Shown: one piece after another, positions 1 to 64,000 of the stretch
How the letters are laid out: each line of letters starts with the position of its first letter
Position numbering within the stretch: position 1 is the first letter of the stretch
NCBI GenBank assembly: GCA_023129325.1
Contig: JAGMCI010000012.1
Coordinates: 37,850 to 101,849, forward strand
Origin: a candidate division WOR-3 bacterium
Lineage (GTDB): Bacteria > Hydrothermota > UBA3073 > JACQXS01 > JAGMCI01
Reading direction: 5' to 3'
DNA: 64,000 nucleotides
Notes under the pieces: model-generated
What the model saw: the letters and a program-made list of their open reading frames with translations, nothing else
Databases searched by the model: none
What the model was told of the DNA's origin: nothing
Program-made: the position numbers and the translations under genes

Positions 1-1185
1 GACGAGGCTGAAATAAGGGGACATAGGAGGACTTATGTTGGTGCTTTGCCTGGCAGAATAATTCAAGGTATAAAGCGTGCTAATTCAAGAAATCCGGTTT
101 TTATGTTAGATGAGATTGATAAAATAGGGATGGATTTCAGGGGCGACCCGGCAGCTGCTTTACTTGAGGCACTTGACCCTGAACAAAACAAATATTTTTC
201 AGACCATTACTTAGATGTGGTGTTTGACCTTTCCAAAGTTATGTTTATAACTACAGCTAATGTAGTAGACCCAATTTTACCTGCTTTAAAGGACAGGATG
301 GAGATAATTAATCTTCCTGGTTATATTCTTGAAGAAAAGTTAAAGATAGCCAAAAACTTTTTAATTCCAAGACAGATAAAAGAGAATGGTTTGACCTCTG
401 AGCTTATCAGGTTCACGGATGGGGCTATTCGTGAGATTATTCAGGATTATACTCGTGAGGCTGGGGTAAGGAATGTTGAGCGTGAGATTGCTAATTGTGC
501 CAGGAAGGTTGCAAAAAGAATAGCGAAGAAAAGAAGTAAGAAGTTAGAAGTTAGAAGTGGGAAGTGGGAAATAACGAGGAATAGTGTATCAGAATTTCTT
601 GGACCTCCGAAGTTTTTTTCTGAAATAAGGGAGAAGGAAGGAGAAATCGGCGTAGCCACAGGTCTTGCTTACAGTCCTGATGGTGGAACGATTATATTTA
701 TTGAAGCAACAAAGATGAAGGGTAAGCATCAGCTTAATTTGACTGGGAAGTTAGGAGATATAATGAAAGAATCAGCTCAAGCTGGTCTTTCCTGGGTTCG
801 TTCAAAGGCAAGAAACTTAGGAATCAAGGAAGATTTTTTTGAGCATTATGACATTCACATTCATGTTCCAGAGGGTGCTATTCCAAAAGATGGCCCTTCA
901 GCAGGCATTGCCATAGTTACTGCTCTTGTCTCATTACTAAGGAACAAGAAAGTCAACGCAAGCATTGGTATGACAGGCGAGATTACATTGAGGGGCAAGA
1001 TTTTACCTGTAGGAGGGATAAGGGAGAAAGTAATAGCGGCAAAGCGAGCAGGGATTCAGACTATAATTTTACCTGACAAGAATCGCAAGGACCTCATTAA
1101 AATACCTTTCTATGTGAAGCGAGGGCTTAAATTCAAATTTGTAAAAGAGGTTGAAGAGGCTATAAATTTAGCAATAGAAGAATAA
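1..1185 (+). CDS. lon: ATP-dependent Lon protease, C-terminal part (5' end lies outside the window). An in-frame GGAAGT-type repeat at 536-570 adds [13 protein letters not shown].
   Basis: Frame 1 is open from nt 1. The translation contains ...[15 protein letters not shown]..., the P-loop-proximal region, and the catalytic-domain region DGPSAGIA...[19 protein letters not shown]. Confidence 0.9.
536..570 (+). repeat. GAAGTTAGAAGTTAGAAGTGGGAAGTGGGAA hexamer-type repeat, in-frame in lon.
   Basis: The same GGAAGTGGGAAG motif occurs at 3585-3610, 3661-3678 and 60584-60620. Each copy encodes a (G/R)KWEV(G) peptide. Confidence 0.7.
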
Positions 1186-1198
1186 AAAAGGTGAAATA

Positions 1199-1261
1199 CC
1201 TGCCTGCCCCACTCCGACAAGCGAAGCGGGACAGAGACGGCGAGGCAGGCAAGGTGGCAGG
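1199..1261 (+). repeat. GC-rich palindromic element, family A (51-bp core CCTGCCTGCCCCRCTCCGACAAGCGAAGCGGGACRGAGACGGCRAGGCAGG), intergenic copy.
   Basis: Near-identical copies at 3611-3661 (+), 12361-12411 (+) and 61216-61267 (-). GC content is far above the surrounding DNA. Confidence 0.85.
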
Positions 1262-1359
1262 TGAGATATGGAATGTTTTATGTGAAATGTTATATGTTAA
1301 ACATTAAACAATCAACATTTAACAATTAGCAATTAACAATAGTATTTACAGGGGGTGTA

Positions 1360-2943
1360 ATGAAATGTTCTAAGTGTGGAAAAAATTTGCCAGAGGATGT
1401 TAAATATTGTGTTTATTGTGGTAAAGCCATACTTATGGAATGTCCGGGATGTGGCAAAACTATTCTAACTGATAGTGAGGTTTGTAAATTTTGTCAGCTT
1501 AATCTTACAGATTATAAAAAGGTCATCCAGCTCTTAAAATCCGGCAAGGAACTTGAATCCGCCTCAGGCGGATTCAAATATGAGGAAGCGAGAAAGATTT
1601 ATGAACGCGCTGCAAAATTAGGAGTAGCAAAAAATAAGGTATTTAAATTACTGAACGGAGCAACTCAAAAGCTCAGGATAATCAAAGCCAAGAAATTTGA
1701 TGCAGAGAATTTTTTAAGAGTCCGAAAATTAGGCTTAGCAAAAGAGTCTTTTCTTGAAGTTCAAAAACTGCTTCCCAAGGATGAGGAGATTGCTTTGAAA
1801 TTAGAACTTATTGAGTCCAGGATTAGAAGCAGGGCTATAAAAATAAGATGGGCAGTTATAATTATAATTCTTCTTGCAATAGGCGTGGGTTTTTATTCTT
1901 ATACAAATAGTCTCACATATTTAGCAAAGAGGGGACTTAAATCTCTTTTAAGAAGTGAAGAAACTGACATAAGACATTCAGCTATTTTGGTATTAGGTGA
2001 ACATGGTGAGCGAGCTGCCCGTCCATGGCTCGAAATGCTTGCAAATAGTGAGAATGAGCAAAAGAGAGTTTGTGCGCTCGTCAGTCTTTTAAACTTTGGC
2101 GAGACTGAAGCCTTACCTATTTTACTTGAAATAATGCGTAAAGGCAGTATTCAGGCAAGCATTGGAGCTGCGTGGGCTTTAGCGGCTACTATGGATAGAA
2201 CAATTGCTCCAGAGCTTGGTGTTTACTTGAAAGGGAAGAACGATGCCCTTAAAATATCATCTGCGACTATATTACTAAATCTTGGCTATTCCTCGGGCAT
2301 AGGGGTAATAGAAAAATCTTTAGAAAACAAAAAAACAGCAACACGATTTGAAGGATTATATGCTCTCTATTTACTTGGAAGCAAAGAAGCCCTTCAATTA
2401 TTTATACCCCAAGAGTCCGACTTACTCAGAAATTTACTTGAAGACCCAAATGACGAGATTAGGCTCCTTTCTGCACTTCTATTAAATCAATTTGAACCTA
2501 ACTTAGCTAAAGAAGACTCAGTTGCTATAGCACAGATATTATGGGGAGAATTTGCCAAGAGGGAGTATTCTGCAACGGAGATGGAAGAAATTTCTACCAC
2601 ACATCCATTTTATATTGCTAAAGAGATAATTAAAGACAAAGGTGATGAATCCATAATGGAATTCAGTCCTTCGGCAAGAGAAATAAGAAAAAGATGCATT
2701 GAGGATTTATCCAAAATTGAACTTGGAGACGAATCGGTCAGGAAAGAGCTTGAAAAATCATTAACTTCATCTGCCTCAGACGGAGATAAATATGAACGTC
2801 TTGAGGCAGCTTTGGTGTTATTCAAGTTTGACAAAAAAAGAGCTACCAGAGTTTTAAAAGAATTGATAAAGGATAAAGATGAACTCTTAAAATTAAACAC
2901 TTGTAAATTAACCCTTATGCTTAAGCAAATACTTCAAATATGA
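1360..2943 (+). CDS. Membrane protein with an N-terminal double zinc ribbon, one TM helix and C-terminal HEAT (PBS-lyase-like) repeats.
   Basis: Two CxxC pairs occur twice in the first 50 aa. Hydrophobic stretch WAVIIIILLAIGVGF. Repeated ...A(A/I)..LG..G...A.P.L...L.. HEAT-like units. RBS aggggg 8 nt upstream of the ATG. Confidence 0.6.
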   Translation: MKCSKCGKNLPEDVKYCVYCGKAILMECPGCGKTILTDSEVCKFCQLNLTDYKKVIQLLKSGKELESASGGFKYEEARKIYERAAKLGVAKNKVFKLLNGATQKLRIIKAKKFDAENFLRVRKLGLAKESFLEVQKLLPKDEEIALKLELIESRIRSRAIKIRWAVIIIILLAIGVGFYSYTNSLTYLAKRGLKSLLRSEETDIRHSAILVLGEHGERAARPWLEMLANSENEQKRVCALVSLLNFGETEALPILLEIMRKGSIQASIGAAWALAATMDRTIAPELGVYLKGKNDALKISSATILLNLGYSSGIGVIEKSLENKKTATRFEGLYALYLLGSKEALQLFIPQESDLLRNLLEDPNDEIRLLSALLLNQFEPNLAKEDSVAIAQILWGEFAKREYSATEMEEISTTHPFYIAKEIIKDKGDESIMEFSPSAREIRKRCIEDLSKIELGDESVRKELEKSLTSSASDGDKYERLEAALVLFKFDKKRATRVLKELIKDKDELLKLNTCKLTLMLKQILQI

Positions 2944-5900
2944 ATATGAAACAGGGTTTACTTAAACATCAACCGCACCTGCCCGACATCCTGCAGGCGG
3001 GGATGAACGCAGACACTAATTTAGACTACAGACTGAAGACTATAGACCAAAGACTGATAAAGAGAGGTCTTTTGTCTTTGGTCTTATGTCTCTATCCGTG
3101 GTTTTTAATGGCTCAAAACTTGCAAGTAAATCTATATTCAGGAAATTACAAGATTCAAGAACTGAAAGATAGTGAGCACCAGATACTTATGGAAAACCTG
3201 CCCGACGGTAAGGCGAGTGGGTTTGTGAACTCTTTAATTCCTGGCAAACCGATACTTCCAGCCAAAACATATATGATTGTTATACCACCAGGAGTAGAAA
3301 TTCAAAGAGTAGATATTCAGGGCAGGAAGGTTGAGCTACCAGGGAAATATAATATTAAACTATCTCCACCTATTTTCCCAATAATAAGTGGTGATGCAAT
3401 AGCAAGCTATTGCACTCCGGGAGTGCGTTATTTATATCCAAAAGAAGCAGGCAAATACATTGGAAGAGGTGGTTTAAGAAAATATGAGTTCATAAAAGTA
3501 GTTTTCTTTCCTTTTACCTATTGCCCCGAGACACGGAAATTATTTTATACCTCCACCATAACAGTATCTATAGATTATACTCCAGGAAGTGGAAAGTGGG
3601 AAGTGGGAAGCCTGCCTGCCCCGCTCCGACAAGCGAAGCGGGACGGAGACGGCAAGGCAGGTGGGAAGTGGGAGGATATTGCAAGGGATTTGCTTATAAA
3701 TTATAATGAAGCTCAAAAATGGTATAAACCTTTTGTTGAAGCAGAGGCTTCAACCTACCCTAATTATGATTATGTAATTATTACCACTCCTTTTTGCACT
3801 ACTGCTATTGACACTCTTATAAAATGGAAAAAAAGAATGGGTTATAAGACAAAAGTTGTTACCAAAGACTGGATAGATATCAGTTATCTTGGTAACGACA
3901 TACAACAGAAAATAAGGAATTTTTTGCGAGATAAATATCTTGATTGGGGGATAGAATATGTGCTTATAGTTGGTGATACTATAATCCCAATGCGAACATG
4001 CGTAACATTTAATAATGCACACGGTCCAGGAGGCTGGCCGCCTGGATGGTATACTATACCGACAGACTTATACTATGCAGAACTTACTTATCCTGATAGC
4101 TTATCGTGGAATCTTGACGGAGATAATTATTATGGTGAGGTATGGGAATGGGCAGGGGATACAATCATTCCTGAGGGTGATGATGCTCCTGATTATGTCA
4201 CAGATGTCAGACTTGGCAGGATTCCCTGGAGTGACCCGGCGAAAATCCGTCACATATGTGAAAAAATAGTTTCCTTTGAGCAAAATACAGACCCTTCTTA
4301 TAAAAAAGCCTCACTCCTTGCTGGAGGTATGATATTTTACGAAAACGAGGATAATTACTATCATAAATATGATGGTGCAGATATTATGGAAGCATTGATA
4401 GACAGTGGTATTGTAGAGCCATCGCTTGCTGTTACTTTGTATGAGAAAGCAGGTCTTAGACCAAGTTTATACCCATGCACAGCTCCTATTACAATGGATA
4501 ATATAATAAATTACTGGAATAATCGTGCCATCTTTTATGAATTTAACCATGGAGGAGTAGACAAATTTTTTAGTAGAATCTGGGCATCGGACGATGGCGA
4601 CAGTATTCCAGAATCAAGTGAAATAACAAGAAACTATTTACTATACTCCAGCTCTGCGCCACAACTTGATGATACTCATCCAGCAGTTGGATTCTTGATG
4701 TCATGCGATTGCGGGAAACCTGAGGATGGTAATAACCTTGGAGCTGCACTTTTAGAGAATGGGAGTGTAAGCATAGGAGCAGCAACACGGGCAGCATGGA
4801 CTTCTGGAGAGTGGATGGTATATTATTTTTTTAAAAACCTTTTAAGAGACACAAGCTTAACAGGTAGTAAAGTGGGAGATGCGTTTGATATGGCAAGAAT
4901 TGAATATATGCAACTTAACCCCTGGTGGCTTAATACCTATACTATCAATCTTTATGGTGAACCATCATTGAACCATTTTGGTATTACACTGAAACCTAAA
5001 CTTACAGTATTTCCTGATACACTCAATTTTGAAATCACTATGACAGAGAACAGGAAACAGAGAGCTGATTCAATATACTACCACTCAATCTACCAAGATT
5101 TAGATTGTTACTCCTACCAGTATGATAAAGCTAAAATTGCTACTCGTTTTACCCCTCTTCAAAATCCATGCTGGGTAACTGGGTGCGAAATATTTGTTAT
5201 GCCAAAAGATACAATGCCATCGATTCCAGATACTGTCTTTTTGTATGGTGCGGATAATGATACTACGCCTGGAGAAATTCTCTCCACCAAAACATGGAGC
5301 GCCCCAATTTATGCTCCTGATTTCTGGACAATAACCGTTTCTTTTGATTCCTCTTCCCTGCCCGACGGACGGCAGGCGGGTATGATAAGAAGTGGCGATT
5401 TCTGGATTGGATACAACAGTATCACTGATGGGATTAATAATATCTGTGTATGCTCTGATATGACAATTGATAGTAGTGGACAAAATAGAAATAGGTATAC
5501 CTTTGACGAGACCTGGGCTGGTATTGACTATGACTGGGGCATCACAGCATTTGTTGATTACAGAATACCTGAAGATACCGCCATATTGTGGATTAAAAAT
5601 GATGGAAATGATATTTTAAATGTCTCAAGCATTAATCCCGCACCATATGGTGCGGGACAAGACTGGGTTGTATCTATAACACCAATTTCATTCCAAGTAT
5701 CTAAAAAAGATTCTGAGGCAGTTACTGTAATTGTCAGTTCTAAAGGACTCGGCAAGGGTATCTATCATGACTCACTTAAGATTATCTCCAATGATTCTGA
5801 TAAAAATCCATATTATGAGCCTGTAAAGTTTGTAATTACTGATAGTCAAATTACACCCCCGCAGGTGTCTCAATTGCTTGATTCAATAATCCCAAACCCT

Positions 5901-6143
5901 ATTCAGCCTGGGAGCCAAATTATATATTGGCTTCCAAAATCAAGCTGGGTCACACTGAAAATCTATGACTCAATTGGCAGACTGGTGCGAGTTTTAATAG
6001 ATGAGTATGAACAAGTCGGACGGCATACTATTTCGTGGGATATGAGAAATTCATACGGCACCCGGCTCCCAAGCGGCGTTTATTTTTATAAATTAAAAAC
6101 ACTTAATAAAAGCTTAACAAAAAAACTTATTTTAATTCGTTAG
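2940..6143 (+). CDS. Peptidase C25 (gingipain-like cysteine protease) with propeptide domain and T9SS C-terminal sorting domain. It carries in-frame GC-rich repeat insertions. The true start is uncertain; the signal-like segment LLSLVLCLYPWFLMA lies ~40 aa in.
   Basis: Catalytic-domain region YDYVIITT...YVLIVGDTIIPMRTC. Paralogous to 53954-57532. C-terminus IYDSIGRLVRVLIDE...GVYFYKLKT is a Por_Secre_tail-type CTD. Repeat insertions lie at 2976-3003, 3585-3678, 3735-3760 and 5356-5380. Confidence 0.75.
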   Translation: MNMKQGLLKHQPHLPDILQAGMNADTNLDYRLKTIDQRLIKRGLLSLVLCLYPWFLMAQNLQVNLYSGNYKIQELKDSEHQILMENLPDGKASGFVNSLIPGKPILPAKTYMIVIPPGVEIQRVDIQGRKVELPGKYNIKLSPPIFPIISGDAIASYCTPGVRYLYPKEAGKYIGRGGLRKYEFIKVVFFPFTYCPETRKLFYTSTITVSIDYTPGSGKWEVGSLPAPLRQAKRDGDGKAGGKWEDIARDLLINYNEAQKWYKPFVEAEASTYPNYDYVIITTPFCTTAIDTLIKWKKRMGYKTKVVTKDWIDISYLGNDIQQKIRNFLRDKYLDWGIEYVLIVGDTIIPMRTCVTFNNAHGPGGWPPGWYTIPTDLYYAELTYPDSLSWNLDGDNYYGEVWEWAGDTIIPEGDDAPDYVTDVRLGRIPWSDPAKIRHICEKIVSFEQNTDPSYKKASLLAGGMIFYENEDNYYHKYDGADIMEALIDSGIVEPSLAVTLYEKAGLRPSLYPCTAPITMDNIINYWNNRAIFYEFNHGGVDKFFSRIWASDDGDSIPESSEITRNYLLYSSSAPQLDDTHPAVGFLMSCDCGKPEDGNNLGAALLENGSVSIGAATRAAWTSGEWMVYYFFKNLLRDTSLTGSKVGDAFDMARIEYMQLNPWWLNTYTINLYGEPSLNHFGITLKPKLTVFPDTLNFEITMTENRKQRADSIYYHSIYQDLDCYSYQYDKAKIATRFTPLQNPCWVTGCEIFVMPKDTMPSIPDTVFLYGADNDTTPGEILSTKTWSAPIYAPDFWTITVSFDSSSLPDGRQAGMIRSGDFWIGYNSITDGINNICVCSDMTIDSSGQNRNRYTFDETWAGIDYDWGITAFVDYRIPEDTAILWIKNDGNDILNVSSINPAPYGAGQDWVVSITPISFQVSKKDSEAVTVIVSSKGLGKGIYHDSLKIISNDSDKNPYYEPVKFVITDSQITPPQVSQLLDSIIPNPIQPGSQIIYWLPKSSWVTLKIYDSIGRLVRVLIDEYEQVGRHTISWDMRNSYGTRLPSGVYFYKLKTLNKSLTKKLILIR
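3585..3678 (+). repeat. Family A element inserted in-frame in the C25 peptidase, flanked by GTGGGAAGTGGGA direct repeats.
   Basis: …ggaagtggaaagtgggaagtgggaag-[51-bp element]-gtgggaagtgggagg… The reading frame is kept open and encodes SGKWEVGSLPAPLRQAKRDGDGKAGGKWE. Confidence 0.85.
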
Positions 6144-6155
6144 TTAACGAGCCCT

Positions 6156-7412
6156 TTGATGAAAAGAAACATAGAAAGACACGCCTGCCTGACGGCAAGG
6201 CAGGGATATAGGCACGGAAAGATACACCCGCCTGCCCGCTTCGCCTGCCTCGCCCACGAGTCAAGGCGGGCCAAAGCTTCAGCGAGGCGAGCCATCTGTC
6301 GGGTAGGGAAATTTAATTCCTATCTTATTTTCTGGTCCATACGGATATTGGGAGTAATATTTTTAATCTTTCCTATCCGGATTTATGGAAATGAAAAACC
6401 CGATACTTCTTTATGGCACAAGTACGAAATTTTACCTAAAAAGGGATTGTTCAAAATAAAGAGAGAGTATTCATTTCCACTTCACGATATTCTTGGCAAG
6501 GAAAAAATTTATGCCCGATGCATTGCAGCTGCACCAATAGGAGGATTAAGAGAAGAAATTCAAATTTCACTTGTGAAAATCCCTTTAAAGAAAAAGATTA
6601 TCTTCCCTCTTGCTTTTGAAGAACTTCCTATTTCTGAATTGCAAAGAGAAAAGGAGCTTGAAATTTCAAAATCCGTAATTGAGGAGCAACAAGAACTCCC
6701 AAAACCAATAAAAATTGAAATTACACCGTTGGAAATAGAGAGACCTATAATTGCAGAAATCTCTCCACCAGCGAAAATAGAAACCAAGAAGATAAAAATA
6801 ACTGCTATTAAAGCCCTTGGAGTAATCAAAGAAGAAAGCTCAATTCCCCTTTTGAGAGAAGCTTTAAAAGAAAAAGAATGGAGTATAAAGCGTGAGGCTG
6901 CCGGGGCTTTAGCAGAACTTGGCGATACGATAGGACTTTCTTTTCTCAGGACAGCTCTTGAAGAGAAAGAAACAGCCAAGAAACTTGAAATCATAAGTAC
7001 TCTTGGAAGGATAGGAGATATTGCTTCAGTTCCGTTTTTAAGAAAATTGTTAGACCATAAGGAGTGGGCAGTAAGACGGGAAGCGGCTTTTGCCCTCTCG
7101 AAAATAGGAGACAAGACTGGTCTTTCATTCTTGCAAAGAGCAGTTGGTTCAGAAGACTCTAACAAAAAGATTGAGGCGGCGATGGCATTGGCAGAAATAG
7201 GAGATGACACTGGACTCCCGGAATTAATCTGTCAACTGACAGACAAGGATAGTCATACATCTGTGAGAATCGCGGCTCTTAAATCCATTGGAAAAGTAGG
7301 AAAAAAGAATATCATTCCTGTATTAAATGAGATAATGAAAAAAGACCCTGAACTCATAGTTAGAATTATAGCTTCAGAAAGTATATTAAAGATTAATAAA
7401 AGGAGGAAATAA
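6156..7412 (+). CDS. HEAT-repeat membrane protein, paralogue of the two flanking genes but without a zinc ribbon. The annotated 5' ~150 nt are a GC-rich repeat element, so the start is uncertain.
   Basis: TM-like ILGVIFLIFPI. C-terminal ~200 aa are tandem HEAT units (ALGVIKEESSIPLLREALKEKEWSIKREAAGALAELGD...). The first 50 codons translate the repeat element at 6183-6309. Confidence 0.55.
   Translation: MMKRNIERHACLTARQGYRHGKIHPPARFACLAHESRRAKASARRAICRVGKFNSYLIFWSIRILGVIFLIFPIRIYGNEKPDTSLWHKYEILPKKGLFKIKREYSFPLHDILGKEKIYARCIAAAPIGGLREEIQISLVKIPLKKKIIFPLAFEELPISELQREKELEISKSVIEEQQELPKPIKIEITPLEIERPIIAEISPPAKIETKKIKITAIKALGVIKEESSIPLLREALKEKEWSIKREAAGALAELGDTIGLSFLRTALEEKETAKKLEIISTLGRIGDIASVPFLRKLLDHKEWAVRREAAFALSKIGDKTGLSFLQRAVGSEDSNKKIEAAMALAEIGDDTGLPELICQLTDKDSHTSVRIAALKSIGKVGKKNIIPVLNEIMKKDPELIVRIIASESILKINKRRK
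6183..6309 (+). repeat. GC-rich element, family B, long form ~125 bp.
   Basis: The reverse complement of its 3' half matches 8214-8270 almost exactly (CCCTRCCCGACWGATGGCTCGCCTCGCTGAAGCTTTGGC…GGCGGG). A partial relative lies at 37544-37614. Confidence 0.8.
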
Positions 7413-8212
7413 TGAAATGTCCTTATTGTAAACACGAGATAGCCAATGATTGGTTATATTGTGGCAATTGTGGCATAAATATTAAAAAAGAAAATCAAGC
7501 AAAAAAAATCATCCAGTCGGGACTTGAATTTGAACATCAATTTGAGTATACAAAAGCTTCAAACGAATACAAAAAAGCACTTGAACTCGGTGTCCCTGAC
7601 AAAGAGATTCTTGAACTTCTTGAAAAAGTCACAAGGAAAGAACAAGCTATTATAAATTGGATGGAAAAAGGGAAGGAGTTCTTATCAAGTCGTGAATGGA
7701 AAGAAGCAATCCGAGCTTACGAAAATGTATTGAAACTAAAGCCCGTGGATGGTTATGTTAAAACAAATTTATTGCTTGCCAAAAGAAACCTTGCCCGTTC
7801 ACATAAACGTATCGGGATACGGATAACAGTTATTGTGATAATTATAGGTATAGGAACCTTTGGCTGGTATAGTTATACGCAAACTCCAAAACAAGTTGCT
7901 CAAAAGACATTGAAGCAAGGAGTTTTATCTCAAGACCTTCTTGCCAAACAATACGCAATTGAAGCTCTGGGCGGACTCAAGGACAAAAGATTTTTCCCTC
8001 TTTTGAAAGATGCTTTAAAGGATAAAAATCCTGCCATAAGAACTACTACAGCTAAAGCTCTTGGAGAATTTGGTGATTCTGCAGCTATTCCATTTTTAAA
8101 GGAGAGTTTATTTGATAAAGAATGGCAGGTAAGATATGCGGCAGCTCAGTCTTTGGCATTAATGGGGGACACTTCTGGAATCCAACTTTTAAAACAGGCA
8201 TTGAAAAGGTAA
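7412..8212 (+). CDS. Zinc-ribbon/TPR-like/TM/HEAT-repeat membrane protein.
   Basis: MKCPYCKHEI...YCGNCG zinc ribbon. TM segment ITVIVIIIGIGTFGWYSYT. Three HEAT units. The segment following its TM matches that of 1360-2943 (FYSYTNS / WYSYTQT), indicating paralogy. Confidence 0.6.
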   Translation: MKCPYCKHEIANDWLYCGNCGINIKKENQAKKIIQSGLEFEHQFEYTKASNEYKKALELGVPDKEILELLEKVTRKEQAIINWMEKGKEFLSSREWKEAIRAYENVLKLKPVDGYVKTNLLLAKRNLARSHKRIGIRITVIVIIIGIGTFGWYSYTQTPKQVAQKTLKQGVLSQDLLAKQYAIEALGGLKDKRFFPLLKDALKDKNPAIRTTTAKALGEFGDSAAIPFLKESLFDKEWQVRYAAAQSLALMGDTSGIQLLKQALKR

Positions 8213-8213
8213 T

Positions 8214-8270
8214 CCCTGCCCGACTGATGGCTCGCCTCGCTGAAGCTTTGGCGAAGCGGGCAGGCGGGCG
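8214..8270 (-). repeat. Family B element, short form, inverted relative to 6183-6309.
   Basis: Direct sequence comparison. Lies immediately after the stop of gene 7412-8212. Confidence 0.8.
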
Positions 8271-8298
8271 TCAGCTCATAGAGTCTGTAACTGACGGA

Positions 8299-8685
8299 TT
8301 AGATTTCTTCAAGTTCTCCTGGAGCACCAAAAAGAGATTCAATTTTTAAAGTGATAATCCTTCCCGTCCCCGTTTCTTCAAAGTTAATTCCAATCTCTTT
8401 CAAAAATTTCATTACCTCTTTGCCTGTATCCAGATTCTCGGTCACAGTCAGAACTGTCTTTGAATAGGCTCTTCCTTTTAAATCAAACCTTAAACCTGCA
8501 AATATTGGTACCTTATAAGCAAGTGCCTTCTCCATTGACTCAGAATCAATTGTAATTGCATCTTCTATCCCAAGTTCAACAAGACAGGAAAGGACATCAT
8601 CCAAATATTCCTCCTTATGCAAGATTATAATAAGTAAATACATAAGTCCCCCTATACAATTGTAAAATGCAAAAATTCTAAACAA
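8299..8685 (-). CDS. Small P-II-like (DUF190/nitrogen-regulatory-PII-fold-like) protein. An alternative start at 8643 is possible.
   Basis: ~110-aa core with an alternating beta/alpha pattern resembling P-II (LDDVLSCLVELGIEDAITIDSES...GRIITLKIESL). Lies last in the operon after the antiporter and the EIIA-like gene. Confidence 0.35.
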   Translation of the reverse strand: MFRIFAFYNCIGGLMYLLIIILHKEEYLDDVLSCLVELGIEDAITIDSESMEKALAYKVPIFAGLRFDLKGRAYSKTVLTVTENLDTGKEVMKFLKEIGINFEETGTGRIITLKIESLFGAPGELEEI

Positions 8686-8843
8686 ATATTAAATTCAAAA
8701 TCCCAATGCTCCAAATAGGAGTAATAACAGTTTGAAATTTGGAGAATTGGGATTTGTTTAGTCCTGAATTTAATTCAGGATCGGATTTAGGAATTAGGAT
8801 TTTAATTTTTAATTTGTCATTTTGCATTTTAATTTTTGAATTT

Positions 8844-9356
8844 TTATTTCTTGTATATCACTCTTCCTTCCTTAGTTTCTACCTCTATTTTTTCAGGGAC
8901 CACACCGTCAAAATCCATAACAAGTCGCATCACATCTTCTGATGATTTAGCTTTAAGTAATGCCTCCTTTAATACCTTTGATTTTAAGAACCTTGCGACT
9001 TTTGCTACAGCTTGTAAATACTCTTTGCGTGCCTCAATTGGGGCAGCAATCATAAAAATTAAGTGAACTGACTTCTTATCAAGAGCCTTAAAATCAACAC
9101 CTTCCTCTGACTTTCCGAAAGCTACTTTAAGCTCCTTTGCCGTATCAGACCTCCCGTGAGGAATGGCAATACCACTCCCAATAGCCGTTGACTCTATTTC
9201 TTCCCTTTTCTTAATGACCTGAAGGAATTTATCTTTATCAGTCACAATCCCCTTGTTCACAAATAATTCTACAAGCCCCTCAATAACTGCAAACTTATCT
9301 TTAGAGACAAGATTGCAATTTATGAGCTTCTCATCTATTAGTTCTTGTAATAACAT
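8844..9356 (-). CDS. ptsN: PTS EIIA type-2 (PtsN / nitrogen-regulatory IIA-like) domain protein.
   Basis: Active-site histidine motif GIAIPHGR and the overall EIIA(Fru/Ntr) layout. RBS aaggagg precedes the start. Confidence 0.7.
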   Translation of the reverse strand: MLLQELIDEKLINCNLVSKDKFAVIEGLVELFVNKGIVTDKDKFLQVIKKREEIESTAIGSGIAIPHGRSDTAKELKVAFGKSEEGVDFKALDKKSVHLIFMIAAPIEARKEYLQAVAKVARFLKSKVLKEALLKAKSSEDVMRLVMDFDGVVPEKIEVETKEGRVIYKK

Positions 9357-9391
9357 AACCCCTCCTTTAGTTAATTAGTCCATATTTAGGT

Positions 9392-10606
9392 TCATTTAAC
9401 TTTTATCTCTGCCTCTCCTGCATGCCGTATGGCAAAAACAGTAGCTAATGGTCCTATTATTTCATTTACCGCTATTGAAGCTAAAATAATATTTATCATC
9501 ATATCACCATATACTTTAAAGCCTGGATTTTCATAAGCAATAAGAACAAGCCCAATAGCCACACCTGCCTGGGGTAAGAGAGTAAGCCCAAGATATTTTT
9601 TTACTGCCACAGGTGCACCTGAGACAACGCCTCCAATAGAAGCTCCAGCAATCTTACCTACAGCTCTGGCAACTATAAATACCAGCCCTAAAAGTCCGAC
9701 CTTAATGAGTGTTCCTACTCTCAAATAAGTCCCTGAAAGAGCAAAAAAGGCAGCATAAAGTGGAGGCGTAAAATTATCTAAAACTGATATAAAACGCTGG
9801 TCTCTTTTTAAGCCATTTATAATTATAAAACCACTCACCATATTTGCAAGTAAGAGAGATAATTTTAAAAAAATAGCAATCCCACTTACAACACAAATTA
9901 TTCCTAAACTCATTATCAAAAATCCTGCCGCTGAACGTATATATCCTGATATAAGTCTCAACAGAAAACCAAAAGCTATTCCTAAAGCTAATGAACCCAC
10001 AATCTCAATAAAAGGAATACTGATTGCCTTTAAATGAGTTAAACTCCCTGAAGTAGATGAGAGAGCTGTGGCATTACATATTCCAAAGATAATAATAGCT
10101 AATGCATCATCAAGAGCCACTACTGCCAGAGCTGTGGTAGTCAAGGGTCCTTTTGCTTTTAATTCATTCATAACTGCAAGAGTCGCGGCTGGAGCAGTAG
10201 CAGTCCCTATTGCACCCATAACAAGAGCAAATGGAAGTATTGAGCCTTGAAAATTGACAATTTTTGATATATATGGAGAGAGTAAAAGGATACTGAAGGT
10301 AACAAAGACAAAGGCGCCAATCCCTTGAAGTAGAGTTATTAACAAAACATTTTTACCAAGTTTTCCAATCCTTTTTATGTCCAGGCTCCCTCCAATCGCA
10401 AAAGCAATAACTCCTAAAGCAATGTCCACAACCCAATTAAGTTCTTCTTCTAAAATTATCTTCGGAATAAGGTGAAAGCAGGATGGCCCAATTAAAATCC
10501 CAGCAATAATGTAGCCTGTGACTTCAGGAATCTTGACTTTTCTTGCTAATCTACCACCTAAATATCCAACTACAAGAAGTATGCCTATGGCGAAAACAAT
10601 GCTCAA
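9392..10606 (-). CDS. Cation:proton antiporter (Na+/H+ exchanger, CPA family).
   Basis: ~11-12 hydrophobic segments. N-terminal GYLGGRLARKVKIPEVTGYIIAGILIGP is characteristic of Na_H_exchanger family proteins. The start overlaps the purF stop (ATGA). Confidence 0.75.
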   Translation of the reverse strand: MSIVFAIGILLVVGYLGGRLARKVKIPEVTGYIIAGILIGPSCFHLIPKIILEEELNWVVDIALGVIAFAIGGSLDIKRIGKLGKNVLLITLLQGIGAFVFVTFSILLLSPYISKIVNFQGSILPFALVMGAIGTATAPAATLAVMNELKAKGPLTTTALAVVALDDALAIIIFGICNATALSSTSGSLTHLKAISIPFIEIVGSLALGIAFGFLLRLISGYIRSAAGFLIMSLGIICVVSGIAIFLKLSLLLANMVSGFIIINGLKRDQRFISVLDNFTPPLYAAFFALSGTYLRVGTLIKVGLLGLVFIVARAVGKIAGASIGGVVSGAPVAVKKYLGLTLLPQAGVAIGLVLIAYENPGFKVYGDMMINIILASIAVNEIIGPLATVFAIRHAGEAEIKVK

Positions 10607-12135
10607 CTCAGTCGTATCCTTTCCTTCTCAATTCTCTTTATTTCTTTAACTGGGATTTGGGTTGGATAATTACCCGTGAAACAGGCAGTGCAATAAGAAT
10701 TTTTTGCACTTCTGACTTCTGTATCACCAACAGCCCTTAACATACCTTCAAGAGATTGATAAATGAGTTCATCAACCCCAATTTGTGCCTTTATTTCAGA
10801 AATGCTCTTTTCTCGGGCTATAAAGTCTTGCTTCGTTTGCATATCAATCCCATAGAAACAAGGATATTTAAGGGGTGGACAGGATGAAATAAAATATATC
10901 TTCTTGGCACCCGCCTTCCTCACTAAAGATGTGATGGCTTTGGATGTGGTGCCACGAACAATAGAATCGTCTACTAATAATACCTTCTTTCCCTGTATTT
11001 CTTGTTTTACAGGATTAAGTTTGTACCTTACATATTCTAATCTCCTTTCGTCCCTTGGCATTATAAAAGTCCTGGCTACATACCTATTTTTTATAAGGCC
11101 CTCCCTGTAAGGAACACCAAGAGTATTGGCTAAAGATAAAGCAGTTGCCCTGGCTGTATCTGGCACAGGAATTACAACATCCGGTTTAAGACCAGACTTT
11201 TTTATCTTCTTAGCAAGCTCTTCGCCAAGTCTTAATCTGGTCTCATATACAGATACATTGTCAAGAACAGAATCAGGCCTTGCAAAATAAATATATTCAA
11301 AAATGCAATGCCTTGGACTCGGTGGCTTAATAACTTTTGAAATGACTTTCCCTTTAAGGTCTATAAGTATTGCCTCACCTGGATTTACATCCCTGATTTC
11401 ATCATAGCCAAGAGTGTCAAGAGCAACTGATTCAGATGCAAAACAAAAATTATTAAATTTGGACCCCTCAGCTGGGTAGGTTGAAAGGGACCCCCCAGTT
11501 GGGTAGGTTGAAGCCTCTGCTTCAACCTTGCATCCAAATTTTAAAGGCTTTATACCATGAGGGTCTCTAAAAGCAAGAAGTCCAATATTGGCAATGAAAG
11601 AGATGCAGGAATAACTTCCAGTTACTCTTTCCATCACTCTTTTAACAGCTTCAAAAACAGGTTTTTCCCCACCTATGGATGGAGCCCACATATTGGTCTC
11701 AAGTTCAGAAGCGAGAACATTTAAGATAATCTCAACATCACTTTTCGTATTTATGTGGCGATGTCGCTTATTCACAAGCCATTTCCTTAAACTCTCATAA
11801 TTTATGACATTCCCATTATGAGCTATGGCTATGCCAAAAGGAGTATTTGTATAAAAAGGTTGCGCATCCTCAGGGTCCCCAGCTCCAATTGTCGGATACC
11901 GAACATGACCAATCCCGATTGAACCCTTAAGTCGAGTCAGGTCTTGCGGATTAAAAAGGCTCTGGACAGTCCCTTTGCCTTTTTTTAAATAAAATCTACC
12001 ATCCTTATTCGCAGAATGCTGTGCATAAGTTATAATTCCAGCCGCATCCTGCCCCCTATGCTGTATAGCAATCAGCCCAAGCCAGAGCTTGGAAGCTACA
12101 TCACGCTCGCCAAATATCCCAATAACACCACACAT
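10603..12135 (-). CDS. purF: Amidophosphoribosyltransferase (glutamine PRPP amidotransferase). It contains an in-frame repeat insertion at 11470-11527.
   Basis: N-terminal MCGVIGIFG (Ntn cysteine). PRTase motif VLLVDDSIVRGTT. A C-terminal CxxC cluster is present. The inserted segment KVEAEASTYPTGGSLSTYPAEGS is encoded by a duplicated repeat element. Confidence 0.9.
   Translation of the reverse strand: MCGVIGIFGERDVASKLWLGLIAIQHRGQDAAGIITYAQHSANKDGRFYLKKGKGTVQSLFNPQDLTRLKGSIGIGHVRYPTIGAGDPEDAQPFYTNTPFGIAIAHNGNVINYESLRKWLVNKRHRHINTKSDVEIILNVLASELETNMWAPSIGGEKPVFEAVKRVMERVTGSYSCISFIANIGLLAFRDPHGIKPLKFGCKVEAEASTYPTGGSLSTYPAEGSKFNNFCFASESVALDTLGYDEIRDVNPGEAILIDLKGKVISKVIKPPSPRHCIFEYIYFARPDSVLDNVSVYETRLRLGEELAKKIKKSGLKPDVVIPVPDTARATALSLANTLGVPYREGLIKNRYVARTFIMPRDERRLEYVRYKLNPVKQEIQGKKVLLVDDSIVRGTTSKAITSLVRKAGAKKIYFISSCPPLKYPCFYGIDMQTKQDFIAREKSISEIKAQIGVDELIYQSLEGMLRAVGDTEVRSAKNSYCTACFTGNYPTQIPVKEIKRIEKERIRLS
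11470..11527 (-). repeat. Family G hairpin element (GGGTAGGTTGAAGCCTCTGCTTCAAC), duplicated and in-frame in purF.
   Basis: Perfect 8-bp stem GTTGAAGC/GCTTCAAC. Other copies at 3735-3760 (in C25, encodes EAEASTYP) and 37713-37738 (intergenic). Confidence 0.8.
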
Positions 12136-12360
12136 ATCAATTAAAATTTTACACTTCTTTTACCTGTTGTCAAGTTTTTTAGTATTTAAAGTTCAAAAAT
12201 ATGGAAAGTAACGATTGTATCGTTGTTTGCTTCGTTTTTTACTCCAAAGATTGCAGACTTTAGGATAAGGCTTTAGCCTTGCTAATGGATTGCTCAGTTT
12301 TGCTAATTAACCAATTAACTAATTCACCAATCAACTATTTTAACCCTCTGTGCCCTCCCT

Positions 12361-12411
12361 CCCTGCCTGCCCCGCTCCGATAAGCGAAGCGGGACGGAGA
12401 CGGCAAGGCAG
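12361..12411 (+). repeat. Family A element, intergenic, in the divergent purF / DUF218 promoter region.
   Basis: Same 51-bp consensus. Confidence 0.85.
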
Positions 12412-12464
12412 GTGTGGTTGTTTTTCTTGACTTTTAGGAGTTGATGATGTAAATTACTAAAATA

Positions 12465-13112
12465 ATGATACGCACTCATCGCACAGGAATAGTTAAGGGA
12501 TTTTTGCTCTGCCTTTTATCTATTATAATAATTCTTGCTGCCCTTTCCTGCATTTACTTTTTCCATATCTATTCATTCCTCTCATATGAAAAGATATTTA
12601 AAACAGATACCGTCGTTGTTGAGGGCTGGATAAGTAATTCTGAGATGAGACAATCAGCAAATAATATACTCTCTAATAATGTGAAAAGAGTAATAGTGCC
12701 CGGTGATAAAGCTGAATTAGCCCTAATACATTATCCAGTAAATAATTATGCTGATATAGGACGTTTGCGTCTAATTGATTGTGGGGTAAATGAAGAAAAA
12801 ATTATTACTTGCCCCTTTGAAACCAAACGGAATCGTACATTAAACGCTGCTGTATATGTGAAAAAAATAATTCAAAAAAAGGGTATAAAGTCATTTATTA
12901 TTTTCACCGAGGATGTGCATGCCAGAAAAACTTATGTCTCATATAAAAAGGTATTTGGGAACAAATATAAAATTGGTGTTATGCCCATACCTAACGATGT
13001 ATTTGATAATAAAAATTGGTATAAATCAAGTGAAGGGATGAAAACAGTAATTACTGAATCAATTGCATATATATATTTAGTTTGCTTCCAGAGATTTAAG
13101 CACTGGGAATGA
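12465..13112 (+). CDS. DUF218 (SanA/YdcF/ElyC-like) membrane-anchored protein.
   Basis: N-terminal TM. The core resembles SanA (…KSFIIFTEDVHARKTY vs SanA …DFIIITQRFHCERAL). Own promoter TTGACT-17-TAAATT at 12427-12455. Confidence 0.55.
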   Translation: MIRTHRTGIVKGFLLCLLSIIIILAALSCIYFFHIYSFLSYEKIFKTDTVVVEGWISNSEMRQSANNILSNNVKRVIVPGDKAELALIHYPVNNYADIGRLRLIDCGVNEEKIITCPFETKRNRTLNAAVYVKKIIQKKGIKSFIIFTEDVHARKTYVSYKKVFGNKYKIGVMPIPNDVFDNKNWYKSSEGMKTVITESIAYIYLVCFQRFKHWE

Positions 13113-13223
13113 AGAGACCGCACTCTTTTTAATTTAAAGTATCTCACACGAGTCCGTGACTTTAAGGCTTTGGAATGGAGTTAAGAAGGTTTTTAAATTT
13201 TTTTTAAAAATTGCGAAAAAAAC

Positions 13224-13251
13224 TTGACATTAATAAAACTGATGATAAAGT
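13224..13251 (+). promoter_or_regulatory. Sigma70-type promoter (TTGACA-16-TAAAGT) with an A-rich upstream element, serving the three-gene cassette.
   Basis: aaaaaaacTTGACAttaataaaactgatgaTAAAGT. The same aaaaaacTTGACA architecture recurs at 15278, 52266, 57716, 61117, 38728 and 12427. Confidence 0.45.
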
Positions 13252-13277
13252 AGTCTACAGGAAAGTATTCAAAAACA

Positions 13278-13997
13278 ATGCCCTTAAAAACCCAAAAACT
13301 TGTACCCTCTAAAAAATTCCAGAGGGGATTTCAAATAGAAGCCATATATAATCTTGTAAAGCAGGACAAATATGATAGATATTCATACACTCAAAGACCT
13401 TCATATATGGATTCCAATCTTCCTTTGTTTGTGGCATCACCTGAAACTTCAGAGAAGGTATTTACATTTCTGGGTAAAACAGTAGGATTCCAATTTGGTG
13501 CTATTATTCTTAAGGAAGTCAGTGAGTATCTGACCAAGAAATATTCTCTTCCAGAAGTAAATCTTCTACGTATTAAAAAAGGAGAAATACAAAAATATAA
13601 AGATTTCCGTGGGCATTTAGAGAATTGCGACAAGAAAATGATTTCTTGGATAGTAAAATCTATCACCGAGGAGTTTGAAAGAACAACAAATAAGCTTTCT
13701 CTCCGTAAATTTGATGAATTCACACAATTTTGTAATATATGCAATGATTTTATTGAATGGTTTAAAGACATAAGAGCCCAAAGCTCCAAAGATGAAGTTC
13801 TTGCTGACACTTATTCCTTGTTACACAAGGTCACAAAACACTATAGCAGTAGACTTAATAAGAATAACCTAATACATTTTGGCTTTGCCGAGAAAGTTGA
13901 TTTTGTTTTAGAGAGTTATGAAATTTCTGAAAGCTGGAGTCCTCAGAGAAAAGAAATAAAATTTACTTCTACTAAAATATCATTTCAAGGTATATAA
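13278..13997 (+). CDS. Hypothetical protein, first gene of a three-gene cassette.
   Basis: 239-aa ORF with no motif I recognise. Promoter TTGACA-16-TAAAGT at 13224-13251. AT-rich codon usage. Confidence 0.4.
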   Translation: MPLKTQKLVPSKKFQRGFQIEAIYNLVKQDKYDRYSYTQRPSYMDSNLPLFVASPETSEKVFTFLGKTVGFQFGAIILKEVSEYLTKKYSLPEVNLLRIKKGEIQKYKDFRGHLENCDKKMISWIVKSITEEFERTTNKLSLRKFDEFTQFCNICNDFIEWFKDIRAQSSKDEVLADTYSLLHKVTKHYSSRLNKNNLIHFGFAEKVDFVLESYEISESWSPQRKEIKFTSTKISFQGI

Positions 13998-14003
13998 TAG
14001 GCA

Positions 14004-14459
14004 ATGGCTAAAGTAAAGTCTACTATAGAACTCATCGAAAAGGAATCGCTTGATATAAAAGTTAAGAGAATAACTCTGGAGAAATTGAGTTTTGAGAAAA
14101 AGCATAGTTTTAATGATAGCACATCTACTAAATACCATTTGGAAATTGGTGGTACTGTTTTGAAAAAGTCTGACAAAAATATGACAGCATGTTTACACAA
14201 ATTTGATGTGGAGTTTTTCGAGACCAAAAAGAAAAAGGCACCCTTTTCACTTTCTGTTGTGTTAAAAGTAATTTATGAGTACAAAGAAGTACTAACTGAC
14301 AAGCAGATAAAAAACTTTCTTAGAAGTTATGCCATACCAATAATATGGCCCCATGCTCGTGAAATCATAAGTTCACTCACGATACGTGCAGGATTCCCAC
14401 CTTTATTTCTCCCAATCCTTAAATTACCTGCAGAAATGACGATTACTAATTCAAAGTGA
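14004..14459 (+). CDS. SecB-like chaperone.
   Basis: Matches E. coli SecB in two regions: VKRITLEKLSFEKK versus IQRIYTKDISFEAP, and YAIPIIWPHAREIISSLTIRAGFPPLFLP versus [30 protein letters not shown]. Lies 6 nt after the upstream gene and overlaps the downstream gene by 4 nt. Confidence 0.65.
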   Translation: MAKVKSTIELIEKESLDIKVKRITLEKLSFEKKHSFNDSTSTKYHLEIGGTVLKKSDKNMTACLHKFDVEFFETKKKKAPFSLSVVLKVIYEYKEVLTDKQIKNFLRSYAIPIIWPHAREIISSLTIRAGFPPLFLPILKLPAEMTITNSK

Positions 14460-15190
14460 GTATTTCTTTTCAAAAAGCTCCTAATAACCACGATAGCTTG
14501 AAAAACCAGACTATTCATAACATATGTGATTTTATCATTGATAATCCAGATTATTTAGATGAACTTGATCAATTACTTTCCAAGAAAAACTTAGAAAAAA
14601 TAGGTAAATATATAAATTACTTTAGACGAAGACAAAGGCAAATAACTTATAAGGCTGCTACCTACATTGATTTAATAGAGGAACTTTGTAATCTTAATAA
14701 TAATATCATTATACACGTGGAAGCTGCGATCTTAGAACTTCTTCTTGAAAAGCTTATAAGACGACAATTGAAACCCCACAACCCACTTATTGAAACCGAA
14801 TGTTTCGTCTTCTATAATGGCAACAAGATAGAAATTGGAGAAGCTGGTGAAGGAAACATTGATGTATGTGCATATTTAGCAAGTCATAATCGTGGTTTTT
14901 TCTATGAATGCAAAATAAATGTGATTAACTTCTTATTTCCACCTTACAGGTCTACTATGAGCAGGAAAGACAGAAAGTGGATGAATTCTTTCGATCATAT
15001 ACCCTCTGAAGTGGGAGATAACAAGATATTGTTGAGACTTGCAACTATGTACAAAAGAATTGGATGTGAAAATGCTGGAGTAGATACAAAATTAAAAGAG
15101 AGTTGGCTAAATGTAAAAGCTTTCTGTTATGAGGATATTGAATTTCTTCTCAGCAGCGAGGCCGAAATTGGAGATTTTAGCCCCCTCTGA
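14456..15190 (+). CDS. Hypothetical protein with a possible PD-(D/E)xK nuclease-like motif.
   Basis: E(98)...GNIDVCAY...FYECKIN spacing fits a helix-E / strand-D / strand-ExK restriction-endonuclease-like core. This is inference from motif spacing only. Confidence 0.35.
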   Translation: MSISFQKAPNNHDSLKNQTIHNICDFIIDNPDYLDELDQLLSKKNLEKIGKYINYFRRRQRQITYKAATYIDLIEELCNLNNNIIIHVEAAILELLLEKLIRRQLKPHNPLIETECFVFYNGNKIEIGEAGEGNIDVCAYLASHNRGFFYECKINVINFLFPPYRSTMSRKDRKWMNSFDHIPSEVGDNKILLRLATMYKRIGCENAGVDTKLKESWLNVKAFCYEDIEFLLSSEAEIGDFSPL

Positions 15191-15419
15191 ACAAAAGTTA
15201 TCCTGAAACATTTTAACTTTTCTTTATTCTCACACAATCCAAAATTCAGCAGTTTTTATTAAATGTTGAAAAAAAACTTGACAAATAAAAAATTTGTGTT
15301 AAAATTACAAAAGGAGGTAATATAAGAGTCTTTTAAGGTATGTGAGTTTATGGAGTGCATTACCTTGGTAATGCAACTAAATTGACTTATATGCCTTATA
15401 AAGACTCTATTTTTATATT

Positions 15420-15875
15420 ATGATAGAAGGAGTAAAAATAAAAAAGTTGCGTGTAATTCCTGATGAAAGAGGAAGGTTAATGGAAATATTACGCTCTGAT
15501 GATTCACTATTTTCCCGCTTTGGTCAGGTCTATATGACTACGGCATATCCTGGTGTAGTAAAAGGCTGGCACTATCATAAAAAACAATTTGACAATATGG
15601 CTTGTATAAAAGGAATGATGAAAATTGTGCTCTATGACTCCAGAAAGGATTCAAAAACTTACGAAGAGGTGAATGAGTTTTTTGCAGGTGAACATAATCC
15701 AGTTCTTGTTCATATTCCTCCTTATGTATATCATGGTTTTAAGTGCATATCTCAAGAAGAGGCAATTGCAATAAATATACCTACTGAAACTTACAATTAT
15801 AATAATCCAGATGAATTCAGGGTTGACCCCTACGATAATGATATACCTTATGATTGGAAAAGAAAAGAAGGATAA
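15420..15875 (+). CDS. Cupin-fold dTDP-sugar epimerase/isomerase (RmlC / FdtA-like).
   Basis: ~150-aa cupin with DERG...L.E..R and HYHK motifs similar to dTDP-4-dehydrorhamnose 3,5-epimerase-related proteins. Own promoter at 15278-15305. Confidence 0.55.
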   Translation: MIEGVKIKKLRVIPDERGRLMEILRSDDSLFSRFGQVYMTTAYPGVVKGWHYHKKQFDNMACIKGMMKIVLYDSRKDSKTYEEVNEFFAGEHNPVLVHIPPYVYHGFKCISQEEAIAINIPTETYNYNNPDEFRVDPYDNDIPYDWKRKEG

Positions 15876-15903
15876 GAAATCAATGCAAAGTTAGCAATTA
15901 TCA

Positions 15904-16266
15904 ATGAGTAAAAAGAAAATTTCTGGAAATGATTTGGCAGAGCGTTTACTTGACTTCGCAGTGAGAGTCATTAAACTTGTAAATACTTTGCCGAAGACAG
16001 CTGTGGGGAAACATGTTGGAGGACAGCTTATGCGTGCGGGAACATCTGCAGGCTCGAATTATGAAGAAGCATGTGGTGCTGAATCCAGGCCTGACTTCGT
16101 TCATAAATTAGGTATTGCACTAAAGGAACTCAAAGAATCTCGCTTTTGGCTACGGGTCATTCACCGGGTTGAACTTATTGCTCCTCAACGTGTTGAGTCA
16201 CTGCTTCAGGAGTGTGAAGAATTATGTGCTATTATCGCAAAAAGCATCCTTACAGCAAAAAGGTGA
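15904..16266 (+). CDS. Four-helix-bundle protein of the 23S rRNA-intervening-sequence protein family.
   Basis: 120-aa helical protein; GTSAGSNYEEACGAESRPDFVHKLGIALKELKESRFWLRV matches the TIGR02436 family signature. A ~50-bp copy of its 5' end recurs at 35960-36010. Confidence 0.55.
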   Translation: MSKKKISGNDLAERLLDFAVRVIKLVNTLPKTAVGKHVGGQLMRAGTSAGSNYEEACGAESRPDFVHKLGIALKELKESRFWLRVIHRVELIAPQRVESLLQECEELCAIIAKSILTAKR

Positions 16267-16315
16267 ACTAATCATTTTAAAATGCTAATTGCTAATTTTA
16301 AATTGAATCTTTAAT

Positions 16316-17338
16316 ATGAAACTTTTAGTAACCGGTGGCGCAGGTTTCATAGGGAGTAATTTCGTAAATTTGGTGCTCCGTGAGCATCCTAATGTGAACC
16401 TCACTGTGCTTGATGCTTTGACTTATTGTGGAAACTTAGATAATTTTTCGAAAGAAGTGTGGGAGAATAAAAAATTCTCTTTTTGCCACGGTAATATTCT
16501 GGACAAGGATTTAGTTTTTAAGCTAATGAAAAATCAGGATATAGTTGTTCATTTTGCTGCCTGGACTCATATAGACCGCTCAATTTCTCTCTCTGACCCT
16601 TTTATTGATACGGATTTCAAAGGGACACAAGTTTTACTTGAAGCAATAAGAAAAGAGCCTGTCAAGAGGTTTGTTCACATTTCTACATCTGAAGTTTATG
16701 GTTCAGCTCAATATGCACCAATGGATGAAAATCACCCAATAGCTCCTCAATCTCCATATGCAGCAGCAAAGGCAGGTGCTGACAGGCTTGTATATTCATA
16801 TTGGATGACTTATAAACTACCTGTAGTAATTATAAGACCATTTAATAATTATGGACCAAATCAATATCCAGAAAAGCTAATCCCTTATTTCATCACTAAT
16901 GCGATGAAAAATAAGTCTCTTCCTGTTTATGGAAATGGCAAGAATACCAGGGATTGGCTCTGGGTTGAAGATTGCGTGAAAGGTGTTTGGGCTACTGTTG
17001 AGAAAGAAGGAATTGAAGGAGAAATTATAAATTTAGGCTCAGGAAAAGATTATTCAATTCTTGATATAGCATACTCTATCTTAAATGAACTTAAAAAACC
17101 AGAATCTCTTATTGAATTTGTTGGTGATAGACCAGGTCATGTAAAAAAGCTTGTTACCTCTTGTGACAAAGCAAAAACTCTTTTAGATTGGTCTCCACAA
17201 GTTTCCTTTGAAAAGGGTATTAAGAGAACAATTGACTGGTATAAAAACAATCCAAAATGGTGGGAAAAAATTAAAAAGAAAAAAGAATTTAAAGACTTTG
17301 AGAAAGGGTGGTATAAAAAATTAAGGGGAAGTAAATGA
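16316..17338 (+). CDS. rfbB: dTDP-glucose 4,6-dehydratase.
   Basis: TGGAGFIGSNFV Rossmann motif. SDR catalytic YAAAKAGAD (YxxxK). Length ~340 aa. Confidence 0.85.
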   Translation: MKLLVTGGAGFIGSNFVNLVLREHPNVNLTVLDALTYCGNLDNFSKEVWENKKFSFCHGNILDKDLVFKLMKNQDIVVHFAAWTHIDRSISLSDPFIDTDFKGTQVLLEAIRKEPVKRFVHISTSEVYGSAQYAPMDENHPIAPQSPYAAAKAGADRLVYSYWMTYKLPVVIIRPFNNYGPNQYPEKLIPYFITNAMKNKSLPVYGNGKNTRDWLWVEDCVKGVWATVEKEGIEGEIINLGSGKDYSILDIAYSILNELKKPESLIEFVGDRPGHVKKLVTSCDKAKTLLDWSPQVSFEKGIKRTIDWYKNNPKWWEKIKKKKEFKDFEKGWYKKLRGSK

Positions 17339-18177
17339 TACTATTGCTTTTGACATTCTTAACATTAAATAACTATGTGCTTCAACCAAATGATGTAGTT
17401 ACTATAAGTATTTCAGGAGGAGTAAATTTTACTTATAATCAAACTATATCTCCTCAAGGAAGTATTTTGATTCAATGGATACCTCCTTCTTCAGTCAGCA
17501 TGGCTTCTAAGAAAGAATCATACCAACCACTTGATAGAATTCAAGAATGGCAAGTTTTAAAAATTGTTCATATTGCAGGACTCTCTATAGAAGAGGCAAA
17601 ATTATTGATTGAAGAGAACTTCAAAGAGTATTTTAAAAACATTAGTCTTTCACTGACCGTGGCAAGTTTTAGTGATTTAGTATATGTGACTGGGAGAGTG
17701 CATAGTTCTCGTGGCTATCCTTATTCTTCAGGTAAATCTGTAAGAGAATATATTGAAGTAGCAGGAGGTCCTCTAAAGTCAGCGGATTTTAAAAGAATAA
17801 GAATTGAAAGAAAAGGCGGGAATATTATAGAGGATTCTCTCGAGCTTATAGTAGAACCTGGTGACATCATTACTGTTCCTGAAGCTCTTGTTTATATAAG
17901 AGGAGAGGTGCGAGCACCACGAGCATTTTCGTATGACCCAGATTTAAAGGTAGAAGATTATATAGGTATGAGTGGAGGACCAACAGATAGGGCAAGTTTT
18001 GGAAAGAGTTATATCATTAAGAGAAATGGGGAGAAAGTATCTCTTAAGGATGCGACTATTGATAAAGGAGATACAATTGTAATAGGAAAAGTAACTTTCA
18101 AGTGGTGGCAAGACTATCTTACCGTTGCATCTACTATTACAAGTATTGTGATTGCCTGGTTAACAATACGTAATTAA
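17335..18177 (+). CDS. Polysaccharide export protein (Wza-like, SLBB domain).
   Basis: Polysacc_synt/SLBB-like segments (GDVVTISI..., GDIITVPE, GDTIVIGK). Overlaps rfbB by 4 nt. Confidence 0.5.
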   Translation: MILLLLTFLTLNNYVLQPNDVVTISISGGVNFTYNQTISPQGSILIQWIPPSSVSMASKKESYQPLDRIQEWQVLKIVHIAGLSIEEAKLLIEENFKEYFKNISLSLTVASFSDLVYVTGRVHSSRGYPYSSGKSVREYIEVAGGPLKSADFKRIRIERKGGNIIEDSLELIVEPGDIITVPEALVYIRGEVRAPRAFSYDPDLKVEDYIGMSGGPTDRASFGKSYIIKRNGEKVSLKDATIDKGDTIVIGKVTFKWWQDYLTVASTITSIVIAWLTIRN

Positions 18178-18183
18178 GTTATT

Positions 18184-19368
18184 ATGGAGCGAAGTATAAG
18201 CATAAGGGATTACATCAAAGTAATAGTAAAGTGGCGTAAACTTATTATCTTAAATGTTCTCATCATTACTTCTCTTGCTGTAATTATTTCACTTATCATT
18301 CCTAAAAAATATACATCTACCGCATCACTACTCCCGCCTCTGCCAGGCACAGAAGCTTTTGGAGTAACTGGGATAAGCGGAATGACAGGTGCTTTAAGGG
18401 GATTATCTGGATTAACGGGTATTCCAGGTATTTCAGGAGGCACCACATCTGACTTATTTGCCGCCATTCTTGAATCGCGTCCTGTAATGGATGGAGTTAT
18501 TAAGGACTGCAATTTGAGAGATATATATAAAACAAAAACTATAAAAGCCACTTATGAAAAACTTAGTAAGCATACAGATATAAAAGTTCTTCCCGAAGAA
18601 ATAGTGACCATCGCCACAATAGCACCATCTCCCAAGCTTGCCAAACATATGGTAGACTCATATATCAAAAATCTTGATGATTTAAATAAGAATCTTGTAA
18701 TGAGCATAGGTAAGAAGAACCGAATTTTTCTTGAAGGAAGACTTAAGGAGGTCAAGAAAAATCTTGAGATAATTGAAGATTCTTTAAAAAGATTTCAAGA
18801 ACTTCATAAAACTGTATCCATAGAAGATGAACTTGAGCCTGTGCTTGAAGCAGTAAGTGACATTAAGGCACAAATTATTGCAAAAGAAGTAATTCTTGGC
18901 ATTCTTCAAAAGTATGCTACCGAAGAAAACCCTGAAGTAATTAAAGTAAAATCAGAATTAGATGAGCTTAATAAAAGATTACATAATATGGAATACAGTG
19001 GAGATAGTGAACATTTTGGGATTGGGTTTTCTGTTCCCTTTAAAAATGTCCCAAATGTTGGACTACAGCTTGCAAGACTTACAAGAGATGTGATGATTCA
19101 GGAAAAATTGTTTGCCTTCCTAACAGAACAATATGAACAAGCAAAGCTTCAAGAAGTAAAAGATACTCCCACAGTTAATATTCTTGAAAAACCCACTCTC
19201 CCAGAACGCAAGAGTCATCCAAAGCGAAGAACGATAGTCTTAATTGCTTTTGTATTTAGTCTATCAGTAGGTATTTTACTTGCTTTCTTCTTAAATTGGA
19301 CTCAAAATCTTGAACCAGAAGAAAAAGAAAAGTGGAAAGAGATAAGAATGATGCTAAAAAGAAAGTAA
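18184..19368 (+). CDS. Polysaccharide chain-length determinant (Wzz/GNVR family).
   Basis: N-terminal TM after IRDYIKVIVKWRKLI, a long coiled-coil periplasmic region and a C-terminal TM (RTIVLIAFVFSLSVGILLAFFL). Confidence 0.6.
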   Translation: MERSISIRDYIKVIVKWRKLIILNVLIITSLAVIISLIIPKKYTSTASLLPPLPGTEAFGVTGISGMTGALRGLSGLTGIPGISGGTTSDLFAAILESRPVMDGVIKDCNLRDIYKTKTIKATYEKLSKHTDIKVLPEEIVTIATIAPSPKLAKHMVDSYIKNLDDLNKNLVMSIGKKNRIFLEGRLKEVKKNLEIIEDSLKRFQELHKTVSIEDELEPVLEAVSDIKAQIIAKEVILGILQKYATEENPEVIKVKSELDELNKRLHNMEYSGDSEHFGIGFSVPFKNVPNVGLQLARLTRDVMIQEKLFAFLTEQYEQAKLQEVKDTPTVNILEKPTLPERKSHPKRRTIVLIAFVFSLSVGILLAFFLNWTQNLEPEEKEKWKEIRMMLKRK

Positions 19369-19371
19369 AAA

Positions 19372-19405
19372 AGAGTCAAGGAGTCAAGGTATCAAGGAGT
19401 CAAAG
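19372..19405 (+). repeat. Tandem octamer (AGTCAAGG)x4 in the intergenic region upstream of the dehydrogenase gene.
   Basis: agagtcaaggagtcaaggtatcaaggagtcaaag. Confidence 0.8.
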
Positions 19406-19436
19406 AAACCTTGAAACCTCGAACCCTTTCCTTTGA

Positions 19437-20822
19437 ATGCTTGAAGAAAAGATAAAGACAAAGCAAGCCAAAGTTTGCATAATTGGACTTGGTTATGTGG
19501 GGCTTCCACTGGCAATCCATTTTGCCAAAAATGGATTTAAAGTTTTGGGACTTGATATTAAAAAAGAACGAGTAAATCTTGTGAATCAGGGTAAAAGTTA
19601 TATTGAAGATGCATCAGAATTAGAGCTCAAAAAACTTGTAACCTCAAAGAGACTGAGTGCTACCTGGGACTATGCTAAAATCCCTGAATACGATGTAATC
19701 CAGATATGCGTTCCAACACCTGTAGATATTAATAAAGAACCCAATATTTCTTATTTAGTTGCTACTGCTGATGAAATTCAAAAAAGACTTCGTAAAGAAC
19801 AACTTATTATATTAAAAAGCACCAGTTTTCCAGAAACTACAGAAAATGTTCTCCTCCCAATACTTGAAAAATCAAGACTTTGTGCCAGAGGCACATCCCG
19901 ATTTGCATCGGGAAAAGTTGGTAAAGACTTTTATCTTGCTTTTTCACCTGAGAGAATAGACCCCGGGAACAAAAGGTTTACTACAGAAAATACTCCAACA
20001 GTTGTGGGAGGCATAACTCCGAAATGCACTAAACTTGCTACTCTTCTTTACAAGAGTGTTATAGATAAAGTGATTTCCGTTTCTTCCGCACGGGTGGCTG
20101 AAATGACAAAACTTCTTGAAAATACTTTTAGAAATGTAAACATAGCACTTGTAAATGAATTAGCTCAGTTATGTGAACGTATGAATATAAATATTTGGGA
20201 AGTAATAGATGCGGCGAAAACAAAACCATTTGGATTTATGCCATTTTATCCAGGACCAGGAGTTGGAGGACATTGTATTCCTATAGACCCTTATTATCTC
20301 TCCTGGAAAGCGCGTGAATATGATTTCCATACTTCATTTATAGAGCTATCTGCAAAAGTAAACGAATCAATGCCTTACTATGTGGCAAATAAAGTAATTG
20401 AAGCATTAAGCACGCAAGGGGTATGTCCATCAGCAGGAAAGATACTTATTTTAGGTGTCACATTTAAGCCTGATGTCAGAGACATTCGGGATTCACCTAT
20501 ATTAAAACTAATAAAAATTCTTGAACCACGCGTAAAAGAAATAATATATAATGACCCTTATATAAAAGAAATAGAAGTCCCTACAGGGACTGTCCCTCTG
20601 ACTTTAAAGGGACTGTCCCTATATAAGTCTAAGACATTAACTCAAAAACTATTAAAAAGCGTAGATTGCGTTATCATAGCCACCAACCACAAAGCCTATG
20701 ATTATCCCTGGCTTGTCCAGAACGCAAGTCTTATAGTAGACACCCGTAATGGCACAAAAGGCATTCCTGCCCGACGCCTCACGGGCGGGAAAGGAGGTAA
20801 TATAATAAGGCTTGGCTGTTAG
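19437..20822 (+). CDS. Nucleotide-sugar dehydrogenase (UDP-N-acetyl-D-mannosamine / UDP-glucose 6-dehydrogenase family). It has in-frame palindromic insertions at 20576-20620 and a GC-rich element at 20766-20789 in the C-terminus.
   Basis: IGLGYVGLP Rossmann motif. Catalytic region GFMPFYPGPGVGGHCIPID. C-terminal IPARRLTGGKGG is encoded by the GC-rich element. Confidence 0.8.
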   Translation: MLEEKIKTKQAKVCIIGLGYVGLPLAIHFAKNGFKVLGLDIKKERVNLVNQGKSYIEDASELELKKLVTSKRLSATWDYAKIPEYDVIQICVPTPVDINKEPNISYLVATADEIQKRLRKEQLIILKSTSFPETTENVLLPILEKSRLCARGTSRFASGKVGKDFYLAFSPERIDPGNKRFTTENTPTVVGGITPKCTKLATLLYKSVIDKVISVSSARVAEMTKLLENTFRNVNIALVNELAQLCERMNINIWEVIDAAKTKPFGFMPFYPGPGVGGHCIPIDPYYLSWKAREYDFHTSFIELSAKVNESMPYYVANKVIEALSTQGVCPSAGKILILGVTFKPDVRDIRDSPILKLIKILEPRVKEIIYNDPYIKEIEVPTGTVPLTLKGLSLYKSKTLTQKLLKSVDCVIIATNHKAYDYPWLVQNASLIVDTRNGTKGIPARRLTGGKGGNIIRLGC

Positions 20823-22171
20823 TGGAAAACACCAGTAAAAAGTCCCATTTATTTTTTACTTCAAACAAGTATTTTAAAGATAGCTCTTTAACTTTTTTAA
20901 CACAAATAGTTAACCTTCCTATTGGAATTATTACAGGTGTAATTATAGCACGGACATTTGGACCGCAGGGAAAAGGAGTAATTGACCTTGTGAAACTTTT
21001 TCCTTTTCTTTTAGCTCTATTTGGAAGTCTTGGTTTTGAACCAGGAAACGTGTATCTCTTAGGAAAACAAGCATATTCTTTCAAGAATGCAGAATCCAAC
21101 TCTCTTGCCCTATCTGTGGGAATAGGGATTATTCTTATTTTTTGTGCTTTTATATCAAGAAAATGGCTTGTTACAAATGTATTAAAGGGTATCACCCCCC
21201 TCTACTTTTATCTGGCCATTATTTCTGTGCCTTTTTTACTTTTTATTCGCTACTCTATTGCTAACTTTCAGGGTATATCCGAATTCAAAAAATTGAATTT
21301 ACTTAATTTCGCTAATTCTGTAAGCCGATTAATGTTTATCATCCTTTTTGTAGTAATTCTAAAATGGGGAGTATATGGAGGTGTTTTATCATTTACAATT
21401 TCAGCAATAGCCACATCTGCCTTCGCATCATTTATATTTTTAGAAATAAGGACTTCTAAGTTCTCACCTAATATTAGTTTGATGAAGGATTCATTTAATT
21501 ATGGGATTAAAGCCCATATTGGAAACGTGTTTCAATTTTTTAACTACAGATTCGATATTTTCATTGTAAGTTATTTTCTTGGATTAAAGGAAGTAGGATT
21601 TTATGCATTGGCAGTGGTAATTGCTGAACTTCTATGGTATATTCCTATGGCTTTTTCCGTCACTCTTTTCCCAAAAATTGCTGGATTGGATGCAATAAAG
21701 GCTAACGAATTTACAGCTAAAGTCTGTCGTACCGTCCTTTTAATTACTATAGGGGGTGCATTTTTCTTGGCTGCAATTTCTAAACCCCTTGTTTTTATTC
21801 TGTATGGCAAAATTTTTTATCCCTCTTTGACTCCTTTACGAATTTTGCTCCCTGGTATAGTTACGTTAGGACTAACTAAACTCTTAACAAGCCATTTAGC
21901 AGGACGTGGAAAACCTTATTCTATTACATATCTGAGTGGTATTTCTCTTGTATTTACTGTATTTCTTGATTTCATCCTAATCCCGAAATGGGGTATAGCT
22001 GGAGCTGCATTTGCAACAACTGTATCATATACTATCTCAGGAGTATTAGCTGTTCTTTGGTTCACAAAAGATTCACAAAAGTCCTTGAGAGATACCCTTA
22101 TTCCTCGAAAAAGTGACTTAAGAGAATACAAAAAGCATTTTCTCAACATTTTTAAAAAAACACGCCTATGA
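20822..22171 (+). CDS. Polysaccharide/O-antigen flippase (Wzx, MOP superfamily).
   Basis: ~12-14 TM segments. GTG start. Typical position in a polysaccharide locus. Confidence 0.6.
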   Translation: MENTSKKSHLFFTSNKYFKDSSLTFLTQIVNLPIGIITGVIIARTFGPQGKGVIDLVKLFPFLLALFGSLGFEPGNVYLLGKQAYSFKNAESNSLALSVGIGIILIFCAFISRKWLVTNVLKGITPLYFYLAIISVPFLLFIRYSIANFQGISEFKKLNLLNFANSVSRLMFIILFVVILKWGVYGGVLSFTISAIATSAFASFIFLEIRTSKFSPNISLMKDSFNYGIKAHIGNVFQFFNYRFDIFIVSYFLGLKEVGFYALAVVIAELLWYIPMAFSVTLFPKIAGLDAIKANEFTAKVCRTVLLITIGGAFFLAAISKPLVFILYGKIFYPSLTPLRILLPGIVTLGLTKLLTSHLAGRGKPYSITYLSGISLVFTVFLDFILIPKWGIAGAAFATTVSYTISGVLAVLWFTKDSQKSLRDTLIPRKSDLREYKKHFLNIFKKTRL

Positions 22172-23388
22172 ATGTAATATATATTACATTTGGAGAACTT
22201 ATCTCTGGAGGAATATTGAGAACACAGGTTATAAGCTTACTTTATAAAATGGCTCAAAGAATGAAAAATAAAAGTAATTTGCTTTTGATTTCTTTTATAC
22301 CATTGCGAAGTTTTATAACAGATAGAGTAGAAAATCTTAAAGTTAAGGAAAAATTTGGTTTACATAACTTTCATATATGGATTATGCCTATTCCATTATT
22401 CTGTAGATTTTTTTATATGCCAATCTGGTTATTACCTATTCTTTTTTGCTGGACTATTCCTTTTTTATTCTATATAAGCTTAAACTATAAAATAAACCTA
22501 ATCCATGCACGTAGCTATCCTGCGGCTTTGTTTTCTTCTATACTCACGAAATTTGTTGGATGCAGTTTAATATTTGATCCTCGGGGGTTATATCCAGAAG
22601 AAAGCGTTCTTTATAGAAAGTCTTCGTATAACTCAATGAGCTATAAACTATGGAAGAAAATTGAGAAAAAATTATTGCAAGAAGCTCATCAAACTGTAGT
22701 TGTATCTCAGACTTTTGCTGAACATATTAAAAAAATTGAAGATAATGCAAATATATATGTCATTCCATGTTGTGTAAATACAGAGGTGTTCAAACAGGAT
22801 AAAAGAATTCGTTACAAATATCGCAAAAAATACGGATTTAAAGAGAAATTTGTTCTCTTATATTCTGGAGGAACTGGAGGATGGTATGATTTGGGACCGA
22901 TGGTAGATTATTTCCTTCATTTTAAAAAAATTGCACTAAATGCTCATTTACTGATTTTAACTCCAAAGGTTAGTATACAATTAGAGAAAATACTGAAAGA
23001 GAAAATACAAGATGACGAATATACTATTATAATCCCAAGATATAGAGAGATTCCTAACTTACTTTTGATGGGAGATGTGGGGTTGTTTTTTTTACCTTAT
23101 TGTGATATGAGTCACACCCTTCTTTCTATAAAGGTTGGAGAATATTTAGCTTGCGGACTTCCTGCTATTGTGAGTTCAACAATAGGAGAAGCAAGCCGAC
23201 TTATAAATAAGTACGATTGTGGTATTGCAGTAAATTTAAATAAAAGTAGAACGTCATTTGATAAAGAGCTTGTGTTACTAAAAAACTATAGAACAATGCA
23301 AAAAAATGGAATTTTGTTAGTCAATGATTATCTCTCTATAGAAAAGTGTGCAGAAAAATACTTAAATCTTTATAATAAATTAGCATAG
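22168..23388 (+). CDS. Glycosyltransferase (GT-B fold, group-1-like).
   Basis: Membrane-associated N-terminus and a C-terminal GT-B-like region (…EYLACGLPAIVSST…). Lies within the glycosyltransferase run. Confidence 0.45.
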   Translation: MNVIYITFGELISGGILRTQVISLLYKMAQRMKNKSNLLLISFIPLRSFITDRVENLKVKEKFGLHNFHIWIMPIPLFCRFFYMPIWLLPILFCWTIPFLFYISLNYKINLIHARSYPAALFSSILTKFVGCSLIFDPRGLYPEESVLYRKSSYNSMSYKLWKKIEKKLLQEAHQTVVVSQTFAEHIKKIEDNANIYVIPCCVNTEVFKQDKRIRYKYRKKYGFKEKFVLLYSGGTGGWYDLGPMVDYFLHFKKIALNAHLLILTPKVSIQLEKILKEKIQDDEYTIIIPRYREIPNLLLMGDVGLFFLPYCDMSHTLLSIKVGEYLACGLPAIVSSTIGEASRLINKYDCGIAVNLNKSRTSFDKELVLLKNYRTMQKNGILLVNDYLSIEKCAEKYLNLYNKLA

Positions 23389-23389
23389 G

Positions 23390-24751
23390 ATGAATACTAT
23401 CGCAAACATTGTGGTTTTTGATACACCCCTTCAGAGAAAAAGTTTCTTATTTTTGTTAGGGATTCAATTAGTGTTTGTATATCTGATTAGTATAGAATTG
23501 GATTTAGGGATAAAACTATTTTTAATCGTATTAGGAATATCTATGCTTTTTCTTATAATGGTAGTCCCGTTTTATGCACTGCCTTTATTATACTTTTCTG
23601 TCTTCATTGGCCCCCTTGTTGCTGTCAGAATAGCAGGTAGGGTTCCTCTATTGGACTGCATAGATATATTATTACCACTAGTCATTGGTATTTTACTTCT
23701 ACGAAGGTTTCTGCAAGAAAAAGATTTCTTTCAGTTTCACATCTCACATATAGGTAGGGCTTTTATTCTTTTTTTACTTTGCATCCTTTTATCAAGCTTT
23801 GGGGCTATCAATCGTCTACGAGCATTAATGGATTGGAAGGGTTATTTATGGGGGTTTTTATTATATCTTTTAGGTTACACTCTCACAACAAATAAGAAGA
23901 AAAGTAAAAATTTTTTCTATTTCTTGGCATCTTGGGGAAGTATCCTTACATTATTGGTTATTCATTCTATATTACAAACAGAGAATCTTATGAGAGCAAT
24001 AGTTACTAGGGCAGTCAATTTAAGTTGGGGACAAACAAATTACATAGCTGCTTTCTATGTAGTCTTAATCCCAATAGTAATTTCGCTCATTTTTAATGAA
24101 AAACTAATGTGGAGAAAATCACTGTTTTTACTCATTACATTGTTTTTATTCTCCGGATTAATTTTTACTAGTTCTCGAGGAGGAATGATTGCAACTATGG
24201 TGGCTATATTTATACTATTGGCTGGTTTGCTGCGGAGAAATTTATCTCTCCAACTTGTATCAGTGATTGGATTTATAATCTTGGTTGTATGGCTACATCC
24301 AGCATCAAAGTTTCTTATTTTAAGGTTTGTAGATTTTCAGACTAGCATTTCTGCTTTAACACGAATAGTAAGATGGGAAGAAACTTGGCATGTTTTTAAG
24401 AGTCATCCGATTTTTGGAGTCGGGCTTGAGAATTTATGTTATCATTTGCAACATTTCTCTTATTTGATATTAAGCGCTCATAATCTTATTTTAGAAGCCC
24501 TATCACAAACGGGAATTATTGGTCTCTTTGGTCTTATGTTTCTTTTCTTTAGCACATTCAAAATGTTGCTCAAGAATTATCGGATTACCAGAAATCCTTT
24601 AGCATGGGGTGTCTTCTCTGGAGCACTTGGAGCAGTGATACATTCAATGGTTGAACCAAATTTTGGAGGAACTCGATTTGCCATTTTCTTTTGGGGAATC
24701 ATAGGAGTTACAGAAAAAATGCTTATGTACAGAAAAAAAGATATAAAATGA
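23390..24751 (+). CDS. O-antigen polymerase/ligase family protein (Wzy/WaaL-like).
   Basis: Polytopic membrane protein with the O-antigen-ligase-like loop FTSSRGGMIATMVAIFIL. Confidence 0.6.
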   Translation: MNTIANIVVFDTPLQRKSFLFLLGIQLVFVYLISIELDLGIKLFLIVLGISMLFLIMVVPFYALPLLYFSVFIGPLVAVRIAGRVPLLDCIDILLPLVIGILLLRRFLQEKDFFQFHISHIGRAFILFLLCILLSSFGAINRLRALMDWKGYLWGFLLYLLGYTLTTNKKKSKNFFYFLASWGSILTLLVIHSILQTENLMRAIVTRAVNLSWGQTNYIAAFYVVLIPIVISLIFNEKLMWRKSLFLLITLFLFSGLIFTSSRGGMIATMVAIFILLAGLLRRNLSLQLVSVIGFIILVVWLHPASKFLILRFVDFQTSISALTRIVRWEETWHVFKSHPIFGVGLENLCYHLQHFSYLILSAHNLILEALSQTGIIGLFGLMFLFFSTFKMLLKNYRITRNPLAWGVFSGALGAVIHSMVEPNFGGTRFAIFFWGIIGVTEKMLMYRKKDIK

Positions 24752-25698
24752 CAGCGCTTTCTATTATTATTGTAAATTTCAATACAAAGGAAGCTTTAAG
24801 GCACTGCTTAGAATCTATCATTAAAAATACTAACAGGCTTAATTACGAAATTTTGGTGGTAGATAACCACTCGTCTGATAAGAGTATCAAGATGGTAAAA
24901 AGAAAATTTCCACAGGTTGGCTTAATTGAAAATAAGGAAAATATTGGGTTCTCACGAGCGAACAATCAAGCAATTTATAAAGCTAAAGGTAAATATATTT
25001 TATTTCTTAATCCTGATACTATTATAGTAGATAATGCTATAGGAAAAATGTTCATGGTTATTGAGTCGCATCCCAAAATAGGAATATTGGGATGTAAGAT
25101 TTTAAACCCCGATGGCTCAACACAGTGGATTTCCTGCGGAAAATTTCTCACTCCTCTTACTCTCTTTCTTTGGCAAACACTTTTGGAAAAATTATTTAAT
25201 AAGAGTAAATTGTTTGGAGGACGAGAGATGAGATATTGGATAAGGAATACAAATAGAGCAGTAGATTGGGTCTCGGCTGTGAGTATGATTGTGAGACGTA
25301 AAGTAATCCAAGATATAGGTATGTTTGATGAAAACTTTTTTTCTTATCTTGAGGACGCAGAATTTTGTTATCGCGCCAAGGAAAAGAAATGGAAAGTCTA
25401 TTTTCTTGCAGATGCATCAATCATACACTTGCTTAGCCAAAGTTGGAATCTTTTTCCAAAAGAAGGGCTCATACAGACCCTGGAAAGTACATCTATATTC
25501 TTCACAAAACATTATGGGAAATTTAGCGATTTCTTTTGTAAATTACTTATTTTTTATGGTTCGTCTCTCAGACTTTCCATTTGGATAATTCATCTTTTGA
25601 TTACAAAAAAGGCAAGTTACAGAAAGAAGGTTAAAATACATAAAGAGATTTTAAAATGGTGTCTAAAAAATATATTCCTGGCCAAAAAAGAGAAATGA
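24748..25698 (+). CDS. Glycosyltransferase family 2.
   Basis: LSIIIVNFNTKEALRHCLESI...VVDNHSSDKS and DxD-like region FLNPDTII. The start is taken at the ATG overlapping the upstream stop. Confidence 0.7.
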   Translation: MTALSIIIVNFNTKEALRHCLESIIKNTNRLNYEILVVDNHSSDKSIKMVKRKFPQVGLIENKENIGFSRANNQAIYKAKGKYILFLNPDTIIVDNAIGKMFMVIESHPKIGILGCKILNPDGSTQWISCGKFLTPLTLFLWQTLLEKLFNKSKLFGGREMRYWIRNTNRAVDWVSAVSMIVRRKVIQDIGMFDENFFSYLEDAEFCYRAKEKKWKVYFLADASIIHLLSQSWNLFPKEGLIQTLESTSIFFTKHYGKFSDFFCKLLIFYGSSLRLSIWIIHLLITKKASYRKKVKIHKEILKWCLKNIFLAKKEK

Positions 25699-26834
25699 AG
25701 GTGCTCATAATAGCAAGATATTTTTATCCTCCAAGAAGGGGTGCAGAAAGAGCATTAATGACTTTAGCAAAGGAATTAGCAAGAAATAATACTGTTTTTG
25801 CTCTATGCTACGGAAAAGGAGATATGTTCCTGTATAAAGAAATCTTGATACATCAAAAAGCTCTATTTATTGAGAGAAAAACTTCTTATCTGAAAAGTAT
25901 TTTGAATATTAAGAAATGGGAGAAAGTAATAGATAAAGAAGTTAAAGAAATTAAACCCGATTTAATCTTAACTCAACTTGTACTTTCTACTTTAAGTATA
26001 AAAATAGCTCAAAAATACGCAATTTCTTCATTTGTGTTCCTTCATAGTTATGAACCATTTTGTTTCAACGCATTTGTGAATGGGACAGATTGTGACAAGA
26101 AATGTTTTAAATGTTTCAAAACTCCTAAAGAAAAAATAAAACATATATTCTACAAAGAAGAACTAAGGTGGTATAAATTTGTACTCAAGAAAGCTACTTT
26201 AGTAATATCAAATAGTAAATTTATGCGTGATTTGTGTAAAAGGTGGTATGGAATTGAATCTACAGTTATTTCCCCTTTTATTCAGTTAAAAGATTATCTT
26301 TGCAATAACAGTTCCTTGAGAGAAAAGGTAACTTTTATAATCCCGGAAGTAATTAAAGGAGCAAAGATTTTCTTAGAATTATCAAAAATTTTAAAAAGTA
26401 GAAAATTTTTAGTGATAGGTAAAGCAAAAGAAAACGATATTAAAAAAGAGTTAAAATCTATTCCTAATGTAGAATATATTGAAGAAATAGAAAATATGAA
26501 GAGAGTATATAGAAGAACAAAAATCTTAATTGCACCTTCAATTTGCCCAGAACCATTTAGTAGAGCCTGTGTAGAAGCTATGGCAAATGGAATCCCATGC
26601 ATTGTAAGCAACAGAGGTGGATTGCCCGAAGTGGTTGGAAATGCAGGAATTATTATTGAGAACCCTTATGATATAGATAGTTGGATTAGAGCTATAAAGA
26701 GTCTTGAAAATGATAAATTATATCTTAAGCTTTCGTTACGTTCAAAAAGACAGGCAAAAAAATTTGCATTTGAGTTATCCTATAAAAAATTTATGAAATT
26801 AACTGAACACTATGCATCAAATGTTAGCTCCTAA
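25695..26834 (+). CDS. Glycosyltransferase family 4 (group 1).
   Basis: C-terminal EPFSRACVEAMANGIPCIVSNRGGLPEVVG matches the GT4 E-x7-E region. ATGA overlap with the upstream gene. Confidence 0.7.
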   Translation: MKVLIIARYFYPPRRGAERALMTLAKELARNNTVFALCYGKGDMFLYKEILIHQKALFIERKTSYLKSILNIKKWEKVIDKEVKEIKPDLILTQLVLSTLSIKIAQKYAISSFVFLHSYEPFCFNAFVNGTDCDKKCFKCFKTPKEKIKHIFYKEELRWYKFVLKKATLVISNSKFMRDLCKRWYGIESTVISPFIQLKDYLCNNSSLREKVTFIIPEVIKGAKIFLELSKILKSRKFLVIGKAKENDIKKELKSIPNVEYIEEIENMKRVYRRTKILIAPSICPEPFSRACVEAMANGIPCIVSNRGGLPEVVGNAGIIIENPYDIDSWIRAIKSLENDKLYLKLSLRSKRQAKKFAFELSYKKFMKLTEHYASNVSS

Positions 26835-26855
26835 GTTGCGAAGTAAACATTAATT

Positions 26856-27992
26856 ATGCGAATAGGAATTGATGCAAGAGGTATATATAAAGAATTGGAT
26901 GGAATAGGAAGGTTTGGGATAAACCTTTTAAGAGAACTTGCGCATCTGGACAGCTTTAATGAATACATCGTTTATAAAAACCCTGAAATGAATTCCTCGA
27001 TTGTTAGTAAGCCTAATTTTACAGAAAGGATAATCAATATTCCGAGATTTACAATAAAAGAACAAGTTGTATTGCCTGAAATATTTAAAAAAGACAAGTT
27101 AGACATTTTTCATTGTTTACATAATGTTTTACCTGTCTTTTATTATGGGAAATCCATAGTTACTATCTATGATATTATGACAATTGCCTTCCCATGGTTC
27201 TATGAGGCATTCCCATTGATAAAGAGATATATAGGATTCTTTTACTTTAAATTGTCTGTGGGGTTAAGTGCAAAAAAAGCAAGTAAGGTGATAGTTACTT
27301 CAAAGTATACAAAAAAAGAAGTTATGCGATACCTGAATCTTGAGAGAGAAAAGGTTAAAATTTGCAGTGCAGCAGTGGATAAAGTATTTAAACCCATTAA
27401 TGACAATAATCTGCTTAATAATGTTCTTGAAAAATACAAAATTAGTGAGTCGTTCATTTTATATACAGGTAATTTTAAACCTTATAAAAATTTAAAAAGG
27501 ATTATTAAGGCATACGATTTGCTTTTGAAAAGAAGGAGACCATTGCCTAAATTAGTTATTGGTGGTTATGATAAAAAGTATGAAAAGCCAATTAAGGAGT
27601 TTGTTATGAAAAATGGACTTGAAGAAGAAATAGTTTTTACGGGATATATAGAGAGAAATGATTTACCATTATTAATGAATCAAGCTTTATTCTTTGTCTT
27701 TCCATCTATATATGAGGGATTTGGATTGCCACCATTAGAAGCTATGGCATGCGGAACTCCTGTTATTACATCAAATACTTCTTCGCTACCAGAGGTAGTT
27801 GGCGATGCGGCAGTTCTGGTTAACCCTTATAATATAAAAGAAATCGCAGATGCAATTGAAAATGTGCTTACAAATAAAAAACTTCGCGAGAAGTTGATTT
27901 CTAAGGGCCTTGAACGAGTTAAACTCTTCTCATGGGAGAAATGTGCAAAAGAGACATTAAAAGTGTACGAAGAAGTTTATAATGAAAAATGA
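26856..27992 (+). CDS. Glycosyltransferase family 4 (group 1).
   Basis: [38 protein letters not shown]. Confidence 0.75.
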
Positions 27993-29497
27993 ATATCTTA
28001 ATGCTTAATCCACCGTTTTCTGGGATGAAGGGAAGGTTTTCAAGGGAACAGAGAAGTCCGGCAATTACTAAGAGTGGAACTTTATATTATCCTATGTGGT
28101 TAGCTTACGCTACAGGAGTATTAGAAAAAGAAGGATTCTCTGTTAAACTTGTTGATGCTCCCGCAAATGGACTTGAAATAAATGATGTAATTGAAATTGT
28201 TAAAGATTTTAAACCCTCGCTTATTGTGATTGATACCTCAACTCCAAGTATATATAATGATATTAAAATAGCAGAAAAACTGAAAGATATTCAACTCACA
28301 ACTCACAACTCACAACTCACAACTGTCCTTGTGGGTCCACATGTTTCTGCTACTGCCGATGAGACTTTAAAATTAAGTTCTCAAATTGATATTGTATGTA
28401 AAGGAGAATACGATTATACAATTAGAGAAATAGCAAGGAAAATTAAAAATCATCCCGCACTTATGCATAAGTGCGGGGTTGATAATATTAAAGGAATAAG
28501 CTGGCAAAAAGATGGTAAAATTATACATAACCCAGATAGGCCATTTATTGAGAACTTGGATGAAATACCATTTGTCTCCAAAGTATATAAAAAACATCTT
28601 GATTACACAAAATACTTTTATGCTCACTCCCAATATCCAATTGTAACAGTAGTTGGTGGGCGTGGCTGTCCACATAAATGTGTTTATTGTGTTTACCCTC
28701 AGACTTTTAGTGGTAGAAAATTGAGATACAGAAGTATTAAAAATGTAGTAGATGAAATGGAATATATTACTAAAGAATTTAAGGGAGTAAGAGAAATTAT
28801 GTTTGAAGACGATACTTTGACTGTAAATCGTGCAAGGTGTAAAGAATTTTGCAAAGAACTCCTTTCAAAGAATCTAAAGATAAGATGGTCCTGTAATTCA
28901 AGAGCAGATGTAGATTTTGAAACCCTTAAACTGATGAACCTTGCTGGTTGCAGGTTATTTTGTGTTGGCTTTGAGTCAGGTAATCAGCAAATTCTTGATA
29001 ATATGAAAAAGGGCATAAAACTTGAAACAATGAGACAATTTGTAAAAGACACAAAAAAAGTTGGAATACTTATTCATGGTTGTTTTTTAGTTGGAAATCC
29101 AGGTGAAACTAAAGAGACTATGGCACAAACTTTGAAATTTGCTAAAGAATTAAATCCTGATACTGCTCAATTTTTCCCTATAATGGTATACCCTGGAACA
29201 GAATTATATAAATGGACAAAGGAAAAAAACTATCTTGCAACTGAAGATTATTCTAAATGGCTTACCCCAGAGGGACTTCATAATTGTGTAGTTAATTTAC
29301 CAAACTTAAGTAGTAAAGAAATGGTAGAATTTTGCGCCCGAGCAAGAAAAGAATTTTATATGAGACCCTCTTATATCACAAAAAAGCTATCTCAAGCTCT
29401 AAAAAATCCAATGGAGGGTAAGAGAATTTCCAAATCATTTATAGTATTTGCAAAACATCTCATTCAAGGAAGTAAAAAAAGGAAAACAAAAAGATGA
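27989..29497 (+). CDS. B12-binding-domain radical SAM protein. It contains an in-frame 9-bp microsatellite at 28292-28325.
   Basis: N-terminal cobalamin-binding-like domain. CPHKCVYC (CxxxCxxC) radical-SAM cluster motif. The microsatellite encodes IQLTTHNSQLTTV. Confidence 0.75.
   Translation: MNILMLNPPFSGMKGRFSREQRSPAITKSGTLYYPMWLAYATGVLEKEGFSVKLVDAPANGLEINDVIEIVKDFKPSLIVIDTSTPSIYNDIKIAEKLKDIQLTTHNSQLTTVLVGPHVSATADETLKLSSQIDIVCKGEYDYTIREIARKIKNHPALMHKCGVDNIKGISWQKDGKIIHNPDRPFIENLDEIPFVSKVYKKHLDYTKYFYAHSQYPIVTVVGGRGCPHKCVYCVYPQTFSGRKLRYRSIKNVVDEMEYITKEFKGVREIMFEDDTLTVNRARCKEFCKELLSKNLKIRWSCNSRADVDFETLKLMNLAGCRLFCVGFESGNQQILDNMKKGIKLETMRQFVKDTKKVGILIHGCFLVGNPGETKETMAQTLKFAKELNPDTAQFFPIMVYPGTELYKWTKEKNYLATEDYSKWLTPEGLHNCVVNLPNLSSKEMVEFCARARKEFYMRPSYITKKLSQALKNPMEGKRISKSFIVFAKHLIQGSKKRKTKR
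28292..28325 (+). repeat. Tandem 9-bp microsatellite (CAACTCACA)x3.7 inside the radical-SAM CDS.
   Basis: Read directly: caactcacaactcacaactcacaactcacaactg. It is in-frame because the unit is 9 bp. Confidence 0.9.
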
Positions 29498-29645
29498 AAA
29501 ATAGCACACATCACTTCGTCGGAGCTTCAGCGAGGCGAAGATTTGCACAAATTGATAAGGATAAACACAGATTATTAAAAAATGGAAGGGAAATCTTTGA
29601 AAAACAATCAGAAGAATCTGCGTTAATCTGCGTCAAAAAAACCAT

Positions 29646-30881
29646 ATGAAGATACTCTTCTTTTTATCTCTTGGAATTTTGTTATATGTATATTTTGGTT
29701 ATCCCTTACTTCTGCTTATTCTTTCTAAAATAAAGAAACCGCACAACCGCAGCACTGCACAACTGCAATCTTTCCCTTCAGTTTCCCTTATCATACCTGC
29801 TTACAACGAGGAAGAAATAATAGAGGAAAAAATTAAAAATAGTTTCTCACTTGACTACCCCGGAAAAGTTGAGATAATCCTTTCTTCTGATGGTTCAACA
29901 GACAAAACAGTAGAGATTACTTCAAAATTCAAGAAAGTAAAAATAAACGATTTTAAAGAAAGAAAAGGGAAAATGGCAACATTAAATAGGACGCTTCGTG
30001 GCAGCTATGAAGGAACGAAAGCACCAACAGGTGAAATTATTATTTTCACTGATGCAAATGCTATGTTTGAAAAAGATGCTTTAAAAAACCTCATCCGTAA
30101 TTTTGCCGATAAAAGCATTGGCTGTGTGTGCGGGGCAAAACGAATAAAGAAAGAGAACCTCCCTGCCCGCCGCTCCGCTTTGGCAGGCGGGTGCTCTCAT
30201 TTGGTAGGCGGGTGTGAAAAAACTTACTGGAAAATGGAGAACTTCTTAAAAGAAAAGGAAAGTGAAATTGGTTCCTGCATTGCAGATGGCTCAATATATG
30301 CTTTGAGGAAAGAACTTTACCCTTTTCCAAGAGAGGATAAAATTATTATGGATGATTTTGCTATCTCTCTGGGAATAATAAATAAAAATTACAGAGTTGT
30401 TTTTGAGCCTAAGGCAGTGGCATATGAGAGTGCATCTTTAAACACTTTTGCTGAATTTAAAAGAAAGGTGCGAATCCTGGAGGGAGCACTTGCGACAATA
30501 CTTTCTTGTCCAATAAAGCGAGTTGGTTTCCAAATTGTATCCCACAAAATATTACGCTGGCTTGGAGGTATATTTATGATTACCCTGTTAATTTCAAACC
30601 TGTTTATTGCCTGCCCGACATCTGGTAGGCGGGAAAGTATCTCCTATCAAGTATTTTTGATGGTGCAAATGTGTTTTTATTTATTCGCATTAGTTGGTTT
30701 TGGAGCAACTGCTATAACTGTAGCCATCCCGATTTCATCGGGACGGAAACACAAAATATTCTCTCTGTTTTATTCGCCATTTTATTTTTGCTTGACAAAT
30801 TTAGCTCAAGTGATAGGATTTCTTAAATATATAGTAGGAAGTAAACAACCATTTTGGGAAAGAGCAGAAAGAATCCGTTAG
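29646..30881 (+). CDS. Membrane glycosyltransferase family 2. It carries two in-frame GC-rich element insertions.
   Basis: SLIIPAYNEEEII...SSDGSTD GT2 motifs and C-terminal TM helices. Inserts at 30160-30213 (PARRSALAGGCSHLVGGC) and 30610-30633 (ACPTSGRRES). Confidence 0.65.
   Translation: MKILFFLSLGILLYVYFGYPLLLLILSKIKKPHNRSTAQLQSFPSVSLIIPAYNEEEIIEEKIKNSFSLDYPGKVEIILSSDGSTDKTVEITSKFKKVKINDFKERKGKMATLNRTLRGSYEGTKAPTGEIIIFTDANAMFEKDALKNLIRNFADKSIGCVCGAKRIKKENLPARRSALAGGCSHLVGGCEKTYWKMENFLKEKESEIGSCIADGSIYALRKELYPFPREDKIIMDDFAISLGIINKNYRVVFEPKAVAYESASLNTFAEFKRKVRILEGALATILSCPIKRVGFQIVSHKILRWLGGIFMITLLISNLFIACPTSGRRESISYQVFLMVQMCFYLFALVGFGATAITVAIPISSGRKHKIFSLFYSPFYFCLTNLAQVIGFLKYIVGSKQPFWERAERIR
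30160..30213 (+). repeat. GC-rich short element, family E (CCTGCCCG…GGCAGGCGGG / TTGGTAGGCGGG), in-frame in the GT2 gene.
   Basis: Related short copies at 2976-3003, 5356-5380, 20766-20789 and 30610-30633. All share CCTGCCCGAC-N(8-10)-AGGCGGG. Confidence 0.75.
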
Positions 30882-30889
30882 CTAACGGG

Positions 30890-32287
30890 ATGAAGAGAAA
30901 AAGTGATATTATATTTTTTCTTGTGCCAATTGTTTTGGATGCGGCTCTCATTATGCTCGCTTTTAATCTTTCCTATTGGATAAGATTTTACTCAGGGCTG
31001 ATACCAATAACTAAAGGAATACCCGTAATAAGACCTTACTTGTTGCTTTCAGGATTTGCCGCCATAGTGTGGATTATTGTTTTTTACATCTCAGGATTCT
31101 ATGACATAAAAAAGACTCCAGCATTAGCAGATGAGATTTATCAAATTTTGAGAGGAATAGTTATAGGAATAGTAATTGTCCTTCTGCCTACTTTCTTTTA
31201 TAGGGAGTTCACATTTTCACGAATTACTATCTTACTTGCTTATGTTTTAGGAGCAGGATTAACTGTACTGGGGAAAATGAGTATTAGAATGCTAAAAATT
31301 GCTTTATACCACAGGGGAATAGGAATCCATAATGCTTGTATAGTGGGCGGTGGCGAATCAGCAAAGGAAGTACTGAAAAAATTTAGTCAAAATCCGGTCG
31401 CTGGATATAAATTGGTCGGACAAATTATAGAAAAAGAAAGAAATACAGTAGTGCATTTATTGCCTGTGCTTGGTAAACTTTATCAATTACGAGAAATAAT
31501 CAAACTACATAAAATAGATACTCTTATTTTAACATTTTCTTTATCTGAACACAAAAAAATAGCAAAAATACTCATTAAATGTAATGGTTTACCTGTGGAT
31601 TTAAGATTTGTTCCTGACCCATATGAATTGCTTACATCAAGAATTGGATATTACGAACTCGATGGCTTTACACTCCTTGGCTTAAAAGAATTCCCTTTAA
31701 CACATTGGAATGCTTTATTAAAAAGCATATTTGACATCGTAATAACAAGTATTTTGCTTATACTCTGCTTGCCAATTATTATAATCAGTTCAATATTTGT
31801 AAAGCTTTCCTCTAAGGGCCCTCTATTTTATCATCAGGAAAGAGTTGGAAGAGACGGAAATAAGTTTAATATAATTAAATTTAGAACTATGAAGGTTAAT
31901 GCAGAAGCTTCAACAGGACCTATTTTTGCTACTGCTAATGACTCAAGAATTACAAGATTCGGGAGAAAGCTTCGTAGATGGAGCATTGATGAAATTCCAC
32001 AGCTAATTAATGTCCTTAAAGGAAATATGAGTCTTGTTGGACCAAGACCAGAGCGTCCAGAGTTTGTAAAGAAATTCAGTAGTGAAATATCACGTTATCT
32101 GGAACGACATAGAGTAAAACCAGGCATTACAGGCTGGGCACAGGTGAATGGATTAAGAGGTGATACTTCAGTCAAAGAGAGAGTAAAGTATGACTTGTAT
32201 TACATAGAAAATTGGTCGTTTGGCTTGGATATAAAAATTTTACTACGAACATTTATTGCCACATTAAAAGGAGAAAATGCGTATTAA
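30890..32287 (+). CDS. Undecaprenyl-phosphate sugar phosphotransferase (bacterial sugar transferase, WbaP/WcaJ-like).
   Basis: N-terminal TM bundle. C-terminal KFRTM...DEIPQL...GNMSLVGPRP signature. Confidence 0.85.
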   Translation: MKRKSDIIFFLVPIVLDAALIMLAFNLSYWIRFYSGLIPITKGIPVIRPYLLLSGFAAIVWIIVFYISGFYDIKKTPALADEIYQILRGIVIGIVIVLLPTFFYREFTFSRITILLAYVLGAGLTVLGKMSIRMLKIALYHRGIGIHNACIVGGGESAKEVLKKFSQNPVAGYKLVGQIIEKERNTVVHLLPVLGKLYQLREIIKLHKIDTLILTFSLSEHKKIAKILIKCNGLPVDLRFVPDPYELLTSRIGYYELDGFTLLGLKEFPLTHWNALLKSIFDIVITSILLILCLPIIIISSIFVKLSSKGPLFYHQERVGRDGNKFNIIKFRTMKVNAEASTGPIFATANDSRITRFGRKLRRWSIDEIPQLINVLKGNMSLVGPRPERPEFVKKFSSEISRYLERHRVKPGITGWAQVNGLRGDTSVKERVKYDLYYIENWSFGLDIKILLRTFIATLKGENAY

Positions 32288-33821
32288 AGTAATAATTTTA
32301 ACTATTTTCCTTTCAACTTCACTTTGTTTTACACAAACACTTTATAATTTTGAAGATGAATTGGACCCGAGACGATTAAATTGGGTATATGTATCACTCG
32401 AAAGACTGAGTGTAAAATGTGGTATCCAGCTTCCGACAGCCTTCCCATATTCAAAAGATGAGATAATTACTATATTAAATAAACTTAAGCCACATCTTAA
32501 AGATGAGTATGATTTTACATTAATTAATGCTATTGAAAAAGAAATAAAAAAGGAGAGAAAAGGATTTTCTTTTGAGGGTCATGAAAAAAGCATTTTTATG
32601 GGCACAGATATTGGGAGCAGGAGTTGGTTAGACTCAAGAAAAAATTACGAGCTTTTATCATTAGTCACTTTTTGGCTTGCTCGTGATTTTGGAACCATGT
32701 CTTCAGGATATACTGATTTAACATTTTTTAACGAACAGAAAAATCTGAAAGACACTATTCCTTATTATGACCCAGTAATAGAACCCAACTTTATTTTGTA
32801 TAATTGGGAAGGTGAAGATGCTCCAGTACTTGGAACAAAGAAATATTTTGAAGTAAAAGTTGATAAAGCTTATGGTATATTTAATTTATCTTGGGGCAGA
32901 ATTGAGATAGGAAGAGATAAAGTTCGATGGGGACCAGGTTATAGAAGTGCATTGTTCTTATCAGGCTTTTCCCTTCCTTTTGATTACTTATACAATATAA
33001 AATCAAAAATAGGAAACATCAATCTTTATGTCTTTAATGCAAGTATTCAAGACCCCCTTGAATTAAAACGCATTGCGGCACAAAGGATAGAAATTTGTTT
33101 GGGTGAAAAATTAAGAATTGGATTTACAGAAGGTGTTTTACATACAAAAAATCAGTTACTAAAGTATTTCAATCCATTTAATGTTTACTTTACTATAGAG
33201 AGACATGGCATATCTCCCGGAAATGATAATTTAGTGCTCGATTTTGATTTCAGTATAGTCCCCTGTAAAGGTGTAAAGCTCTGGTTCGAATTTTTAGACG
33301 ACGATTATCTCGTCTTTTCTAAATTAGCCCAACCAAATCAATATGGATTTCTTGCTGGTTTCCTTCTAACTTTTCCTCAAACAGATTTGAGAGCCGAAGC
33401 TGTATATGTAAATCCCTGGACTTATGCACATCGGTCAGATACCACTCATTTAACTTATAACGGTATTCCACTTGGTTTTTGGGGTGGCTCGGATGTTATT
33501 GATTTCTATCTGGAACTTATAAGGCATCTTTCTCCAAATCTTGAATTGCGTCTTAGCTATGAAAACTTTGTACACGGGGCATTGGGATTGGAAGACCGCT
33601 GGGTTGCAGCTGACACACTCAAATTCCCAAACCCAAGAAGTGTAGAAGCTCCTACTGGACGAGCAGATAGGAGAAATATATTTGGGATTGAAGTTTTGTG
33701 GCATACACAAAAATTCTCTTTGTCTGCAGGAGTGTGGGAAAGTATTATCAAAAATTATGGCAATTCAGACGAGTCATTTAACCGTCTAAGGGCAAAACTC
33801 TCATTAAATATCTTTATATGA
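32277..33821 (+). CDS. Secreted or outer-membrane protein of unknown function, possibly a Wzi-like capsule-assembly beta-barrel.
   Basis: Signal peptide MRIKVIILTIFLSTSLCF. Beta-rich, aromatic-rich sequence ending in an aromatic residue. Lies in the polysaccharide locus. Confidence 0.3.
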   Translation: MRIKVIILTIFLSTSLCFTQTLYNFEDELDPRRLNWVYVSLERLSVKCGIQLPTAFPYSKDEIITILNKLKPHLKDEYDFTLINAIEKEIKKERKGFSFEGHEKSIFMGTDIGSRSWLDSRKNYELLSLVTFWLARDFGTMSSGYTDLTFFNEQKNLKDTIPYYDPVIEPNFILYNWEGEDAPVLGTKKYFEVKVDKAYGIFNLSWGRIEIGRDKVRWGPGYRSALFLSGFSLPFDYLYNIKSKIGNINLYVFNASIQDPLELKRIAAQRIEICLGEKLRIGFTEGVLHTKNQLLKYFNPFNVYFTIERHGISPGNDNLVLDFDFSIVPCKGVKLWFEFLDDDYLVFSKLAQPNQYGFLAGFLLTFPQTDLRAEAVYVNPWTYAHRSDTTHLTYNGIPLGFWGGSDVIDFYLELIRHLSPNLELRLSYENFVHGALGLEDRWVAADTLKFPNPRSVEAPTGRADRRNIFGIEVLWHTQKFSLSAGVWESIIKNYGNSDESFNRLRAKLSLNIFI

Positions 33822-33965
33822 TGATGGTGATTCGTATAAATTCATGGTTTGATTTAACCACAGATGAACGCAGATAGACACAGATATTTTTGTTTTAATT
33901 CGTGGTTATAATTTTTGCATTTTAATATGTATTTTTAATTTTTGATATTTGATTTTTAATTTGAT

Positions 33966-34910
33966 ATGAAGTTCTTAGTTACCGGGGGGGCTGGATTTAT
34001 TGGCTCTCATTTGGTAGATAGACTTATTAGAAATGGCAATCAAGTCTCAATAATTGATAACTTATCAACTGGAAAGGAAACAAATATAAATAAAAACGCT
34101 AAATTTTATAAATTAGGAATAGAAGAAACACAAGTTGAAGAAGTATTTAAAAAAGAAAACCCAGATTGCATTTTCCATCTCGCCGCTCAATCTCAAGTTA
34201 AAAAATCTATTGATGAACCAATTTTAGACGCCACAACTAATATACTTGGAACACTAAATTTACTTGCCCTCTCCTTAAAATATTCCGCCATAGGCGGAAA
34301 GATAAAAAAATTTGTCTTCGCATCCTCTGGAGGAGTGATGTACGGAAATACTCTTAAGCCAGCTGTTGAAGAAAAAACCCCAAATCCTATCTCCCCTTAT
34401 GGAATATCAAAGCTCACAGGAGAACAATATATCAAATTTTATGGTACCCAATATGGACTATCTTACTCAATCCTGAGATACTCAAATGTCTATGGGCCAC
34501 GCCAGGACCCATATGGAGAAGCTGGTGTGGTTTCCATATTCACCAATCATATGCTTAAAAATGAAGAGTGTATACTTTATGGATTTGGAGAGCCCATTAG
34601 AGATTATATAAATGTAGTTGATGTAGTGCAAGCAAATATCCTTGCTATCTCAAGCTCAAATAATCAGATTTTAAATATTGGAACAGGAATTCCAGCTTCT
34701 GTAAATCAGCTCTTTGAATTAATGAAAATAATTACTGGTTACTCACTTAAACCTATATATCAGCCACTAAGAAAAGGAGAACTAAATAAGAATTTCCTTA
34801 ACTCAAATAAGGCTCAAAAATTGCTTGACTGGAAGCCCAAGGTAAGCTTAAAAGACGGAATTGAACAAACCATAAATTGGTTTAAAAAGAATATTGGTAG
34901 TGTAAAATAG
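33966..34910 (+). CDS. NAD-dependent epimerase/dehydratase (UDP-sugar 4-epimerase-like SDR).
   Basis: VTGGAGFIGSHLV Rossmann motif. YGISKLTGEQY (YxxxK). Confidence 0.8.
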   Translation: MKFLVTGGAGFIGSHLVDRLIRNGNQVSIIDNLSTGKETNINKNAKFYKLGIEETQVEEVFKKENPDCIFHLAAQSQVKKSIDEPILDATTNILGTLNLLALSLKYSAIGGKIKKFVFASSGGVMYGNTLKPAVEEKTPNPISPYGISKLTGEQYIKFYGTQYGLSYSILRYSNVYGPRQDPYGEAGVVSIFTNHMLKNEECILYGFGEPIRDYINVVDVVQANILAISSSNNQILNIGTGIPASVNQLFELMKIITGYSLKPIYQPLRKGELNKNFLNSNKAQKLLDWKPKVSLKDGIEQTINWFKKNIGSVK

Positions 34911-34913
34911 AAT

Positions 34914-35936
34914 ATGAAAGAATATGAAAAAGGAGGGATGATGAAAAAAATAACTGTTATTGGTGCTGGATACTGGGGCCCAAATTTAATCAGGAATTTT
35001 TACGAACTCGGCTGTCTTAAAACAGTATGTGATAAAGATGAAAAAAAACTGAATAAAATAAAGAACAAATACCCAAATGTCAAATTTACTTCTAATGTAA
35101 ATGAGGCAATCCGTCAGCCGACGGATGCAGTAGTCATAGCTACTGGAGGGGATACTCATTATGAACTTGTGAAAAAGGCATTACTCGCAAATAAGGATGT
35201 ATTCGTTGAAAAGCCTCTCACCTTATTTGCTGAACAAGCTCGTGAGTTAGTTGCATTATCAAGAAAAAAAACTCGTATACTTATGATAGGGCATCTTTTG
35301 CTTTACCACCCGGCAGTTAAAAAACTAAAAGAGTATGTGAATGACGGAACTCTTGGGAAAATATATTATGTCTATTCCCAACGTGTAAACCTTGGAAAAA
35401 TAAAAAAGGATGAAGACGCTTTATGGAGTTTTGGGCCACATGATATTTCTGTTATCTTGTATCTGGTCGACTTATTTCCTACTAAAGTTGTCGCTACAGG
35501 AGATTCATATTTGCAAACTAATATACCAGATGTCGTTTTCGTTACTCTTTATTTCCCCCAAAAAATACTTGCTCATATCCACCTTTCTTGGTTAGACCCA
35601 CATAAAATAAGAAAAACTACAGTCGTGGGGTCTAAAAAGATGGCTGTATTTGACGATATGGAAGCAACAGAAAAAATACGAGTGTATGATAAGGGAGTAG
35701 ATTATAAACCCTCTTTCAAACCTTATGGAGAAGCATTGACTCTTAGAGTTGGAGATATAGTTATTCCTAAACTTGATTCAAAAGAACCCCTGAAATCAGA
35801 ATGTCAACACTTCCTGAAATGTATAACCGAAAGAACTAATCCTTTATCAGATGGAGAAAATGGACTCCAAGTCACTAAAATCCTTGAATCAGCCCAGCAA
35901 TCACTAAGAAAAGGAGGTATGCCAGTTGAAATATAA
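34914..35936 (+). CDS. Gfo/Idh/MocA-family oxidoreductase (UDP-sugar 3-dehydrogenase-like).
   Basis: ITVIGAGYWGPN Rossmann motif and the EKPL motif. Carries an in-frame ATCCGTCAGCCGACGGAT palindrome at 35106-35124. Confidence 0.8.
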   Translation: MKEYEKGGMMKKITVIGAGYWGPNLIRNFYELGCLKTVCDKDEKKLNKIKNKYPNVKFTSNVNEAIRQPTDAVVIATGGDTHYELVKKALLANKDVFVEKPLTLFAEQARELVALSRKKTRILMIGHLLLYHPAVKKLKEYVNDGTLGKIYYVYSQRVNLGKIKKDEDALWSFGPHDISVILYLVDLFPTKVVATGDSYLQTNIPDVVFVTLYFPQKILAHIHLSWLDPHKIRKTTVVGSKKMAVFDDMEATEKIRVYDKGVDYKPSFKPYGEALTLRVGDIVIPKLDSKEPLKSECQHFLKCITERTNPLSDGENGLQVTKILESAQQSLRKGGMPVEI

Positions 35937-35959
35937 GATGAACGAACAATGCAAAATCA

Positions 35960-36010
35960 GCAGTGAAAAGTTAGCAATTATCAATGAGTAAAAAGAAATT
36001 TCCCAGAGAT
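35960..36010 (+). repeat. Duplicated fragment of the 5' end of the 23S-IVS-family gene (direct repeat of 15886-15935).
   Basis: aagttagcaattatcaatgagtaaaaagaaa(a)tttc is shared by both sites. The second copy has no intact ORF of that family; only a ~58-codon low-complexity ORF remains. Confidence 0.75.
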
Positions 36011-36156
36011 GATAGTGTGATAAAAGGAAAAAGGGGAAACAGGACAAAAGGGGGAAAATTTAATATATTTTATTCCTTTCCCTTTTCCCAATTTTTCCAC
36101 TCTGTGGTGAAGGTCGTGGTGAACCATTTTCCCTTATTTACACAAATCTGTGTCTA

Positions 36157-37026
36157 ATGAAAAAAATTTTAGCCTTTATCAGCCTCTTAAGACCTTTAAA
36201 TGGAATTATTGGAGCATCGTCTGTCTTTATTGGAGCTTGGCTAACTCATAAAAAGATTATCCCCATAGACCTTGCATTAGCTTGTATAGCTTGTTTCTTA
36301 ATAATAGGGGCTGGTAATGCTATAAATGACTATGTAGATGCTGAAATAGATATGATAAATAAACCTAAAAGACCAATCCCATCTGGTAAGGTTACAAAAC
36401 GACAGGCTCTTATTATATCTACTATACTCTTCATTCTCGCCTTGGAGATTAGTCTTAAAATATCAATTAATGTGTTCATTATTGCCCTCGTTAGTTCATT
36501 GCTTCTATTAGTTTATAATTTCAATTTAAAAAGAAAAGGAATTTCAGGTAACATTCTTGTGACTTGCCTTGGAGGAATGCCTTTTGTATACGGAGGGGTT
36601 GTTGTTAAATCATGGCTTCCCACACTTATTCCTTTCTCATTTGCCTTTTTATTACATCTTAGTAGAGAAATACTAAAGGATATTATTGATATTAAAGGGG
36701 ACAAAGTTATAAAAAGCATATCTTTCCCAATTAAACACGGAATAAAAAAATCTATCAACTTAACAATTTTAGTTTTATCTGTCCTCATATTGCTTACACC
36801 AATGCCTTTTATCTTCCATTTATACGGAATGCCTTATCTCATTGCCGTCTTAATTTGTATAGACCTGACACTTGGTCTTATAATTTATAAACTATTACGC
36901 CCAGTGGCACTCCGTCAGCTGACGGAGTGGACAGGCGAGGATAAATCCTTTATTCCAAAAGCCTGTAACCTGCTCAAATTTAATATGGTTATCGGGCTTG
37001 GAGTTTTGGCATTAGGTTATTATTAG
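36157..37026 (+). CDS. UbiA-family prenyltransferase. It has a GC-rich palindrome insertion near the C-terminus.
   Basis: NAINDYVDAEIDMINKPKRPIPSG Asp-rich UbiA motif. 8-9 TM helices. Insert 36908-36929 (CACTCCGTCAGCTGACGGAGTG) encodes LRQLTEW. Confidence 0.7.
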   Translation: MKKILAFISLLRPLNGIIGASSVFIGAWLTHKKIIPIDLALACIACFLIIGAGNAINDYVDAEIDMINKPKRPIPSGKVTKRQALIISTILFILALEISLKISINVFIIALVSSLLLLVYNFNLKRKGISGNILVTCLGGMPFVYGGVVVKSWLPTLIPFSFAFLLHLSREILKDIIDIKGDKVIKSISFPIKHGIKKSINLTILVLSVLILLTPMPFIFHLYGMPYLIAVLICIDLTLGLIIYKLLRPVALRQLTEWTGEDKSFIPKACNLLKFNMVIGLGVLALGYY

Positions 37027-37035
37027 GAGGAAAAG

Positions 37036-37683
37036 ATGAAAAACTATTTTGTTCATCCAACTGCTGTTGTTGAAAAAGGAGCTAAAATAGGTAAAGAAAC
37101 AAAAATTTGGCACTTCTCACACATAATGAAAGGAGCAAAAATTGGTAAAAATTGTTTGCTTGGTCAAAATTGCTTCGTTGCTAAAGATGCAATTCTTGGA
37201 AATGGGGTAAAGCTTGAAAACAATGTCTCTGTCTATACATTTGTGACCCTCGAAGATGATGTATTTGTTGGACCTTCAGCTGTATTTACAAATGATTTAA
37301 ACCCAAGAGCCCCTTATCCAAAAGGAGGAAAATGGATTGCTACTTATGTGCAAAAAGGAGTATCAATTGGAGCAAATGCGACCATTGTTTGTGGTATCAA
37401 TATAGGTAAATGGGCTTTCATAGGTGCTGGAGCAGTCGTGACAAAAAATATTCCTGATTATGCTATAGTTGCTGGTGTTCCCGCAAGAGTCATAGGCTGG
37501 ATGTGCGAATGTGGACAAAAACTTAAATTTAAGCCCTCCCGCCAGATGGCCCGCTTCGCCCTGTCTCGCCGAGCCAAGGCGGGCGGAGCTTCAGCAAAGC
37601 GAACAGGCGGGGAGGAAAAGGCAACTTGTCAAAAGTGCGGCAGAAAATACCATAAAGAAGGTCTTAAATGTAGTCTTATTTAA
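37036..37683 (+). CDS. Hexapeptide-repeat N-acetyltransferase (WbpD/PglD-like). Its C-terminal zinc ribbon is interrupted by a GC-rich element.
   Basis: Left-handed beta-helix hexapeptide repeats ([13 protein letters not shown]...). C-terminus reads CECG…[27 aa encoded by element 37544-37614]…CQKCG. Confidence 0.75.
37544..37614 (+). repeat. GC-rich element related to families B and C, inside the C-terminus of the acetyltransferase.
   Basis: CCCGCTTCGCC…CTGTCTCGCCGAGCCAAGGCGGGCGG…GCTTCAGC. Shares blocks with 6183-6309 and 40644-40674. Confidence 0.7.
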
Positions 37684-37995
37684 GCTATTTTTTATATATA
37701 GCTTTAATCATAGGGTAGGTTGAAACCTCTGCTTCAACTCTCATAATTTGTAATCTGTAATTCAGAATTTATAATTTTTAACTTCCTGCTTTCTACCTTC
37801 TGTGTTCTCCGCAAACTCTGCGGTTCAGGTCATCTTTGGAGTGCAAAAACGGTGCTCTTGTAAAAAGATTGTGGGCACGCCTGTCGTCAACAACGGGGAT
37901 TTCAAATCGTGCAAATGTAACAATGCTACAACCACAGACCTTGCCTTGCTAAAAATCAATGTAGGGCAAACCTTTAGGTTTGCGGAATGCAGACT

Positions 37996-38427
37996 TTAGT
38001 CTGCCTTAGGAGAAATTTTATCTGAGAACTTTTGCTCTGCAATTAAGAATGCCTCTTTAACATTCTTCCAGCGAGCACAGTAAGGGGATGAACTATACTT
38101 TCCTTTGGAATTAATTAATGCGTGGGTGGGTTCCTTTCCATACTCGTTATAAAGACGAATTAAGTCTAATAATAATTCATCATCCTTTATCAATTCTTTC
38201 TCACGAATCATATCTGCAGGGTTGATAGGTATCAAACCAGCTTCTTTGACTGCATTATTCCATAAGCCAAAATGATACCTCGCTGTACCTAAAGAAATCT
38301 TTGAATGCTTATTAAAATCTTTACTCTTTAGTGATTTTACACCCAGAGCGGATGCAATTCTTCTGATTTCTTCAATTATTTGCTGTTTTGTAACTCCGTA
38401 TATGCGAACTTGAGTTTGACTACGCAT
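37996..38427 (-). CDS. Hypothetical protein with two homing-endonuclease-associated-like repeats (…YHFGLWNNAVKEAGL / …YCARWKNVKEAF).
   Basis: 143-aa ORF on the opposite strand to its neighbours, bracketed by ~30-bp direct repeats at 37799-37829 and 38641-38690. A terminator-like hairpin (GGGCAAACCTTTAGGTTTGC) lies at 37962-37984, downstream of its stop. Confidence 0.4.
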   Translation of the reverse strand: MRSQTQVRIYGVTKQQIIEEIRRIASALGVKSLKSKDFNKHSKISLGTARYHFGLWNNAVKEAGLIPINPADMIREKELIKDDELLLDLIRLYNEYGKEPTHALINSKGKYSSSPYCARWKNVKEAFLIAEQKFSDKISPKAD

Positions 38428-38727
38428 CCCTGTGTCTGAAAAAATTCCTATTATACTTCTTATTTTACCATATCCTTTACATTTGTCAAGTATTTTTAGT
38501 CTAATTTATTATACTAATATAAACCGCAGATACATCACAGAATATCAAAATGCAAAATAGTCGGATAGATTATTGGTTTAATCTAATAAACTAACAAACC
38601 AGCAAACTGAACATCTTTTTGCATTAGCATTCTGTGTATCTGTGTTCCCCGTTTGCCAAAGCCTTGTGCGGCGGGCAGGTCTGCGGTTCTTATTCGTGTA
38701 ATTTGTGTAATTCGTGGTTGATTTTTC

Positions 38728-38754
38728 TTGACTTTCTCCCTTTATGGCTATAAT
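38728..38754 (+). promoter_or_regulatory. Sigma70-type promoter TTGACT-15-TATAAT upstream of the efflux operon.
   Basis: tttttcTTGACTttctccctttatggcTATAATg. Confidence 0.45.
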
Positions 38755-38859
38755 GTAGACCTAATAATTGTTGCAATTAGAAATAAAATACAATAAAGTT
38801 AAAAATTAAACGTTTATAATTATAAAAACAATTTGTAAATTAACTCTTTAATTTCAAAT

Positions 38860-40125
38860 ATGCAATTTTTAGTGTATATGAAAACAGCACTGCTTGCCCT
38901 GAAAACACAGCGAATGAGAACTTTCTTGACTACATTGGGCATCATCATTGGAGTGATGACCGTAATTGCTATGATGTCTATTGTTCAGGGAATGAATAAA
39001 TATGTCTACAAAATTCTTGGCACTATTGGCAGTAATGTTATCTATGTTCAAAAATATAAATGGCGCGTTGGGCCCGGAGGTAGGATGAGCAAAAAGGAAT
39101 GGCGTAAAATTGCTAAAAGGAAGGACTTTACTAATGAGGATGTCAAAGCAATATCCAAACTCTCATCCATTGAGAGAGTGACGCTGGCACAATCAATCTG
39201 GGGTGGAGGGAAGAAAATGATGTATCGTGGCGAAGAGATTGAACTTAATGAAATTGAAGGTGCTACTCCAGAATATATAGTAATATCTAACTATGAAATT
39301 GATAGGGGCAGAACTTTTATAGAAACAGACCTGACATTTAGGAGACAGATTTGTATTGTTGGTATTTATATAACAGAGAATCTGTTCAAAAAAGGCGAAG
39401 ACCCTCTGGGTAAAGATGTCTACATAGGTCCGAATAAGTTTACTATCGTTGGTATCCTGACAAAGAGAGGCACATTTATGGGCAATAATTTGGATAATAC
39501 AATACTTGTTCCATTAACTACTTTAGGAAAATTCATCAAAATAAGATTTGGTTTTCGTTCCCTTTTTCAATCACCTTTCATAGTTGCGCAGGTTCATGAA
39601 GGCCACACCATTGAAGAAGCACAAGAACAAATAGAAAAATTATTAAGACAAAGGAGAGGCTGTAAGTTTAACGAAGAAAATAACTTTGCATTAAATACTC
39701 AACAAATGATTATTGATATTTATAAAAAGATAACCTCAGGCATTTATATAGCAATGATAGGCATTGCCTCACTTGCACTAATTGTTGGTGGGATTGGGAT
39801 TATGAATATAATGCTTGTCTCGGTAGTTGAACGCACCAGAGAAATAGGTTTGCGTATGGCAATAGGAGCCAAGAGAAAGGATATACTCATCCAATTCCTT
39901 ATTGAGGCAGTGGCATTAACAGGAGTGGGCGGAGTAGTGGGTGTTTTGTTTGGTTTTGGACTTGCTAAACTGATTTCTGTATTGACACCTTTACCAGCCA
40001 GCACTACGCTGTGGAGCGTAGTGCTTGGAATTGGCTTCTCTATGTTCGTGGGATTGTTTTTTGGCATCTACCCAGCATCCAAAGCCTCGAAACTTGACCC
40101 AATAGAAGCACTTAGATATGAATAA
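38860..40125 (+). CDS. ABC transporter permease (MacB/FtsX family).
   Basis: N-terminal TM, a large periplasmic MacB_PCD-like domain and a C-terminal FtsX 3-TM bundle (…IGIASLALIVGGIGIMNIMLVSVVERTREIG…). Promoter TTGACT-15-TATAAT at 38728-38754. Confidence 0.8.
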   Translation: MQFLVYMKTALLALKTQRMRTFLTTLGIIIGVMTVIAMMSIVQGMNKYVYKILGTIGSNVIYVQKYKWRVGPGGRMSKKEWRKIAKRKDFTNEDVKAISKLSSIERVTLAQSIWGGGKKMMYRGEEIELNEIEGATPEYIVISNYEIDRGRTFIETDLTFRRQICIVGIYITENLFKKGEDPLGKDVYIGPNKFTIVGILTKRGTFMGNNLDNTILVPLTTLGKFIKIRFGFRSLFQSPFIVAQVHEGHTIEEAQEQIEKLLRQRRGCKFNEENNFALNTQQMIIDIYKKITSGIYIAMIGIASLALIVGGIGIMNIMLVSVVERTREIGLRMAIGAKRKDILIQFLIEAVALTGVGGVVGVLFGFGLAKLISVLTPLPASTTLWSVVLGIGFSMFVGLFFGIYPASKASKLDPIEALRYE

Positions 40126-40417
40126 ATTATGCAGAGATTAGTTCTGCAAAATAGAAAATAAAATTGACAGGGATTGAAAGAGTCCCGCATCCAGCACATA
40201 ATTTATGTGCGGGATAAGAGATGAGAATAAAAAGCAATGACGGACAAGATTAACAGGATTAAAGAATATATGAAATTAAATAAAAATCCTGTAATCCGCC
40301 TGAGGCGGACTGTCAAATTAAATCACTGTTAATAATGAAGTTCTTTTCGACTTACAATAATTTTGAATTTTAATTTGTAATTTTGATTTTTGATTTTATA
40401 GAGAAAGGAGGTAATTT

Positions 40418-41689
40418 ATGATAGGAATAATATTAGTATTTCTTGTCAGTGACACATTAAAAATAAACCTTGACCAAGCCAAGGAGATAGCACTTAAAGG
40501 TAACCCAACATATCAAGTGCAGACACTTTCTCATACATACAATAAATTAGGACTTTATGAGAACTTGGCTTCAGATATACTTAATCCAGCTGTCGGTATT
40601 ACATACTCTGAAGCAACATTTGGTGATTACTCTTATCCTTCGTCACCTGTCTCGCCGAGCCAAGGCGGGAAGGGCTATAATTTTAGCTTCTCTTTAAACC
40701 AGCCGGTATTTGATTTTGGGAAAGCATCCTCAATACTACAAAGCAAATTTAGCACCAATGCCTCTTTAGCATCAAGCTGGGAAGCTGAAAACCTGCTATA
40801 TTATCAAGTAGAAGGACAATATCTTACTGTCCTTAAAGTAGAAAAATTACTTGGAATGCGTAATAAGGCTATTGAACGAGCAGAAGAAAATATGAGATTC
40901 GTAACTAAAAGATTAGAATTGGGAAAGGCGTCAAGATTAGACTTTTTAAATGCAACAGTCTATCTTAATCGTGCTAAGCTTGATTTATCTGATACCCGTA
41001 AAAATTATACTATTGCTAAAAGATTATTATTAAATATACTTGGGCTTAGGCATCAATGTGAACTTTTGCTTGAACCAGTTGAGATTGAAGACGGAAAGTT
41101 TGAGTTACCAGAACTAAATATACTCATAACAACAAGCATTGAAAATAGACCAAAAATTAAAGCCGCTTATGAAGAAGTTAAAGAAGCACGACTTGGAGTT
41201 TGGAGCAGTTTCTTTTCATTTCTGCCCCAAATATCGTTCAAATGGTCCTGGAACTATAATACAGAGAATTTCCCAGACAAATTTTCAACAATAAGAAACG
41301 GGGCAACAAAGAACACAGGGTGGTATGCAACTGCGAATCTAAATTTATTTTCCTATCCATTTGAAGTTTGGAAGACAAAGACCATCCTTGACAAAACCAA
41401 TTTGAATCTGTTAAATGAAAGACTGATTGTAGTTAAAGAAGTTGAAGAGGCAAGGCTTGATTGTCTTACTATGAACGAAAATCTAAAACTTGCCAAAAGT
41501 ATGTTTGAAGCTGCCAGGGAGGGGAATGCACTCGCTAAAACACAGTACAAGCTCGGATTGATACCAATCCTTGACTTGTTTCAAATAGAAACAGACTTGT
41601 TGGACGCCGAGGCAACCTATATTTCTGCCCTGTATGATTATAAACTTGCAAGAACTAAACTCAAGTATGTAATTGGAGGTAAACTATAA
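40418..41689 (+). CDS. Outer-membrane efflux protein (TolC-like OMF). It has an in-frame GC-rich insertion at 40644-40674.
   Basis: Two OEP-type repeat halves with coiled-coil and beta segments. RBS aaggagg 7 nt upstream. The insertion encodes [11 protein letters not shown]. Confidence 0.7.
   Translation: MIGIILVFLVSDTLKINLDQAKEIALKGNPTYQVQTLSHTYNKLGLYENLASDILNPAVGITYSEATFGDYSYPSSPVSPSQGGKGYNFSFSLNQPVFDFGKASSILQSKFSTNASLASSWEAENLLYYQVEGQYLTVLKVEKLLGMRNKAIERAEENMRFVTKRLELGKASRLDFLNATVYLNRAKLDLSDTRKNYTIAKRLLLNILGLRHQCELLLEPVEIEDGKFELPELNILITTSIENRPKIKAAYEEVKEARLGVWSSFFSFLPQISFKWSWNYNTENFPDKFSTIRNGATKNTGWYATANLNLFSYPFEVWKTKTILDKTNLNLLNERLIVVKEVEEARLDCLTMNENLKLAKSMFEAAREGNALAKTQYKLGLIPILDLFQIETDLLDAEATYISALYDYKLARTKLKYVIGGKL
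40644..40674 (+). repeat. Family C element (CCTGTCTCGCC…CAAGGCGGG), in-frame in the TolC-like gene.
   Basis: Second copy at 58727-58756 in the BNR protein. Shares its core with 37561-37590. Confidence 0.7.
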
Positions 41690-41783
41690 GAGGATAAATG
41701 CCTAAAAGTCCAAAATGCCTAAAAAAGAATTTAGGAATTTAGGTGTTTAGGTATTTAGGTATTTGGAAGTAAAGGAGGGACTT

Positions 41784-42971
41784 ATGCGTAAAAAGAAAAA
41801 GCTAATTATTATTGCTGGGACGATGGTGCTTATTCTTATCATTATCTTACTTAACTTGAGAAAAGGTAAGGGCAGTAATAAGGTAGACGCTCTTGTTGTT
41901 AAAAGGGATAATATAATCTCTAAAGTGAGAACTGAAGGCACACTCAAGGCTCTTAATCAGGTCCAAATTGGTAGTGATGTTATGGGCAGAATTATCAAAC
42001 TAAAGGTGAAAGAGGGCGTTAGAGTTCGTAAGGGAGATGCCCTCTGCATTATAGACCAGAGCACCTATGTTGCCAGGCTCAAACGAGCAAAAGCTTCACT
42101 GAACTTTACACTTGCCAAACTTACTAAGGCAGAAGAAGACCTGAGACGCAATAAAGAACTCTTTGAAAACAAGCTTATCTCTAAAGAACAATATGAAGAA
42201 GCGAAACTGAATTATGAGATGATAAAGGCAGAGGCTGAATCGGCTCAAGAATCTTATAACGAGGCTAAAGAAAACTATAACAAGACAATCATAACCTCAC
42301 CAGTGGATGGTGAAGTAGTGCAACTCAACAAAGAGGAAGGCGAGATGGCTATTATGGGAACTATCAATACACCAGGCTCTGTTATAATGACAATCGCAGA
42401 ACGCTCAAAGATGTTTGTAAAGGCACTTATTGATGAGACAGAAGTAATAAAAATTGTCCCCAAACAACTAGTTACCATTACAATAGATGCATTACCAGAT
42501 ACTACTTTTAACGGCAAAGTAACCAGGATTGGGGGTATTCCAGAAAGCTATGGAACAGAGGAAGCCGTTAACTTTCCAATTGAAGTTGAAATCTTGGGAA
42601 CCCATGAAAAACTATATCCCGGCATGTCAGCTACCTGTGAGATTACTGTTGGTGTTAAAGATTCAACTCTCGTTATCCCTTATTCGGCACTGGGAAGAAA
42701 AAAGATACAAGGGAAAGAACAAGATGTAGTTCTTTTATCAAAAGGCAAAAAGGTAAAACAAACCTTAGTAAAGTTAGGATTAACAGGTGAAAAAGGAGTT
42801 GAAATTATAGAAGGCGTAGCTATAAGTGATACAGTTCTGATAGGTCCCTACAAAATACTTAGAAAACTAAAAGATGGTGATAAAGTAGAAGTAAAAATCA
42901 AAGAGATATCAGAAGTTGAGAAAAAGAGGGGCAAAAGACGAGACAAAGTCAAAGTCAGAGTTACAATGTGA
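41784..42971 (+). CDS. Periplasmic adaptor / membrane-fusion protein (HlyD/MacA family).
   Basis: N-terminal TM, biotinyl-lipoyl-like motifs and a long coiled coil. The start is taken at MRKKKK, which follows the RBS aaggaggg. Confidence 0.8.
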   Translation: MRKKKKLIIIAGTMVLILIIILLNLRKGKGSNKVDALVVKRDNIISKVRTEGTLKALNQVQIGSDVMGRIIKLKVKEGVRVRKGDALCIIDQSTYVARLKRAKASLNFTLAKLTKAEEDLRRNKELFENKLISKEQYEEAKLNYEMIKAEAESAQESYNEAKENYNKTIITSPVDGEVVQLNKEEGEMAIMGTINTPGSVIMTIAERSKMFVKALIDETEVIKIVPKQLVTITIDALPDTTFNGKVTRIGGIPESYGTEEAVNFPIEVEILGTHEKLYPGMSATCEITVGVKDSTLVIPYSALGRKKIQGKEQDVVLLSKGKKVKQTLVKLGLTGEKGVEIIEGVAISDTVLIGPYKILRKLKDGDKVEVKIKEISEVEKKRGKRRDKVKVRVTM

Positions 42972-42972
42972 T

Positions 42973-43635
42973 ATGTTAATTAACACTAAGGGATTAACAA
43001 AAGTATATAAAATGGGCAATATTGAGGTTCATGCCTTAAGGGGCATAGACCTCCAAATAGAAGAAGGTGAATATATAGCCATAACTGGACCATCAGGTTC
43101 GGGAAAATCAACTCTGATGCATATTTTAGGCTGTCTTGATACTCCGAGTTCAGGAACTTATTTATTTCGGGACAGGGAGGTGCAAAATCTATCAGAAGAT
43201 GAACTTGCAAACATCAGAAATCAAGAGGTTGGCTTCGTATTCCAAACTTTCAATTTACTTCCAAGATTAAAAGCATATGAGAATGTAGAGTTACCACTTA
43301 TATATTCTAATACAAAAGCCTCTGTGAGTGAAGACAGGGCATTTAAAGTATTGGAAAAAGTAGGTCTTCAAGAACGTATAAATCACAGGCCCACGGAGCT
43401 TTCAGGTGGTGAATGTCAGCGCGTAGCTATTGCTCGTGCACTAATAACTAACCCCAAAGTAATTTTCGCTGACGAACCAACGGGTAACTTGGATACGAAG
43501 ACAGGTAATGAAATAATGGAATTATTTAGCAGTCTACACAAAGAAGGCAGAACATTAATTGTTGTAACCCACGACCCTGAAGTCAGCAGCTATACTAATC
43601 GCATCATAAAAATAAGAGACGGAATCCTCACATAA
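42973..43635 (+). CDS. ABC transporter ATP-binding protein (MacB/LolD-type).
   Basis: Walker A GPSGSGKST. Signature LSGGECQRVAIARAL. Walker B IFADEPTGNLD. Confidence 0.9.
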   Translation: MLINTKGLTKVYKMGNIEVHALRGIDLQIEEGEYIAITGPSGSGKSTLMHILGCLDTPSSGTYLFRDREVQNLSEDELANIRNQEVGFVFQTFNLLPRLKAYENVELPLIYSNTKASVSEDRAFKVLEKVGLQERINHRPTELSGGECQRVAIARALITNPKVIFADEPTGNLDTKTGNEIMELFSSLHKEGRTLIVVTHDPEVSSYTNRIIKIRDGILT

Positions 43636-43644
43636 TAACTGAAT

Positions 43645-44505
43645 ATGGGAATATGCATATTTGTTTTATTCCTATTTTATAAAGAATCTCCTAATTTTAC
43701 AGTCTTTTATCAGCCACAAGATGAAAAAGTAGCACGAGAGGTCATTAAATTTGCAGAACAGGAATTGCCTCAAATTGTAGAAGACATTGGCTTGAAAGAA
43801 AAGATAAAAATTGATATATACATTGCATTTTCAGAAACTGAGATTAAAAAAATTAGAAATTTCCCGGATTGGGGAATTGGATGTGCTTATCCATCTAAAC
43901 GTACTATAATTCTTAAGTCGCCAAGAATTGTAAAATATCCATTGAATCTCAGGACCTTGGTAGCTCACGAAATAGCTCATGTAGTGTTAGGAAACTTATT
44001 AAAAAACATACCAATCCCTAAATGGTTTGATGAAGGAATGGCAATGTATGAATCACGCGAATGGAAAATTGGAGAAAGCATTGGGTTGTCATGGGCAAAC
44101 TTTACAAACTCTCTCTTGCCACTTTCTGAGATTGAGCAAAATTTCCCTTATAACTCAAAAGAAGCAAAATTAGCTTATATTGAGAGCTTTTCAGCTATTG
44201 CTTTTATAATTAATGAATTTGGTAAAGAAAGTCTGCAAGAAATTATCAAAAATACTAAACAAACTAACTCTTTTAACCAAGCATTAACCATAGTTTTAGG
44301 ATTAAATTATCAAGACTTTAAGAATGAATGGGAAAAATGGGTAAAAGAAAGATACACAGGCTTTAATGTTCTCTTTAAAACATTTTTTCCGTGGACACTA
44401 ATTCTCATCATCTTCTTTATCGCTCTCTTTCTGAACATTAAGCGAAAGCAAAGATACAAAAAGAAAGCTTATTATGAACCTACAAACTATACAAAAGAGC
44501 CATAG
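43645..44505 (+). CDS. Putative zinc metallopeptidase (HExxH; peptidase-MA-like) with a C-terminal TM anchor.
   Basis: VAHEIAHVVLG motif. Downstream E (FDEGMAMYE). C-terminal helix LILIIFFIALFL. Confidence 0.4.
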   Translation: MGICIFVLFLFYKESPNFTVFYQPQDEKVAREVIKFAEQELPQIVEDIGLKEKIKIDIYIAFSETEIKKIRNFPDWGIGCAYPSKRTIILKSPRIVKYPLNLRTLVAHEIAHVVLGNLLKNIPIPKWFDEGMAMYESREWKIGESIGLSWANFTNSLLPLSEIEQNFPYNSKEAKLAYIESFSAIAFIINEFGKESLQEIIKNTKQTNSFNQALTIVLGLNYQDFKNEWEKWVKERYTGFNVLFKTFFPWTLILIIFFIALFLNIKRKQRYKKKAYYEPTNYTKEP

Positions 44506-44579
44506 TTAAACTATCCTTTAGCTTGACTTATTTCTTCTCCACTATAGATTTGTATTCCACACTCTTGTTTTACAATTAC

Positions 44580-45143
44580 CTAAATTATTCTTGGAATTAT
44601 CTTACAGGGAACCCTTTTTTTGTATTCTTTGTATTCTTCCCCATATTTCTTTAAAAGGTCTTTCTCTTCAAAATGTATAATTAGTAGATAAAGAAGAGTA
44701 TAAGGGATAGAAAACAAAATAGCATATAATGATTTAAATAGAATAGCCATCCCTACAGCCAATAAGCCATTGCTCATATATAAGGGATGCCTGACAATTC
44801 CATAGATTCCTGTTGTGACCAATTTTGATTTTTTCTTTAAAGCTGGAATCGCGCCTATCTGTCTTTGGGCTAATATTTTAATGATAAAGTTTATTCCTAA
44901 AATTATTGTTCCCACAGTTAAGGCAACAGAGGTTGGAATTGCGAGCTTTGGTCCTTTAGTAAACGGCAAAACAACAGGTGGTGCCACAAAAGTCAGTAAA
45001 ATGAAAATCCTGCTAATAAATTTAGGTATTCTTTTGTTCTCAACTTTAGTTGATACTCCTCGCAACTTAAGAACTACTATTGTTATTATATACCCTATCA
45101 GATAAATCCCTATCCAGAAAAACGGATTAACTAAAAATTTCAT
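44580..45143 (-). CDS. Isoprenylcysteine carboxyl methyltransferase (ICMT/PEMT) family membrane methyltransferase.
   Basis: LVTTGIYGIVRHPLY…HFEEKDLLKKYGEEYKEYKKRVP signature. Confidence 0.75.
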   Translation of the reverse strand: MKFLVNPFFWIGIYLIGYIITIVVLKLRGVSTKVENKRIPKFISRIFILLTFVAPPVVLPFTKGPKLAIPTSVALTVGTIILGINFIIKILAQRQIGAIPALKKKSKLVTTGIYGIVRHPLYMSNGLLAVGMAILFKSLYAILFSIPYTLLYLLIIHFEEKDLLKKYGEEYKEYKKRVPCKIIPRII

Positions 45144-45144
45144 T

Positions 45145-45870
45145 TTATATCAAGCTCGTTAACACTATACATATTGCACCCATAATTATAGCAGTAATGC
45201 AGACCCGTAAATGTTTGCTTATCTCTGCTGCGGGTAGTAATTCCTCTACAGAGATATATACCATAAATCCCCCAGCAAGTGCTAACGAGGCGCCAAGTAT
45301 CTCAGTGGACATTCCCCTTAATACAAAATAGCCTAAAATAAATCCTATTAATTCAAAAAGTATTGTGCCAGTTGTAATGATAAATGATTTTAGTTTTTGC
45401 TTGGTTACATTATAAAGAGGAATAATAGTCGCTATATTCTCCGGAATATCCTGTGCTGCAATAGCTATTGCAATCGTAATTCCTAATTTTGGCTCCAATG
45501 CAAATCCAATACCAATTGCCAGTCCCTCAGGAATATTATGCAAAGCCATCCCAATGACCAGCATAATAGTACTTCTCTTAACAGAGGATTTTTCTTTTTT
45601 ACCTAATTCAGGATTAATATGTGGGACTAACTTATCTATGGGCCACATTATTCCAATTCCTGCAAAAAAGGATAGCATTATCAGATAATATGATGCATAT
45701 TCTAATCCCTTTGGTATCAATTGAAAAAACGATATTAAAATCATCATAGAACCCGCAAATGCAAGAGAACCATGTAAAATTATCTTGCTAGGTGATTTTA
45801 TAAGTCCAAGCAATGAGCCCAATATCTGGCCTGCAAAAATTAGAATTACTATTAAAAGTAATTTCTCCAT
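45145..45870 (-). CDS. zupT: ZIP-family divalent metal transporter (ZupT-like).
   Basis: HNIPEGLAIG and AQDIPENIA metal-binding helices. 8 TM segments. Confidence 0.8.
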   Translation of the reverse strand: MEKLLLIVILIFAGQILGSLLGLIKSPSKIILHGSLAFAGSMMILISFFQLIPKGLEYASYYLIMLSFFAGIGIMWPIDKLVPHINPELGKKEKSSVKRSTIMLVIGMALHNIPEGLAIGIGFALEPKLGITIAIAIAAQDIPENIATIIPLYNVTKQKLKSFIITTGTILFELIGFILGYFVLRGMSTEILGASLALAGGFMVYISVEELLPAAEISKHLRVCITAIIMGAICIVLTSLI

Positions 45871-45928
45871 ATCCTTTTATCTTCAGCAAATCTTACATTT
45901 CCATTCATTTGAGCTATTCCTTCTCTCA

Positions 45929-46729
45929 CTAATGCACCTCAAATGTCAATGTTGCTGTGCAATGAAGTTCGTTGCATTTATCCCTCATGTCCTCAGGAGC
46001 AGGTAATTTCATATCTGCCTTTATAAGCCAGGGTCCATAATGTAAAAGTCTTATCATTGCAATTCCTTCACCATCTGTAGAAGTAGCATAAGCAAAGTCC
46101 TCACGAGTTGAAAAACCACTGTATGTAGCATATACTTTGCAAAAACTCGCTGGTCTGCCATCAAATAATACTTGTATAGGTAAAAAATCACCTTCACTCA
46201 ATTCAAGAGGATTTTTCAACGGTACTATTTCAATTTTATGCCCAATCGCTTTATCATAAGCGCTCGTGTCTTCAGTTCCCACATTTATTAACGCCTTAGT
46301 ATACTGCTCATAATAAAGACTCAAAATAACTCCCTTCAATCCTGTCTTCGGTCCCATCTTGTGATGCATTTCACCTTTTTCAATATACATAGTATAAAAT
46401 CCAGGTTTCAACACAGCAGTAACTATATATGCACCTGGCTCTTTAAAATTTACCTCGGTAGCTAAAAAGCCTCCTGGATTTGGGCTTAGCTTGTGATGTT
46501 TGCCACATCTGGGACAAATAAAATAAAAATCCTTCAATTGCTCTTGCCTCAAAAAATCATCCACTGGATAATGATGCCCCCAGCCAAAATAAACCTTTGT
46601 CCTTGCCCCATATTCTGGATAAAATTCAGGATGATAATCAGTCACATTCAACCACATAGTATGGCTATATGCGAGAGAAGTGAAACAAAGTCCCAAAATC
46701 CAACCCGCTAATTTTATACTCTTTTTCAT
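45929..46729 (-). CDS. DUF4198-family periplasmic protein associated with a TonB-dependent receptor. The start is trimmed to the MKKSIKLAGWILGLCF signal peptide.
   Basis: Signal peptide plus a beta-rich domain. The upstream in-frame extension 46730-46795 covers an intergenic inverted repeat (GGGACCTT...AAGGTCCC), so it is excluded. Confidence 0.5.
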   Translation of the reverse strand: MKKSIKLAGWILGLCFTSLAYSHTMWLNVTDYHPEFYPEYGARTKVYFGWGHHYPVDDFLRQEQLKDFYFICPRCGKHHKLSPNPGGFLATEVNFKEPGAYIVTAVLKPGFYTMYIEKGEMHHKMGPKTGLKGVILSLYYEQYTKALINVGTEDTSAYDKAIGHKIEIVPLKNPLELSEGDFLPIQVLFDGRPASFCKVYATYSGFSTREDFAYATSTDGEGIAMIRLLHYGPWLIKADMKLPAPEDMRDKCNELHCTATLTFEVH

Positions 46730-46808
46730 TTTATACCTCCATTTCACCTGGGACCTTTCTCGCGAGAAGCGAAAGAAGAATGAGGAAGGTCCCAAGATTT
46801 TACAGTTG

Positions 46809-49199
46809 TTAAATCCTTATTTCTATCCCGCCATAGATGATGCGACCAGTATAAGGTGCATACATAAAGGCAGCATCATCAGGGTGTTTCTCATCTTGAA
46901 CATAGTTAAACAGGTTCTTCGCACCCGCAAAGATAGTAATTCCCTGCTCAGCAAACTTTCTACCTATACGACCGTTCATCACCCAGAATGGGTCAGTATG
47001 CTTGATATAACTCTCAGGTTGTTCCACATCCTCATCCTTGCAATAATCAATATACATACTGCCAGTGTAGTCACCACTTAATGCCAGACTCCAGTTGCCA
47101 GGTGTATAACTAAGCCCAATGCCTCCAGTAATCTCAGGAACGCGAGAGATGTGTCTGCTATCCTCAGCATATTTATTCCCATGAACAGGATGGTCTATCC
47201 AGTCGTCTCGCTCCTTTTCATACTGAGCATCAGTATAAGTCAGATTAAGGTCAAGAGAAATGTCGCGCACAAGAATTGCTCGTAAACCAGCTTCTACTCC
47301 CTGGGTATATGCTTTGCCTATATTAGCCCATTCATAAGTATAACCTAATTTTGCAGATGCTTCGCTGGCGTCTGTAAAATCAATCTTATCCTTTAAATTA
47401 GTGCGGAAGATGCTAGCATTCACTGTGAACTTTTCTGCTGAATAATCTGCCCCAAAGTTAAAGCTCATAGATTTTTCCGGTTTCAAGCCTGCAGGCTTAT
47501 TAACCCTCGGTGAACCACTGCAAAGATGTAAATCCTCGCTAAACCCATAAGGAACCCTAAACCCAGTTCCAACACTGGCTCGTAAGGCAAATTCAGGAGA
47601 CATTCTATACATTAGTGCAAATCTGGGACTAAAGGCTTCTTCCTTGTAGGTGAGCGTGCACGGCTCTGCAGGAGCAACTTTTCCAGAGCCACGAAAATCG
47701 TCTTTACTGCGATGAATATCATACCTCACTCCTAATACCAACTCCAGAACTTCACTTATTATTGAAAATTCATCCTGAAGATAAACTCCGATATCATGAG
47801 CATACTTTTTGCTTTTGGCTGTGTAAGGGTCACCATAATTTGGGTCAGAAGTATCCACACTGACATACCTGCCCGATTCATTTAACTCATTGTAGGAATA
47901 CTGAACCCCTGCTAACAAACGATGCATTCCTCCAATAGGCTGGGAATAGTTCCAATCCACTACATAAAGATTCTCATCAGCAAGATAGGGCTGCATTTCA
48001 TCTACTGGAGGCACAGTATCACCATGGGTATCCATATAGTCGCCCAAAAAGCCATCATTGGTAGCATTGCGGTTGTGAGTGCAATAGTTAAGGTCAAGGG
48101 TAGTTTCATTGCCATACTGAAATTTCTTCTTGTATCCAATCCCTACCTCATAGCGAGTTGTCTTGATGTTTTCTGTAGATGCAGAAAAAGGGTTCTCCCA
48201 TGTAGCTAGCTCACCTCCCTGTCTAAGTTCATTCAAGGTTCTGCCAGAAAAAGTAAGTTTGTCATTTCCTAATACATTATACACATTTAGCCTGGTTCCA
48301 AAAGCTAAATTGTCCGTCTTGACCCTGTCTGTACAACCATCCCCATCTTCATCAATTCCATCCCCTGTGTTTTTTTGGGCATCTACTACTATATCCATAT
48401 TTCCGTATTTTCTGGAAGCAGATAGTGTATATTCATTAGTATTAGCTGTTCCAAAATTCACACTCGCATTCACCGATGGCTCTCTCCCTGGTTTTTTAGT
48501 GATAATATTAATCACTCCCCCAATAGCAGAACTGCCATAAAGAGCAGAACCAGAACCCTTGACAATCTCTATCCTGTCCATATTTCCAGATGGGACCTGT
48601 TGTGCCCCATATACACTTGCTAAACCAGAATAAATGGGCTGCCCATCAATTAATATCTGGGTATGCCCACTCCCAAGTCCCTGAACTCTCACCATAGAAA
48701 AATTGCAGTAAGAACATTGCTGTTCAATCCTTATCCCTGGAACTCCTTCCAGAGCCTCATAAAGATTGGGAACACCTCTTTCTTTGAACCTCCGTGAAGT
48801 AATAACCTCGGTACGCACAGGAGTGTTCTTTATATATCGTGGAGTCCGGGTGCCTGTAACTACTATGCCCCCCATCTCAATTACACTCTCTTGTAACTCA
48901 AAATTAAGAACCGAAATCTCACCAGCAGAAACACTTGCTTCTTTAGTAACTGGCTTATACCCCATCATTGTTGCCATAACCTTATACTTTCCAGTAGGGA
49001 TATTGACCATAAAGTATCTCCCGTCCTCGCCAGTTGCCGCTCCAAGAGTAGTTCTCTTAACAATAATGTTTACCAATGGAAGCGTCTTGCCAGTCTCCTT
49101 ATCTGTGACTCTCCCTTCAATTTTTCCAAAGCTTTCTGCCATAACAAATACTGGCAATAGGAACATTAAAACTCCCGTAAATGATACAATCCTTTTCAT
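46809..49199 (-). CDS. TonB-dependent outer-membrane receptor with an N-terminal carboxypeptidase-regulatory-like domain.
   Basis: Signal peptide MKRIVSFTGVLMFLLPVFVMA after the RBS aaggagga. Plug-domain motifs. C-terminus ends ...GGIEIRI with an aromatic-rich barrel region. Confidence 0.85.
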   Translation of the reverse strand: MKRIVSFTGVLMFLLPVFVMAESFGKIEGRVTDKETGKTLPLVNIIVKRTTLGAATGEDGRYFMVNIPTGKYKVMATMMGYKPVTKEASVSAGEISVLNFELQESVIEMGGIVVTGTRTPRYIKNTPVRTEVITSRRFKERGVPNLYEALEGVPGIRIEQQCSYCNFSMVRVQGLGSGHTQILIDGQPIYSGLASVYGAQQVPSGNMDRIEIVKGSGSALYGSSAIGGVINIITKKPGREPSVNASVNFGTANTNEYTLSASRKYGNMDIVVDAQKNTGDGIDEDGDGCTDRVKTDNLAFGTRLNVYNVLGNDKLTFSGRTLNELRQGGELATWENPFSASTENIKTTRYEVGIGYKKKFQYGNETTLDLNYCTHNRNATNDGFLGDYMDTHGDTVPPVDEMQPYLADENLYVVDWNYSQPIGGMHRLLAGVQYSYNELNESGRYVSVDTSDPNYGDPYTAKSKKYAHDIGVYLQDEFSIISEVLELVLGVRYDIHRSKDDFRGSGKVAPAEPCTLTYKEEAFSPRFALMYRMSPEFALRASVGTGFRVPYGFSEDLHLCSGSPRVNKPAGLKPEKSMSFNFGADYSAEKFTVNASIFRTNLKDKIDFTDASEASAKLGYTYEWANIGKAYTQGVEAGLRAILVRDISLDLNLTYTDAQYEKERDDWIDHPVHGNKYAEDSRHISRVPEITGGIGLSYTPGNWSLALSGDYTGSMYIDYCKDEDVEQPESYIKHTDPFWVMNGRIGRKFAEQGITIFAGAKNLFNYVQDEKHPDDAAFMYAPYTGRIIYGGIEIRI

Positions 49200-49480
49200 C
49201 TTAAATCCTCCTTTTCCGATGTTCTTTCCACCACAGGTGGAATTAGAACATCGAGAATCCCGCCTGCCCCGATTCAATCGGGGATTTATCGGGATGAAAC
49301 TCCTTCTAAACCCACTCTCGCAAGGTCAAACTCTCAAAAGATTTCCTTCTTGCCTTGCCAGGGAAGAAAATCCGTAACTTGCGTTTTTTCTGCTTTATTC
49401 CATAAGTATCACCTCCTTTTATTGGTTATCCTATCTTTGATAGGTAAGCCTATCTTAAGAATAAAAAAATTTAACACTTT

Positions 49481-49939
49481 TTATTTTTCCTTATGTTCTG
49501 GGTGCTTGCCTGTTTTCACAAAGTAATGAAAGCGTGAAATCCAGGGAAAGTCTTCTTTGGGACAAGTTTCAATGAATTTTATGAGTTTTATGAGTTTATT
49601 CATTGTCTTTTTGCTAATATGATGTTCAATCTGGCAAGCATCTCTCACTGCTGTATCAGAGTCTACGCCGAGTATTTTATGAAAAAATTTGGAAAGCGCC
49701 TTATGTTTGTCATATATTTCTTTTGCTTTTTTGATACCTTCTTTTGTGAGTTCAATGTAGCCATATTTTTCATGCACAACTAAACCTTTATCTGAAAGAG
49801 TCTTTAATGCTTCTATCACTGATGGCGTTTTGACTTTTAAGAATTTCGCAATATCTTTTACCCTGGCTACTTTCTCAGTGAGACTTGTTACAAAAATTGC
49901 CTCTAAATAATCCTCAAGACTTGGTGTTAAAGTATTCAT
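49481..49939 (-). CDS. DtxR/MntR-family metal-dependent transcriptional repressor.
   Basis: N-terminal wHTH (EDYLEAIF...KDIAKFLKVKTPSVIEAL) and a C-terminal metal-binding/dimerisation region. Confidence 0.8.
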   Translation of the reverse strand: MNTLTPSLEDYLEAIFVTSLTEKVARVKDIAKFLKVKTPSVIEALKTLSDKGLVVHEKYGYIELTKEGIKKAKEIYDKHKALSKFFHKILGVDSDTAVRDACQIEHHISKKTMNKLIKLIKFIETCPKEDFPWISRFHYFVKTGKHPEHKEK

Positions 49940-51642
49940 ATCAAGATAAGATTTAATAATCCTCCAACTACAAGGGCTGATGCAATCATAATTAAAGCAG
50001 ATTTTAACATATCTATAAATCCTAATTCCCTTGCCATCATAGTAAATGTAGCTACACAGGGAAAATACATTGCCAATACAACCGAAGCTATTATGAGTTG
50101 CTTTAAAGTTAATCCCAATGGAACCAGCATCCCAATTGCCACATCTTTACGCAAAAAGCCAACTATAAGTGCTCCTACAGCTGGTCTTGGCAAGCCAAGA
50201 ACTCCTGTAATTACCGGAGCTGTAAATCTTCCAATAAAATCAATTATTCTTAAGGTATATAAAATATTTACAATAAAAACTCCTACAAGCACCCAGGGAA
50301 CAGCTTCTTTAATGAACCATTTTACTCTCATCCAGACCTTTTTAAAAAGACCCTTAAAATAAGGAATCCTATAAGGTGGTATCTCAGTGAATATTTCTGG
50401 ACTCTCTCCTCTGACAGTCTTATTGAGTATAAATCCTAATACTATCCATACTAAAAACAAAGTGCCAAAAATTGTCCCCAGTCCCTTTGCACCATATTTT
50501 CCAGCAAGTCCAACAATCATTGCAATTTGAGCCATACAGGGAACTGCAATTGCCATTAAAGTAGCCGCAATAAATCTTTCGCGCCTTGTTTCCATAATCC
50601 TTGTAGATAAAGCTCCTGGAACATTGCACCCAAGACCAAGCATCATTGGAACTATCGCTAATCCGTGTAAACCCAATTTGTGCATCAAAGCATCTACTAA
50701 GATAGCTAATCTTGGAAGATAACCTGAATCTTCTAAAAACGATAAAACTAAATAAAATGCAAATATATAAGGTAAAACCATAGCAAGTGGGACGAATAAT
50801 CCAGTAGTCAGAAGTCCAAGAGATTCAACAAAATCTATTTCACCTCCTATTAGTTTGCCAATTAATATATTATGAATGAATCCTTGAGACCCCAGGAGCC
50901 CAGAAAGTTTAAGCATCAAAGGAGCCCACAATCTTTCAAAAATGGGTTCAAATAAATAACCTATGAGTCCTTCACCAATAAATCTTATAATCTTAAAAGT
51001 AGCAAAAAGTATAATGAGAGCTATTGGGATTCCAGTAAATGGTGTTACAGATGCATCCGCAAGCCTTTCTAAAAAAGTATGATGCCGATGAGTTATGAGT
51101 TGAACTTTCTCTGTAATCCTGCCAACATCATGCCATTGCTCACCAGGTTCAGATTTGTATGTCCCAGGCACGGCTTCAAGTAACTCATTTACAAGTTCCT
51201 TAATTCCTTCACCAGTAAGTGCAACTGTTGGAATGACTGGAACCTGCAGTAATTTTTTTAATTTTTTATAATCAATCTTTATGCCCTTATGATGCGCCTC
51301 ATCCCATAGATTAAGGGCTACTATCATTGGTTTTTTAGTTCCAAGAAGCTGTAAAGTTAAGTATAAATTGCGTTCAAGATTGGTAGCATCCACTACATTA
51401 ATAATGATGTCCCCCTCTTCAATCATTTCACAAGCTACCTCTTCTGCTTTATTTGTTGGCTTTAAGGTATAAGCACCGGGGACATCAATAACTTCTACGC
51501 TTTCACCTTTAAGTCTCATCTTCCCTTTTTTATACTCAACTGTTGTCCCGGGATAATTTGAAACAATCACAGCAACACCAGTAAGCCTTGAAAAGATAAC
51601 TGACTTCCCAACATTCGGATTCCCCATCAATAAAATCTTCAT
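49936..51642 (-). CDS. feoB: Ferrous iron transport protein B.
   Basis: G-domain MKILLMGNPNVGKS, followed by the gate and TM regions typical of FeoB. Confidence 0.9.
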   Translation of the reverse strand: MKILLMGNPNVGKSVIFSRLTGVAVIVSNYPGTTVEYKKGKMRLKGESVEVIDVPGAYTLKPTNKAEEVACEMIEEGDIIINVVDATNLERNLYLTLQLLGTKKPMIVALNLWDEAHHKGIKIDYKKLKKLLQVPVIPTVALTGEGIKELVNELLEAVPGTYKSEPGEQWHDVGRITEKVQLITHRHHTFLERLADASVTPFTGIPIALIILFATFKIIRFIGEGLIGYLFEPIFERLWAPLMLKLSGLLGSQGFIHNILIGKLIGGEIDFVESLGLLTTGLFVPLAMVLPYIFAFYLVLSFLEDSGYLPRLAILVDALMHKLGLHGLAIVPMMLGLGCNVPGALSTRIMETRRERFIAATLMAIAVPCMAQIAMIVGLAGKYGAKGLGTIFGTLFLVWIVLGFILNKTVRGESPEIFTEIPPYRIPYFKGLFKKVWMRVKWFIKEAVPWVLVGVFIVNILYTLRIIDFIGRFTAPVITGVLGLPRPAVGALIVGFLRKDVAIGMLVPLGLTLKQLIIASVVLAMYFPCVATFTMMARELGFIDMLKSALIMIASALVVGGLLNLILI

Positions 51643-51734
51643 TGCAAAATATAAAATTAGCAATGCAAAATTAACAATTCTTTGTTTAAGCCAACAAGTT
51701 TATACTTCATTTTGAATTGCTAATTGCTAATTTT

Positions 51735-51974
51735 TCAATTTTCATTTATTTTTACTATTATTCTTCGAGCCATGCCACGCCCAAGAGCTACTTGAGTTCT
51801 GCCGACCTGAATCACTACAGGGCCACCCATAAGCTGTGAACTCATCTTCTTTATAATCACGCCTTCCCTTACCCCAAGAGCCTCGAGTTTCCTCCTTAAA
51901 CCAAACCCACCGCCAATTTCCACAACCCTGCCGCTCTCTCCAACCTTTAATTCCATTAAAGATAAATTCTTCAT
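51735..51974 (-). CDS. feoA: Ferrous iron transport protein A.
   Basis: 79-aa SH3-like FeoA (…LKVGESGRVVEI…LGVREGVIIKK…). Confidence 0.8.
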   Translation of the reverse strand: MKNLSLMELKVGESGRVVEIGGGFGLRRKLEALGVREGVIIKKMSSQLMGGPVVIQVGRTQVALGRGMARRIIVKINEN

Positions 51975-51976
51975 AT

Positions 51977-52015
51977 AAGTTAGATTAACCTATTACTGTT
52001 AGGTATTCCTAACTT
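51977..52015 (-). promoter_or_regulatory. Palindromic putative DtxR/MntR-type operator in the feoA promoter region.
   Basis: AAGTTAGATTAACCTATTACTGTTAGGTATTCCTAACTT contains TTAGGtattCCTAA and an outer AAGTTAG/CTAACTT inverted repeat. It resembles the TTAGGTTAGCCTAACCTAA DtxR-box class. Confidence 0.45.
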
Positions 52016-52265
52016 ATACTATTTAATTTATAAATGTCAAGAAAAAACGCTTTTGGGTGCAAGATTTTGTTTATTTTAAGAAATGTTATATCCTATAAGT
52101 ATAGATATATCAATATCTTGTATCTCAAAGGAGGGTATTATAAATTTTGTTTTATGTGCTATGAAAGTATAAACTCTCCAGACTTGACCCCATTCATGGA
52201 ACCTGCTCTGGTTGATACTCTGTTGTTGTTTTTGTAGAAAACTTTTTAAAAAAACTTGACAAACT

Positions 52266-52296
52266 ACTTTTTTTAAATTATATAAATACTGTAAAT
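52266..52296 (+). promoter_or_regulatory. Sigma70-type promoter (TTGACA-17-TATATA/TATAAA) upstream of the beta-propeller T9SS gene.
   Basis: aaaaaaacTTGACAaactactttttttaaatTATATAAAT. Confidence 0.45.
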
Positions 52297-52336
52297 TTAT
52301 ATAATGTTTATCTTTTTATTTTAAAATGGAGGCGTT

Positions 52337-53860
52337 ATGTCATACAAAGGTATTTTTGCCACATTATTTCTCTTTTTTAGCCTAACGACTCTTCTCCACG
52401 GGGATGAGGAAAAGATAGTCTTCGCGGTTAAGACTGACGAAGACAACTCTGTTATATATACTATTAACCCAAATGGAACTGGGTTGCAGGAACTATTTTC
52501 ATGGACTGGTGAGTTGGTAGATAGTATGGGTAGGATACACGGCTTAAGGATTTCGCCTGGTGGTGAATACATTGCATTCGCATCCAACCACGATAGATGG
52601 TATTCTCCTTTCGAGTGGAATGTCTTCCATATTGCTTCAGATGGTAGTTGGTGGGATATGGATACTCCAGATGCGGCCGCTGGCTGGTATAATCCACCGG
52701 GAGGTAGAGGTATAGTGCACGGTTATATTACAGGTTTTGGGTCTCCTGGCACTCATGCCTGGGTGACTATTGAAGGTTATCCAAATCTCATTACGACTAA
52801 TACCTCGGGTTACTACGAGGTATCCAATGTGCCTGAAGGGTCTCGTTTTATAACAGCATTCTCATTTGATTACGGTTGGTATGGATATACATCTGTCAAT
52901 GTCATAGCAGATATGTCAGTTGAGGCGCCAACATTTGGGACCACTGAGGATAACTGGGCTCGGATAAGTGCGGATGCACCTGCATGGTCGTCAGATGCAA
53001 ACTATATTTATTGGCAAGCACTTGACGAGTCAGTTCTGAAAACACCAAGAGGGGGAGATAGCTGGACAGAGATTTTTGAGGGTCCTCCAACTTATACTGA
53101 CCGCTCTACTATTGACATTTCGCCTGTGAATGGGAAAATAGTTTATACCTGGAGCGTTTGGGACCCCCACTCTGGCGGAGTTTATACTGCCAATCCAGAT
53201 GGTAGTGATACCACTAAAATTTTTGATGACGAGTGGGCTTATGCAAGTTCAGTATATTATCCACGCTGGTCACCAGATGGCGAGCGAATCGCTTATGTCA
53301 GCTTTCAAGACGACAACAACGCTGCTGTTGTTATTGATAAAAATGGTGCCTTTGAGACTTATTTTTATTATTCAGGTTATTATCTCCACATAGGAGGCTG
53401 GTCACCGAACAACAAATGGTTGGCAGTGGTAATTGAACCTATGGAGAGTAAAACTGACAGTGCATATATATGTCTTGTTAAGCCAGACTATTTAGACTCA
53501 TCCGTATGCATTTTGGGATTAGAAAATATAGAAATCGGTATTGACTGGGGTATCCTGAATCCACCAGGTGTAGAAGAAGAGACAGACGACAGATATCAGA
53601 TGTCAGATATCAGATTGCAGGTTTATCCCAATCCATTTATTAAGGAGACAATAATTCAATATACAATTTCAAATCAAAGTGAAGATGTTACACTCAAAAT
53701 ATTTGATGTTGCGGGCAGGATTGTTGAGAAGATAACTGTTGATGAACATACAGGAAATAGGACTTTATGCTGGAGACCTGATTTACCAACAGGCATCTAT
53801 TTCATTCACCTGGTATGCAAAGAGATAAATAAAACATTAAAAGTGATTAAGTTGCAGTGA
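52337..53860 (+). CDS. Secreted TolB-like beta-propeller (PD40 repeats) protein with T9SS C-terminal sorting domain.
   Basis: Signal peptide. PD40-like repeats (…YTINPNGTG…, …ISPGGEYIAFAS…, …WSPDGERIAYVS…). CTD VYPNPFIKETIIQY…LKIFDVAGRIVEKI…GIYFIHLV. Promoter at 52266-52296. Confidence 0.6.
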   Translation: MSYKGIFATLFLFFSLTTLLHGDEEKIVFAVKTDEDNSVIYTINPNGTGLQELFSWTGELVDSMGRIHGLRISPGGEYIAFASNHDRWYSPFEWNVFHIASDGSWWDMDTPDAAAGWYNPPGGRGIVHGYITGFGSPGTHAWVTIEGYPNLITTNTSGYYEVSNVPEGSRFITAFSFDYGWYGYTSVNVIADMSVEAPTFGTTEDNWARISADAPAWSSDANYIYWQALDESVLKTPRGGDSWTEIFEGPPTYTDRSTIDISPVNGKIVYTWSVWDPHSGGVYTANPDGSDTTKIFDDEWAYASSVYYPRWSPDGERIAYVSFQDDNNAAVVIDKNGAFETYFYYSGYYLHIGGWSPNNKWLAVVIEPMESKTDSAYICLVKPDYLDSSVCILGLENIEIGIDWGILNPPGVEEETDDRYQMSDIRLQVYPNPFIKETIIQYTISNQSEDVTLKIFDVAGRIVEKITVDEHTGNRTLCWRPDLPTGIYFIHLVCKEINKTLKVIKLQ

Positions 53861-53953
53861 TTTAAACAACTAAACTTAAGTGTAAAATACTTATTGCCAA
53901 GCACTGTGGAAATCCAGAGTTGACAGTGTTTGGGGATAAGAAAGGAGGTTGAG

Positions 53954-56900
53954 ATGAGGAGGTTATTTTTGTTTATTGGAGTAGTTTCTTTTATAGGGAG
54001 TTCACTTTTATCGGCATTACCTATCGGTGTGATGGGCAAGCGCAATATGAAGACAGTAAAGAAGCTATCTATAGGGAAAGGTGGAATTATTGATTTAGAA
54101 GGTAAGGATATTATTTTAGGTCCAGAGAGTTTTGAGACTGCCGTGCCACCTACAGGATGGAGTCAGTTTTCATTTCCCTGGAACCGGTCATCTAACGAGT
54201 GGTTTAAAGTTGAAGACTCAGGCCATCAAGGCAGTTATGTTGCATGGATAGACTATGACGGAAGCTATGTTCAGGACCAACTGCTACAGACTCCGGCATT
54301 AAACTTCTCGAGTTATACCGGGTGCACACTTACATTCTATGCCTGGCAAGATAGCTGGTATGATGATTATCTCTGTATTGGTGTTGCAACTCAGGGTGGT
54401 GGAGCAGATGATCCAACTTGGACCGGTTTAGGATATCTTTATCAGAGTGGCTCCAACTGGGGTGGATGGTCGATAGACCTCTCTGTATATGATGGTCAGT
54501 CTAATGTAGTGATTGGGTTTGAGTATTACACTGACACACCAGACCAAAACAGCATAGGCATAGATTATGTAACTGTCACTGCGGCTGGTGGCGGTGGGCA
54601 GCCAAATCTCAAACCATACACACCCACTGGTTGGAGTGGTCCATTAGTTTGTTCTGTGAATAATGATACAATCTCTGAAGATACACTATATGCGGGTCAG
54701 GCTTATTATTTAAGTTTTGCAGTCAAGAATGATGGCGCGGCAGATATAACTGATACATTCGCTGTCTACATTACAAAAAATGATACTCCATATTTGGGTT
54801 GGAATATTCCGAGCTTGGTTCAAAATGGGGTGGTCAGGGGGATATGTATTCCCGATACTATATTTACTCCAGGAGAGTATAGTATGAAAGTCGTTGCCGA
54901 TGCTCTTAATAATATAACTGAATCAGACGAGACTGATAATGTATGGGGCAAGATTTTTTACTGGAAGACCGGCGGAACCCCTGATATCGCAGTTACTCCT
55001 GAGTCCTTGTACTATTACTACGAAACTTCTGAAAAGGTCAAAAAAGTTAGTGGCTACTGGGATGCAAGTGAGGTGTGTGTTACTGTGGACATACCAAATT
55101 TTACAGCAGAAGAAGCAGAAGACGGAACTCAAAGGATTAATATCCCTGGATTTGGGCACCTAAGTAGAGGTGGTGTTCCATATTTACCAGCAAAAGTATT
55201 TACCCTCGCCATACCACCTGGTGCAGTTGTAACATCCGTTGATGTAAAAGGAGCAATGTCTCTCCTGCCTGGCACTTATAACATTATGTCTGCACCACCA
55301 CTCCTTCCAATGAGCAACCGTTCTAAATTGACACACCAAATAATGGAACGATATGCAGAAACTAAAGAAAAAGTATATTCTGCTGATACGTTTTTCCCAG
55401 AAGTGCTTGGTAAATTTGACGGCACAGGTGGGCTACGGAAATACAACTTGGTGGATGTGAGTGTTTGCCCGTTTTCTTACAATCCGGTTGCAGGAGAATT
55501 ACGCTTTACAAGTTCCATTACAATTGATGTTTACTACACTTTAGATGATGACAAATTACAAGAAGCAAAAAAACTTGAGAGCGATAATTTGTTTGAAGGC
55601 GAAGCAAGTGAAATTATCTATAATTACGAAATGGCAAAGGAATGGTATAGTAATAATAAGAGCACCAAATCCCTTTACGATTATGTGATAATAACTACCT
55701 CAGCTTGTAGTAGTGCTGTTTCCAGTTTGGTTGATTGGAAGACCTCGCTGGGCTACAATGTGAAGATTGTTACCAAGTCAGAGATAAATAGCGGCTCCGG
55801 GATTGATTTCCAGCAGAAACTCAGAAACTTTTTGCGAGATAAGTATCCTCAAGGTCAATGGGGGATAGAGTATGTGCTCATTGTGGGTGAAGACGCTGAT
55901 ATTCCAATGAGGAGATGTGTTCCCTGGAATGATGACCCAGATAGTCCCTGGAATGATACACTTTTATCTCCTGTCCCAACAGACCTATATTATGCCGAAC
56001 TAACGGCTACTGATAATACTTCCTGGAACAAGGATGGAGATGATTATTATGGTGAAGCTGGCGATGGCTCTGGGGGGGCTGGTGATGACTCACCTGATTA
56101 CCATGCAGATGTCCACCTTGGGAGAATTCCCTGGAGTGATAATTCAAAAATCTCACATATCTGCCAGAAAATAGTTGCTTTTGAACAGAATACTGATATT
56201 TCCTACAAGAAGGCATCCTTACTTGGTGGTGCTATGTCTAACTACTACAACGAGAATGGGCAAGGAGCAGACAGGACTGATGGAGCCGAATTAATGGAAG
56301 ATTTGATGAATGATGGGATAATAGATAGCACAAAAGCAGTTACAGAATATGAGAAAGCCGGTGTAAACCCCTCTACTTATTCTTGTGATTATCCTATCAC
56401 TCAAACCAATCTTATAAATCAATGGCAGAACAAAGGTATATTCAATGAATGGGCTCATGGTTGGCTGGATTCCTTTGCAAGAAAAGTATGGGTAGAGGAT
56501 ACGAATGAGGATAATATTCCTCAAGATAATGAGATGGCGTGGTATAATGGGCTTAAATCGACTGACGCCCCAAGTCTGGACGATAACTATCCTGCAATTG
56601 GCTTTCTGTGTTCTTGCCTTTGCAGTTATCCAGAATATACCAATAATCTGGGAGCCGCTCTTCTCTATCAAGGTTCTGCAGGTATTGTATCGTCCACCCG
56701 TGAAAGTCTTTATCGGCCTGGCTGGAGTTCAGCAGCTGACGGAGGCAATGCAAGTGTAGATTACTACTTTTTTAAGAAATTACTCTCAGATACCAACAGC
56801 ACGCATGGAAGAGTTGGAGATGCTTTAGATGCAGCAAGAAATGAGTATGCAGGGCTTGATGTATGGGATTGGCCCTCTCGTTATGTAAATATATACGGCT

Positions 56901-57532
56901 TTATGCTCTATGGTGAGCCATCTCTGTGTCACTTCGGCCGCACTGGAGGAGCCTATCTGACAGAGAGTATGTGGGTATATAATCAGGGAGACGGGTTGCT
57001 GACTGTCTCTGGCATTACCAGTAAAGGAAAAAGCTGGATTATTGATATTAGTCCTTCATCGTTTAATGTTTCCCCTGGCGATTCTCAAAATGTTACAGTA
57101 TCTGTTAATGCTAAGGGATTAGCAGAGGGCACATATAGAGATACACTGAAGATTGCTTCTAATGACCCTGATGAGTCTTTATACAATGAGCTTGTGGTTC
57201 TTAAGGTTGTTATAACAGGTATTGAGGAGCACGAAATTGTTCCTGATAATAAGCCGATTTACCTTGTTTCTCAGGGCTGGCCTAATCCTTTTAGTACATA
57301 TACTAATATAAAGTTTGTAATCCCTATGCGAACTTGGACAACGCTTTCAATCTATGACATAAGTGGGAGATTGGTTAGAAAATTGATTGATAATAAATTA
57401 GATGCCAGAGACTGGACAGTAACTTGGGATGGCAGGAATAGCAAAGGAAGAAAGGTCTCTTCTGGTATTTATTTTGTCAAGCTTTCAACTGAAGATTATA
57501 AAGCAACAAGGAAACTAATTTTGTTGAAGTAG
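53954..57532 (+). CDS. Peptidase C25 (gingipain-like) with T9SS C-terminal sorting domain; paralogue of 2940-6143.
   Basis: RBS aaggagg 5 nt upstream. Signal peptide MRRLFLFIGVVSFIGSSLLSA. YDYVIITTSAC…YVLIVGEDADIPMRRC catalytic region aligns with the first C25 gene. CTD GWPNPFSTYTNIKF…LSIYDISGRLV…GIYFVKL. Confidence 0.75.
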   Translation: MRRLFLFIGVVSFIGSSLLSALPIGVMGKRNMKTVKKLSIGKGGIIDLEGKDIILGPESFETAVPPTGWSQFSFPWNRSSNEWFKVEDSGHQGSYVAWIDYDGSYVQDQLLQTPALNFSSYTGCTLTFYAWQDSWYDDYLCIGVATQGGGADDPTWTGLGYLYQSGSNWGGWSIDLSVYDGQSNVVIGFEYYTDTPDQNSIGIDYVTVTAAGGGGQPNLKPYTPTGWSGPLVCSVNNDTISEDTLYAGQAYYLSFAVKNDGAADITDTFAVYITKNDTPYLGWNIPSLVQNGVVRGICIPDTIFTPGEYSMKVVADALNNITESDETDNVWGKIFYWKTGGTPDIAVTPESLYYYYETSEKVKKVSGYWDASEVCVTVDIPNFTAEEAEDGTQRINIPGFGHLSRGGVPYLPAKVFTLAIPPGAVVTSVDVKGAMSLLPGTYNIMSAPPLLPMSNRSKLTHQIMERYAETKEKVYSADTFFPEVLGKFDGTGGLRKYNLVDVSVCPFSYNPVAGELRFTSSITIDVYYTLDDDKLQEAKKLESDNLFEGEASEIIYNYEMAKEWYSNNKSTKSLYDYVIITTSACSSAVSSLVDWKTSLGYNVKIVTKSEINSGSGIDFQQKLRNFLRDKYPQGQWGIEYVLIVGEDADIPMRRCVPWNDDPDSPWNDTLLSPVPTDLYYAELTATDNTSWNKDGDDYYGEAGDGSGGAGDDSPDYHADVHLGRIPWSDNSKISHICQKIVAFEQNTDISYKKASLLGGAMSNYYNENGQGADRTDGAELMEDLMNDGIIDSTKAVTEYEKAGVNPSTYSCDYPITQTNLINQWQNKGIFNEWAHGWLDSFARKVWVEDTNEDNIPQDNEMAWYNGLKSTDAPSLDDNYPAIGFLCSCLCSYPEYTNNLGAALLYQGSAGIVSSTRESLYRPGWSSAADGGNASVDYYFFKKLLSDTNSTHGRVGDALDAARNEYAGLDVWDWPSRYVNIYGFMLYGEPSLCHFGRTGGAYLTESMWVYNQGDGLLTVSGITSKGKSWIIDISPSSFNVSPGDSQNVTVSVNAKGLAEGTYRDTLKIASNDPDESLYNELVVLKVVITGIEEHEIVPDNKPIYLVSQGWPNPFSTYTNIKFVIPMRTWTTLSIYDISGRLVRKLIDNKLDARDWTVTWDGRNSKGRKVSSGIYFVKLSTEDYKATRKLILLK

Positions 57533-57753
57533 GGAAAAGGTTACGGTGACGATGCCCGTTTCGTCAATCGGCTTTTGGTGACCCTGTCTGGATAGGCAGG
57601 TGTGGATTTACTTTTTTCTTGACCACCGCACAAAAAACATTTGTGCGGGGTTAGAAATTCTAAGCATAAGCCCCGCGCATAAACAATTATGTACGGGGCA
57701 TTAGCAAGATTTTTCTTGACAAACTTGGGATTCTGAATTATATAATAAATAGC

Positions 57754-58701
57754 ATGAACTATAAGGAATTAATATCTGAAATAGAGAAGGGTAAAATTAA
57801 TTCCTCTTACTTTTTGGTGGGTGAAAATACTTTCCTTAAAGAAGAAATAGTAAGTATAATAGAATCTAATCTCATTCATCCTAAATTTATTTCAACCGAT
57901 AAACTCGTTATTTATGGTGAGGATTGTCAAAACCCTGTAAGCTGGCTCTTAACTCCTCCACTTGGTTCTGAAAAGAAGCTTCTTATCCTTAAACATACCG
58001 AACAGTTGCCTCCTGAGGAGAAAAAAAATATTCAAAAATGGCTTGACTCTCTGAGTAAAAATTCAACAGCAAGCGATTCAGTTCTCATCTTAATGGCAGG
58101 AGTTAAGGCAAGTAAGATGAGCTTTAATAATACGATAACTTGTAATTGTTATAAATTAAAAGGCCAAGCTATTGGTTGGCTTAAAACATTTACTAAAAAA
58201 AAGGGCTTTGATATAGAAATAGAAGCCGCTCAAATGCTACATCAACTATTTGGAGATGACCTCTATATCCTATCAACAGAAATTGAAAAACTAATGAATT
58301 TTATTGAGCCACGAACTCTCATAAAATTAGATGATGTCCAGCAAGTCGAGAGCTTAGAACTTGCAGGTTCCATCTTTGATTTAACTCATGCAATAGCTGA
58401 AAAGAAGCTAAAAACTGCAGAGAGGTTACTTCATTTGCTTTTCCAACTGGGTAAAAAACCACCCAGCACCCTATTGTGGAGTATTGGAGCACATTTTGAT
58501 ACCTTATTAAAATTAAAAGAAGGCAAAGAAGTAAAAGTGCATAAATTTTATTTATCCAGATATAAACAACAGGCTAAAGATTGGGAATATGAAGATTTGC
58601 TTAATGTATTTTCTCTCTTGTTTAAAACAGACCTCGCAATAAAAACATCTCAAGCAAAACCACAGTTTTTGCTTGAAGAACTTATTTACAAATTATGTTA
58701 A
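57754..58701 (+). CDS. holA: DNA polymerase III delta subunit.
   Basis: 315-aa protein with the characteristic N-terminus (…YFLVGENTFLKEEI…) and the C-terminal helical domain of HolA. Promoter at 57716-57746. Confidence 0.65.
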   Translation: MNYKELISEIEKGKINSSYFLVGENTFLKEEIVSIIESNLIHPKFISTDKLVIYGEDCQNPVSWLLTPPLGSEKKLLILKHTEQLPPEEKKNIQKWLDSLSKNSTASDSVLILMAGVKASKMSFNNTITCNCYKLKGQAIGWLKTFTKKKGFDIEIEAAQMLHQLFGDDLYILSTEIEKLMNFIEPRTLIKLDDVQQVESLELAGSIFDLTHAIAEKKLKTAERLLHLLFQLGKKPPSTLLWSIGAHFDTLLKLKEGKEVKVHKFYLSRYKQQAKDWEYEDLLNVFSLLFKTDLAIKTSQAKPQFLLEELIYKLC

Positions 58702-60914
58702 TTTATTTAATCTTTTTGGCAGCAAGCCTGTCTCGCCTGTCGGCAGACAAGGCGGGTCACTTACAAACTTCGGACTACTGGGCTCAATCAATCTGGGATG
58801 GCGGTCCAGGACAACTTATGTGGGAAGATACAACACGGTATCTTAATACTCTTAATATAGATGGTAGAATATTCCCTGGTGAAATCAGACTCTTTGCACC
58901 ATCAGGAAATTGGGAGTCATCAGTTGAACTTGATATTTGGAGAGTCAATACTATTATTGCAGATACAGGAGGTATAATATATGCTGGGTGTAGCTATGAC
59001 AGTTCAATGGTGCTTAAATCACGACTGGTCAAACTTAAGGATTATGGAAATAGCTTTGTATGGGAAAAAACATTAGGAGGCTCGGATGTTTATTCACTTT
59101 TTTTACTTAAAAATGGCAATTTATTGGCAGGAGCTGGTACCTACCTTTATATATTCCCTGATGCGGAGCTTGAACCAGTTTATATAAAATCATTTAGTGG
59201 CAATATTTTAAGTCTTTATCAACCATGGGATTTTAATTATGTTTATCTTGGGACATCTGCTGGACAAATCTGGTATTCAAATAAAAATGGAGCGCAAGGG
59301 ACCTGGGAAAAGTGTCCCGGTTTACCCTATCAAGCTGGAAGTATTAATCAAATTTTTGAATCTTCAAATAAAATATTTTATGCCTGCACTGGACCTGGTT
59401 ATGGCGGAAAAGTATTCTGGTCAGTAGAAAAGGAGGGCATATATTGGGATTTATTGAAGTCATTTAGTGGAATTGATGCAATTTACTCTATCTGTGAAGA
59501 CCCGAGCCATAATTTATATATAAGCGGTGTAAGCAATGATGGGAGTGGTAAGCTTTATACTTCCTCTGATTCAGGTAAATCATGGCAGACAATTAATTCA
59601 CCCTGGGAAGAAGCTGATTTTTATCATATTCTTGCAGATTCAAATGGTAGCCTGTATGTGGGTGGTTGGTGTAGAGGAGCTAAAGCACCAAAAGGAATGA
59701 TTTTCACATCAAAAGATAAAGGAGAGACCTGGGATACCCTGTATAAGCCTCAAGGAGTCTGCCCTTCTTATATTAAAGCCCTTTATCAGACAAGAGAGGG
59801 TATTTTACTTACAGGTGGTGATACTAATGTAGTTTTGAGGTCAGGCTATAGTACAACAGGCTGGCTTGAGTCCTCTGTTTACGATGTCTTTGAAAATGCA
59901 TCCAGAGTTAATAGAAGCTTGCAATTTAAAAGACTACACTGGGATGGAAATCTAAATGGTGGCAATATAAAGATTAAAGAGAGGTCAGGACTTCTTGATT
60001 CAATCCCTGATTCTATGCTTGGCTGGGATAGATGCTATCCTGTACCACAAGATGGAAATCCAGTAGACTATAACGGTGCATTTGATGGTGATAGATATAT
60101 CCAATATCGGGTAGAATTATCATCTTCATCTTCCATTAAGACGCCTGTGGTATCACTGATTTACACAAAATTTACATATGATACCACATGCCCTTACATT
60201 GTATCAGCAATAGCCAGCGATGGTGATAGTGCCTTGCCAGGAATAGATGATGATGACTATGTAGATATTAAGTTTAGCGAATCAATGAATGCATCTCGGA
60301 TTGAAACTCGTAATATTGACAAGGCTTTAAAGCTAAGTCAAGGACATTCTTGGAGAAGTGATTCAGGACGCGGAGTTATTAAGAGAACTGGAGAATGGGT
60401 TACTCCTTCTATACTGAGAATTTATCTCTCTACCTTGAGAATAGGAGATGGAGCTGGTTATCCACCCACTATTGAGATTGGGGACACAATAACTCCTGAT
60501 TCTACAATCATTCAAGATGTCTGGGATAACCCTTGTTTTTCTCCTTGCGTAATTACAGGTTCTTTTTCTAAGACAGGCACCGAAGAAAGTAGGAAGTGGG
60601 AAGTAGGAAGTGGGAAGTTAAAGATTTATCCTAATCCATTCAGCACAAAGACAGTCATTAGTTATTCGTCATTAGTCATTAGTGAGAAAAATCTTAATGA
60701 CCAATTACCAATGACCAATAACCTGCAACACGTAGTGTTGCGTATTTATGACCTCTCTGGAAGACTAATAAAAACCTTGGTGAATGAAAACAAATCGCCA
60801 AGCACTTACAAGTTTAAACTTCACAAGGATAGCCTGAAATCGGGCATCTATTTCTTAAAACTTACAGTTGATAACAAAACTATTGACACTCAAAAACTAA
60901 TTCTCCTCAAATAA
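58695..60914 (+). CDS. BNR/Asp-box repeat beta-propeller protein with T9SS C-terminal sorting domain. It carries repeat insertions.
   Basis: Asp-box motifs SSDSGKSWQ and SKDKGETWD. CTD KIYPNPFSTKTVISY…LRIYDLSGRLIKTL…GIYFLKL. Insertions at 58727-58756, 60584-60620 and 60653-60686. Confidence 0.6.
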   Translation: MLIYLIFLAASLSRLSADKAGHLQTSDYWAQSIWDGGPGQLMWEDTTRYLNTLNIDGRIFPGEIRLFAPSGNWESSVELDIWRVNTIIADTGGIIYAGCSYDSSMVLKSRLVKLKDYGNSFVWEKTLGGSDVYSLFLLKNGNLLAGAGTYLYIFPDAELEPVYIKSFSGNILSLYQPWDFNYVYLGTSAGQIWYSNKNGAQGTWEKCPGLPYQAGSINQIFESSNKIFYACTGPGYGGKVFWSVEKEGIYWDLLKSFSGIDAIYSICEDPSHNLYISGVSNDGSGKLYTSSDSGKSWQTINSPWEEADFYHILADSNGSLYVGGWCRGAKAPKGMIFTSKDKGETWDTLYKPQGVCPSYIKALYQTREGILLTGGDTNVVLRSGYSTTGWLESSVYDVFENASRVNRSLQFKRLHWDGNLNGGNIKIKERSGLLDSIPDSMLGWDRCYPVPQDGNPVDYNGAFDGDRYIQYRVELSSSSSIKTPVVSLIYTKFTYDTTCPYIVSAIASDGDSALPGIDDDDYVDIKFSESMNASRIETRNIDKALKLSQGHSWRSDSGRGVIKRTGEWVTPSILRIYLSTLRIGDGAGYPPTIEIGDTITPDSTIIQDVWDNPCFSPCVITGSFSKTGTEESRKWEVGSGKLKIYPNPFSTKTVISYSSLVISEKNLNDQLPMTNNLQHVVLRIYDLSGRLIKTLVNENKSPSTYKFKLHKDSLKSGIYFLKLTVDNKTIDTQKLILLK

Positions 60915-60942
60915 ATCTTTAACTTCTAATTTATTTTTCAAC

Positions 60943-61016
60943 ATTCAAGAGTGCAGACTTCAGTCTGCCATTTCCTTGAGAGATAATGTAGGGGCAGGGT
61001 TTATCCCTGCCCAATA
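60943..61016 (+). terminator. Two consecutive stem-loops after the BNR T9SS gene (GCAGACTTCAGTCTGC and GGGGCAGGGTTTATCCCTGCCC).
   Basis: 7-bp and 9-bp GC-rich perfect stems. The second is followed by AATAAGATTTT. A near-identical GCAGACTTTAGTCTGC hairpin occurs at 37990-38006. Confidence 0.5.
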
Positions 61017-61215
61017 AGATTTTGTAGCCGTTCCGATGTATTGGTTCATTTAATGAATATTCTGTGTCTTTCTGTGTCTATTTTTCTCTGTGCCCTTCTG
61101 TGGTTGACTTTTTTGCTTGACAAATTGAGAACCTATTGTAAAATGGCATTGTGCAAAGAGCGTTGACTAAAGTTATAAAAGTGGAAAAAACCGTGAACCA
61201 AAAAGAGAAAGATTC

Positions 61216-61267
61216 TCCCGCCTGTCCGTCTCCGTCCCACTTCGCTTGTCGGAGCGGGGCGGGCAGG
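61216..61267 (-). repeat. Family A element, reverse orientation.
   Basis: The reverse complement matches the 51-bp consensus with 3-4 mismatches. Confidence 0.8.
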
Positions 61268-61339
61268 GAAATAGTTAAACTTAGGTGCAGGGTGAGGATA
61301 AAAGAAGCTGGTGCCTCCGGCTTTAAATTGCCCAAACAT

Positions 61340-62413
61340 ATGAAGGGAAGAGTTTATCAAGTGACCAGAAAATGTGTCTACCCCTGGTTAATAGCTAAAG
61401 GAGATGATATTATTCTTAACCCAGAAGAAGTTAAGCGTCGGATTAAACCGAGTAAGTTTGATATAAATCGTGACGGCTATCCAGAGGAAATTCTTGAAAA
61501 TGAATTCTTGAAAGTCACTATTCTCCCCCATTTTGGAGCCCGAATCTGGAGTTTGGTCTACAAAGCAAATGGCAAAGATAAATTTAAACCTACTCTTCAA
61601 TATGGGAAAAATGAGTATGTTGAACTTGGTGGTGCTGATGACCATATAGAATTTGAGCCACCGGGCAAATTGTGGAATGCTGAATTTAAGACTAATAAAA
61701 AAGGATATTACAAATATGAGAAACATGGCTTGAAGATTGTGAAACACATCAAGCTCATCCCAGGGTTACCAATTTTACAAGAAATTATAACTATTAAAAG
61801 TAAAAAGAAGAATAAAATCTTTTTCTGGCACCGAATACCAATAAATGTTAGTCTAAAAGGTCACGAACCAGTTGTATTTATTCCAACACAAGAAAAATTA
61901 GCTCACCGAAGATACCATCCAGCTTTATCCCCCTGGCCACATCACTACAAATATTATGGAATTAAATTAGGAGCTTTCATAGTCCTGAATGAAAAGACTG
62001 ATGAAAACTTGCTCTGGATAACCAAACCTAAATCATTGGATGTTTTAACAATATTAGCCAGACCACAACTCTTCATCATTGCTCCGTATTGGGTTCAAAA
62101 AGAATTAAAAAAAGGCAATCAAATAAAATATAGTTTCTTATACATTTTAGGAGAACAATGCTATTCAGGACCTGATACTTTGGCTATTAGTTCAAGAGCT
62201 AAAATTGGAGATAAAGTAATCTTTTCTCTAATTGCGAGAACAGAACGGCACATTAAGCTTGCTAAAATTTACTATTCTGATAAACCAGAAACAACTCACG
62301 AATTACCTTTGCCGCTCGTGGAACACAATTTTACTGGTATAGGTAAATTATTAGTTGGTAAAACTACTATTGATACAGAAGCTAAAATCAAGTTTAAACT
62401 TGAACTTAAATAA
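61340..62413 (+). CDS. Hypothetical protein. The annotated ORF starts at 61151, but that part overlaps a promoter and a GC-rich element, so the start is placed at the first ATG after it.
   Basis: Long ORF with no motif I recognise. The 61151-61339 portion translates repeat element 61216-61267 and the -10 region of a promoter. Confidence 0.4.
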   Translation: MKGRVYQVTRKCVYPWLIAKGDDIILNPEEVKRRIKPSKFDINRDGYPEEILENEFLKVTILPHFGARIWSLVYKANGKDKFKPTLQYGKNEYVELGGADDHIEFEPPGKLWNAEFKTNKKGYYKYEKHGLKIVKHIKLIPGLPILQEIITIKSKKKNKIFFWHRIPINVSLKGHEPVVFIPTQEKLAHRRYHPALSPWPHHYKYYGIKLGAFIVLNEKTDENLLWITKPKSLDVLTILARPQLFIIAPYWVQKELKKGNQIKYSFLYILGEQCYSGPDTLAISSRAKIGDKVIFSLIARTERHIKLAKIYYSDKPETTHELPLPLVEHNFTGIGKLLVGKTTIDTEAKIKFKLELK

Positions 62414-63273
62414 TGTATTATCTATTATTTTGGATTGCCTTACTATTCAACAGCAACACAGCAGCACAGCAACACACTGTAAATAGAGTTATTTCTTTAG
62501 TTCCTGGGGTAACGGAAACAATTTATGCCCTGGGAGCCCAGGATAAGCTTGTAGGAGTTATTACCCCTTGTGACTATCCACCAGGCATTGAAAAGCCAAT
62601 TGTAGGTAACTTTTCTTTCCCAAATTTAGAACGAATCATTTCCCTTTCACCTGACCTTGTATTTGTTGAAACCGGGGAACAGAAGTATTTATGGCCCAAA
62701 TTTGAAGAATTAGGAATCAATTTTTTAGTCGTAGCACCTAAAAGTGTAACTGAAATATATAAGTCAATTCTTGATATAGGGAAGCTACTTGATAAATCAA
62801 AAGAAGCTGATTCTATTGTCCAGGAAATGCAAAATGAACTTAATGAACTTCAGAAGCTAATCCCTAAAAGACAACGCCGTGTTTTAATTGAAATTTCAGA
62901 TAATCCACTTATAACTTGTGGTAAAGGGAGCTTTTTAGATACCTTGATAACTTTAGCTGGTGCTATCAATATAGCTCACAACATCAACAAGCCTTATCCC
63001 ATTGTATCCTCAGAATTTGTCATTAAAGCTGACCCGGAAGTTATCATAATTACTCATCCCGGCAGTTCTCCATCTGAAAGGTTAGGCTGGGAGGGAATAA
63101 CAGCTGTAAAAGAGGAGAGAATTTATTCAGATATTGACCCTAATATACTTTTAAGACCAGGACCACGAACAATCAAAGGTTTAAGGGCTTTAAGGGAAAG
63201 AATTTATCCAGAATTATTTATCCCAACACAGAACGCTACCCAAAAAATTAAAACTAATAATCTTCAAAGATGA
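62413..63273 (+). CDS. ABC-transporter periplasmic substrate-binding protein (class III; BtuF / Fe-siderophore-binding type).
   Basis: VISLVPGVTETIYALGAQDKLVGV… typical of the Peripla_BP_2 family. ~286 aa. Confidence 0.65.
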   Translation: MYYLLFWIALLFNSNTAAQQHTVNRVISLVPGVTETIYALGAQDKLVGVITPCDYPPGIEKPIVGNFSFPNLERIISLSPDLVFVETGEQKYLWPKFEELGINFLVVAPKSVTEIYKSILDIGKLLDKSKEADSIVQEMQNELNELQKLIPKRQRRVLIEISDNPLITCGKGSFLDTLITLAGAINIAHNINKPYPIVSSEFVIKADPEVIIITHPGSSPSERLGWEGITAVKEERIYSDIDPNILLRPGPRTIKGLRALRERIYPELFIPTQNATQKIKTNNLQR

Positions 63274-64000
63274 TTTTGTCCTTTATTTTAGCTATTAATA
63301 TTATACTTATGCCTCCGTTTAGTAAAAGAACACAAAAACTGCCATTTAGAGCAAAGCATCCAGCAATTGATAGACCTGAGAGAATAAGAGCTCCTGTTCC
63401 TGATTCTCTGAAAGCTATCGTTTTACTTATAGACTTCCCCGACAAACCCCATACTCACAGCCAATCAGAATTCCAGTCATCACTTTTTGACCATATCTCT
63501 GGAACTATGTGGGACTATTATCAGAAAGTCTCATATTCCAAATTTTCTCTTGATGGAACAGTAGTCCTGTGGGTTCGTGCTCCAAATGAGTATTCTTATT
63601 ATTGTAACACAGATGACTCAACTGGCACTGATGACGACCATGGATTTGACCTCGCCAACTTCCCACATAATGTTCTTGGATTAGTAAGAGATGCGGTTAT
63701 AAAGTCTGACAGCCAATATAATATTGACTTTTCAGATTTTGATATGAATGGCGATTCTTATGTTGACGCCTTATTTGTGGTTCATTCAGGTCCGGGAGCT
63801 GAAGCTACTGGAAGTGCAGATGACATCTGGTCCCATAAATGTAGTTTCTCAGATGTAAATGAATATTATCAAAATACACCAGAATTTATAGATGTAGATG
63901 GTGTTAAAGTAGATGTTTACTCTATGGAACCCGAAGAATTTCCTGACCATACTTTAATTACTATAGGTGTATTTTGTCACGAGTTTGGGCATGTTCTTGG
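63270..64000 (+). CDS. M6-family (immune-inhibitor-A-like) metalloprotease domain protein; the 3' end lies outside the window.
   Basis: Frame open from the ATG at 63270 to the window end. ALFVVHSGPGAEATGSADDIWSHK and HEFGHVLG (HExxH) motifs. Not in the supplied ORF track because there is no stop in the window. Confidence 0.6.
   Translation, partial: MILSFILAINIILMPPFSKRTQKLPFRAKHPAIDRPERIRAPVPDSLKAIVLLIDFPDKPHTHSQSEFQSSLFDHISGTMWDYYQKVSYSKFSLDGTVVLWVRAPNEYSYYCNTDDSTGTDDDHGFDLANFPHNVLGLVRDAVIKSDSQYNIDFSDFDMNGDSYVDALFVVHSGPGAEATGSADDIWSHKCSFSDVNEYYQNTPEFIDVDGVKVDVYSMEPEEFPDHTLITIGVFCHEFGHVL

Follow-up and report, generated by a model that had tools for sequence, protein, structure and literature searches.

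The gene for a C25-family cysteine peptidase in the DNA analysed here, a 64-kb stretch referred to below as the window, contains a short GC-rich palindrome within its reading frame, and the question raised by this locus is what that segment is and how it came to lie in a protein-coding gene. According to its annotation the host belongs to candidate division WOR-3, and it is represented by a metagenome-assembled genome (MAG), of which ~103 kb of sequence were read. All together, the data make it probable that the segment, hereafter family A, is a selfish palindromic repeat, small and non-autonomous, of a WOR-3 lineage and one of several sibling families. The features of the peptidase locus are the following:

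2940-6143, plus strand: gene for a C25-family cysteine peptidase with a T9SS C-terminal sorting domain (MCK4352390.1; Peptidase_C25 and T9SS sorting domains)
3585-3610, plus strand: left part of a (GGAAGTG)n array, encoding GSGKWEVGS
3611-3661, plus strand: in-frame family A element, 73% GC, encoding LPAPLRQAKRDGDGKAG
3662-3677, plus strand: right part of the (GGAAGTG)n array, originally taken as the right copy of a target-site duplication

The open reading frame is intact and includes the invariant His-Gly (537-538) and Ser-Cys (588-589) pairs. As originally predicted, the element is read in-frame and contributes ~17 aa, the whole of 2940-6143 being open and reading LPAPLRQAKRDGDGKAG at this point. 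The segment 3611-3661 is missing from all C25 homologues, including a paralogue in the same window, and is thus not ancestral. Specifically, where the homologues have ~18 conserved residues, this protein has 14 aa coded by heptamers plus the 17 aa of the element; as judged from these alignments, the site is a replacement rather than a clean insertion into ancestral sequence. In an AF2 model of moderate quality (mean pLDDT 56), residues 216-273 fall below 50 pLDDT and lie between two better-folded domains, and the location of the insertion in this low-confidence linker would be compatible with a permissive site.

The peptidase copy is one of four in the window, all of them within 1 nt of where the original prediction had placed these near-identical GC-rich copies of 51 bp. 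The other three, with the gene that hosts one of them, are:

1199-1249, plus strand: intergenic family A copy, 14 nt 3' of the lon stop codon
12362-12412, plus strand: intergenic family A copy between two divergent promoter-like sites
61151-62413, plus strand: gene for a 420-aa protein of unknown function, GTG start, host of a reversed family A copy
61217-61267, minus strand: family A element, reversed, filling exactly codons 23-39 (PACPSPSHFACRSGAGR) of 61151-62413

The element is a 51-nt imperfect palindrome with terminal inverted repeats of 10-11 nt (CCTGCCTGCC / GGCAAGGCAGG), and the copies match each other pairwise at 44-50 of the 51 positions. A search allowing three mismatches recovered the three plus-strand copies, against an expectation of 0.00 (100 shuffles), while an nhmmer profile returned exactly the four copies and no diverged copy in the window. 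The contrast with the surroundings is real, at 71-75% GC for the element, against a background somewhat less AT-rich than the ~33% GC first given: 36.3% over the window and ~38% in the 2-kb blocks around the copies. Half of the window copies are intragenic, and three of the five copies in the MAG. The copy at 1199 starts beyond the lon stop codon and therefore lies outside that gene. An incomplete repeat of its 3' arm comes next (to 1261), with heptamer arrays beyond (1272-1340).

In the gene for the 420-aa protein, comparison with homologues gave a clean result. These proteins have the N-terminus MQRLLAKVI.. in common with it and all of them are without exactly those 17 residues; no direct repeat flanks the element. 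A 5' UTR location of this copy had been considered on the basis of an 11-of-12 promoter-like site ending 7 nt before the GTG and an ATG at 61340, and was rejected because the homologues also have the sequence that precedes the element and are short of precisely these 17 aa. The observation that the copy is open in the minus-strand frames stands, as it is open in all six; a minus-strand gene is unsupported, since the copy lies antisense in a plus-strand gene. The openness of family A in every frame follows from its GC-richness and is a by-product of it: 38% of random 51-mers of equal composition were stop-free in all six frames. The copy at 12362 has a TAA in the frame that C25 uses.

Family A is also found beyond the window, both in the same MAG and elsewhere. 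On the ribosomal contig of this MAG (L007; its GenBank protein accession MCK4352897 and MCK4352390 of the window are adjacent), a 54-nt copy lies in-frame in rpsH, the gene for ribosomal protein S8, in a frame that differs from that of C25. Six JGI metagenome contigs carry the element, one of which (L001) holds a second copy. Another of them (L005), from a different WOR-3-like organism, again has it in rpsH, this time with 51 nt and in the same frame as C25, so that LPAPLRQAKRDG is common to C25 and S8. S8 homologues are without exactly 17 aa at the L005 site and 18 aa at the L007 site, where the filled sequence reads AAA CCA GCC[54 nt]TCT GTA and the empty one AAA CCA GCC CCT GTA. The two S8 proteins are 72% identical; their elements are still ~94% identical. 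The nearest related MAG (59-87% amino-acid identity for ribosomal-operon genes) is without these insertions and has few such hairpins or arrays. Among its copies in real genes, at least three frames are used, in one orientation or the other, and the predicted peptides include LPAPLRQAKRDGDGK, PACPSPSHFACR and RLPHSDKR.

No GTDB representative genome matched a 25-nt core pattern. The one GTDB match to a looser 22-nt pattern of the 5' arm, in a GC-rich proteobacterium, was attributed to chance, as the sequence diverges directly after the pattern. The viral contigs searched gave no match either. A joined six-frame peptide query against a set of 5.8 billion proteins returned 75 candidates sharing words, none with E <= 10, these peptides being too short for the tool.

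These copies bear directly on whether the inserts could belong to the native proteins or have arisen as errors of metagenome assembly. In a MAG, repeats may be mis-assembled, but the same DNA is also intergenic, the host reading frames are intact with homologous sequence on either side of each insert, an identical C25 protein is present on three contig records, and an independent JGI assembly shows the element in rpsH. Such an origin is therefore barely conceivable.

The element in the peptidase gene had been described as bracketed by a target-site duplication. A 13-nt direct repeat, GTGGGAAGTGGGA, is indeed present at 3596-3608 and 3661-3673; its copies are placed asymmetrically, the left one ending 2 nt short of the element and the right one overlapping its last base. 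Excision of 3611-3661 leaves a seamless, in-phase (GGAAGTG)x6 array of 42 nt, GSGKWEVGSGKWED, and heptamer arrays of this type also exist without the element (531-570, 60587-60618 and many on the ribosomal contig). In addition, the comparisons with empty sites at rpsH of L005, rpsH of L007 and window position 61217 showed that the extra DNA is the palindrome (51, 54 and 51 nt, respectively) and that no repeat flanks it; no matching flanks surround the remaining copies. The flanks at 3611 thus belong to a heptamer array, and the claimed duplication does not hold. On the evidence of these alignments, family A is without target-site duplication; at the C25 locus only, a 7- or 14-nt duplication inside the array may have taken place.

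A classical MITE, with terminal inverted repeats and mobilised by a DDE transposase that generates a duplication, was the model originally proposed. The terminal inverted repeats and the 13-nt repeat at C25 agree with it, as does a 9-of-10 repeat, AGGTGAAATA / AGGTGAGATA, around the 1199 copy, provided that a 9-nt extension is taken to belong to the element. A fixed-length duplication is not found in family A, however, and with the C25 flanks being a tandem array, the three empty-site comparisons showing an insert equal to the palindrome and no repeat, and the other copies without matching flanks, we regard this model as highly unlikely.

The fold of the element was analysed at both the DNA and the RNA level. 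The bare 51-nt element at 3611-3661, folded as single-stranded DNA, reached -15.1 kcal/mol (z = -3.8), and none of 200 shuffles was equally stable, in agreement with the predicted palindromic fold. RNA folds of the copies including their flanks, by contrast, were not separated from shuffles (z -0.4 to -1.8). With nine copies as input, RNAalifold found no compensatory pairs, their sequences being too alike. A terminator function was considered and rejected, the T tract being absent at every copy. Rfam returned no match over the whole window at gathering score, and only hairpin noise in E-value mode (at most 19 bits, versus cut-offs of 40 or more).

A different possibility is that the element serves the host in cis, as a protein-binding DNA hairpin or as an RNA stabiliser or attenuator of the kind proposed for some REP/BIME sequences, with the genic copies being incidental. 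The two intergenic window copies are close to the ends of genes or to promoter-like sites, conservation of the sequence is strong across lineages ~72% identical in S8, and the loop contains GCGAAGC, which we take to be an unusually stable mini-hairpin. Against this, the element occurs in both orientations, has neither a T tract nor an Rfam match, and is found in coding sequence, S8 included, in three of its five MAG copies. The copy at 12362 is probably untranscribed because it lies between divergent promoter-like sites, and its position does not suggest a function at the RNA level. Since a cis function alone would also leave the spread of the element unexplained, we consider it an unlikely account.

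The distribution of family A, rather, points to a selfish element, and it is from this distribution that we infer its mobility. Copies are dispersed in both orientations over intergenic and intragenic sites, and what they add is the palindrome (51 or 54 nt) and no target-site duplication. Its length, a multiple of three, and its stop-free, GC-rich sequence would let host genes survive, as is partly shown by the intact genes described above: with a length divisible by three and no stops, a copy in a gene adds a loop and does not destroy the protein. The predicted insert is a hydrophilic loop of 17-18 aa rich in Gly, Pro and Arg, and selection would keep only copies in permissive places, such as the linker that joins the propeptide-like domain of C25 to its catalytic domain, the N-terminal part of the 420-aa protein, or S8 loops. 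Movement may depend on a putative trans-acting enzyme which reads the folded single-stranded hairpin, by analogy with IS200/IS605 or REP-RAYT systems, and the heptamer tandem arrays may serve as preferred targets. No transposase or RAYT-like gene appears among the Pfam hits listed for the genes called on ~75 kb of the MAG, a screen that covered the window up to ~16 kb and from ~44 kb onwards.

Pervasive in-frame invasion of protein genes by palindromes has been treated as near-unique to Rickettsia, an intracellular parasite under relaxed selection, and the original prediction likened family A to the Rickettsia palindromic elements. Being dispersed, GC-rich, hairpin-forming, in-frame in real genes, missing as a segment from homologues and not confined to the window, the element makes this comparison apt as far as behaviour is concerned. 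RPE-1 to RPE-10 (Ogata et al. 2000, 2002; reviewed in PMC2229807 and PMC10969869) are 105-146 bp long and restricted to Rickettsia (PMC2229807), and a target-site duplication is listed for them as '?'. Both kinds of element are dispersed stem-loops with terminal inverted repeats, intergenic as well as in-frame in conserved protein genes, where they yield a recurrent peptide and leave the gene active, and both come as several families per genome. RPEs, however, belong to an alphaproteobacterium with an obligate intracellular life and do not markedly exceed their host in GC content, whereas family A has 51-54 nt and 71-75% GC in a 36% GC, T9SS-encoding WOR-3 genome, uses no fewer than three reading frames, lies in genes in either orientation, and shows an association with heptamer arrays. 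Family A is not a member of the RPE families, from which length and phylum set it apart; it is an RPE-like small palindromic element without target-site duplication, new for its phylum. The idea that in-frame palindromes are a hallmark of Rickettsia was too narrow, as ERIC, the 107-bp Correia form and YPAL are also fused in-frame (PMC2229807).

REP and REPIN sequences, mobilised by RAYT proteins, which are IS200/IS605-like Y1 transposases (PMC3116915), offer a second comparison. They too are short hairpin repeats with conserved ends, several families per genome and no target-site duplication, and in both cases conservation is plausibly imposed by a trans-acting enzyme reading single-stranded hairpins. 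REPs are nevertheless extragenic by definition, each family residing beside its RAYT gene, while more than half of family A is intragenic and the Pfam-screened part of the MAG holds no RAYT. REP palindromes are typically preceded by GTAG; this motif is absent 5' of family A, the flanks being ..AAATA, ..GGAAG, ..CCCTC, ..ATTTC, ..TCAAA and ..TCCGA.

Certain GC clusters of yeast are tolerated in-frame in the ribosomal protein gene var1. GC clusters of yeast mitochondrial DNA (PMC8811140, PMC4464245) are likewise GC-rich palindromic mobile elements in a very AT-rich genome; they are organellar, have flanking-sequence conventions of their own, and the likeness implies no relationship in sequence or host.

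The same behaviour as in Rickettsia is now seen in an uncultivated, T9SS-carrying WOR-3 bacterium that is presumably free-living, with elements of about a third to a half of RPE length which reach ribosomal protein genes and have clean junctions lacking a duplication. This makes a second system available, independent of the Rickettsia one, in which to study the movement of such elements and their tolerance by proteins. In practical terms, the annotated genes and proteins of such MAGs include segments that derive from repeats, and these can distort alignments, ribosomal-protein phylogenies and domain boundaries.

Family A is one of several sibling hairpin families sharing CC(T/C)GCC...GGC(A/G)GG ends. 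No other hexamer is as much in excess of the expectation from base composition as CCTGCC/GGCAGG (47 observed, 8 expected), and core genes of the MAG are invaded by heptamer arrays along with hairpin families that have CCTGCC...GGCAGG ends. The siblings located are:

2978-3001, plus strand: family B, 24 nt, CCTGCCCGAC-N-GGCGGG, at the 5' end of the C25 reading frame
5357-5380, 20766-20789 and 30610-30633: other family B copies, the first in C25 and encoding LPDGRQAG
30162-30191, plus strand: family C, 30 nt, CCTGCCCGCCGCTCCGCTT..GCAGGCGGG, within a family-2 glycosyltransferase reading frame

The family B copy at 5357 matches a 7-aa gap in the sole homologue that covers the region, and family C is also present in the gene for ribosomal protein L6 on L007. 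Of 17 hairpin elements, 5 have an array no more than 60 nt away, compared with 1.3 expected (P ~0.004, for cases that are not independent), and at C25 and on L001 the copies sit in phase within heptamer arrays.

This proximity, together with the absence of target-site duplication and the fact that several sites are replacements instead of clean insertions, could be explained by recombination, gene conversion or template switching at hairpins or arrays during replication, with no need for a dedicated transposase. The insertions in S8 and in the 420-aa protein are clean and without local homology, though, and the same element would be hard to maintain across ~72% S8 identity without a sequence-specific agent; we therefore hold this explanation to be improbable, and retain that of a selfish repeat with a putative mobilising enzyme. 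Integron attC sites were considered for ~140-nt direct repeats around a gene in L003, in which no GTTRRRY core was seen.

Elhai et al., in Genome Res in 2008, reportedly described SDR repeats (about 21-27 nt) and heptameric STRR repeats in heterocystous cyanobacteria. SDRs are said to be very small palindromic mobile repeats, precisely inserted, also within genes and other repeats, in a genome where 7-nt tandem repeats likewise abound; at 24 and 30 nt, families B and C match SDRs in size, whereas phylum and sequences differ. To our knowledge, the similar pairing of arrays and hairpins in those cyanobacteria has never been explained, and the present elements suggest that 7-nt tandem arrays and small hairpin repeats may be linked in mechanism. 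Tentatively, and with the odds still against it, the CCTGCC-ended hairpins and the (GAAGTGG)n-type arrays may be two products, or the target and the payload, of one undescribed machinery, active in a presumably free-living WOR-3 lineage, that leaves no duplication and adds new peptide loops to proteins that are essential (S8, L6, L29, EF-G, adenylate kinase, Lon and the C25 protease), its 51-nt substrate being kept ~94% identical between lineages with ~72% S8 identity. If true, this would be a mobile-element system distinct both from IS-derived MITEs and from known REP-RAYT pairs.

A different palindrome, GTTGAAGCAGAGGCTTCAACCTACCC, also recurs in the window:

3735-3760, plus strand: copy encoding VEAEASTYP in C25
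11501-11526, minus strand: copy encoding the same peptide in a PurF-like enzyme
37711-37738, minus strand: intergenic copy

A nucleotide mismatch search and an nhmmer profile of the window bore out the original prediction of a 51-nt repeat, family A, a GC-rich imperfect palindrome. The three plus-strand copies were recovered at up to 3 mismatches (0.00 expected from shuffles), and the profile returned exactly four copies, without weaker ones:

3611-3661 (+), C25 copy, inside a Peptidase_C25 gene; 51 nt, CCTGCCTGCCCCGCTCCGACAAGCGAAGCGGGACGGAGACGGCAAGGCAGG
1199-1249 (+), 14 nt past the lon stop codon
12362-12412 (+), between two divergent promoter-like sites
61217-61267 (-), codons 23-39 of a gene for a 420-aa protein

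The second of these follows the end of lon and is not inside that gene. The copies have 44-50 of 51 bases in common, and their GC content is 71-75%, against 36.3% for the window. The bare element, folded as single-stranded DNA, reaches about -15 to -16 kcal/mol whichever strand is used (z = -3.8), a stability matched by 0 of 200 shuffles. The RNA fold of the element with its flanks showed no separation from shuffles. A cis-regulatory hairpin is a less well supported reading of family A than selfish DNA.

The sequence of the C25 protein is that of NCBI MCK4352390.1 (annotation "candidate division WOR-3 bacterium"), and the gene lies on a metagenomic scaffold of 374,764 bp. The ORF (2940-6143) encodes a Peptidase_C25 domain (residues 278-678) and a T9SS sorting domain. 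His-Gly (537-538) and Ser-Cys (588-589) are invariant throughout the homologue alignment, and the analogy with gingipains suggests that they form the catalytic pair. Family A is read here as LPAPLRQAKRDGDGKAG (residues 225-241), a 17-aa segment found in no aligned C25 homologue, the window paralogue 53930-57532 included; the nearest homologue in the alignment has only 49% identity. Specifically, at this site the homologues have a conserved stretch of 18 residues, D..K..E..RL.SDNL.E, whereas the C25 gene encodes GSGKWEVGS, the 17 residues and then GKWE, so that the event is a replacement plus insertion and not a clean insertion. The site lies between a propeptide-like domain and the catalytic domain, and residues 216-273 all fall below pLDDT 50 in a moderate-quality AF2 model, where better-predicted domains flank them. 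Of the called protein, the first ~40 residues (2940-3100) precede a signal-peptide-like stretch and consist of a family B hairpin and two heptamer arrays, so the true start codon is uncertain.

Homologues of the 420-aa protein were sought among 1.84 billion representative proteins and then aligned. They share its N-terminus (MQRLLAEVIKIRK.. in one homologue, V/MQRALTKVIKVEK.. in the window) and all lack exactly PACPSPSHFACRSGAGR, which corresponds to codons 23-39 and precisely to bases 61217-61267. The shared N-terminus and the exact gap together identify a genuine in-frame insertion, read antisense to the element; the minus-strand gene formerly implied at this copy is unsupported, the host being the plus-strand gene 61151-62413. 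On the same evidence, a location of the copy in a 5' UTR was rejected. Homology also supports the GTG at 61151 as the true start. An 11-of-12 sigma-70-like promoter match (61117-61144) ends 7 nt before this GTG, a spacing that suggests an mRNA with little or no leader. Other putative promoters, at 12146-12173 (-), 13199-13231, 15253-15285 and 52231-52263, carry a recurrent AAAAAAACTTGACA motif.

Beyond the window, the family A core had no match among 185,579 GTDB species representatives or in IMG/VR, and family A was found on six JGI metagenome contigs of ~40% GC. One of them, L005, carries a ribosomal protein S8 gene (rpsH) reading YKFESD[LPAPLRQAKRDGAGKAS]SKQG, in the same frame as in C25, and exactly these 17 residues are missing from all S8 homologues. 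The S8 of the window's own MAG (MCK4352897.1, from the accession series to which the C25 protein belongs) has 151 residues against the usual ~128 and differs in two places. In the first, a heptamer array, GAAGTAG GAAGTGG GAAGTGG GAAGTAG, giving VGSGKWEVGS, occupies the same loop as family A in L005. One loop further, a 54-nt family A variant is read in a third frame (RLPHSDKRSETEQDIRQ): the related MAG GCA_030018315.1 has AAA CCA GCC CCT GTA, and the window's MAG AAA CCA GCC[54 nt]TCT GTA. Family A is thus a dispersed repeat family with copies in either orientation and in coding as well as intergenic DNA; at least two distinct organisms carry it, and it is read in three different frames. An artefact is a less well supported explanation.

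On a second JGI contig (L003, Ga0315280_10135290) the core CCCCGCTCCGACAAGCGAAGCGGGACGGAG lies inside ~140-nt direct repeats (70-215 and 1277-1410) around a gene for a 346-aa protein, and in the left repeat a nested hairpin insertion of 33 nt interrupts it. The start of this repeat (GCAGGGGTTTATCCTCTGC) is similar to a window hairpin, GGGGCAGGGTTTATCCCTGCCC (60990-61015), which lies downstream of the T9SS gene and again carries GGCAGG/CCTGCC. A third contig (L001, Ga0114921_10017016) has inverted copies at 116-166 (+) and 816-867 (-) around a single small gene, the latter in phase within an AT-rich heptamer array.

Of random 51-mers with the composition of family A, 38% contain no stop codon in any of the six frames; at genome composition the figure is 0.015%. 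Open frames are therefore a by-product of composition, complemented by a length that is a multiple of three. The copy at 12362-12412 has a TAA in the frame used by the C25 copy.

A target-site duplication had been proposed at the C25 copy, on both sides of which GTGGGAAGTGGGA is present. Both flanks belong to a tandem array with a 7-nt unit: excising 3611-3661 joins GGAAG to TG, and the outcome is GGAAGTG repeated six times in phase (42 nt, GSGKWEVGSGKWED). The same type of array occurs without the element six times on the ribosomal contig of the MAG (L007), the EF-G gene included, and in the window at:

531-570, lon, ..SGKWEI..
60587-60618, T9SS protein, ..SRKWEVGSGK..

Taken by itself, the C25 locus leaves room for a 7- or 14-nt duplication. 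The question is settled by three empty-site comparisons, in which the extra DNA is the palindrome (51 nt in rpsH of L005, 54 nt in rpsH of L007, 51 nt in the 420-aa gene) without flanking repeats; matching flanks were also absent from the remaining family A copies, apart from those within arrays. The proposed duplication is refuted, and family A was inserted without one. A classical MITE is correspondingly less well supported.

Family A would be selfish, non-autonomous DNA, whose copies in genes probably survive only at permissive loops or linkers. Across lineages with S8 proteins that are ~72% identical, the element itself is conserved at ~94% identity. Vertical inheritance without constraint would not predict this, which points to maintenance by a sequence-specific agent or to recent horizontal transfer; recombinational spread has less support. 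Since the junctions are clean and TSD-less and the single-strand hairpin is stable, we conjecture an IS200/IS605- or REP-RAYT-like route via single-stranded DNA; no such enzyme was found among the Pfam matches listed for the called genes in ~75 kb of the MAG.

Rickettsia palindromic elements, to which the repeat had been likened, measure 105-146 bp, were first reported in-frame in 19 protein genes and have an uncertain target-site duplication (PMC2229807, PMC10969869). They are the closest known system in behaviour, and the analogy stands at that level; size and taxon set family A apart and exclude membership. It resembles REP/REPIN sequences in its hairpin, its several families and the lack of a duplication (PMC3116915), but is not extragenic, lacks GTAG and has no RAYT among the Pfam matches listed (~75 kb of the MAG). 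A literature search combining WOR-3 and palindromic repeats retrieved nothing but papers on CRISPR or related to viruses. Family A is an in-frame palindromic repeat far smaller than the Rickettsia elements, GC-rich and TSD-less, and none has been described in this phylum before.

Family A belongs to a group of several GC-rich hairpin families with common ends, CC(T/C)GCC...GGC(A/G)GG, and no hexamer is more over-represented against base composition than CCTGCC/GGCAGG (47 observed, 8 expected). Sibling elements 21, 24 and 30 nt long sit within ORFs whose Pfam domains are clear, among them C25 once more (LPDGRQAG) and ORFs for a UDP-glucose dehydrogenase, a family-2 glycosyltransferase, a hexapeptide transferase and an outer-membrane efflux protein. 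Another palindrome, GTTGAAGCAGAGGCTTCAACCTACCC, which is different from these, gives the peptide VEAEASTYP both in C25 and in an enzyme unrelated to it, a PurF-like amidophosphoribosyltransferase, and maps to:

3735-3760 (+)
11501-11526 (-)
37711-37738 (-)

In the PurF-like gene it adjoins a 27-nt tandem repeat (11461-11512), the two forming an insert of ~20 aa right before the conserved ASES motif.

We compared 21 ribosomal-operon genes between the window's MAG and the related MAG (59-87% amino-acid identity). Repeat-derived extras were found in the window's MAG only:

S8, +5 and +18 aa
L6, +8 aa, a 30-nt CCTGCCCGCC..GGCGGG element (L007 10637-10683)
L29, +45 aa, several small GC-rich hairpins (L007 7990-8334)
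adenylate kinase, +35 aa, containing a C(TTCG)G hairpin as well as a 27-nt tandem repeat (L007 14308-14433)
S5, L15 and L30, C-terminal extensions

GC islands and heptamer arrays are far fewer in the related MAG. Family A is part of a broader repeat invasion of core genes, which is worth a whole-genome study.

The 7-nt arrays occur throughout the genome, with many different units:

window, 531-570, 3023-3091, 28292-28324, 53590-53615, 60587-60723
L007, 605-639, 8535-8562, 9774-9794, 10154-10181, 11823-11864, 13877-13904

In coding sequence, (GAAGTGG/GAAGTAG)n gives GKWEVGS-type peptides in Lon, C25, the T9SS protein, S8 and the S5 C-terminus, and it also lies within the EF-G gene. In the window, 5 of 17 hairpin elements have a heptamer array no more than 60 nt away (1.3 expected, P about 0.004); because three of the five cases are in one gene, this proximity is only suggestive. 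The combination is reminiscent of heterocystous cyanobacteria with their SDR and STRR repeats, for which Elhai et al. in 2008 reportedly described very small palindromic repeats with heptamer arrays.

Finally, an inverted GC-rich pair (6227-6309 and 8213-8279; 40-nt arms, 6270-6309 and 8213-8252, 95% complementary) brackets two zinc-ribbon/HEAT-repeat genes (6156-7412 and 7412-8212), its left copy lying inside the called N-terminus of the first. A related fragment, TGCCTCGCCTACGAGTCAAGGCGGG, begins L001, a contig from another organism.

Follow-up and report, generated by a model that had tools for sequence, protein, structure and literature searches.

The two inverted GC-rich copies of the family B repeat that flank a pair of HEAT-repeat genes in this candidate division WOR-3 genome, a long left copy (B1) and a short right copy (B2), are best explained, with a probability of about three in four, by two separate insertion events, in which a small, non-autonomous palindromic repeat of high GC content entered an old, syntenic HEAT operon at sites that tolerate it. 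The repeats have neither moved nor truncated the HEAT genes, which form an ordinary conserved operon. The analysis concerned a stretch of 64,000 nucleotides (the window, Table 1), and modules were surveyed over 82 kb of the 375-kb source scaffold.

The inverted arrangement on which the original prediction was built is real, since 6224-6309 and 8213-8271 are reverse complements over 59 nt with three mismatches, consisting of a 40-nt pair of arms (6270-6309 and 8213-8252) and a 22-nt pair (6224-6245 and 8250-8271), each 95% complementary, and a repeat-derived 27-mer occurs exactly twice in the window versus not once in 100 shuffles. The copies are 1.9 kb apart and do bracket two genes and no others, with B1 in the 5' part of HEAT2 and B2 beginning 1 nt past the TAA of HEAT3, in an 86-nt spacer that leaves 28 nt between the end of B2 and the stop codon of the convergent gene. 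A contig from an independent Logan assembly (L002, 1983 nt) starts and stops within B1 and B2, as is expected of a true repeat. Two details had to be redrawn, namely that the "125-bp element" at 6183-6309 is not one element but a 24-nt hairpin (6183-6206), a 17-nt AT-rich spacer and an 81-86-nt B copy, and that the left copy, which does encode part of the annotated N-terminus, lies not 5' of the gene but within its ORF, in codons 24-50 counted from ATG 6159.

Table 1. Genes and GC-rich modules discussed in the text, in window numbering.
Feature	Position	Strand	Remark
Degenerate B core	about -1860		no link to HEAT genes
Family A copy, 51 nt	1199..1249	+	one of four
HEAT1: double zinc ribbon, transmembrane segment, HEAT repeats	1360..2943	+	first of conserved three-gene block
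C25 peptidase with T9SS sorting domain	2940..6143	+	between HEAT1 and HEAT2
Family A copy	3611-3661	+	inside C25 gene
HEAT2: N-terminal signal or anchor segment, HEAT repeats, no zinc ribbon	6159..7412	+	
24-nt hairpin (GCCTGCCTGACGGCAAGGCAGGGA), separate module	6183..6206	+	encodes HEAT2 residues 9-16 (ACLTARQG)
B1, long copy, 81 nt	6227..6307	-	encodes HEAT2 residues 24-50
27-nt hairpin (CCTGCCTCGCCCACGAGTCAAGGCGGG) nested at NN of B1 core	6244..6270	+	not in B2 or third core
HEAT3: zinc ribbon, TPR, transmembrane segment, HEAT repeats	7412..8212	+	
B2, short copy	8213..8271	+	spacer between convergent genes 7412-8212 and 8299-8643
Convergent hypothetical gene, 114 aa	8299..8643	-	gene call in L001
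Family A copy	12362-12412	+	
24-30-nt hairpin module	20766..20789	+	intragenic, sense
Truncated B core (CTTCGTCGGAGCTTCAGCGAGGCGA)	29514..29538	+	spacer between radical-SAM gene and GT2 gene; E = 7e-7
24-30-nt hairpin	30162-30191		intragenic, sense
24-30-nt hairpin	30610-30633		intragenic, sense
Degenerate B-like composite	37530..37620	+	3' part of hexapeptide-transferase ORF
24-30-nt hairpin	40646-40669		intragenic, sense
24-30-nt hairpin	58727-58756		intragenic, sense
Family A copy	61217-61267	-	
Bare B core	65323-65354	+	no link to HEAT genes

Family B is a composite, in which a 24-nt outer hairpin (CCTGCCCGAC…GGCAGGCGGG) surrounds a 30-nt core of the form CCCGCTTCGCC-NN-AGCTTCAGCGAGGCGAG, and a further hairpin may be present at the NN position. 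The 54-nt module of B2 (8215-8268) reads CCTGCCCGAC-TGAT-(30-nt core)-GGCAGGCGGG, and nhmmer places its core at 8229-8260 on the minus strand. B1, on whose side the homology reaches 6224-6309, is made up of an outer 24-nt hairpin (CCTACCCGAC…GGCAGGCGGG on the minus strand), a 30-32-nt core and a nested 27-nt hairpin, and aligns as B2 plus a 27-nt insert at 6244-6270. Each of these modules is also found singly: the nested 27-mer stands alone in a DUF3108 gene some 4.5 kb upstream of the window, a GGDEF-EAL gene 3.7 kb upstream contains a second copy of CCTGCCTGACGGCAAGGCAGGG from the hairpin at 6184, and the core occurs bare. Nesting is seen at four places in the source genome (B1, 37560, about -1816 and about -2195), the 24-nt hairpin at 37560-37583 occupying the same core position within its composite as the nested hairpin of B1, and in five of ten unrelated metagenome contigs different hairpins are found at the same NN site. 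The hairpin units measure 24-30 nt and end in CCTG(C/T)C…GGCGGG in every copy inspected, and families A and B have in common CCCGCTTCGC and CCTGCC/GGCAGG ends. Module lengths within the window differ by multiples of three; as a universal rule this was rejected, as outside the window there are nested inserts 22 and 25 nt long.

About 30 such GC-rich modules (24-30 nt or composites) are dispersed over the 82 kb, in a genome of 36% GC, and all are predicted to fold as hairpins. A preference of the elements for gene boundaries, as had been suggested, describes about half of them, while the other half lies inside genes (ORFs with Pfam-supported domains) and in frame. The C25 gene, which is a lineage-specific addition between HEAT1 and HEAT2 and has its homologues elsewhere outside HEAT operons, carries four in-frame modules (2978-3001, 3197-3221, the family A copy and 5357-5380), that at 3197 forming an 8-residue insert at which 11 homologues are gapped. 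A 13-nt direct repeat around the family A copy at 3611 was considered as a target-site duplication and discarded, as it is a split (GGGAAGT)n heptamer tract, and an HNH_repeat ORF flanked by modules (37996-38427) was discarded as a partner, as no homologue was found in any of 130+ loci compared. B cores, three intact and three degenerate over the 82 kb, occur in both orientations and also away from HEAT genes, which speaks against a tie between family B and the HEAT module. From this tally the chance of a B-core neighbour within 2 kb is estimated at roughly 0.15-0.25 per copy, so that flanking by two B cores is not unusual, and the bracketing of the HEAT gene pair is probably coincidental.

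The modules are absent from 48 kb drawn from four related loci. The wider distribution of the core was followed with an 18-mer scan of genome contigs and, among the matches listed, an identical core is found in many Patescibacteria phyla, an Elusimicrobia MAG and other low-GC MAGs, with some core-bearing low-GC MAGs labelled as Gammaproteobacteria. About two thirds of the matches listed are high-GC genomes; many of those whose context was read encode the peptide motif PRFSEASLVKELE, which we take to be a topoisomerase I motif, and all high-GC matches were treated as unrelated coding matches. In at least 16 loci the core lies within ORFs of 228-824 aa, in five of the six frames. Judged against solved structures, UvrB of Patescibacteria contains an exact 10-residue core insert, and the linker of Patescibacteria Lon an insert of about 16 residues. 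Saccharibacteria cores lying by TTCGAATCC-like sequence were considered as tRNA or tmRNA insertions, a reading that was rejected when ARAGORN and Rfam put the cores beside tRNAs and not within them.

That the core is near-invariant across these phyla is unusual for selfish repeats and could reflect a function. The foremost alternative, which we nonetheless consider unlikely, is that the hairpins have a function in cis, be it as mRNA-stabilising or processing hairpins, as attenuators or as protein-binding sites, and that selection maintains them, so that they are not simply selfish, with B2 serving as a 3' end structure of one or both convergent genes and B1 modulating the translation of HEAT2. 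It would fit that the asymmetric intragenic modules are in sense orientation in 12 of 14 cases, two of them within genes of the minus strand, that the core is sense in about 13 of 18 Patescibacteria ORF cases, and that B2 and the third core both sit in convergent intergenic spacers; REP elements, moreover, are known to have been co-opted for cis-acting roles. However, the predicted folds of B1 and B2 are not significantly more stable than those of shuffled GC-rich sequence (z = -1.1 to -1.6), and strand-specific folding (G·T wobble versus C·A mismatch), assessed by RNA and DNA energies for 17 modules, favours neither strand consistently. The B2 hairpin lacks a T-run and no intrinsic (Rho-independent) terminator is predicted at 8213-8271 on either strand, while the two terminator-like sites that were reported, 6184-6204 (-) and 6301-6325 (+), are no more than chance would be expected to yield. 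Rfam searches of the whole window at gathering thresholds, and of 6100-8400 at E <= 10, returned only chance-level miRNA/snoRNA matches, leaving the elements without a family match. The host genes (Lon, UvrB, C25, GT2 and OEP) are unrelated and follow no common regulatory logic, and the orthologous loci of relatives do without the modules.

Far less probable is the proposal that the inverted copies delimit a composite or recombination cassette by which the HEAT pair was moved or can be inverted, and that the left copy destroyed a zinc-ribbon N-terminus. The arrangement invites it, given two 95%-identical inverted copies around exactly two genes and a middle gene without a zinc ribbon between two paralogues that have one, but it is already contradicted by synteny. 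In both relatives (L003 and L004) Lon is followed by DZR-HEAT, HEAT and ZnR-TPR-HEAT, so that the three HEAT genes adjoin one another and are oriented as in the window, and in L003 the EIIA-domain gene downstream is also kept. As these loci are free of the elements, the gene pair is in its ancestral place and orientation, so that neither a composite transposon nor an invertible cassette is supported. The HEAT2 orthologues from element-free loci (P0002, 52% identity; P0003, 40%, Stahlbacteria) have no zinc ribbon either, hence the zinc-ribbon-less middle gene is ancestral and the supposed loss or replacement of a ribbon finds no support. The empty sites are thus demonstrated at the level of protein and synteny, the databases searched holding no closer relative for a nucleotide-level comparison (best match 52% for HEAT2 and 49% for C25).

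The reading frame of HEAT2 likewise argues against a destroyed N-terminus, as it stays open from ATG 6159 across the 105 nt (35 codons) of the two inserts, whose lengths of 24 and 81 nt preserve it by being multiples of three. An identical 417-aa product is recorded at NCBI (P0001), and the start codon of HEAT3 overlaps the HEAT2 stop (ATGA). P0002 and P0003 start with M(FNV)KY and a hydrophobic signal segment, which align to residues of about 52-75 of the window protein. An intact start downstream of the element does not exist: the alternative TTG 6345 would yield a protein with a truncated signal segment, and it is ATG 6159, itself without Shine-Dalgarno support, that reads through the inserts. 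Through the inserts HEAT2 most likely gains about 35 residues, rich in Arg and Ala, at its cytoplasmic N-terminus, and the predicted extension is presumably translated.

That the GC-rich inserts are assembly or binning artefacts, i.e., chimeric joins through a k-mer common to several genomes, could be thought of because an identical 30-nt core appears in very different organisms from similar environments and contigs break at repeats, but it has next to no probability, since contig names such as k141 imply assembly k-mers longer than the elements, so that contigs spanning them need real reads, since independent ENA, NCBI and Logan assemblies agree and the loci come from many studies and assemblers, and since the inserts preserve reading frames and, in Lon and UvrB, occupy permissive loops.

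On the preferred explanation, a selfish repeat resembling Rickettsia RPEs and REPs in its behaviour, B1 would have entered the charged stretch that precedes the signal or anchor segment in HEAT2, and B2 the short spacer past the last gene of the HEAT operon. Units lie nested in the loops of other units, B2 being an outer hairpin plus a core (54 nt) and B1 the same composite with a further 27-nt hairpin at NN (81 nt). Target-site duplications were not found at B1 or B2, at the third core, or at 31 copies from Patescibacteria, and since insertion into hairpin loops and the bias towards sense orientation accompany this lack of duplications, we infer that the units may be mobilised in trans by a putative enzyme acting on single-stranded hairpins, in the style of HUH or REP-associated transposases. 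The 82 kb examined contain no transposase, HUH or recombinase gene, so that the mobilisation step has no candidate enzyme there.

Several known systems share part of these features. RPEs are reportedly palindromic repeats of about 100-150 bp that are confined to Rickettsia, and are said to reside both between genes and in frame within genes, where they add a peptide at permissive sites, without a transposase of their own. The modules described here are likewise palindromes dispersed over an AT-rich genome, in intergenic and in-frame genic positions (the 8-residue insert of C25, codons 9-16 and 24-50 of HEAT2, UvrB and Lon) and with no transposase of their own, but their units are 24-81 nt long, modular, nested and strongly GC-rich, with a 30-nt core found across several phyla. 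Unit size and the WOR-3 host set them apart from RPEs, as do profile searches, in which the HEAT2 product matched no RPE family in Pfam and the elements matched nothing in Rfam, and membership in the RPE family was rejected. With REP, REPIN and BIME sequences they have in common imperfect GC-rich palindromes of 20-40 nt at high copy (about 30 modules in 82 kb), the lack of target-site duplications, and a clustered or nested occurrence, often between convergent genes. However, REPs are essentially extragenic, whereas about half of the modules here are intragenic; REPs carry a 5' GTAG/GTGG tetranucleotide, whereas the ends here are CCTGCC/GGCGGG. REPs are also species-specific together with their RAYT (a Y1 HUH transposase); in the 82 kb covered of the 375-kb scaffold no RAYT gene was seen.

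GC clusters of yeast mitochondria are short GC-rich palindromic mobile elements of a very AT-rich genome. They resemble the present modules in being occasionally tolerated in coding sequence and in forming nested or composite structures, but are organellar, eukaryotic and unrelated in sequence, and their flanking target motifs were not seen here. MITEs such as Correia/NEMIS of Neisseria are also small and non-autonomous, and can be co-transcribed with or fused to neighbouring genes; in contrast to the modules, they are bounded by clear terminal inverted repeats and, as products of DDE transposition, by target-site duplications, while here there is no duplication and the terminal inverted repeat is an imperfect one of only 6 nt (CCTGCC/CCCGCC). 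The literature searched yielded no relevant account of the core sequence, of elements resembling RPEs in the Candidate Phyla Radiation or of Patescibacteria palindromes rich in GC.

At the level of the locus, the result is corrective. Of more interest is the wider family, in which a 30-nt core recurs across distant, mostly uncultivated low-GC lineages and within their housekeeping proteins. It is tempting, if still rather doubtful, to regard the core and its companion hairpins as a cross-phylum system of 24-30-nt modules (in WOR-3, many Patescibacteria phyla and Elusimicrobia) whose members insert into the loops of one another, and in frame into essential genes such as Lon and UvrB, with a transcription-linked orientation and without target duplication. 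If true, this would imply an undescribed trans-acting insertion machinery operating at the level of single-stranded DNA or RNA, or a horizontally shared one, and the modules would then rank as the smallest class of mobile elements known to be tolerated within coding sequence. The repeats are a source of annotation artefacts, in the form of odd Arg/Ala/Pro-rich segments, misplaced starts and contig breaks, as well as a possible marker of horizontal exchange among co-habiting lineages, and they offer a tractable case for how very small palindromes spread without target duplications.

In the window, with a GC content of 36% and some 20 short GC-rich islands, a repeat search identified 6224-6309 and 8213-8271 as reverse complements, with complementary arms of 40 nt (6270-6309 and 8213-8252) and 22 nt (6224-6245 and 8250-8271), each at 95%. 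A 27-mer from this repeat, family B, occurs exactly twice in the window and never in 100 shuffles, and both ends of an independent Logan contig of 1983 nt fall within the two copies, hence family B is real and repetitive enough for assembly-graph breaks. The original prediction of two inverted GC-rich copies around a pair of HEAT genes (HEAT2 and HEAT3, see table) is thus confirmed; its 125-bp left element actually consists of a separate 24-nt hairpin (6183-6206), a 17-nt AT-rich spacer and then the B copy. By alignment, the left copy (B1) corresponds to the right copy (B2) plus 27 nt at 6244-6270. The window belongs to a candidate division WOR-3 MAG, in which it is part of a scaffold of 374,764 bp, and the gene contents of 46-8643 were assigned by Pfam.

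Genes around the family B copies, and AT-rich repeats of the window
Feature	Position	Strand	Assignment
Lon, partial	46-1185		Pfam
HEAT1: double zinc ribbon, transmembrane segment, HEAT	1360-2943		Pfam
C25 peptidase with T9SS sorting domain	2940-6143		Pfam
HEAT2: HEAT repeats, without zinc ribbon	6159-7412		Pfam
HEAT3: zinc ribbon, TPR, transmembrane segment, HEAT	7412-8212		Pfam
Hypothetical gene, convergent	8299-8643	(-)	
AT-rich repeats, ~7-nt period	1307-1340, 8785-8852, 16272-16299, 33886-33962, 40361-40410, 51698-51760		

It had further been proposed that the HEAT pair might have been mobilised and that HEAT2 lost a zinc ribbon from a disrupted 5' end, and both ideas are refuted by comparison with relatives. 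The nearest HEAT2 homologues, P0002 (382 aa, 52% identity) and P0003 (355 aa, 40%, Stahlbacteria), align from window residue ~52 and begin with M(FNV)KY, after which come a hydrophobic signal segment and a conserved EKPDTSLW motif; a zinc ribbon is present in neither. Their loci contain no hairpin modules and no B cores, the sole GC-rich islands being two within the HEAT1 gene of one of them (L003), and since both homologues come from module-free loci and also lack the zinc ribbon, the zinc-ribbon-less middle gene is ancestral. In both relatives HEAT1, HEAT2 and HEAT3 are contiguous, on the same strand and immediately downstream of Lon, with one-to-one orthology of all four genes to those of the window (tblastn); therefore 6159-8212 has kept its ancestral position and orientation, and the repeats came in around the pair. 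A C25 gene separating HEAT1 from HEAT2 is the new feature of the window relative to these relatives, and none of its closest homologues in other genomes lies within a HEAT operon. The C25 start overlaps the HEAT1 stop (ATGA), and the gene carries four in-frame GC-rich modules, with a GC hairpin at either end (2978 and 6183). A periplasmic-binding-protein gene is located 2.4 kb from the HEAT operon in L003 (12048-12860), while its window orthologue (68% identical) is found 54 kb away on the opposite strand (62413-63273), so that, downstream of the operon, the two lineages differ by a large rearrangement.

Read from ATG 6159, the start used by the NCBI annotation (P0001), the HEAT2 ORF meets no stop codon in the 24-nt hairpin (its codons 9-16) or in the 81-nt B copy (codons 24-50), and the hydrophobic segment and conserved mature part follow in the same frame. 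Further downstream, TTG 6345 is the sole canonical start in frame, and its use would cost HEAT2 most of the hydrophobic segment. The inserts sum to 105 nt, or 35 codons; once they are taken out by hand, the sequence reads MKRNIERHDRHGKIQKFNSYLIFW…, which would be a plausible charged region before the hydrophobic segment. The inserts would presumably be translated as an Arg/Ala-rich cytoplasmic extension.

Comparison of all GC islands led to a modular scheme, in which small units of 24, 27 or 30 nt have the common ends CCTG(C/T)C…GGCGGG, as in CCTGCCCGACGGACGGCAGGCGGG at 5357. B2 is a small unit whose loop is interrupted by a 30-nt core (CCTGCCCGAC-TGAT-GGCTCGCCTCGCTGAAGCTTTGGCGAAGCG-GGCAGGCGGG, 54 nt), and B1 is this composite with an extra 27-nt unit, CCTGCCTCGCCCACGAGTCAAGGCGGG, at the variable dinucleotide of the core. 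This 27-mer is found on its own ~4.5 kb upstream of the window within a DUF3108 gene, the 6184 hairpin on its own ~3.7 kb upstream within a GGDEF-EAL gene, and a convergent spacer contains a bare core at 65323-65354. More nested composites are present at 37530-37620, ~-1868 and ~-2208 (negative values lie upstream of the window). Family A, with four 51-nt copies, has CCCGCTTCGC and CCTGCC/GGCAGG ends in common with family B. Module lengths in the window (24, 27, 30, 51, 54 and 81 nt) all differ by multiples of three, a regularity that is not universal, because two nested metagenome inserts measure 22 and 25 nt.

Of the ~30 modules in the 82 kb of scaffold examined, ~17 lie around the HEAT operon, from -4.6 kb to +12.4 kb, and no module is present in four related loci that total 48 kb. 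The last 20 kb examined contain just two GC-rich modules. Although ~92% of the region is coding, only around half of the modules lie in genes, which fits purifying selection against most coding insertions. Genic modules are in frame, with all three forward frames in use on our reading, and the module at 3197 is an 8-residue gap in eleven C25 homologues. Of 14 asymmetric genic modules, 12 have the sense orientation, two of these in minus-strand genes, and both exceptions are parts of nested composites. No target-site duplication was seen, and the 82 kb contain no transposase, HUH or recombinase gene. Searched with nhmmer, the 82 kb yielded three intact cores, one truncated core, two degenerate copies and one 14-nt fragment, with both orientations represented. 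At this density the estimated probability of a neighbour within 2 kb is roughly 0.15-0.25 per copy, and the HEAT neighbourhood is locally dense in modules, hence the bracketing of the HEAT pair is probably not meaningful.

Further features of the window were recorded alongside. The mechanical ORF 61151-62413 (GTG start) passes through the family A copy at 61217-61267, and translation more probably begins at ATG 61341, past that copy, making it an example of GC-rich repeats inflating ORF calls. ORF 37996-38427 (minus strand, 143 aa) encodes a pair of 'homing endonuclease associated repeat' domains (PF18780) without a nuclease domain, has GC-rich modules on both sides (37530-37620 and 38647-38690), and is without homologue in any other locus compared. 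Tandem heptamers, (GGGAAGT)n or (GAAGTTA)n, form a second class of intragenic repeat unrelated to the GC-rich modules (538-578, 3584-3610, 3662-3675 and 60577-60617); they encode GKWEVGS-like peptides in the Lon lid-protease linker, C25 and a T9SS protein, and the family A copy at 3611 sits within such a tract. The AT-rich repeats, for example TAATTGC-TAATTGC-TAATTTT and ATTTTNN tracts, are found repeatedly between genes, in part as inverted pairs (8663-8704 and 8790-8831).

A scan of genome contigs with an 18-mer of the core returned at least 119 matching stretches. Those in high-GC genomes were rejected as true cores, as the core context is absent in all, and were treated as unrelated coding matches; many, where context was read, encode the peptide motif PRFSEASLVKELE, presumably of topoisomerase I. 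In the ~30 low-GC genomes among the matches listed, the 18-mer always lies within the same 30-32-nt core, CCCGCTTCGCC-NN-AGCTTCAGCGAGGCGAGCC, often enclosed by CCCGCCTGCC…GGCGAGGCAGG. Hosts among these matches include Daviesbacteria, Moranbacteria, Woesebacteria, Gottesmanbacteria, Yanofskybacteria, Giovannonibacteria, Saccharibacteria, other Patescibacteria, an Elusimicrobia MAG and low-GC MAGs labelled Gammaproteobacteria. At no fewer than 16 low-GC loci the core is inside ORFs of 228-824 aa, where it is read in five of six frames, the sixth having a TGA. Two cases are clean when set against solved structures: in a Patescibacteria UvrB the insert amounts to exactly 10 residues (30 nt), and in a Daviesbacteria Lon an insert of ~16 residues falls in the lid-protease linker. 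A metagenome scan for NN-split cores gave 10 contigs, five with a different 21-30-nt hairpin at NN and the remainder with tandem cores of 30-nt period, which sets the unit length at 30. Head-to-tail arrays of the same period occur in some Patescibacteria (L087 3774-3844, L131 2819-2910, L138 3510-3600, L119 3116-3219), that of L119 at least lying inside a 476-aa ORF and encoding repeated ARRA-rich decapeptides. Another Patescibacteria locus, L016, has a group I intron (Rfam) at 3043-3283, ~1.7 kb from a core copy and with tRNA-like GC islands on either side; this is probably a tRNA gene that contains an intron.

The repeat family is dispersed, modular, nested and palindromic, tolerated in frame in genes and patchy across lineages. 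It resembles Rickettsia palindromic elements in its in-frame residence in genes but differs in size, sequence and host, and it resembles REPs as small GC-rich palindromes without duplication and in convergent spacers, but is neither confined to extragenic sites nor ended by GTAG, and the 82 kb examined contain no RAYT gene, so that it belongs to neither. It also bears some likeness to yeast mitochondrial GC clusters without belonging to them, and MITEs differ by their target-site duplication. That the modules are functional RNA or DNA structures is unlikely, as B2 has no T-run or terminator, no Rfam match was obtained, fold energies are not better than those of shuffles, folding lacks consistent strand asymmetry, and the host proteins are unrelated to one another. 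The units are instead probably selfish and non-autonomous, and would be mobilised in trans by a movement that would resemble HUH or single-strand transposition, as in REP-RAYT and IS200/IS605 elements, a likeness suggested by the lack of target duplications, the insertion into hairpin loops and the orientation bias. A literature search for the core sequence found no paper containing it. The HEAT locus itself is ordinary; it is of moderate interest as the entry point to a cross-phylum family of nested mini-hairpins that is seemingly undescribed.

Follow-up and report, generated by a model that had tools for sequence, protein, structure and literature searches.

An in-frame GTAG-type REP hairpin as the likely source of a PurF insertion in a candidate division WOR-3 bacterium

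The 26-mer GGGTAGGTTGAAGCCTCTGCTTCAAC, found in purF, within the gene of a C25 peptidase and at one intergenic spot of the 64-kb stretch of DNA analysed here (the window), is likely a single unit of a GTAG-type REP, and its copies within genes would derive from REP insertion, the mobilising RAYT probably being encoded elsewhere in the genome. RAYTs, the REP-associated tyrosine transposases, are HUH/Y1 enzymes that act on single-stranded DNA and recognise a GGGTAG-type head motif. We demonstrate the anatomy of the unit, the family to which it belongs, the presence of RAYT genes alongside it in related genomes and the place where it is inserted. The peptide common to PurF and the peptidase would thus be explained as a mobile REP hairpin and not as a protein motif, and REP/RAYT systems would be extended to candidate phyla for which no description of them was found in the searchable literature. 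The purF copy offers a clean example of insertion in a central enzyme of purine synthesis, useful for studying loop tolerance.

The hairpin unit

Exact copies of the 26-mer occur at 3735-3760 (minus strand) and 11501-11526 (plus strand), and a third copy, differing by a single nucleotide, is present at 37713-37738 (plus strand), compared to zero copies expected from 100 dinucleotide-preserving shuffles of the window. The initial annotation had described a dispersed hairpin located both inside and outside genes, without recognising a GTAG-type REP in it, and these three copies bear the description out. The unit is made up of a GGGTAG head followed by a hairpin, GTTGAAGC-CTCT-GCTTCAAC, with the perfect 8-bp stem that had been reported and a 4-nt loop, and the 26-mer folds as DNA at -7.8 kcal/mol (z = -4.6). 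In the intergenic copy a G-to-A change disrupts a stem pair and the fold weakens to -3.1 kcal/mol (z = -1.3).

All three copies are singlets (half-elements) and the window contains no inverted doublets. In the REPIN model, singlets are regarded as decayed or immobile remnants. The copies are spaced 7.7 and 26 kb apart in mixed orientations, and their placement is not extragenic as a rule, two of the three lying in frame within genes. The unit length of 26 nt is not a multiple of three, and three of its six reading frames are free of stops (VEAEASTYP, LKQRLQPT and GRLKPLLQ).

Other classes of repeat were considered and rejected. A CRISPR repeat was discounted on the irregular spacing and mixed orientation of the copies, with no array present in the repeat scan of the window or in a related locus (L008), and a known RNA family on the lack of any Rfam match across the window at gathering thresholds. 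The window also contains GC-rich repeats with GGGCAGG, which were considered as REPs whose head has changed. They are treated as separate families, since this motif is at their outer edge and no hairpin comes after it.

The insertion in purF

The purF gene (10603-12135, minus strand) encodes an amidophosphoribosyltransferase of 510 amino acids with Pfam GATase_6/7 and Pribosyltran domains and matches to PurF structures in the PDB (E = 1e-127). An identical protein is annotated as amidophosphoribosyltransferase in a WOR-3 MAG, and the nearest PurF entry of the protein database shares 67% identity with the window protein. The reading frame is unbroken and every column that is invariant among relatives is retained.

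A 69-nt insert (11464-11532, minus strand; CKVEAEASTYPTGGSLSTYPAEG), corresponding to residues 202-224, is missing from the relatives in the alignment. The 23-residue stretch was lacking in all 19 relatives aligned, which are 55-73% identical to the window protein, and E. coli PurF shows an 18-residue gap at the same position. Judged against relatives in this range of identity, these comparisons support a lineage-specific insertion, as the initial annotation had proposed, and no orthologue with the same extra segment appeared among the 19. An AlphaFold2 model shows residues 206-225 as a coil between the beta strands 199-203 and 229-233, with pLDDT values below 50, which fits the surface loop that had been anticipated.

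Within the insert, the complete REP singlet (11501-11526, plus strand) matches the 26-mer exactly, with the same fold of -7.8 kcal/mol, and reads VEAEASTYP on the minus strand; an inverted repeat of 10 bp (11505-11514/11519-11528) covers the hairpin region. The PurF peptide across the REP segment is KVEAEASTYPTGGSLSTYPAEGS, as originally read. The 26-bp unit had been described as duplicated in purF. Its first 12 bases do recur, as a partial second REP head comprising GGGTAGGTTGAA only (11474-11485, plus strand), but the full unit does not, and the repetition is instead a 27-bp tandem duplication (11461-11512, plus strand; Tandem Repeats Finder, period 27, 1.9 copies, 92% matches) that carries the partial head in its first unit. 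Aligned as 25-nt units, 11461-11485 and 11488-11512 are identical at 23 of 25 positions. The 27-bp repeat also spans non-REP sequence and one codon of the host gene, GGA, which reads TCC (Ser) on the coding strand.

The insert is flanked by the arms of a perfect 9-bp inverted repeat, AAATTTGGA on the left (11455-11463, plus strand) and TCCAAATTT on the right (11533-11541, plus strand), the latter encoding Lys199-Phe200-Gly201 on the coding strand, a KFG that is conserved in relatives. The 9-nt arms are 100% complementary and exactly 69 nt apart. Joined, they would give a palindrome of 18 bp, AAATTTGGATCCAAATTT, which would be the ancestral site. A palindromic target was rejected as a general rule, the flanks of 23 doublets from related genomes having an inverted-repeat length of 1.57 compared to 1.84 in shuffled controls, and the palindrome at purF is an isolated instance. 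The non-REP filler of the insert (10 + 6 nt) has no match in any other copy or locus. Its one match in the metagenome scan was on a high-GC contig, with no hairpin following, and was taken as chance.

The order of events in purF, which we infer from the repeat analysis, would begin with the insertion of 42 nt, composed of 10 nt of filler, the 26-nt REP and 6 nt of filler. A 27-nt tandem duplication would then have enlarged this insertion within the beta-hairpin loop.

The peptidase and intergenic copies

The C25 peptidase gene (2940-6143, plus strand; Pfam Peptidase_C25 and Por_Secre_tail) encodes a protein with a type IX secretion sorting tail. Its complete REP singlet (3735-3760, minus strand) is an exact match and encodes VEAEASTYP in a peptide that reads VEAEASTYPNYDY, again as first reported. 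These residues lie in the linker immediately ahead of the catalytic domain (YDYVIITT), the Peptidase_C25 domain starting from residue 278. An insertion had been claimed here as well; the exact copy is present, but compared with its paralogue in the window the protein has nothing more than a variable linker that is longer by 4 residues. Several further GC-rich repeats (islands) occur within the same gene.

The intergenic singlet (37713-37738, plus strand) begins 30 nt past the stop codon of a hexapeptide-transferase gene and had been suggested to act as a terminator. We reject an intrinsic terminator at this site: the stem is weakened, the tail, TCTCATAATTTG, contains no T-run, and a terminator scan of 37400-38100 returned no terminator-like sites.

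The element family in related genomes

A genome scan yielded 46 loci, mostly from Stahlbacteria, WOR-3 and sister MAGs, and the element occurs in Stahlbacteria, WOR-3, Patescibacteria and Dehalococcoidia MAGs. Copy number in related MAGs is about 10 exact-pattern matches each, the highest count being 10-11 matching loci in a MAG that is incomplete, and is low compared to classical REP families, which number more than 100 copies per genome. The prevailing form in relatives is a REPIN-like inverted doublet of 55-56 nt, arranged as GGGTAG, hairpin 1, hairpin 2 and CTACCC. Twenty-three doublets of 54-59 nt could be delimited, with edges that are sharp at GGGTAG and CTACCC; the two hairpins within a doublet differ in stem, and a doublet taken as an example has a folding energy of -21.3 kcal/mol (z = -7.1).

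Covariation was analysed in units picked solely by the GGGTAG head and an inner GC...GC frame, which gave 35 distinct sequences and 78 occurrences. GGGTAG is invariant in all 35, but the head was itself the collection criterion; it marks the sharp outer limit of every copy. The stem is paired in 98.2% of cells across the 35 units, whereas slid controls gave 30-42%, and six of the eight pairs in the hairpin stem have changed on both sides. The covariation score was 0.618 compared to 0.212 in shuffles, with none of 500 shuffles attaining 0.618. Judging by these sequences, the hairpin is conserved as a structure and not as a sequence.

In relatives the majority of copies fall in short open stretches and are therefore taken as intergenic. 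Copies inside long ORFs use all three stop-free frames of the unit, and for two of the three frames the hosts are confirmed by Pfam (Pyr_redox_2, SurA-like PPIase, radical SAM/SPASM and RecG).

RAYT transposases and the proposed mechanism

No RAYT gene was found in the 64-kb window with tblastn, using 10 RAYT queries, or with a HUH...Y regular expression. The 46 REP loci, searched with 10 RAYT queries and an E. coli YafM query, contained one, at L042, and the HUH...Y expression gave none. The Stahlbacteria MAG JACQXS possesses REP copies together with two RAYT genes (L042 and L047). Six intact homologues score 85.2-106.5 bits against NCBIfam NF047646 REP_Tyr_transpos (cutoff 80), and the repaired L042 sequence scores 80.9 bits against the same cutoff. 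The HxH and YIHNNP (catalytic-tyrosine) motifs are visible in the RAYT homologues, and the sole PDB match is E. coli TnpArep 4ER8 (E = 8.7e-5).

REP hairpins lie in frame within the RAYT coding sequence itself in all nine RAYT genes read at the DNA level. One intact RAYT (P0124), in which the REP encodes a segment of 18 residues, contains a doublet (L048, 3300-3355) whose left half is the exact 26-mer of the window. At four loci (L052, L054, L055 and L056), REPs belonging to this super-family occur about 50-350 nt outside the RAYT gene, and no hairpin with a GGGTAG head lies outside the gene in the fetched loci L047, L048 and L053. The RAYT genes appear to be single and syntenic and not mobile, with neighbours common to L054 and L055, and to L048, L053 and L057. 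Two RAYT genes with the REPs nearest to that of the window (P0300 and P0126) were considered as genes of the source sample and were traced to other samples.

For the genome under study we infer mobilisation by a RAYT encoded elsewhere, which would cut and paste, or copy, the hairpins. Most insertions into genes would be lost; the unit has three stop-free frames, and so frame-keeping insertions in tolerant loops or linkers would survive as short extra peptides. To our knowledge, REP transposition by a RAYT has never been directly demonstrated for this clade.

A broader proposal, which we regard as plausible but short of probable, is that a widespread RAYT clade, found in Patescibacteria, Dehalococcoidia, Stahlbacteria/WOR-3 and an unplaced lineage, keeps its cognate REP or REPIN in frame in its own coding sequence, in the linker that joins the HUH motif to the IWQxGFYD strand. 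A single gene would then carry both enzyme and substrate when it is inherited, and possibly when it is transferred, with the stems co-evolving with the enzyme, and the inserts in purF and the C25 peptidase gene might represent spill-over into a compact genome in which intergenic space is scarce. If confirmed, RAYTs with REPs inside their own frame would bear on the long-term association of REPINs and RAYTs, and a single gene holding both enzyme and substrate would make a simple test system.

Alternative explanations

The element might be a miniature inverted-repeat element with GGGTAG...CTACCC ends that is moved by some other transposase, the presence of RAYTs in the same lineages being coincidental. 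The 6-bp terminal inverted repeats and fixed 55-56 nt length of the doublets would suit such an element, as would a window with no RAYT. A GTAG head with a co-varying hairpin is, however, the signature of a REP, all nine RAYT genes of the clade carry or adjoin such hairpins, with stems that shift with the RAYT lineage, and a non-exhaustive look at the loci saw no different transposase beside the copies; we consider this origin unlikely. A host regulatory element (a terminator, mRNA stabiliser or protein-binding site), kept or spread for its usefulness and only incidentally present in coding regions, is a more remote prospect. Published REPs are frequently located downstream of genes and can influence mRNA fate (PMC3733652), and the intergenic copy lies just behind a gene; but two of the three window copies are within coding sequence, and the intergenic one has a broken stem, no T-run and no terminator-like site, with no Rfam match anywhere in the window. 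A host role would in any case concern function and not origin, and is compatible with identity as a REP.

It is very improbable that selection at the protein level has kept VEAEASTYP as a functional peptide module, spread by recombination between genes, with the DNA hairpin as a by-product. In favour of such a module, both intragenic window copies are read in one frame and yield the same nine residues, but the identical DNA is also found between genes, two other frames in relatives give unrelated peptides, and the stem covaries at the DNA level while the encoded peptides change; moreover, identity between unrelated host genes extends to 26 of 26 nucleotides and the PurF segment is disordered in the model. 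The source is a MAG and repeats may mislead assemblers, so an insert produced by misassembly or chimera formation at a repeat was also weighed. Against it, the 510-codon frame stays open across the insert, the same PurF protein is found on an ENA scaffold (374,764 bp) and a Logan contig, two assemblies which possibly share reads, and several independent MAGs have similar in-frame copies, some of them in orthologous pairs (L016/L026, for example), all of which makes an artefact exceedingly improbable.

Comparison with known systems

Insertion of a GTAG-type REP, the preferred reading, places the element alongside published REPs, in which a GT(A/G)G head is followed by a palindrome, as in the Coxiella sequence GTAGGTTGGGC... 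(PMC2817692). The features shared with GTAG REPs and REPINs (PMC2817692, PMC3116915, PMC3733652) are the GT(A/G)G 5' head, a short palindrome with an unpaired middle, compensatory stem changes, dispersed copies, inverted doublets, which are common in the relatives, and lineages that also have RAYT genes. For GTAG REPs, too, copies lying in frame within genes and encoding about 9-30 residues have occasionally been reported, being documented as a minority in other bacteria (PMC3733652), and Rickettsia, Opitutus and Thauera already provide cases of conserved enzymes with a REP inserted in frame. Unlike the GTAG REPs of Proteobacteria, those described here are hosted by uncultured WOR-3, Stahlbacteria, Patescibacteria and Dehalococcoidia; they appear to have few copies, genes harbour two of the three copies in the window, and the two stems of a doublet are unequal. 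In the published arrangement the RAYT gene is flanked by REPs that at times overlap the gene end, whereas the RAYT genes of this clade hold REPs in frame in the middle of the coding sequence, a location that was not found in the REP/RAYT literature cited here.

The Rickettsia RPE are also in-frame inserts in functional genes, and RPE-4 and RPE-6 have been classed among the GTAG/CGTC REP repeats (PMC3733652). The similarity to RPE is one of behaviour alone, both being palindromic in-frame inserts in conserved genes of an AT-rich genome that are apparently non-destructive and presumably occupy tolerant surface sites. Lineage and sequence differ, and RPE-1, at about 100-150 bp, is much longer.

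The RAYT homologues, with their HUH and YIHNNP motifs, further resemble TnpA of the IS200/IS605 elements, a Y1 transposase that acts on subterminal hairpins in single-stranded DNA, and would similarly recognise DNA hairpins. They differ from IS200 in matching IS200 models weakly, at 20-34 bits against a cutoff of 55, while scoring above the RAYT cutoff.

The 26-mer and its copies

The unit GGGTAGGTTGAAGCCTCTGCTTCAAC consists of an unpaired GGGTAG head followed by an 8-bp stem with a 4-nt loop, and folds as single-stranded DNA at -7.8 kcal/mol (z = -4.6). Exact copies lie in the C25 peptidase gene (3735-3760, minus strand) and in purF (11501-11526, plus strand), and a third copy, at 37713-37738 (plus strand), differs by one base and is intergenic, 30 nt past the stop codon of the hexapeptide-transferase gene. 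No match is expected by chance, judged by 100 dinucleotide-preserving shuffles, and the sequence shared by the three copies ends precisely at the borders of the 26-mer. Three of the six frames of the unit are stop-free (VEAEASTYP, LKQRLQPT and GRLKPLLQ), and the copies in the 1067-residue C25 peptidase (2940..6143, +) and in purF (10603..12135, -) use the same one, VEAEASTYP. The element is a REP singlet of a GTAG-headed family found in relatives, a real feature of a kind that is already known. The initial annotation was largely right that it had been inserted, and was wrong or incomplete on its duplication, terminator function and identity.

The single substitution in the intergenic copy disrupts one stem pair and weakens the fold to -3.1 kcal/mol (z = -1.3). 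This weakened stem, together with a terminator scan around the copy that gave no match, speaks against the intrinsic terminator proposed for this site. No Rfam family was matched in the whole window. A CRISPR origin was also rejected, as no CRISPR-like array was detected in the window repeat scan or at locus L008 of a relative.

The insertion in PurF and a possible one in the C25 peptidase

The PurF segment CKVEAEASTYPTGGSLSTYPAEG (residues 202-224, 23 residues) is missing from all 19 aligned relatives, which are 55-73% identical to the window protein within that alignment, and the E. coli protein has a gap of 18 residues at this position. An identical PurF is annotated in a candidate division WOR-3 MAG. 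At 510 residues the protein is longer than all 119 other homologues among the matches listed (405-501 residues). Its catalytic N-terminal Cys is intact, as are all columns that do not vary among the 19 relatives. In an AlphaFold2 model (mean pLDDT 81.7), residues 206-225 form a coil with pLDDT <50 between strands 199-203 and 229-233, so in this model the insert extends a beta-hairpin turn, in line with the surface loop expected for it. PurF relatives P0003, P0004 and P0086 have lineage-specific inserts at other positions (e.g. SVGEPVPPDNPMQPIEELSGELF in P0003), which may be further repeat insertions.

The extra DNA (69 nt, 11464-11532) fills exactly the space between the two arms of a perfect inverted repeat of 9 bp, AAATTTGGA / TCCAAATTT (11455-11463 and 11533-11541). 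Without the insert the two arms would join into a perfect palindrome of 18 bp, AAATTTGGATCCAAATTT, coding KFGSKF, and the insert sits exactly at its centre. The flanks of 23 doublets from relatives have no excess of inverted repeats, which rules out a palindromic target as a general insertion rule and leaves the purF palindrome as a single case. The unit had been described as duplicated inside purF; only its first 12 bases recur (11474-11485), within a tandem repeat at 11461-11512 (period 27 bp, 1.9 copies, 92% matches). This repeat includes a host codon, GGA on the plus strand (TCC, Ser), from which we infer a two-step origin: a 42-nt insertion (the 26-nt unit between fillers of 10 and 6 nt) would have been followed by a 27-nt duplication, both steps preserving the frame. 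The filler bases matched no source in the loci fetched from relatives or in one metagenome scan.

The C25 peptidase has a 45% identical paralogue in the window (53930..57532), which reads S----NNKSTKSLYDYVIITT at the REP position, compared with KPFVEAEASTYPNYDYVIITT in the host peptidase. This position is a variable linker directly before the catalytic domain, which starts at residue 278. Insertion is plausible here too from the sequence comparison, with boundaries that are not cleanly delimited against the paralogue.

The repeat family in relatives

One scan of species-representative genomes with the pattern GTAGGTTGAARCNNNNGYTTCAAC returned 46 loci, with up to 10-11 in a single MAG. The majority belong to Candidatus Stahlbacteria, WOR-3 and sister MAGs, and a minor part to Hydromicrobium, Paceibacterota and bins labelled Dehalococcoidia. 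In these genomes the element is commonly a 55-56 nt doublet of two GGGTAG-headed hairpins in inverted orientation (GGGTAG, GTTGAAGC-loop-GCTTCAAC, 1-3 nt, GATGAGAGC-loop-GCTCTCATC, TACCC), one example of which folds at -21.3 kcal/mol (z = -7.1).

Stem conservation was examined in every GGGTAG-N6-GC-N4-GC-N6 sequence in the fetched DNA, without requiring outer-stem pairing so as to avoid circularity. All 35 distinct sequences (78 occurrences) pair at five or six of the six outer positions, and 98.2% of cells in their alignment are paired, compared with 30-42% in slid controls. Both-sided changes occur at six of the eight pairs (70 cells in total), and the covariation score of 0.618, against 0.212 in shuffles, was reached by none of 500 shuffles. 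Since the stems pair and co-vary in this set, itself collected by the GGGTAG head, head and structure appear to be what the family conserves. In the published definition, a REP is a GT(A/G)G head followed by a palindrome whose middle is unpaired (PMC2817692), and the GGGTAG head and conserved hairpin match it.

Most copies in relatives are probably intergenic, as they are located in short open stretches. Others lie well within long ORFs whose hosts are confirmed by Pfam as real genes: a pyridine-nucleotide disulphide oxidoreductase (L001), a SurA-like PPIase (L016 and L026, the same site in two MAGs), a radical SAM/SPASM protein (L031) and RecG (L032). The long-ORF copies occupy all three stop-free frames, with Pfam-confirmed hosts for two of them. 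Orthologous REP sites of sister MAGs (L018/L020, also L016/L026) carry different loop variants (GCCTCTGC versus GCCCTCGC), suggesting replacement or conversion between copies rather than simple vertical descent.

REPs within RAYT transposase genes

In Stahlbacteria locus L042, tblastn detected a RAYT-like gene that is frameshifted and has a complete doublet in-frame within it. With the doublet removed and the frameshift repaired, it scores 80.9 bits over the full length of the NCBIfam REP_Tyr_transpos model (cutoff 80). Homologue searches returned 13 and then 112 relatives, and an exhaustive search 6354 matches at E <1e-3. Six intact members pass the RAYT-model cutoff with 85-106 bits, whereas their scores on the IS200 model (cutoff 55) are just 20-34 bits; the sole PDB match is E. 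coli TnpArep (4ER8). No RAYT gene was found in the 64-kb window by tblastn with 10 RAYT queries.

In the intact RAYT P0124 a doublet (L048 3300-3355) has the exact window 26-mer for its left half; it is translated as GRLKPLLQPDESRGSHLP directly before the conserved IWQKGFYD strand. GGGTAG-headed hairpins occur within the coding sequence of all nine RAYT genes read as DNA (L042, L047, L048, L052-L057), in-frame, mid-gene and directly before the IWQxGFYD strand (L042 3949-4004 in minus-strand numbering, L052 10360-10418, L053 10297-10360, L054 about 4296-4360, L055 about 6401, L056 197 and L057 516-570). Their stems vary with lineage yet remain self-complementary (GCGAAAGC + GTGCGAGC in L053 versus GTTGAAGC + ATGAGAGC in L048). 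The spacing from the HUH motif to WQxxFYD is 43-47 residues in plain RAYTs versus 57-158 in many clade members, several of the long-spacer members having internal repeats in this interval. The peptide motifs GRxxPxLxP...SHLP and MLQPT recur there in many clade RAYTs, and direct reading of the sequences places the codons for SHLP and QPT across the CTACCC tail.

Further REP copies lie just outside the gene, about 200 nt upstream in L052, on both sides in L054, upstream in L055 and downstream in L056. On two Dehalococcoidia-like contigs the RAYT genes (L054 3964-4632, L055 6074-6649) adjoin a carbamoyl-phosphate synthase large-subunit gene, and in another lineage (L048, L053, L057) they follow STAS/anti-sigma kinase genes. 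These conserved neighbours suggest vertical inheritance, and the positions are consistent with a vertically inherited domesticated transposase.

Published REPs flank RAYT genes and sometimes overlap the gene end (PMC2817692; PMC3733652), whereas those of this clade are inside the coding sequence too. A mid-gene, in-frame REP within a RAYT was not found in a limited literature check, nor REP/RAYT combined with Patescibacteria in the searchable literature; by title and abstract, papers pairing WOR-3 with palindromic repeats include none on REP elements. Mid-gene REPs in RAYT genes may therefore be new, as far as this limited check extends, and add somewhat to the significance of the window finding.

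Origin of the in-frame copies

The window copies are most likely explained by mobilisation of GTAG-headed hairpins by a RAYT that would be encoded elsewhere in the genome; selection would then leave only frame-keeping insertions in tolerant loops and linkers. In-frame hairpin insertion in conserved genes is a known kind of event, since Di Nocera et al. 2013 place GTAG and CGTC REPs within coding sequence in several species, frequently as dimers that encode 20-30 residues, and class Rickettsia RPE-4 and RPE-6 among such repeats (PMC3733652). The peptide shared by PurF and the C25 peptidase could be read as a protein-level motif, but this is contradicted by the intergenic copies, the use of other reading frames and covariation that acts at the DNA level. 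An assembly artefact in purF is unlikely given the intact reading frame, the parallel cases in independent MAGs and an identical PurF on contigs from two separate assemblies, which may share reads.

Other repeats in the window

Several repeat families seem to be tolerated within genes of this genome, and 29 of the 36 GC-rich islands in the window (36% G+C) are inside long open reading frames. Four copies of a distinct GC-rich repeat of 53 nt, CCTGCCTGCCCCGCTCCGACAAGCGAAGCGGGACGGAGACGGCAAGGCAGG, are present (1199-1251, 3611-3663, 12362-12414 and 61217-61269). Two are intergenic, one of these about 230 nt upstream of purF, a third is in ORF 61151..62413, and the fourth precedes the REP by about 70 nt within the C25 peptidase gene. 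GC-rich units of 24 nt (CCTGCCCGAC...GGCGGG; 2978-3001, 5357-5380, 20766-20789 and 30610-30633, with further family members at 3197-3221, 6178-6206, 30152-30198 and 58732-58758) lie almost always within long ORFs, including those for the C25 peptidase, UDP-glucose dehydrogenase and a glycosyltransferase. Near the C-terminus of the hexapeptide-transferase gene (37036..37683) is a GC-rich stretch (37530-37601) whose core, CCTGTCTCGCCGAGCCAAGGCGGG, recurs at 40644-40677 in an outer-membrane efflux protein gene (40418..41689) and looks like another in-frame repeat.

Of the two arms of a 40-nt inverted repeat (6270-6309 / 8213-8252, 95% complementary, 1.9 kb apart), one is within the start of the first of two HEAT-repeat genes (6156..7412) and the other just past the end of the second (7412..8212). 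Three intergenic copies of an AT-rich motif with AAAAAAACTTGACA at its end (13199-13231, 15253-15285 and 52231-52263) may represent a promoter -35 region that they share. The intergenic sequence before ORF 61151..62413 contains a perfect GC-rich hairpin, GGGGCAGGGTTTATCCCTGCCCC (60992-61014, -10.7 kcal/mol).
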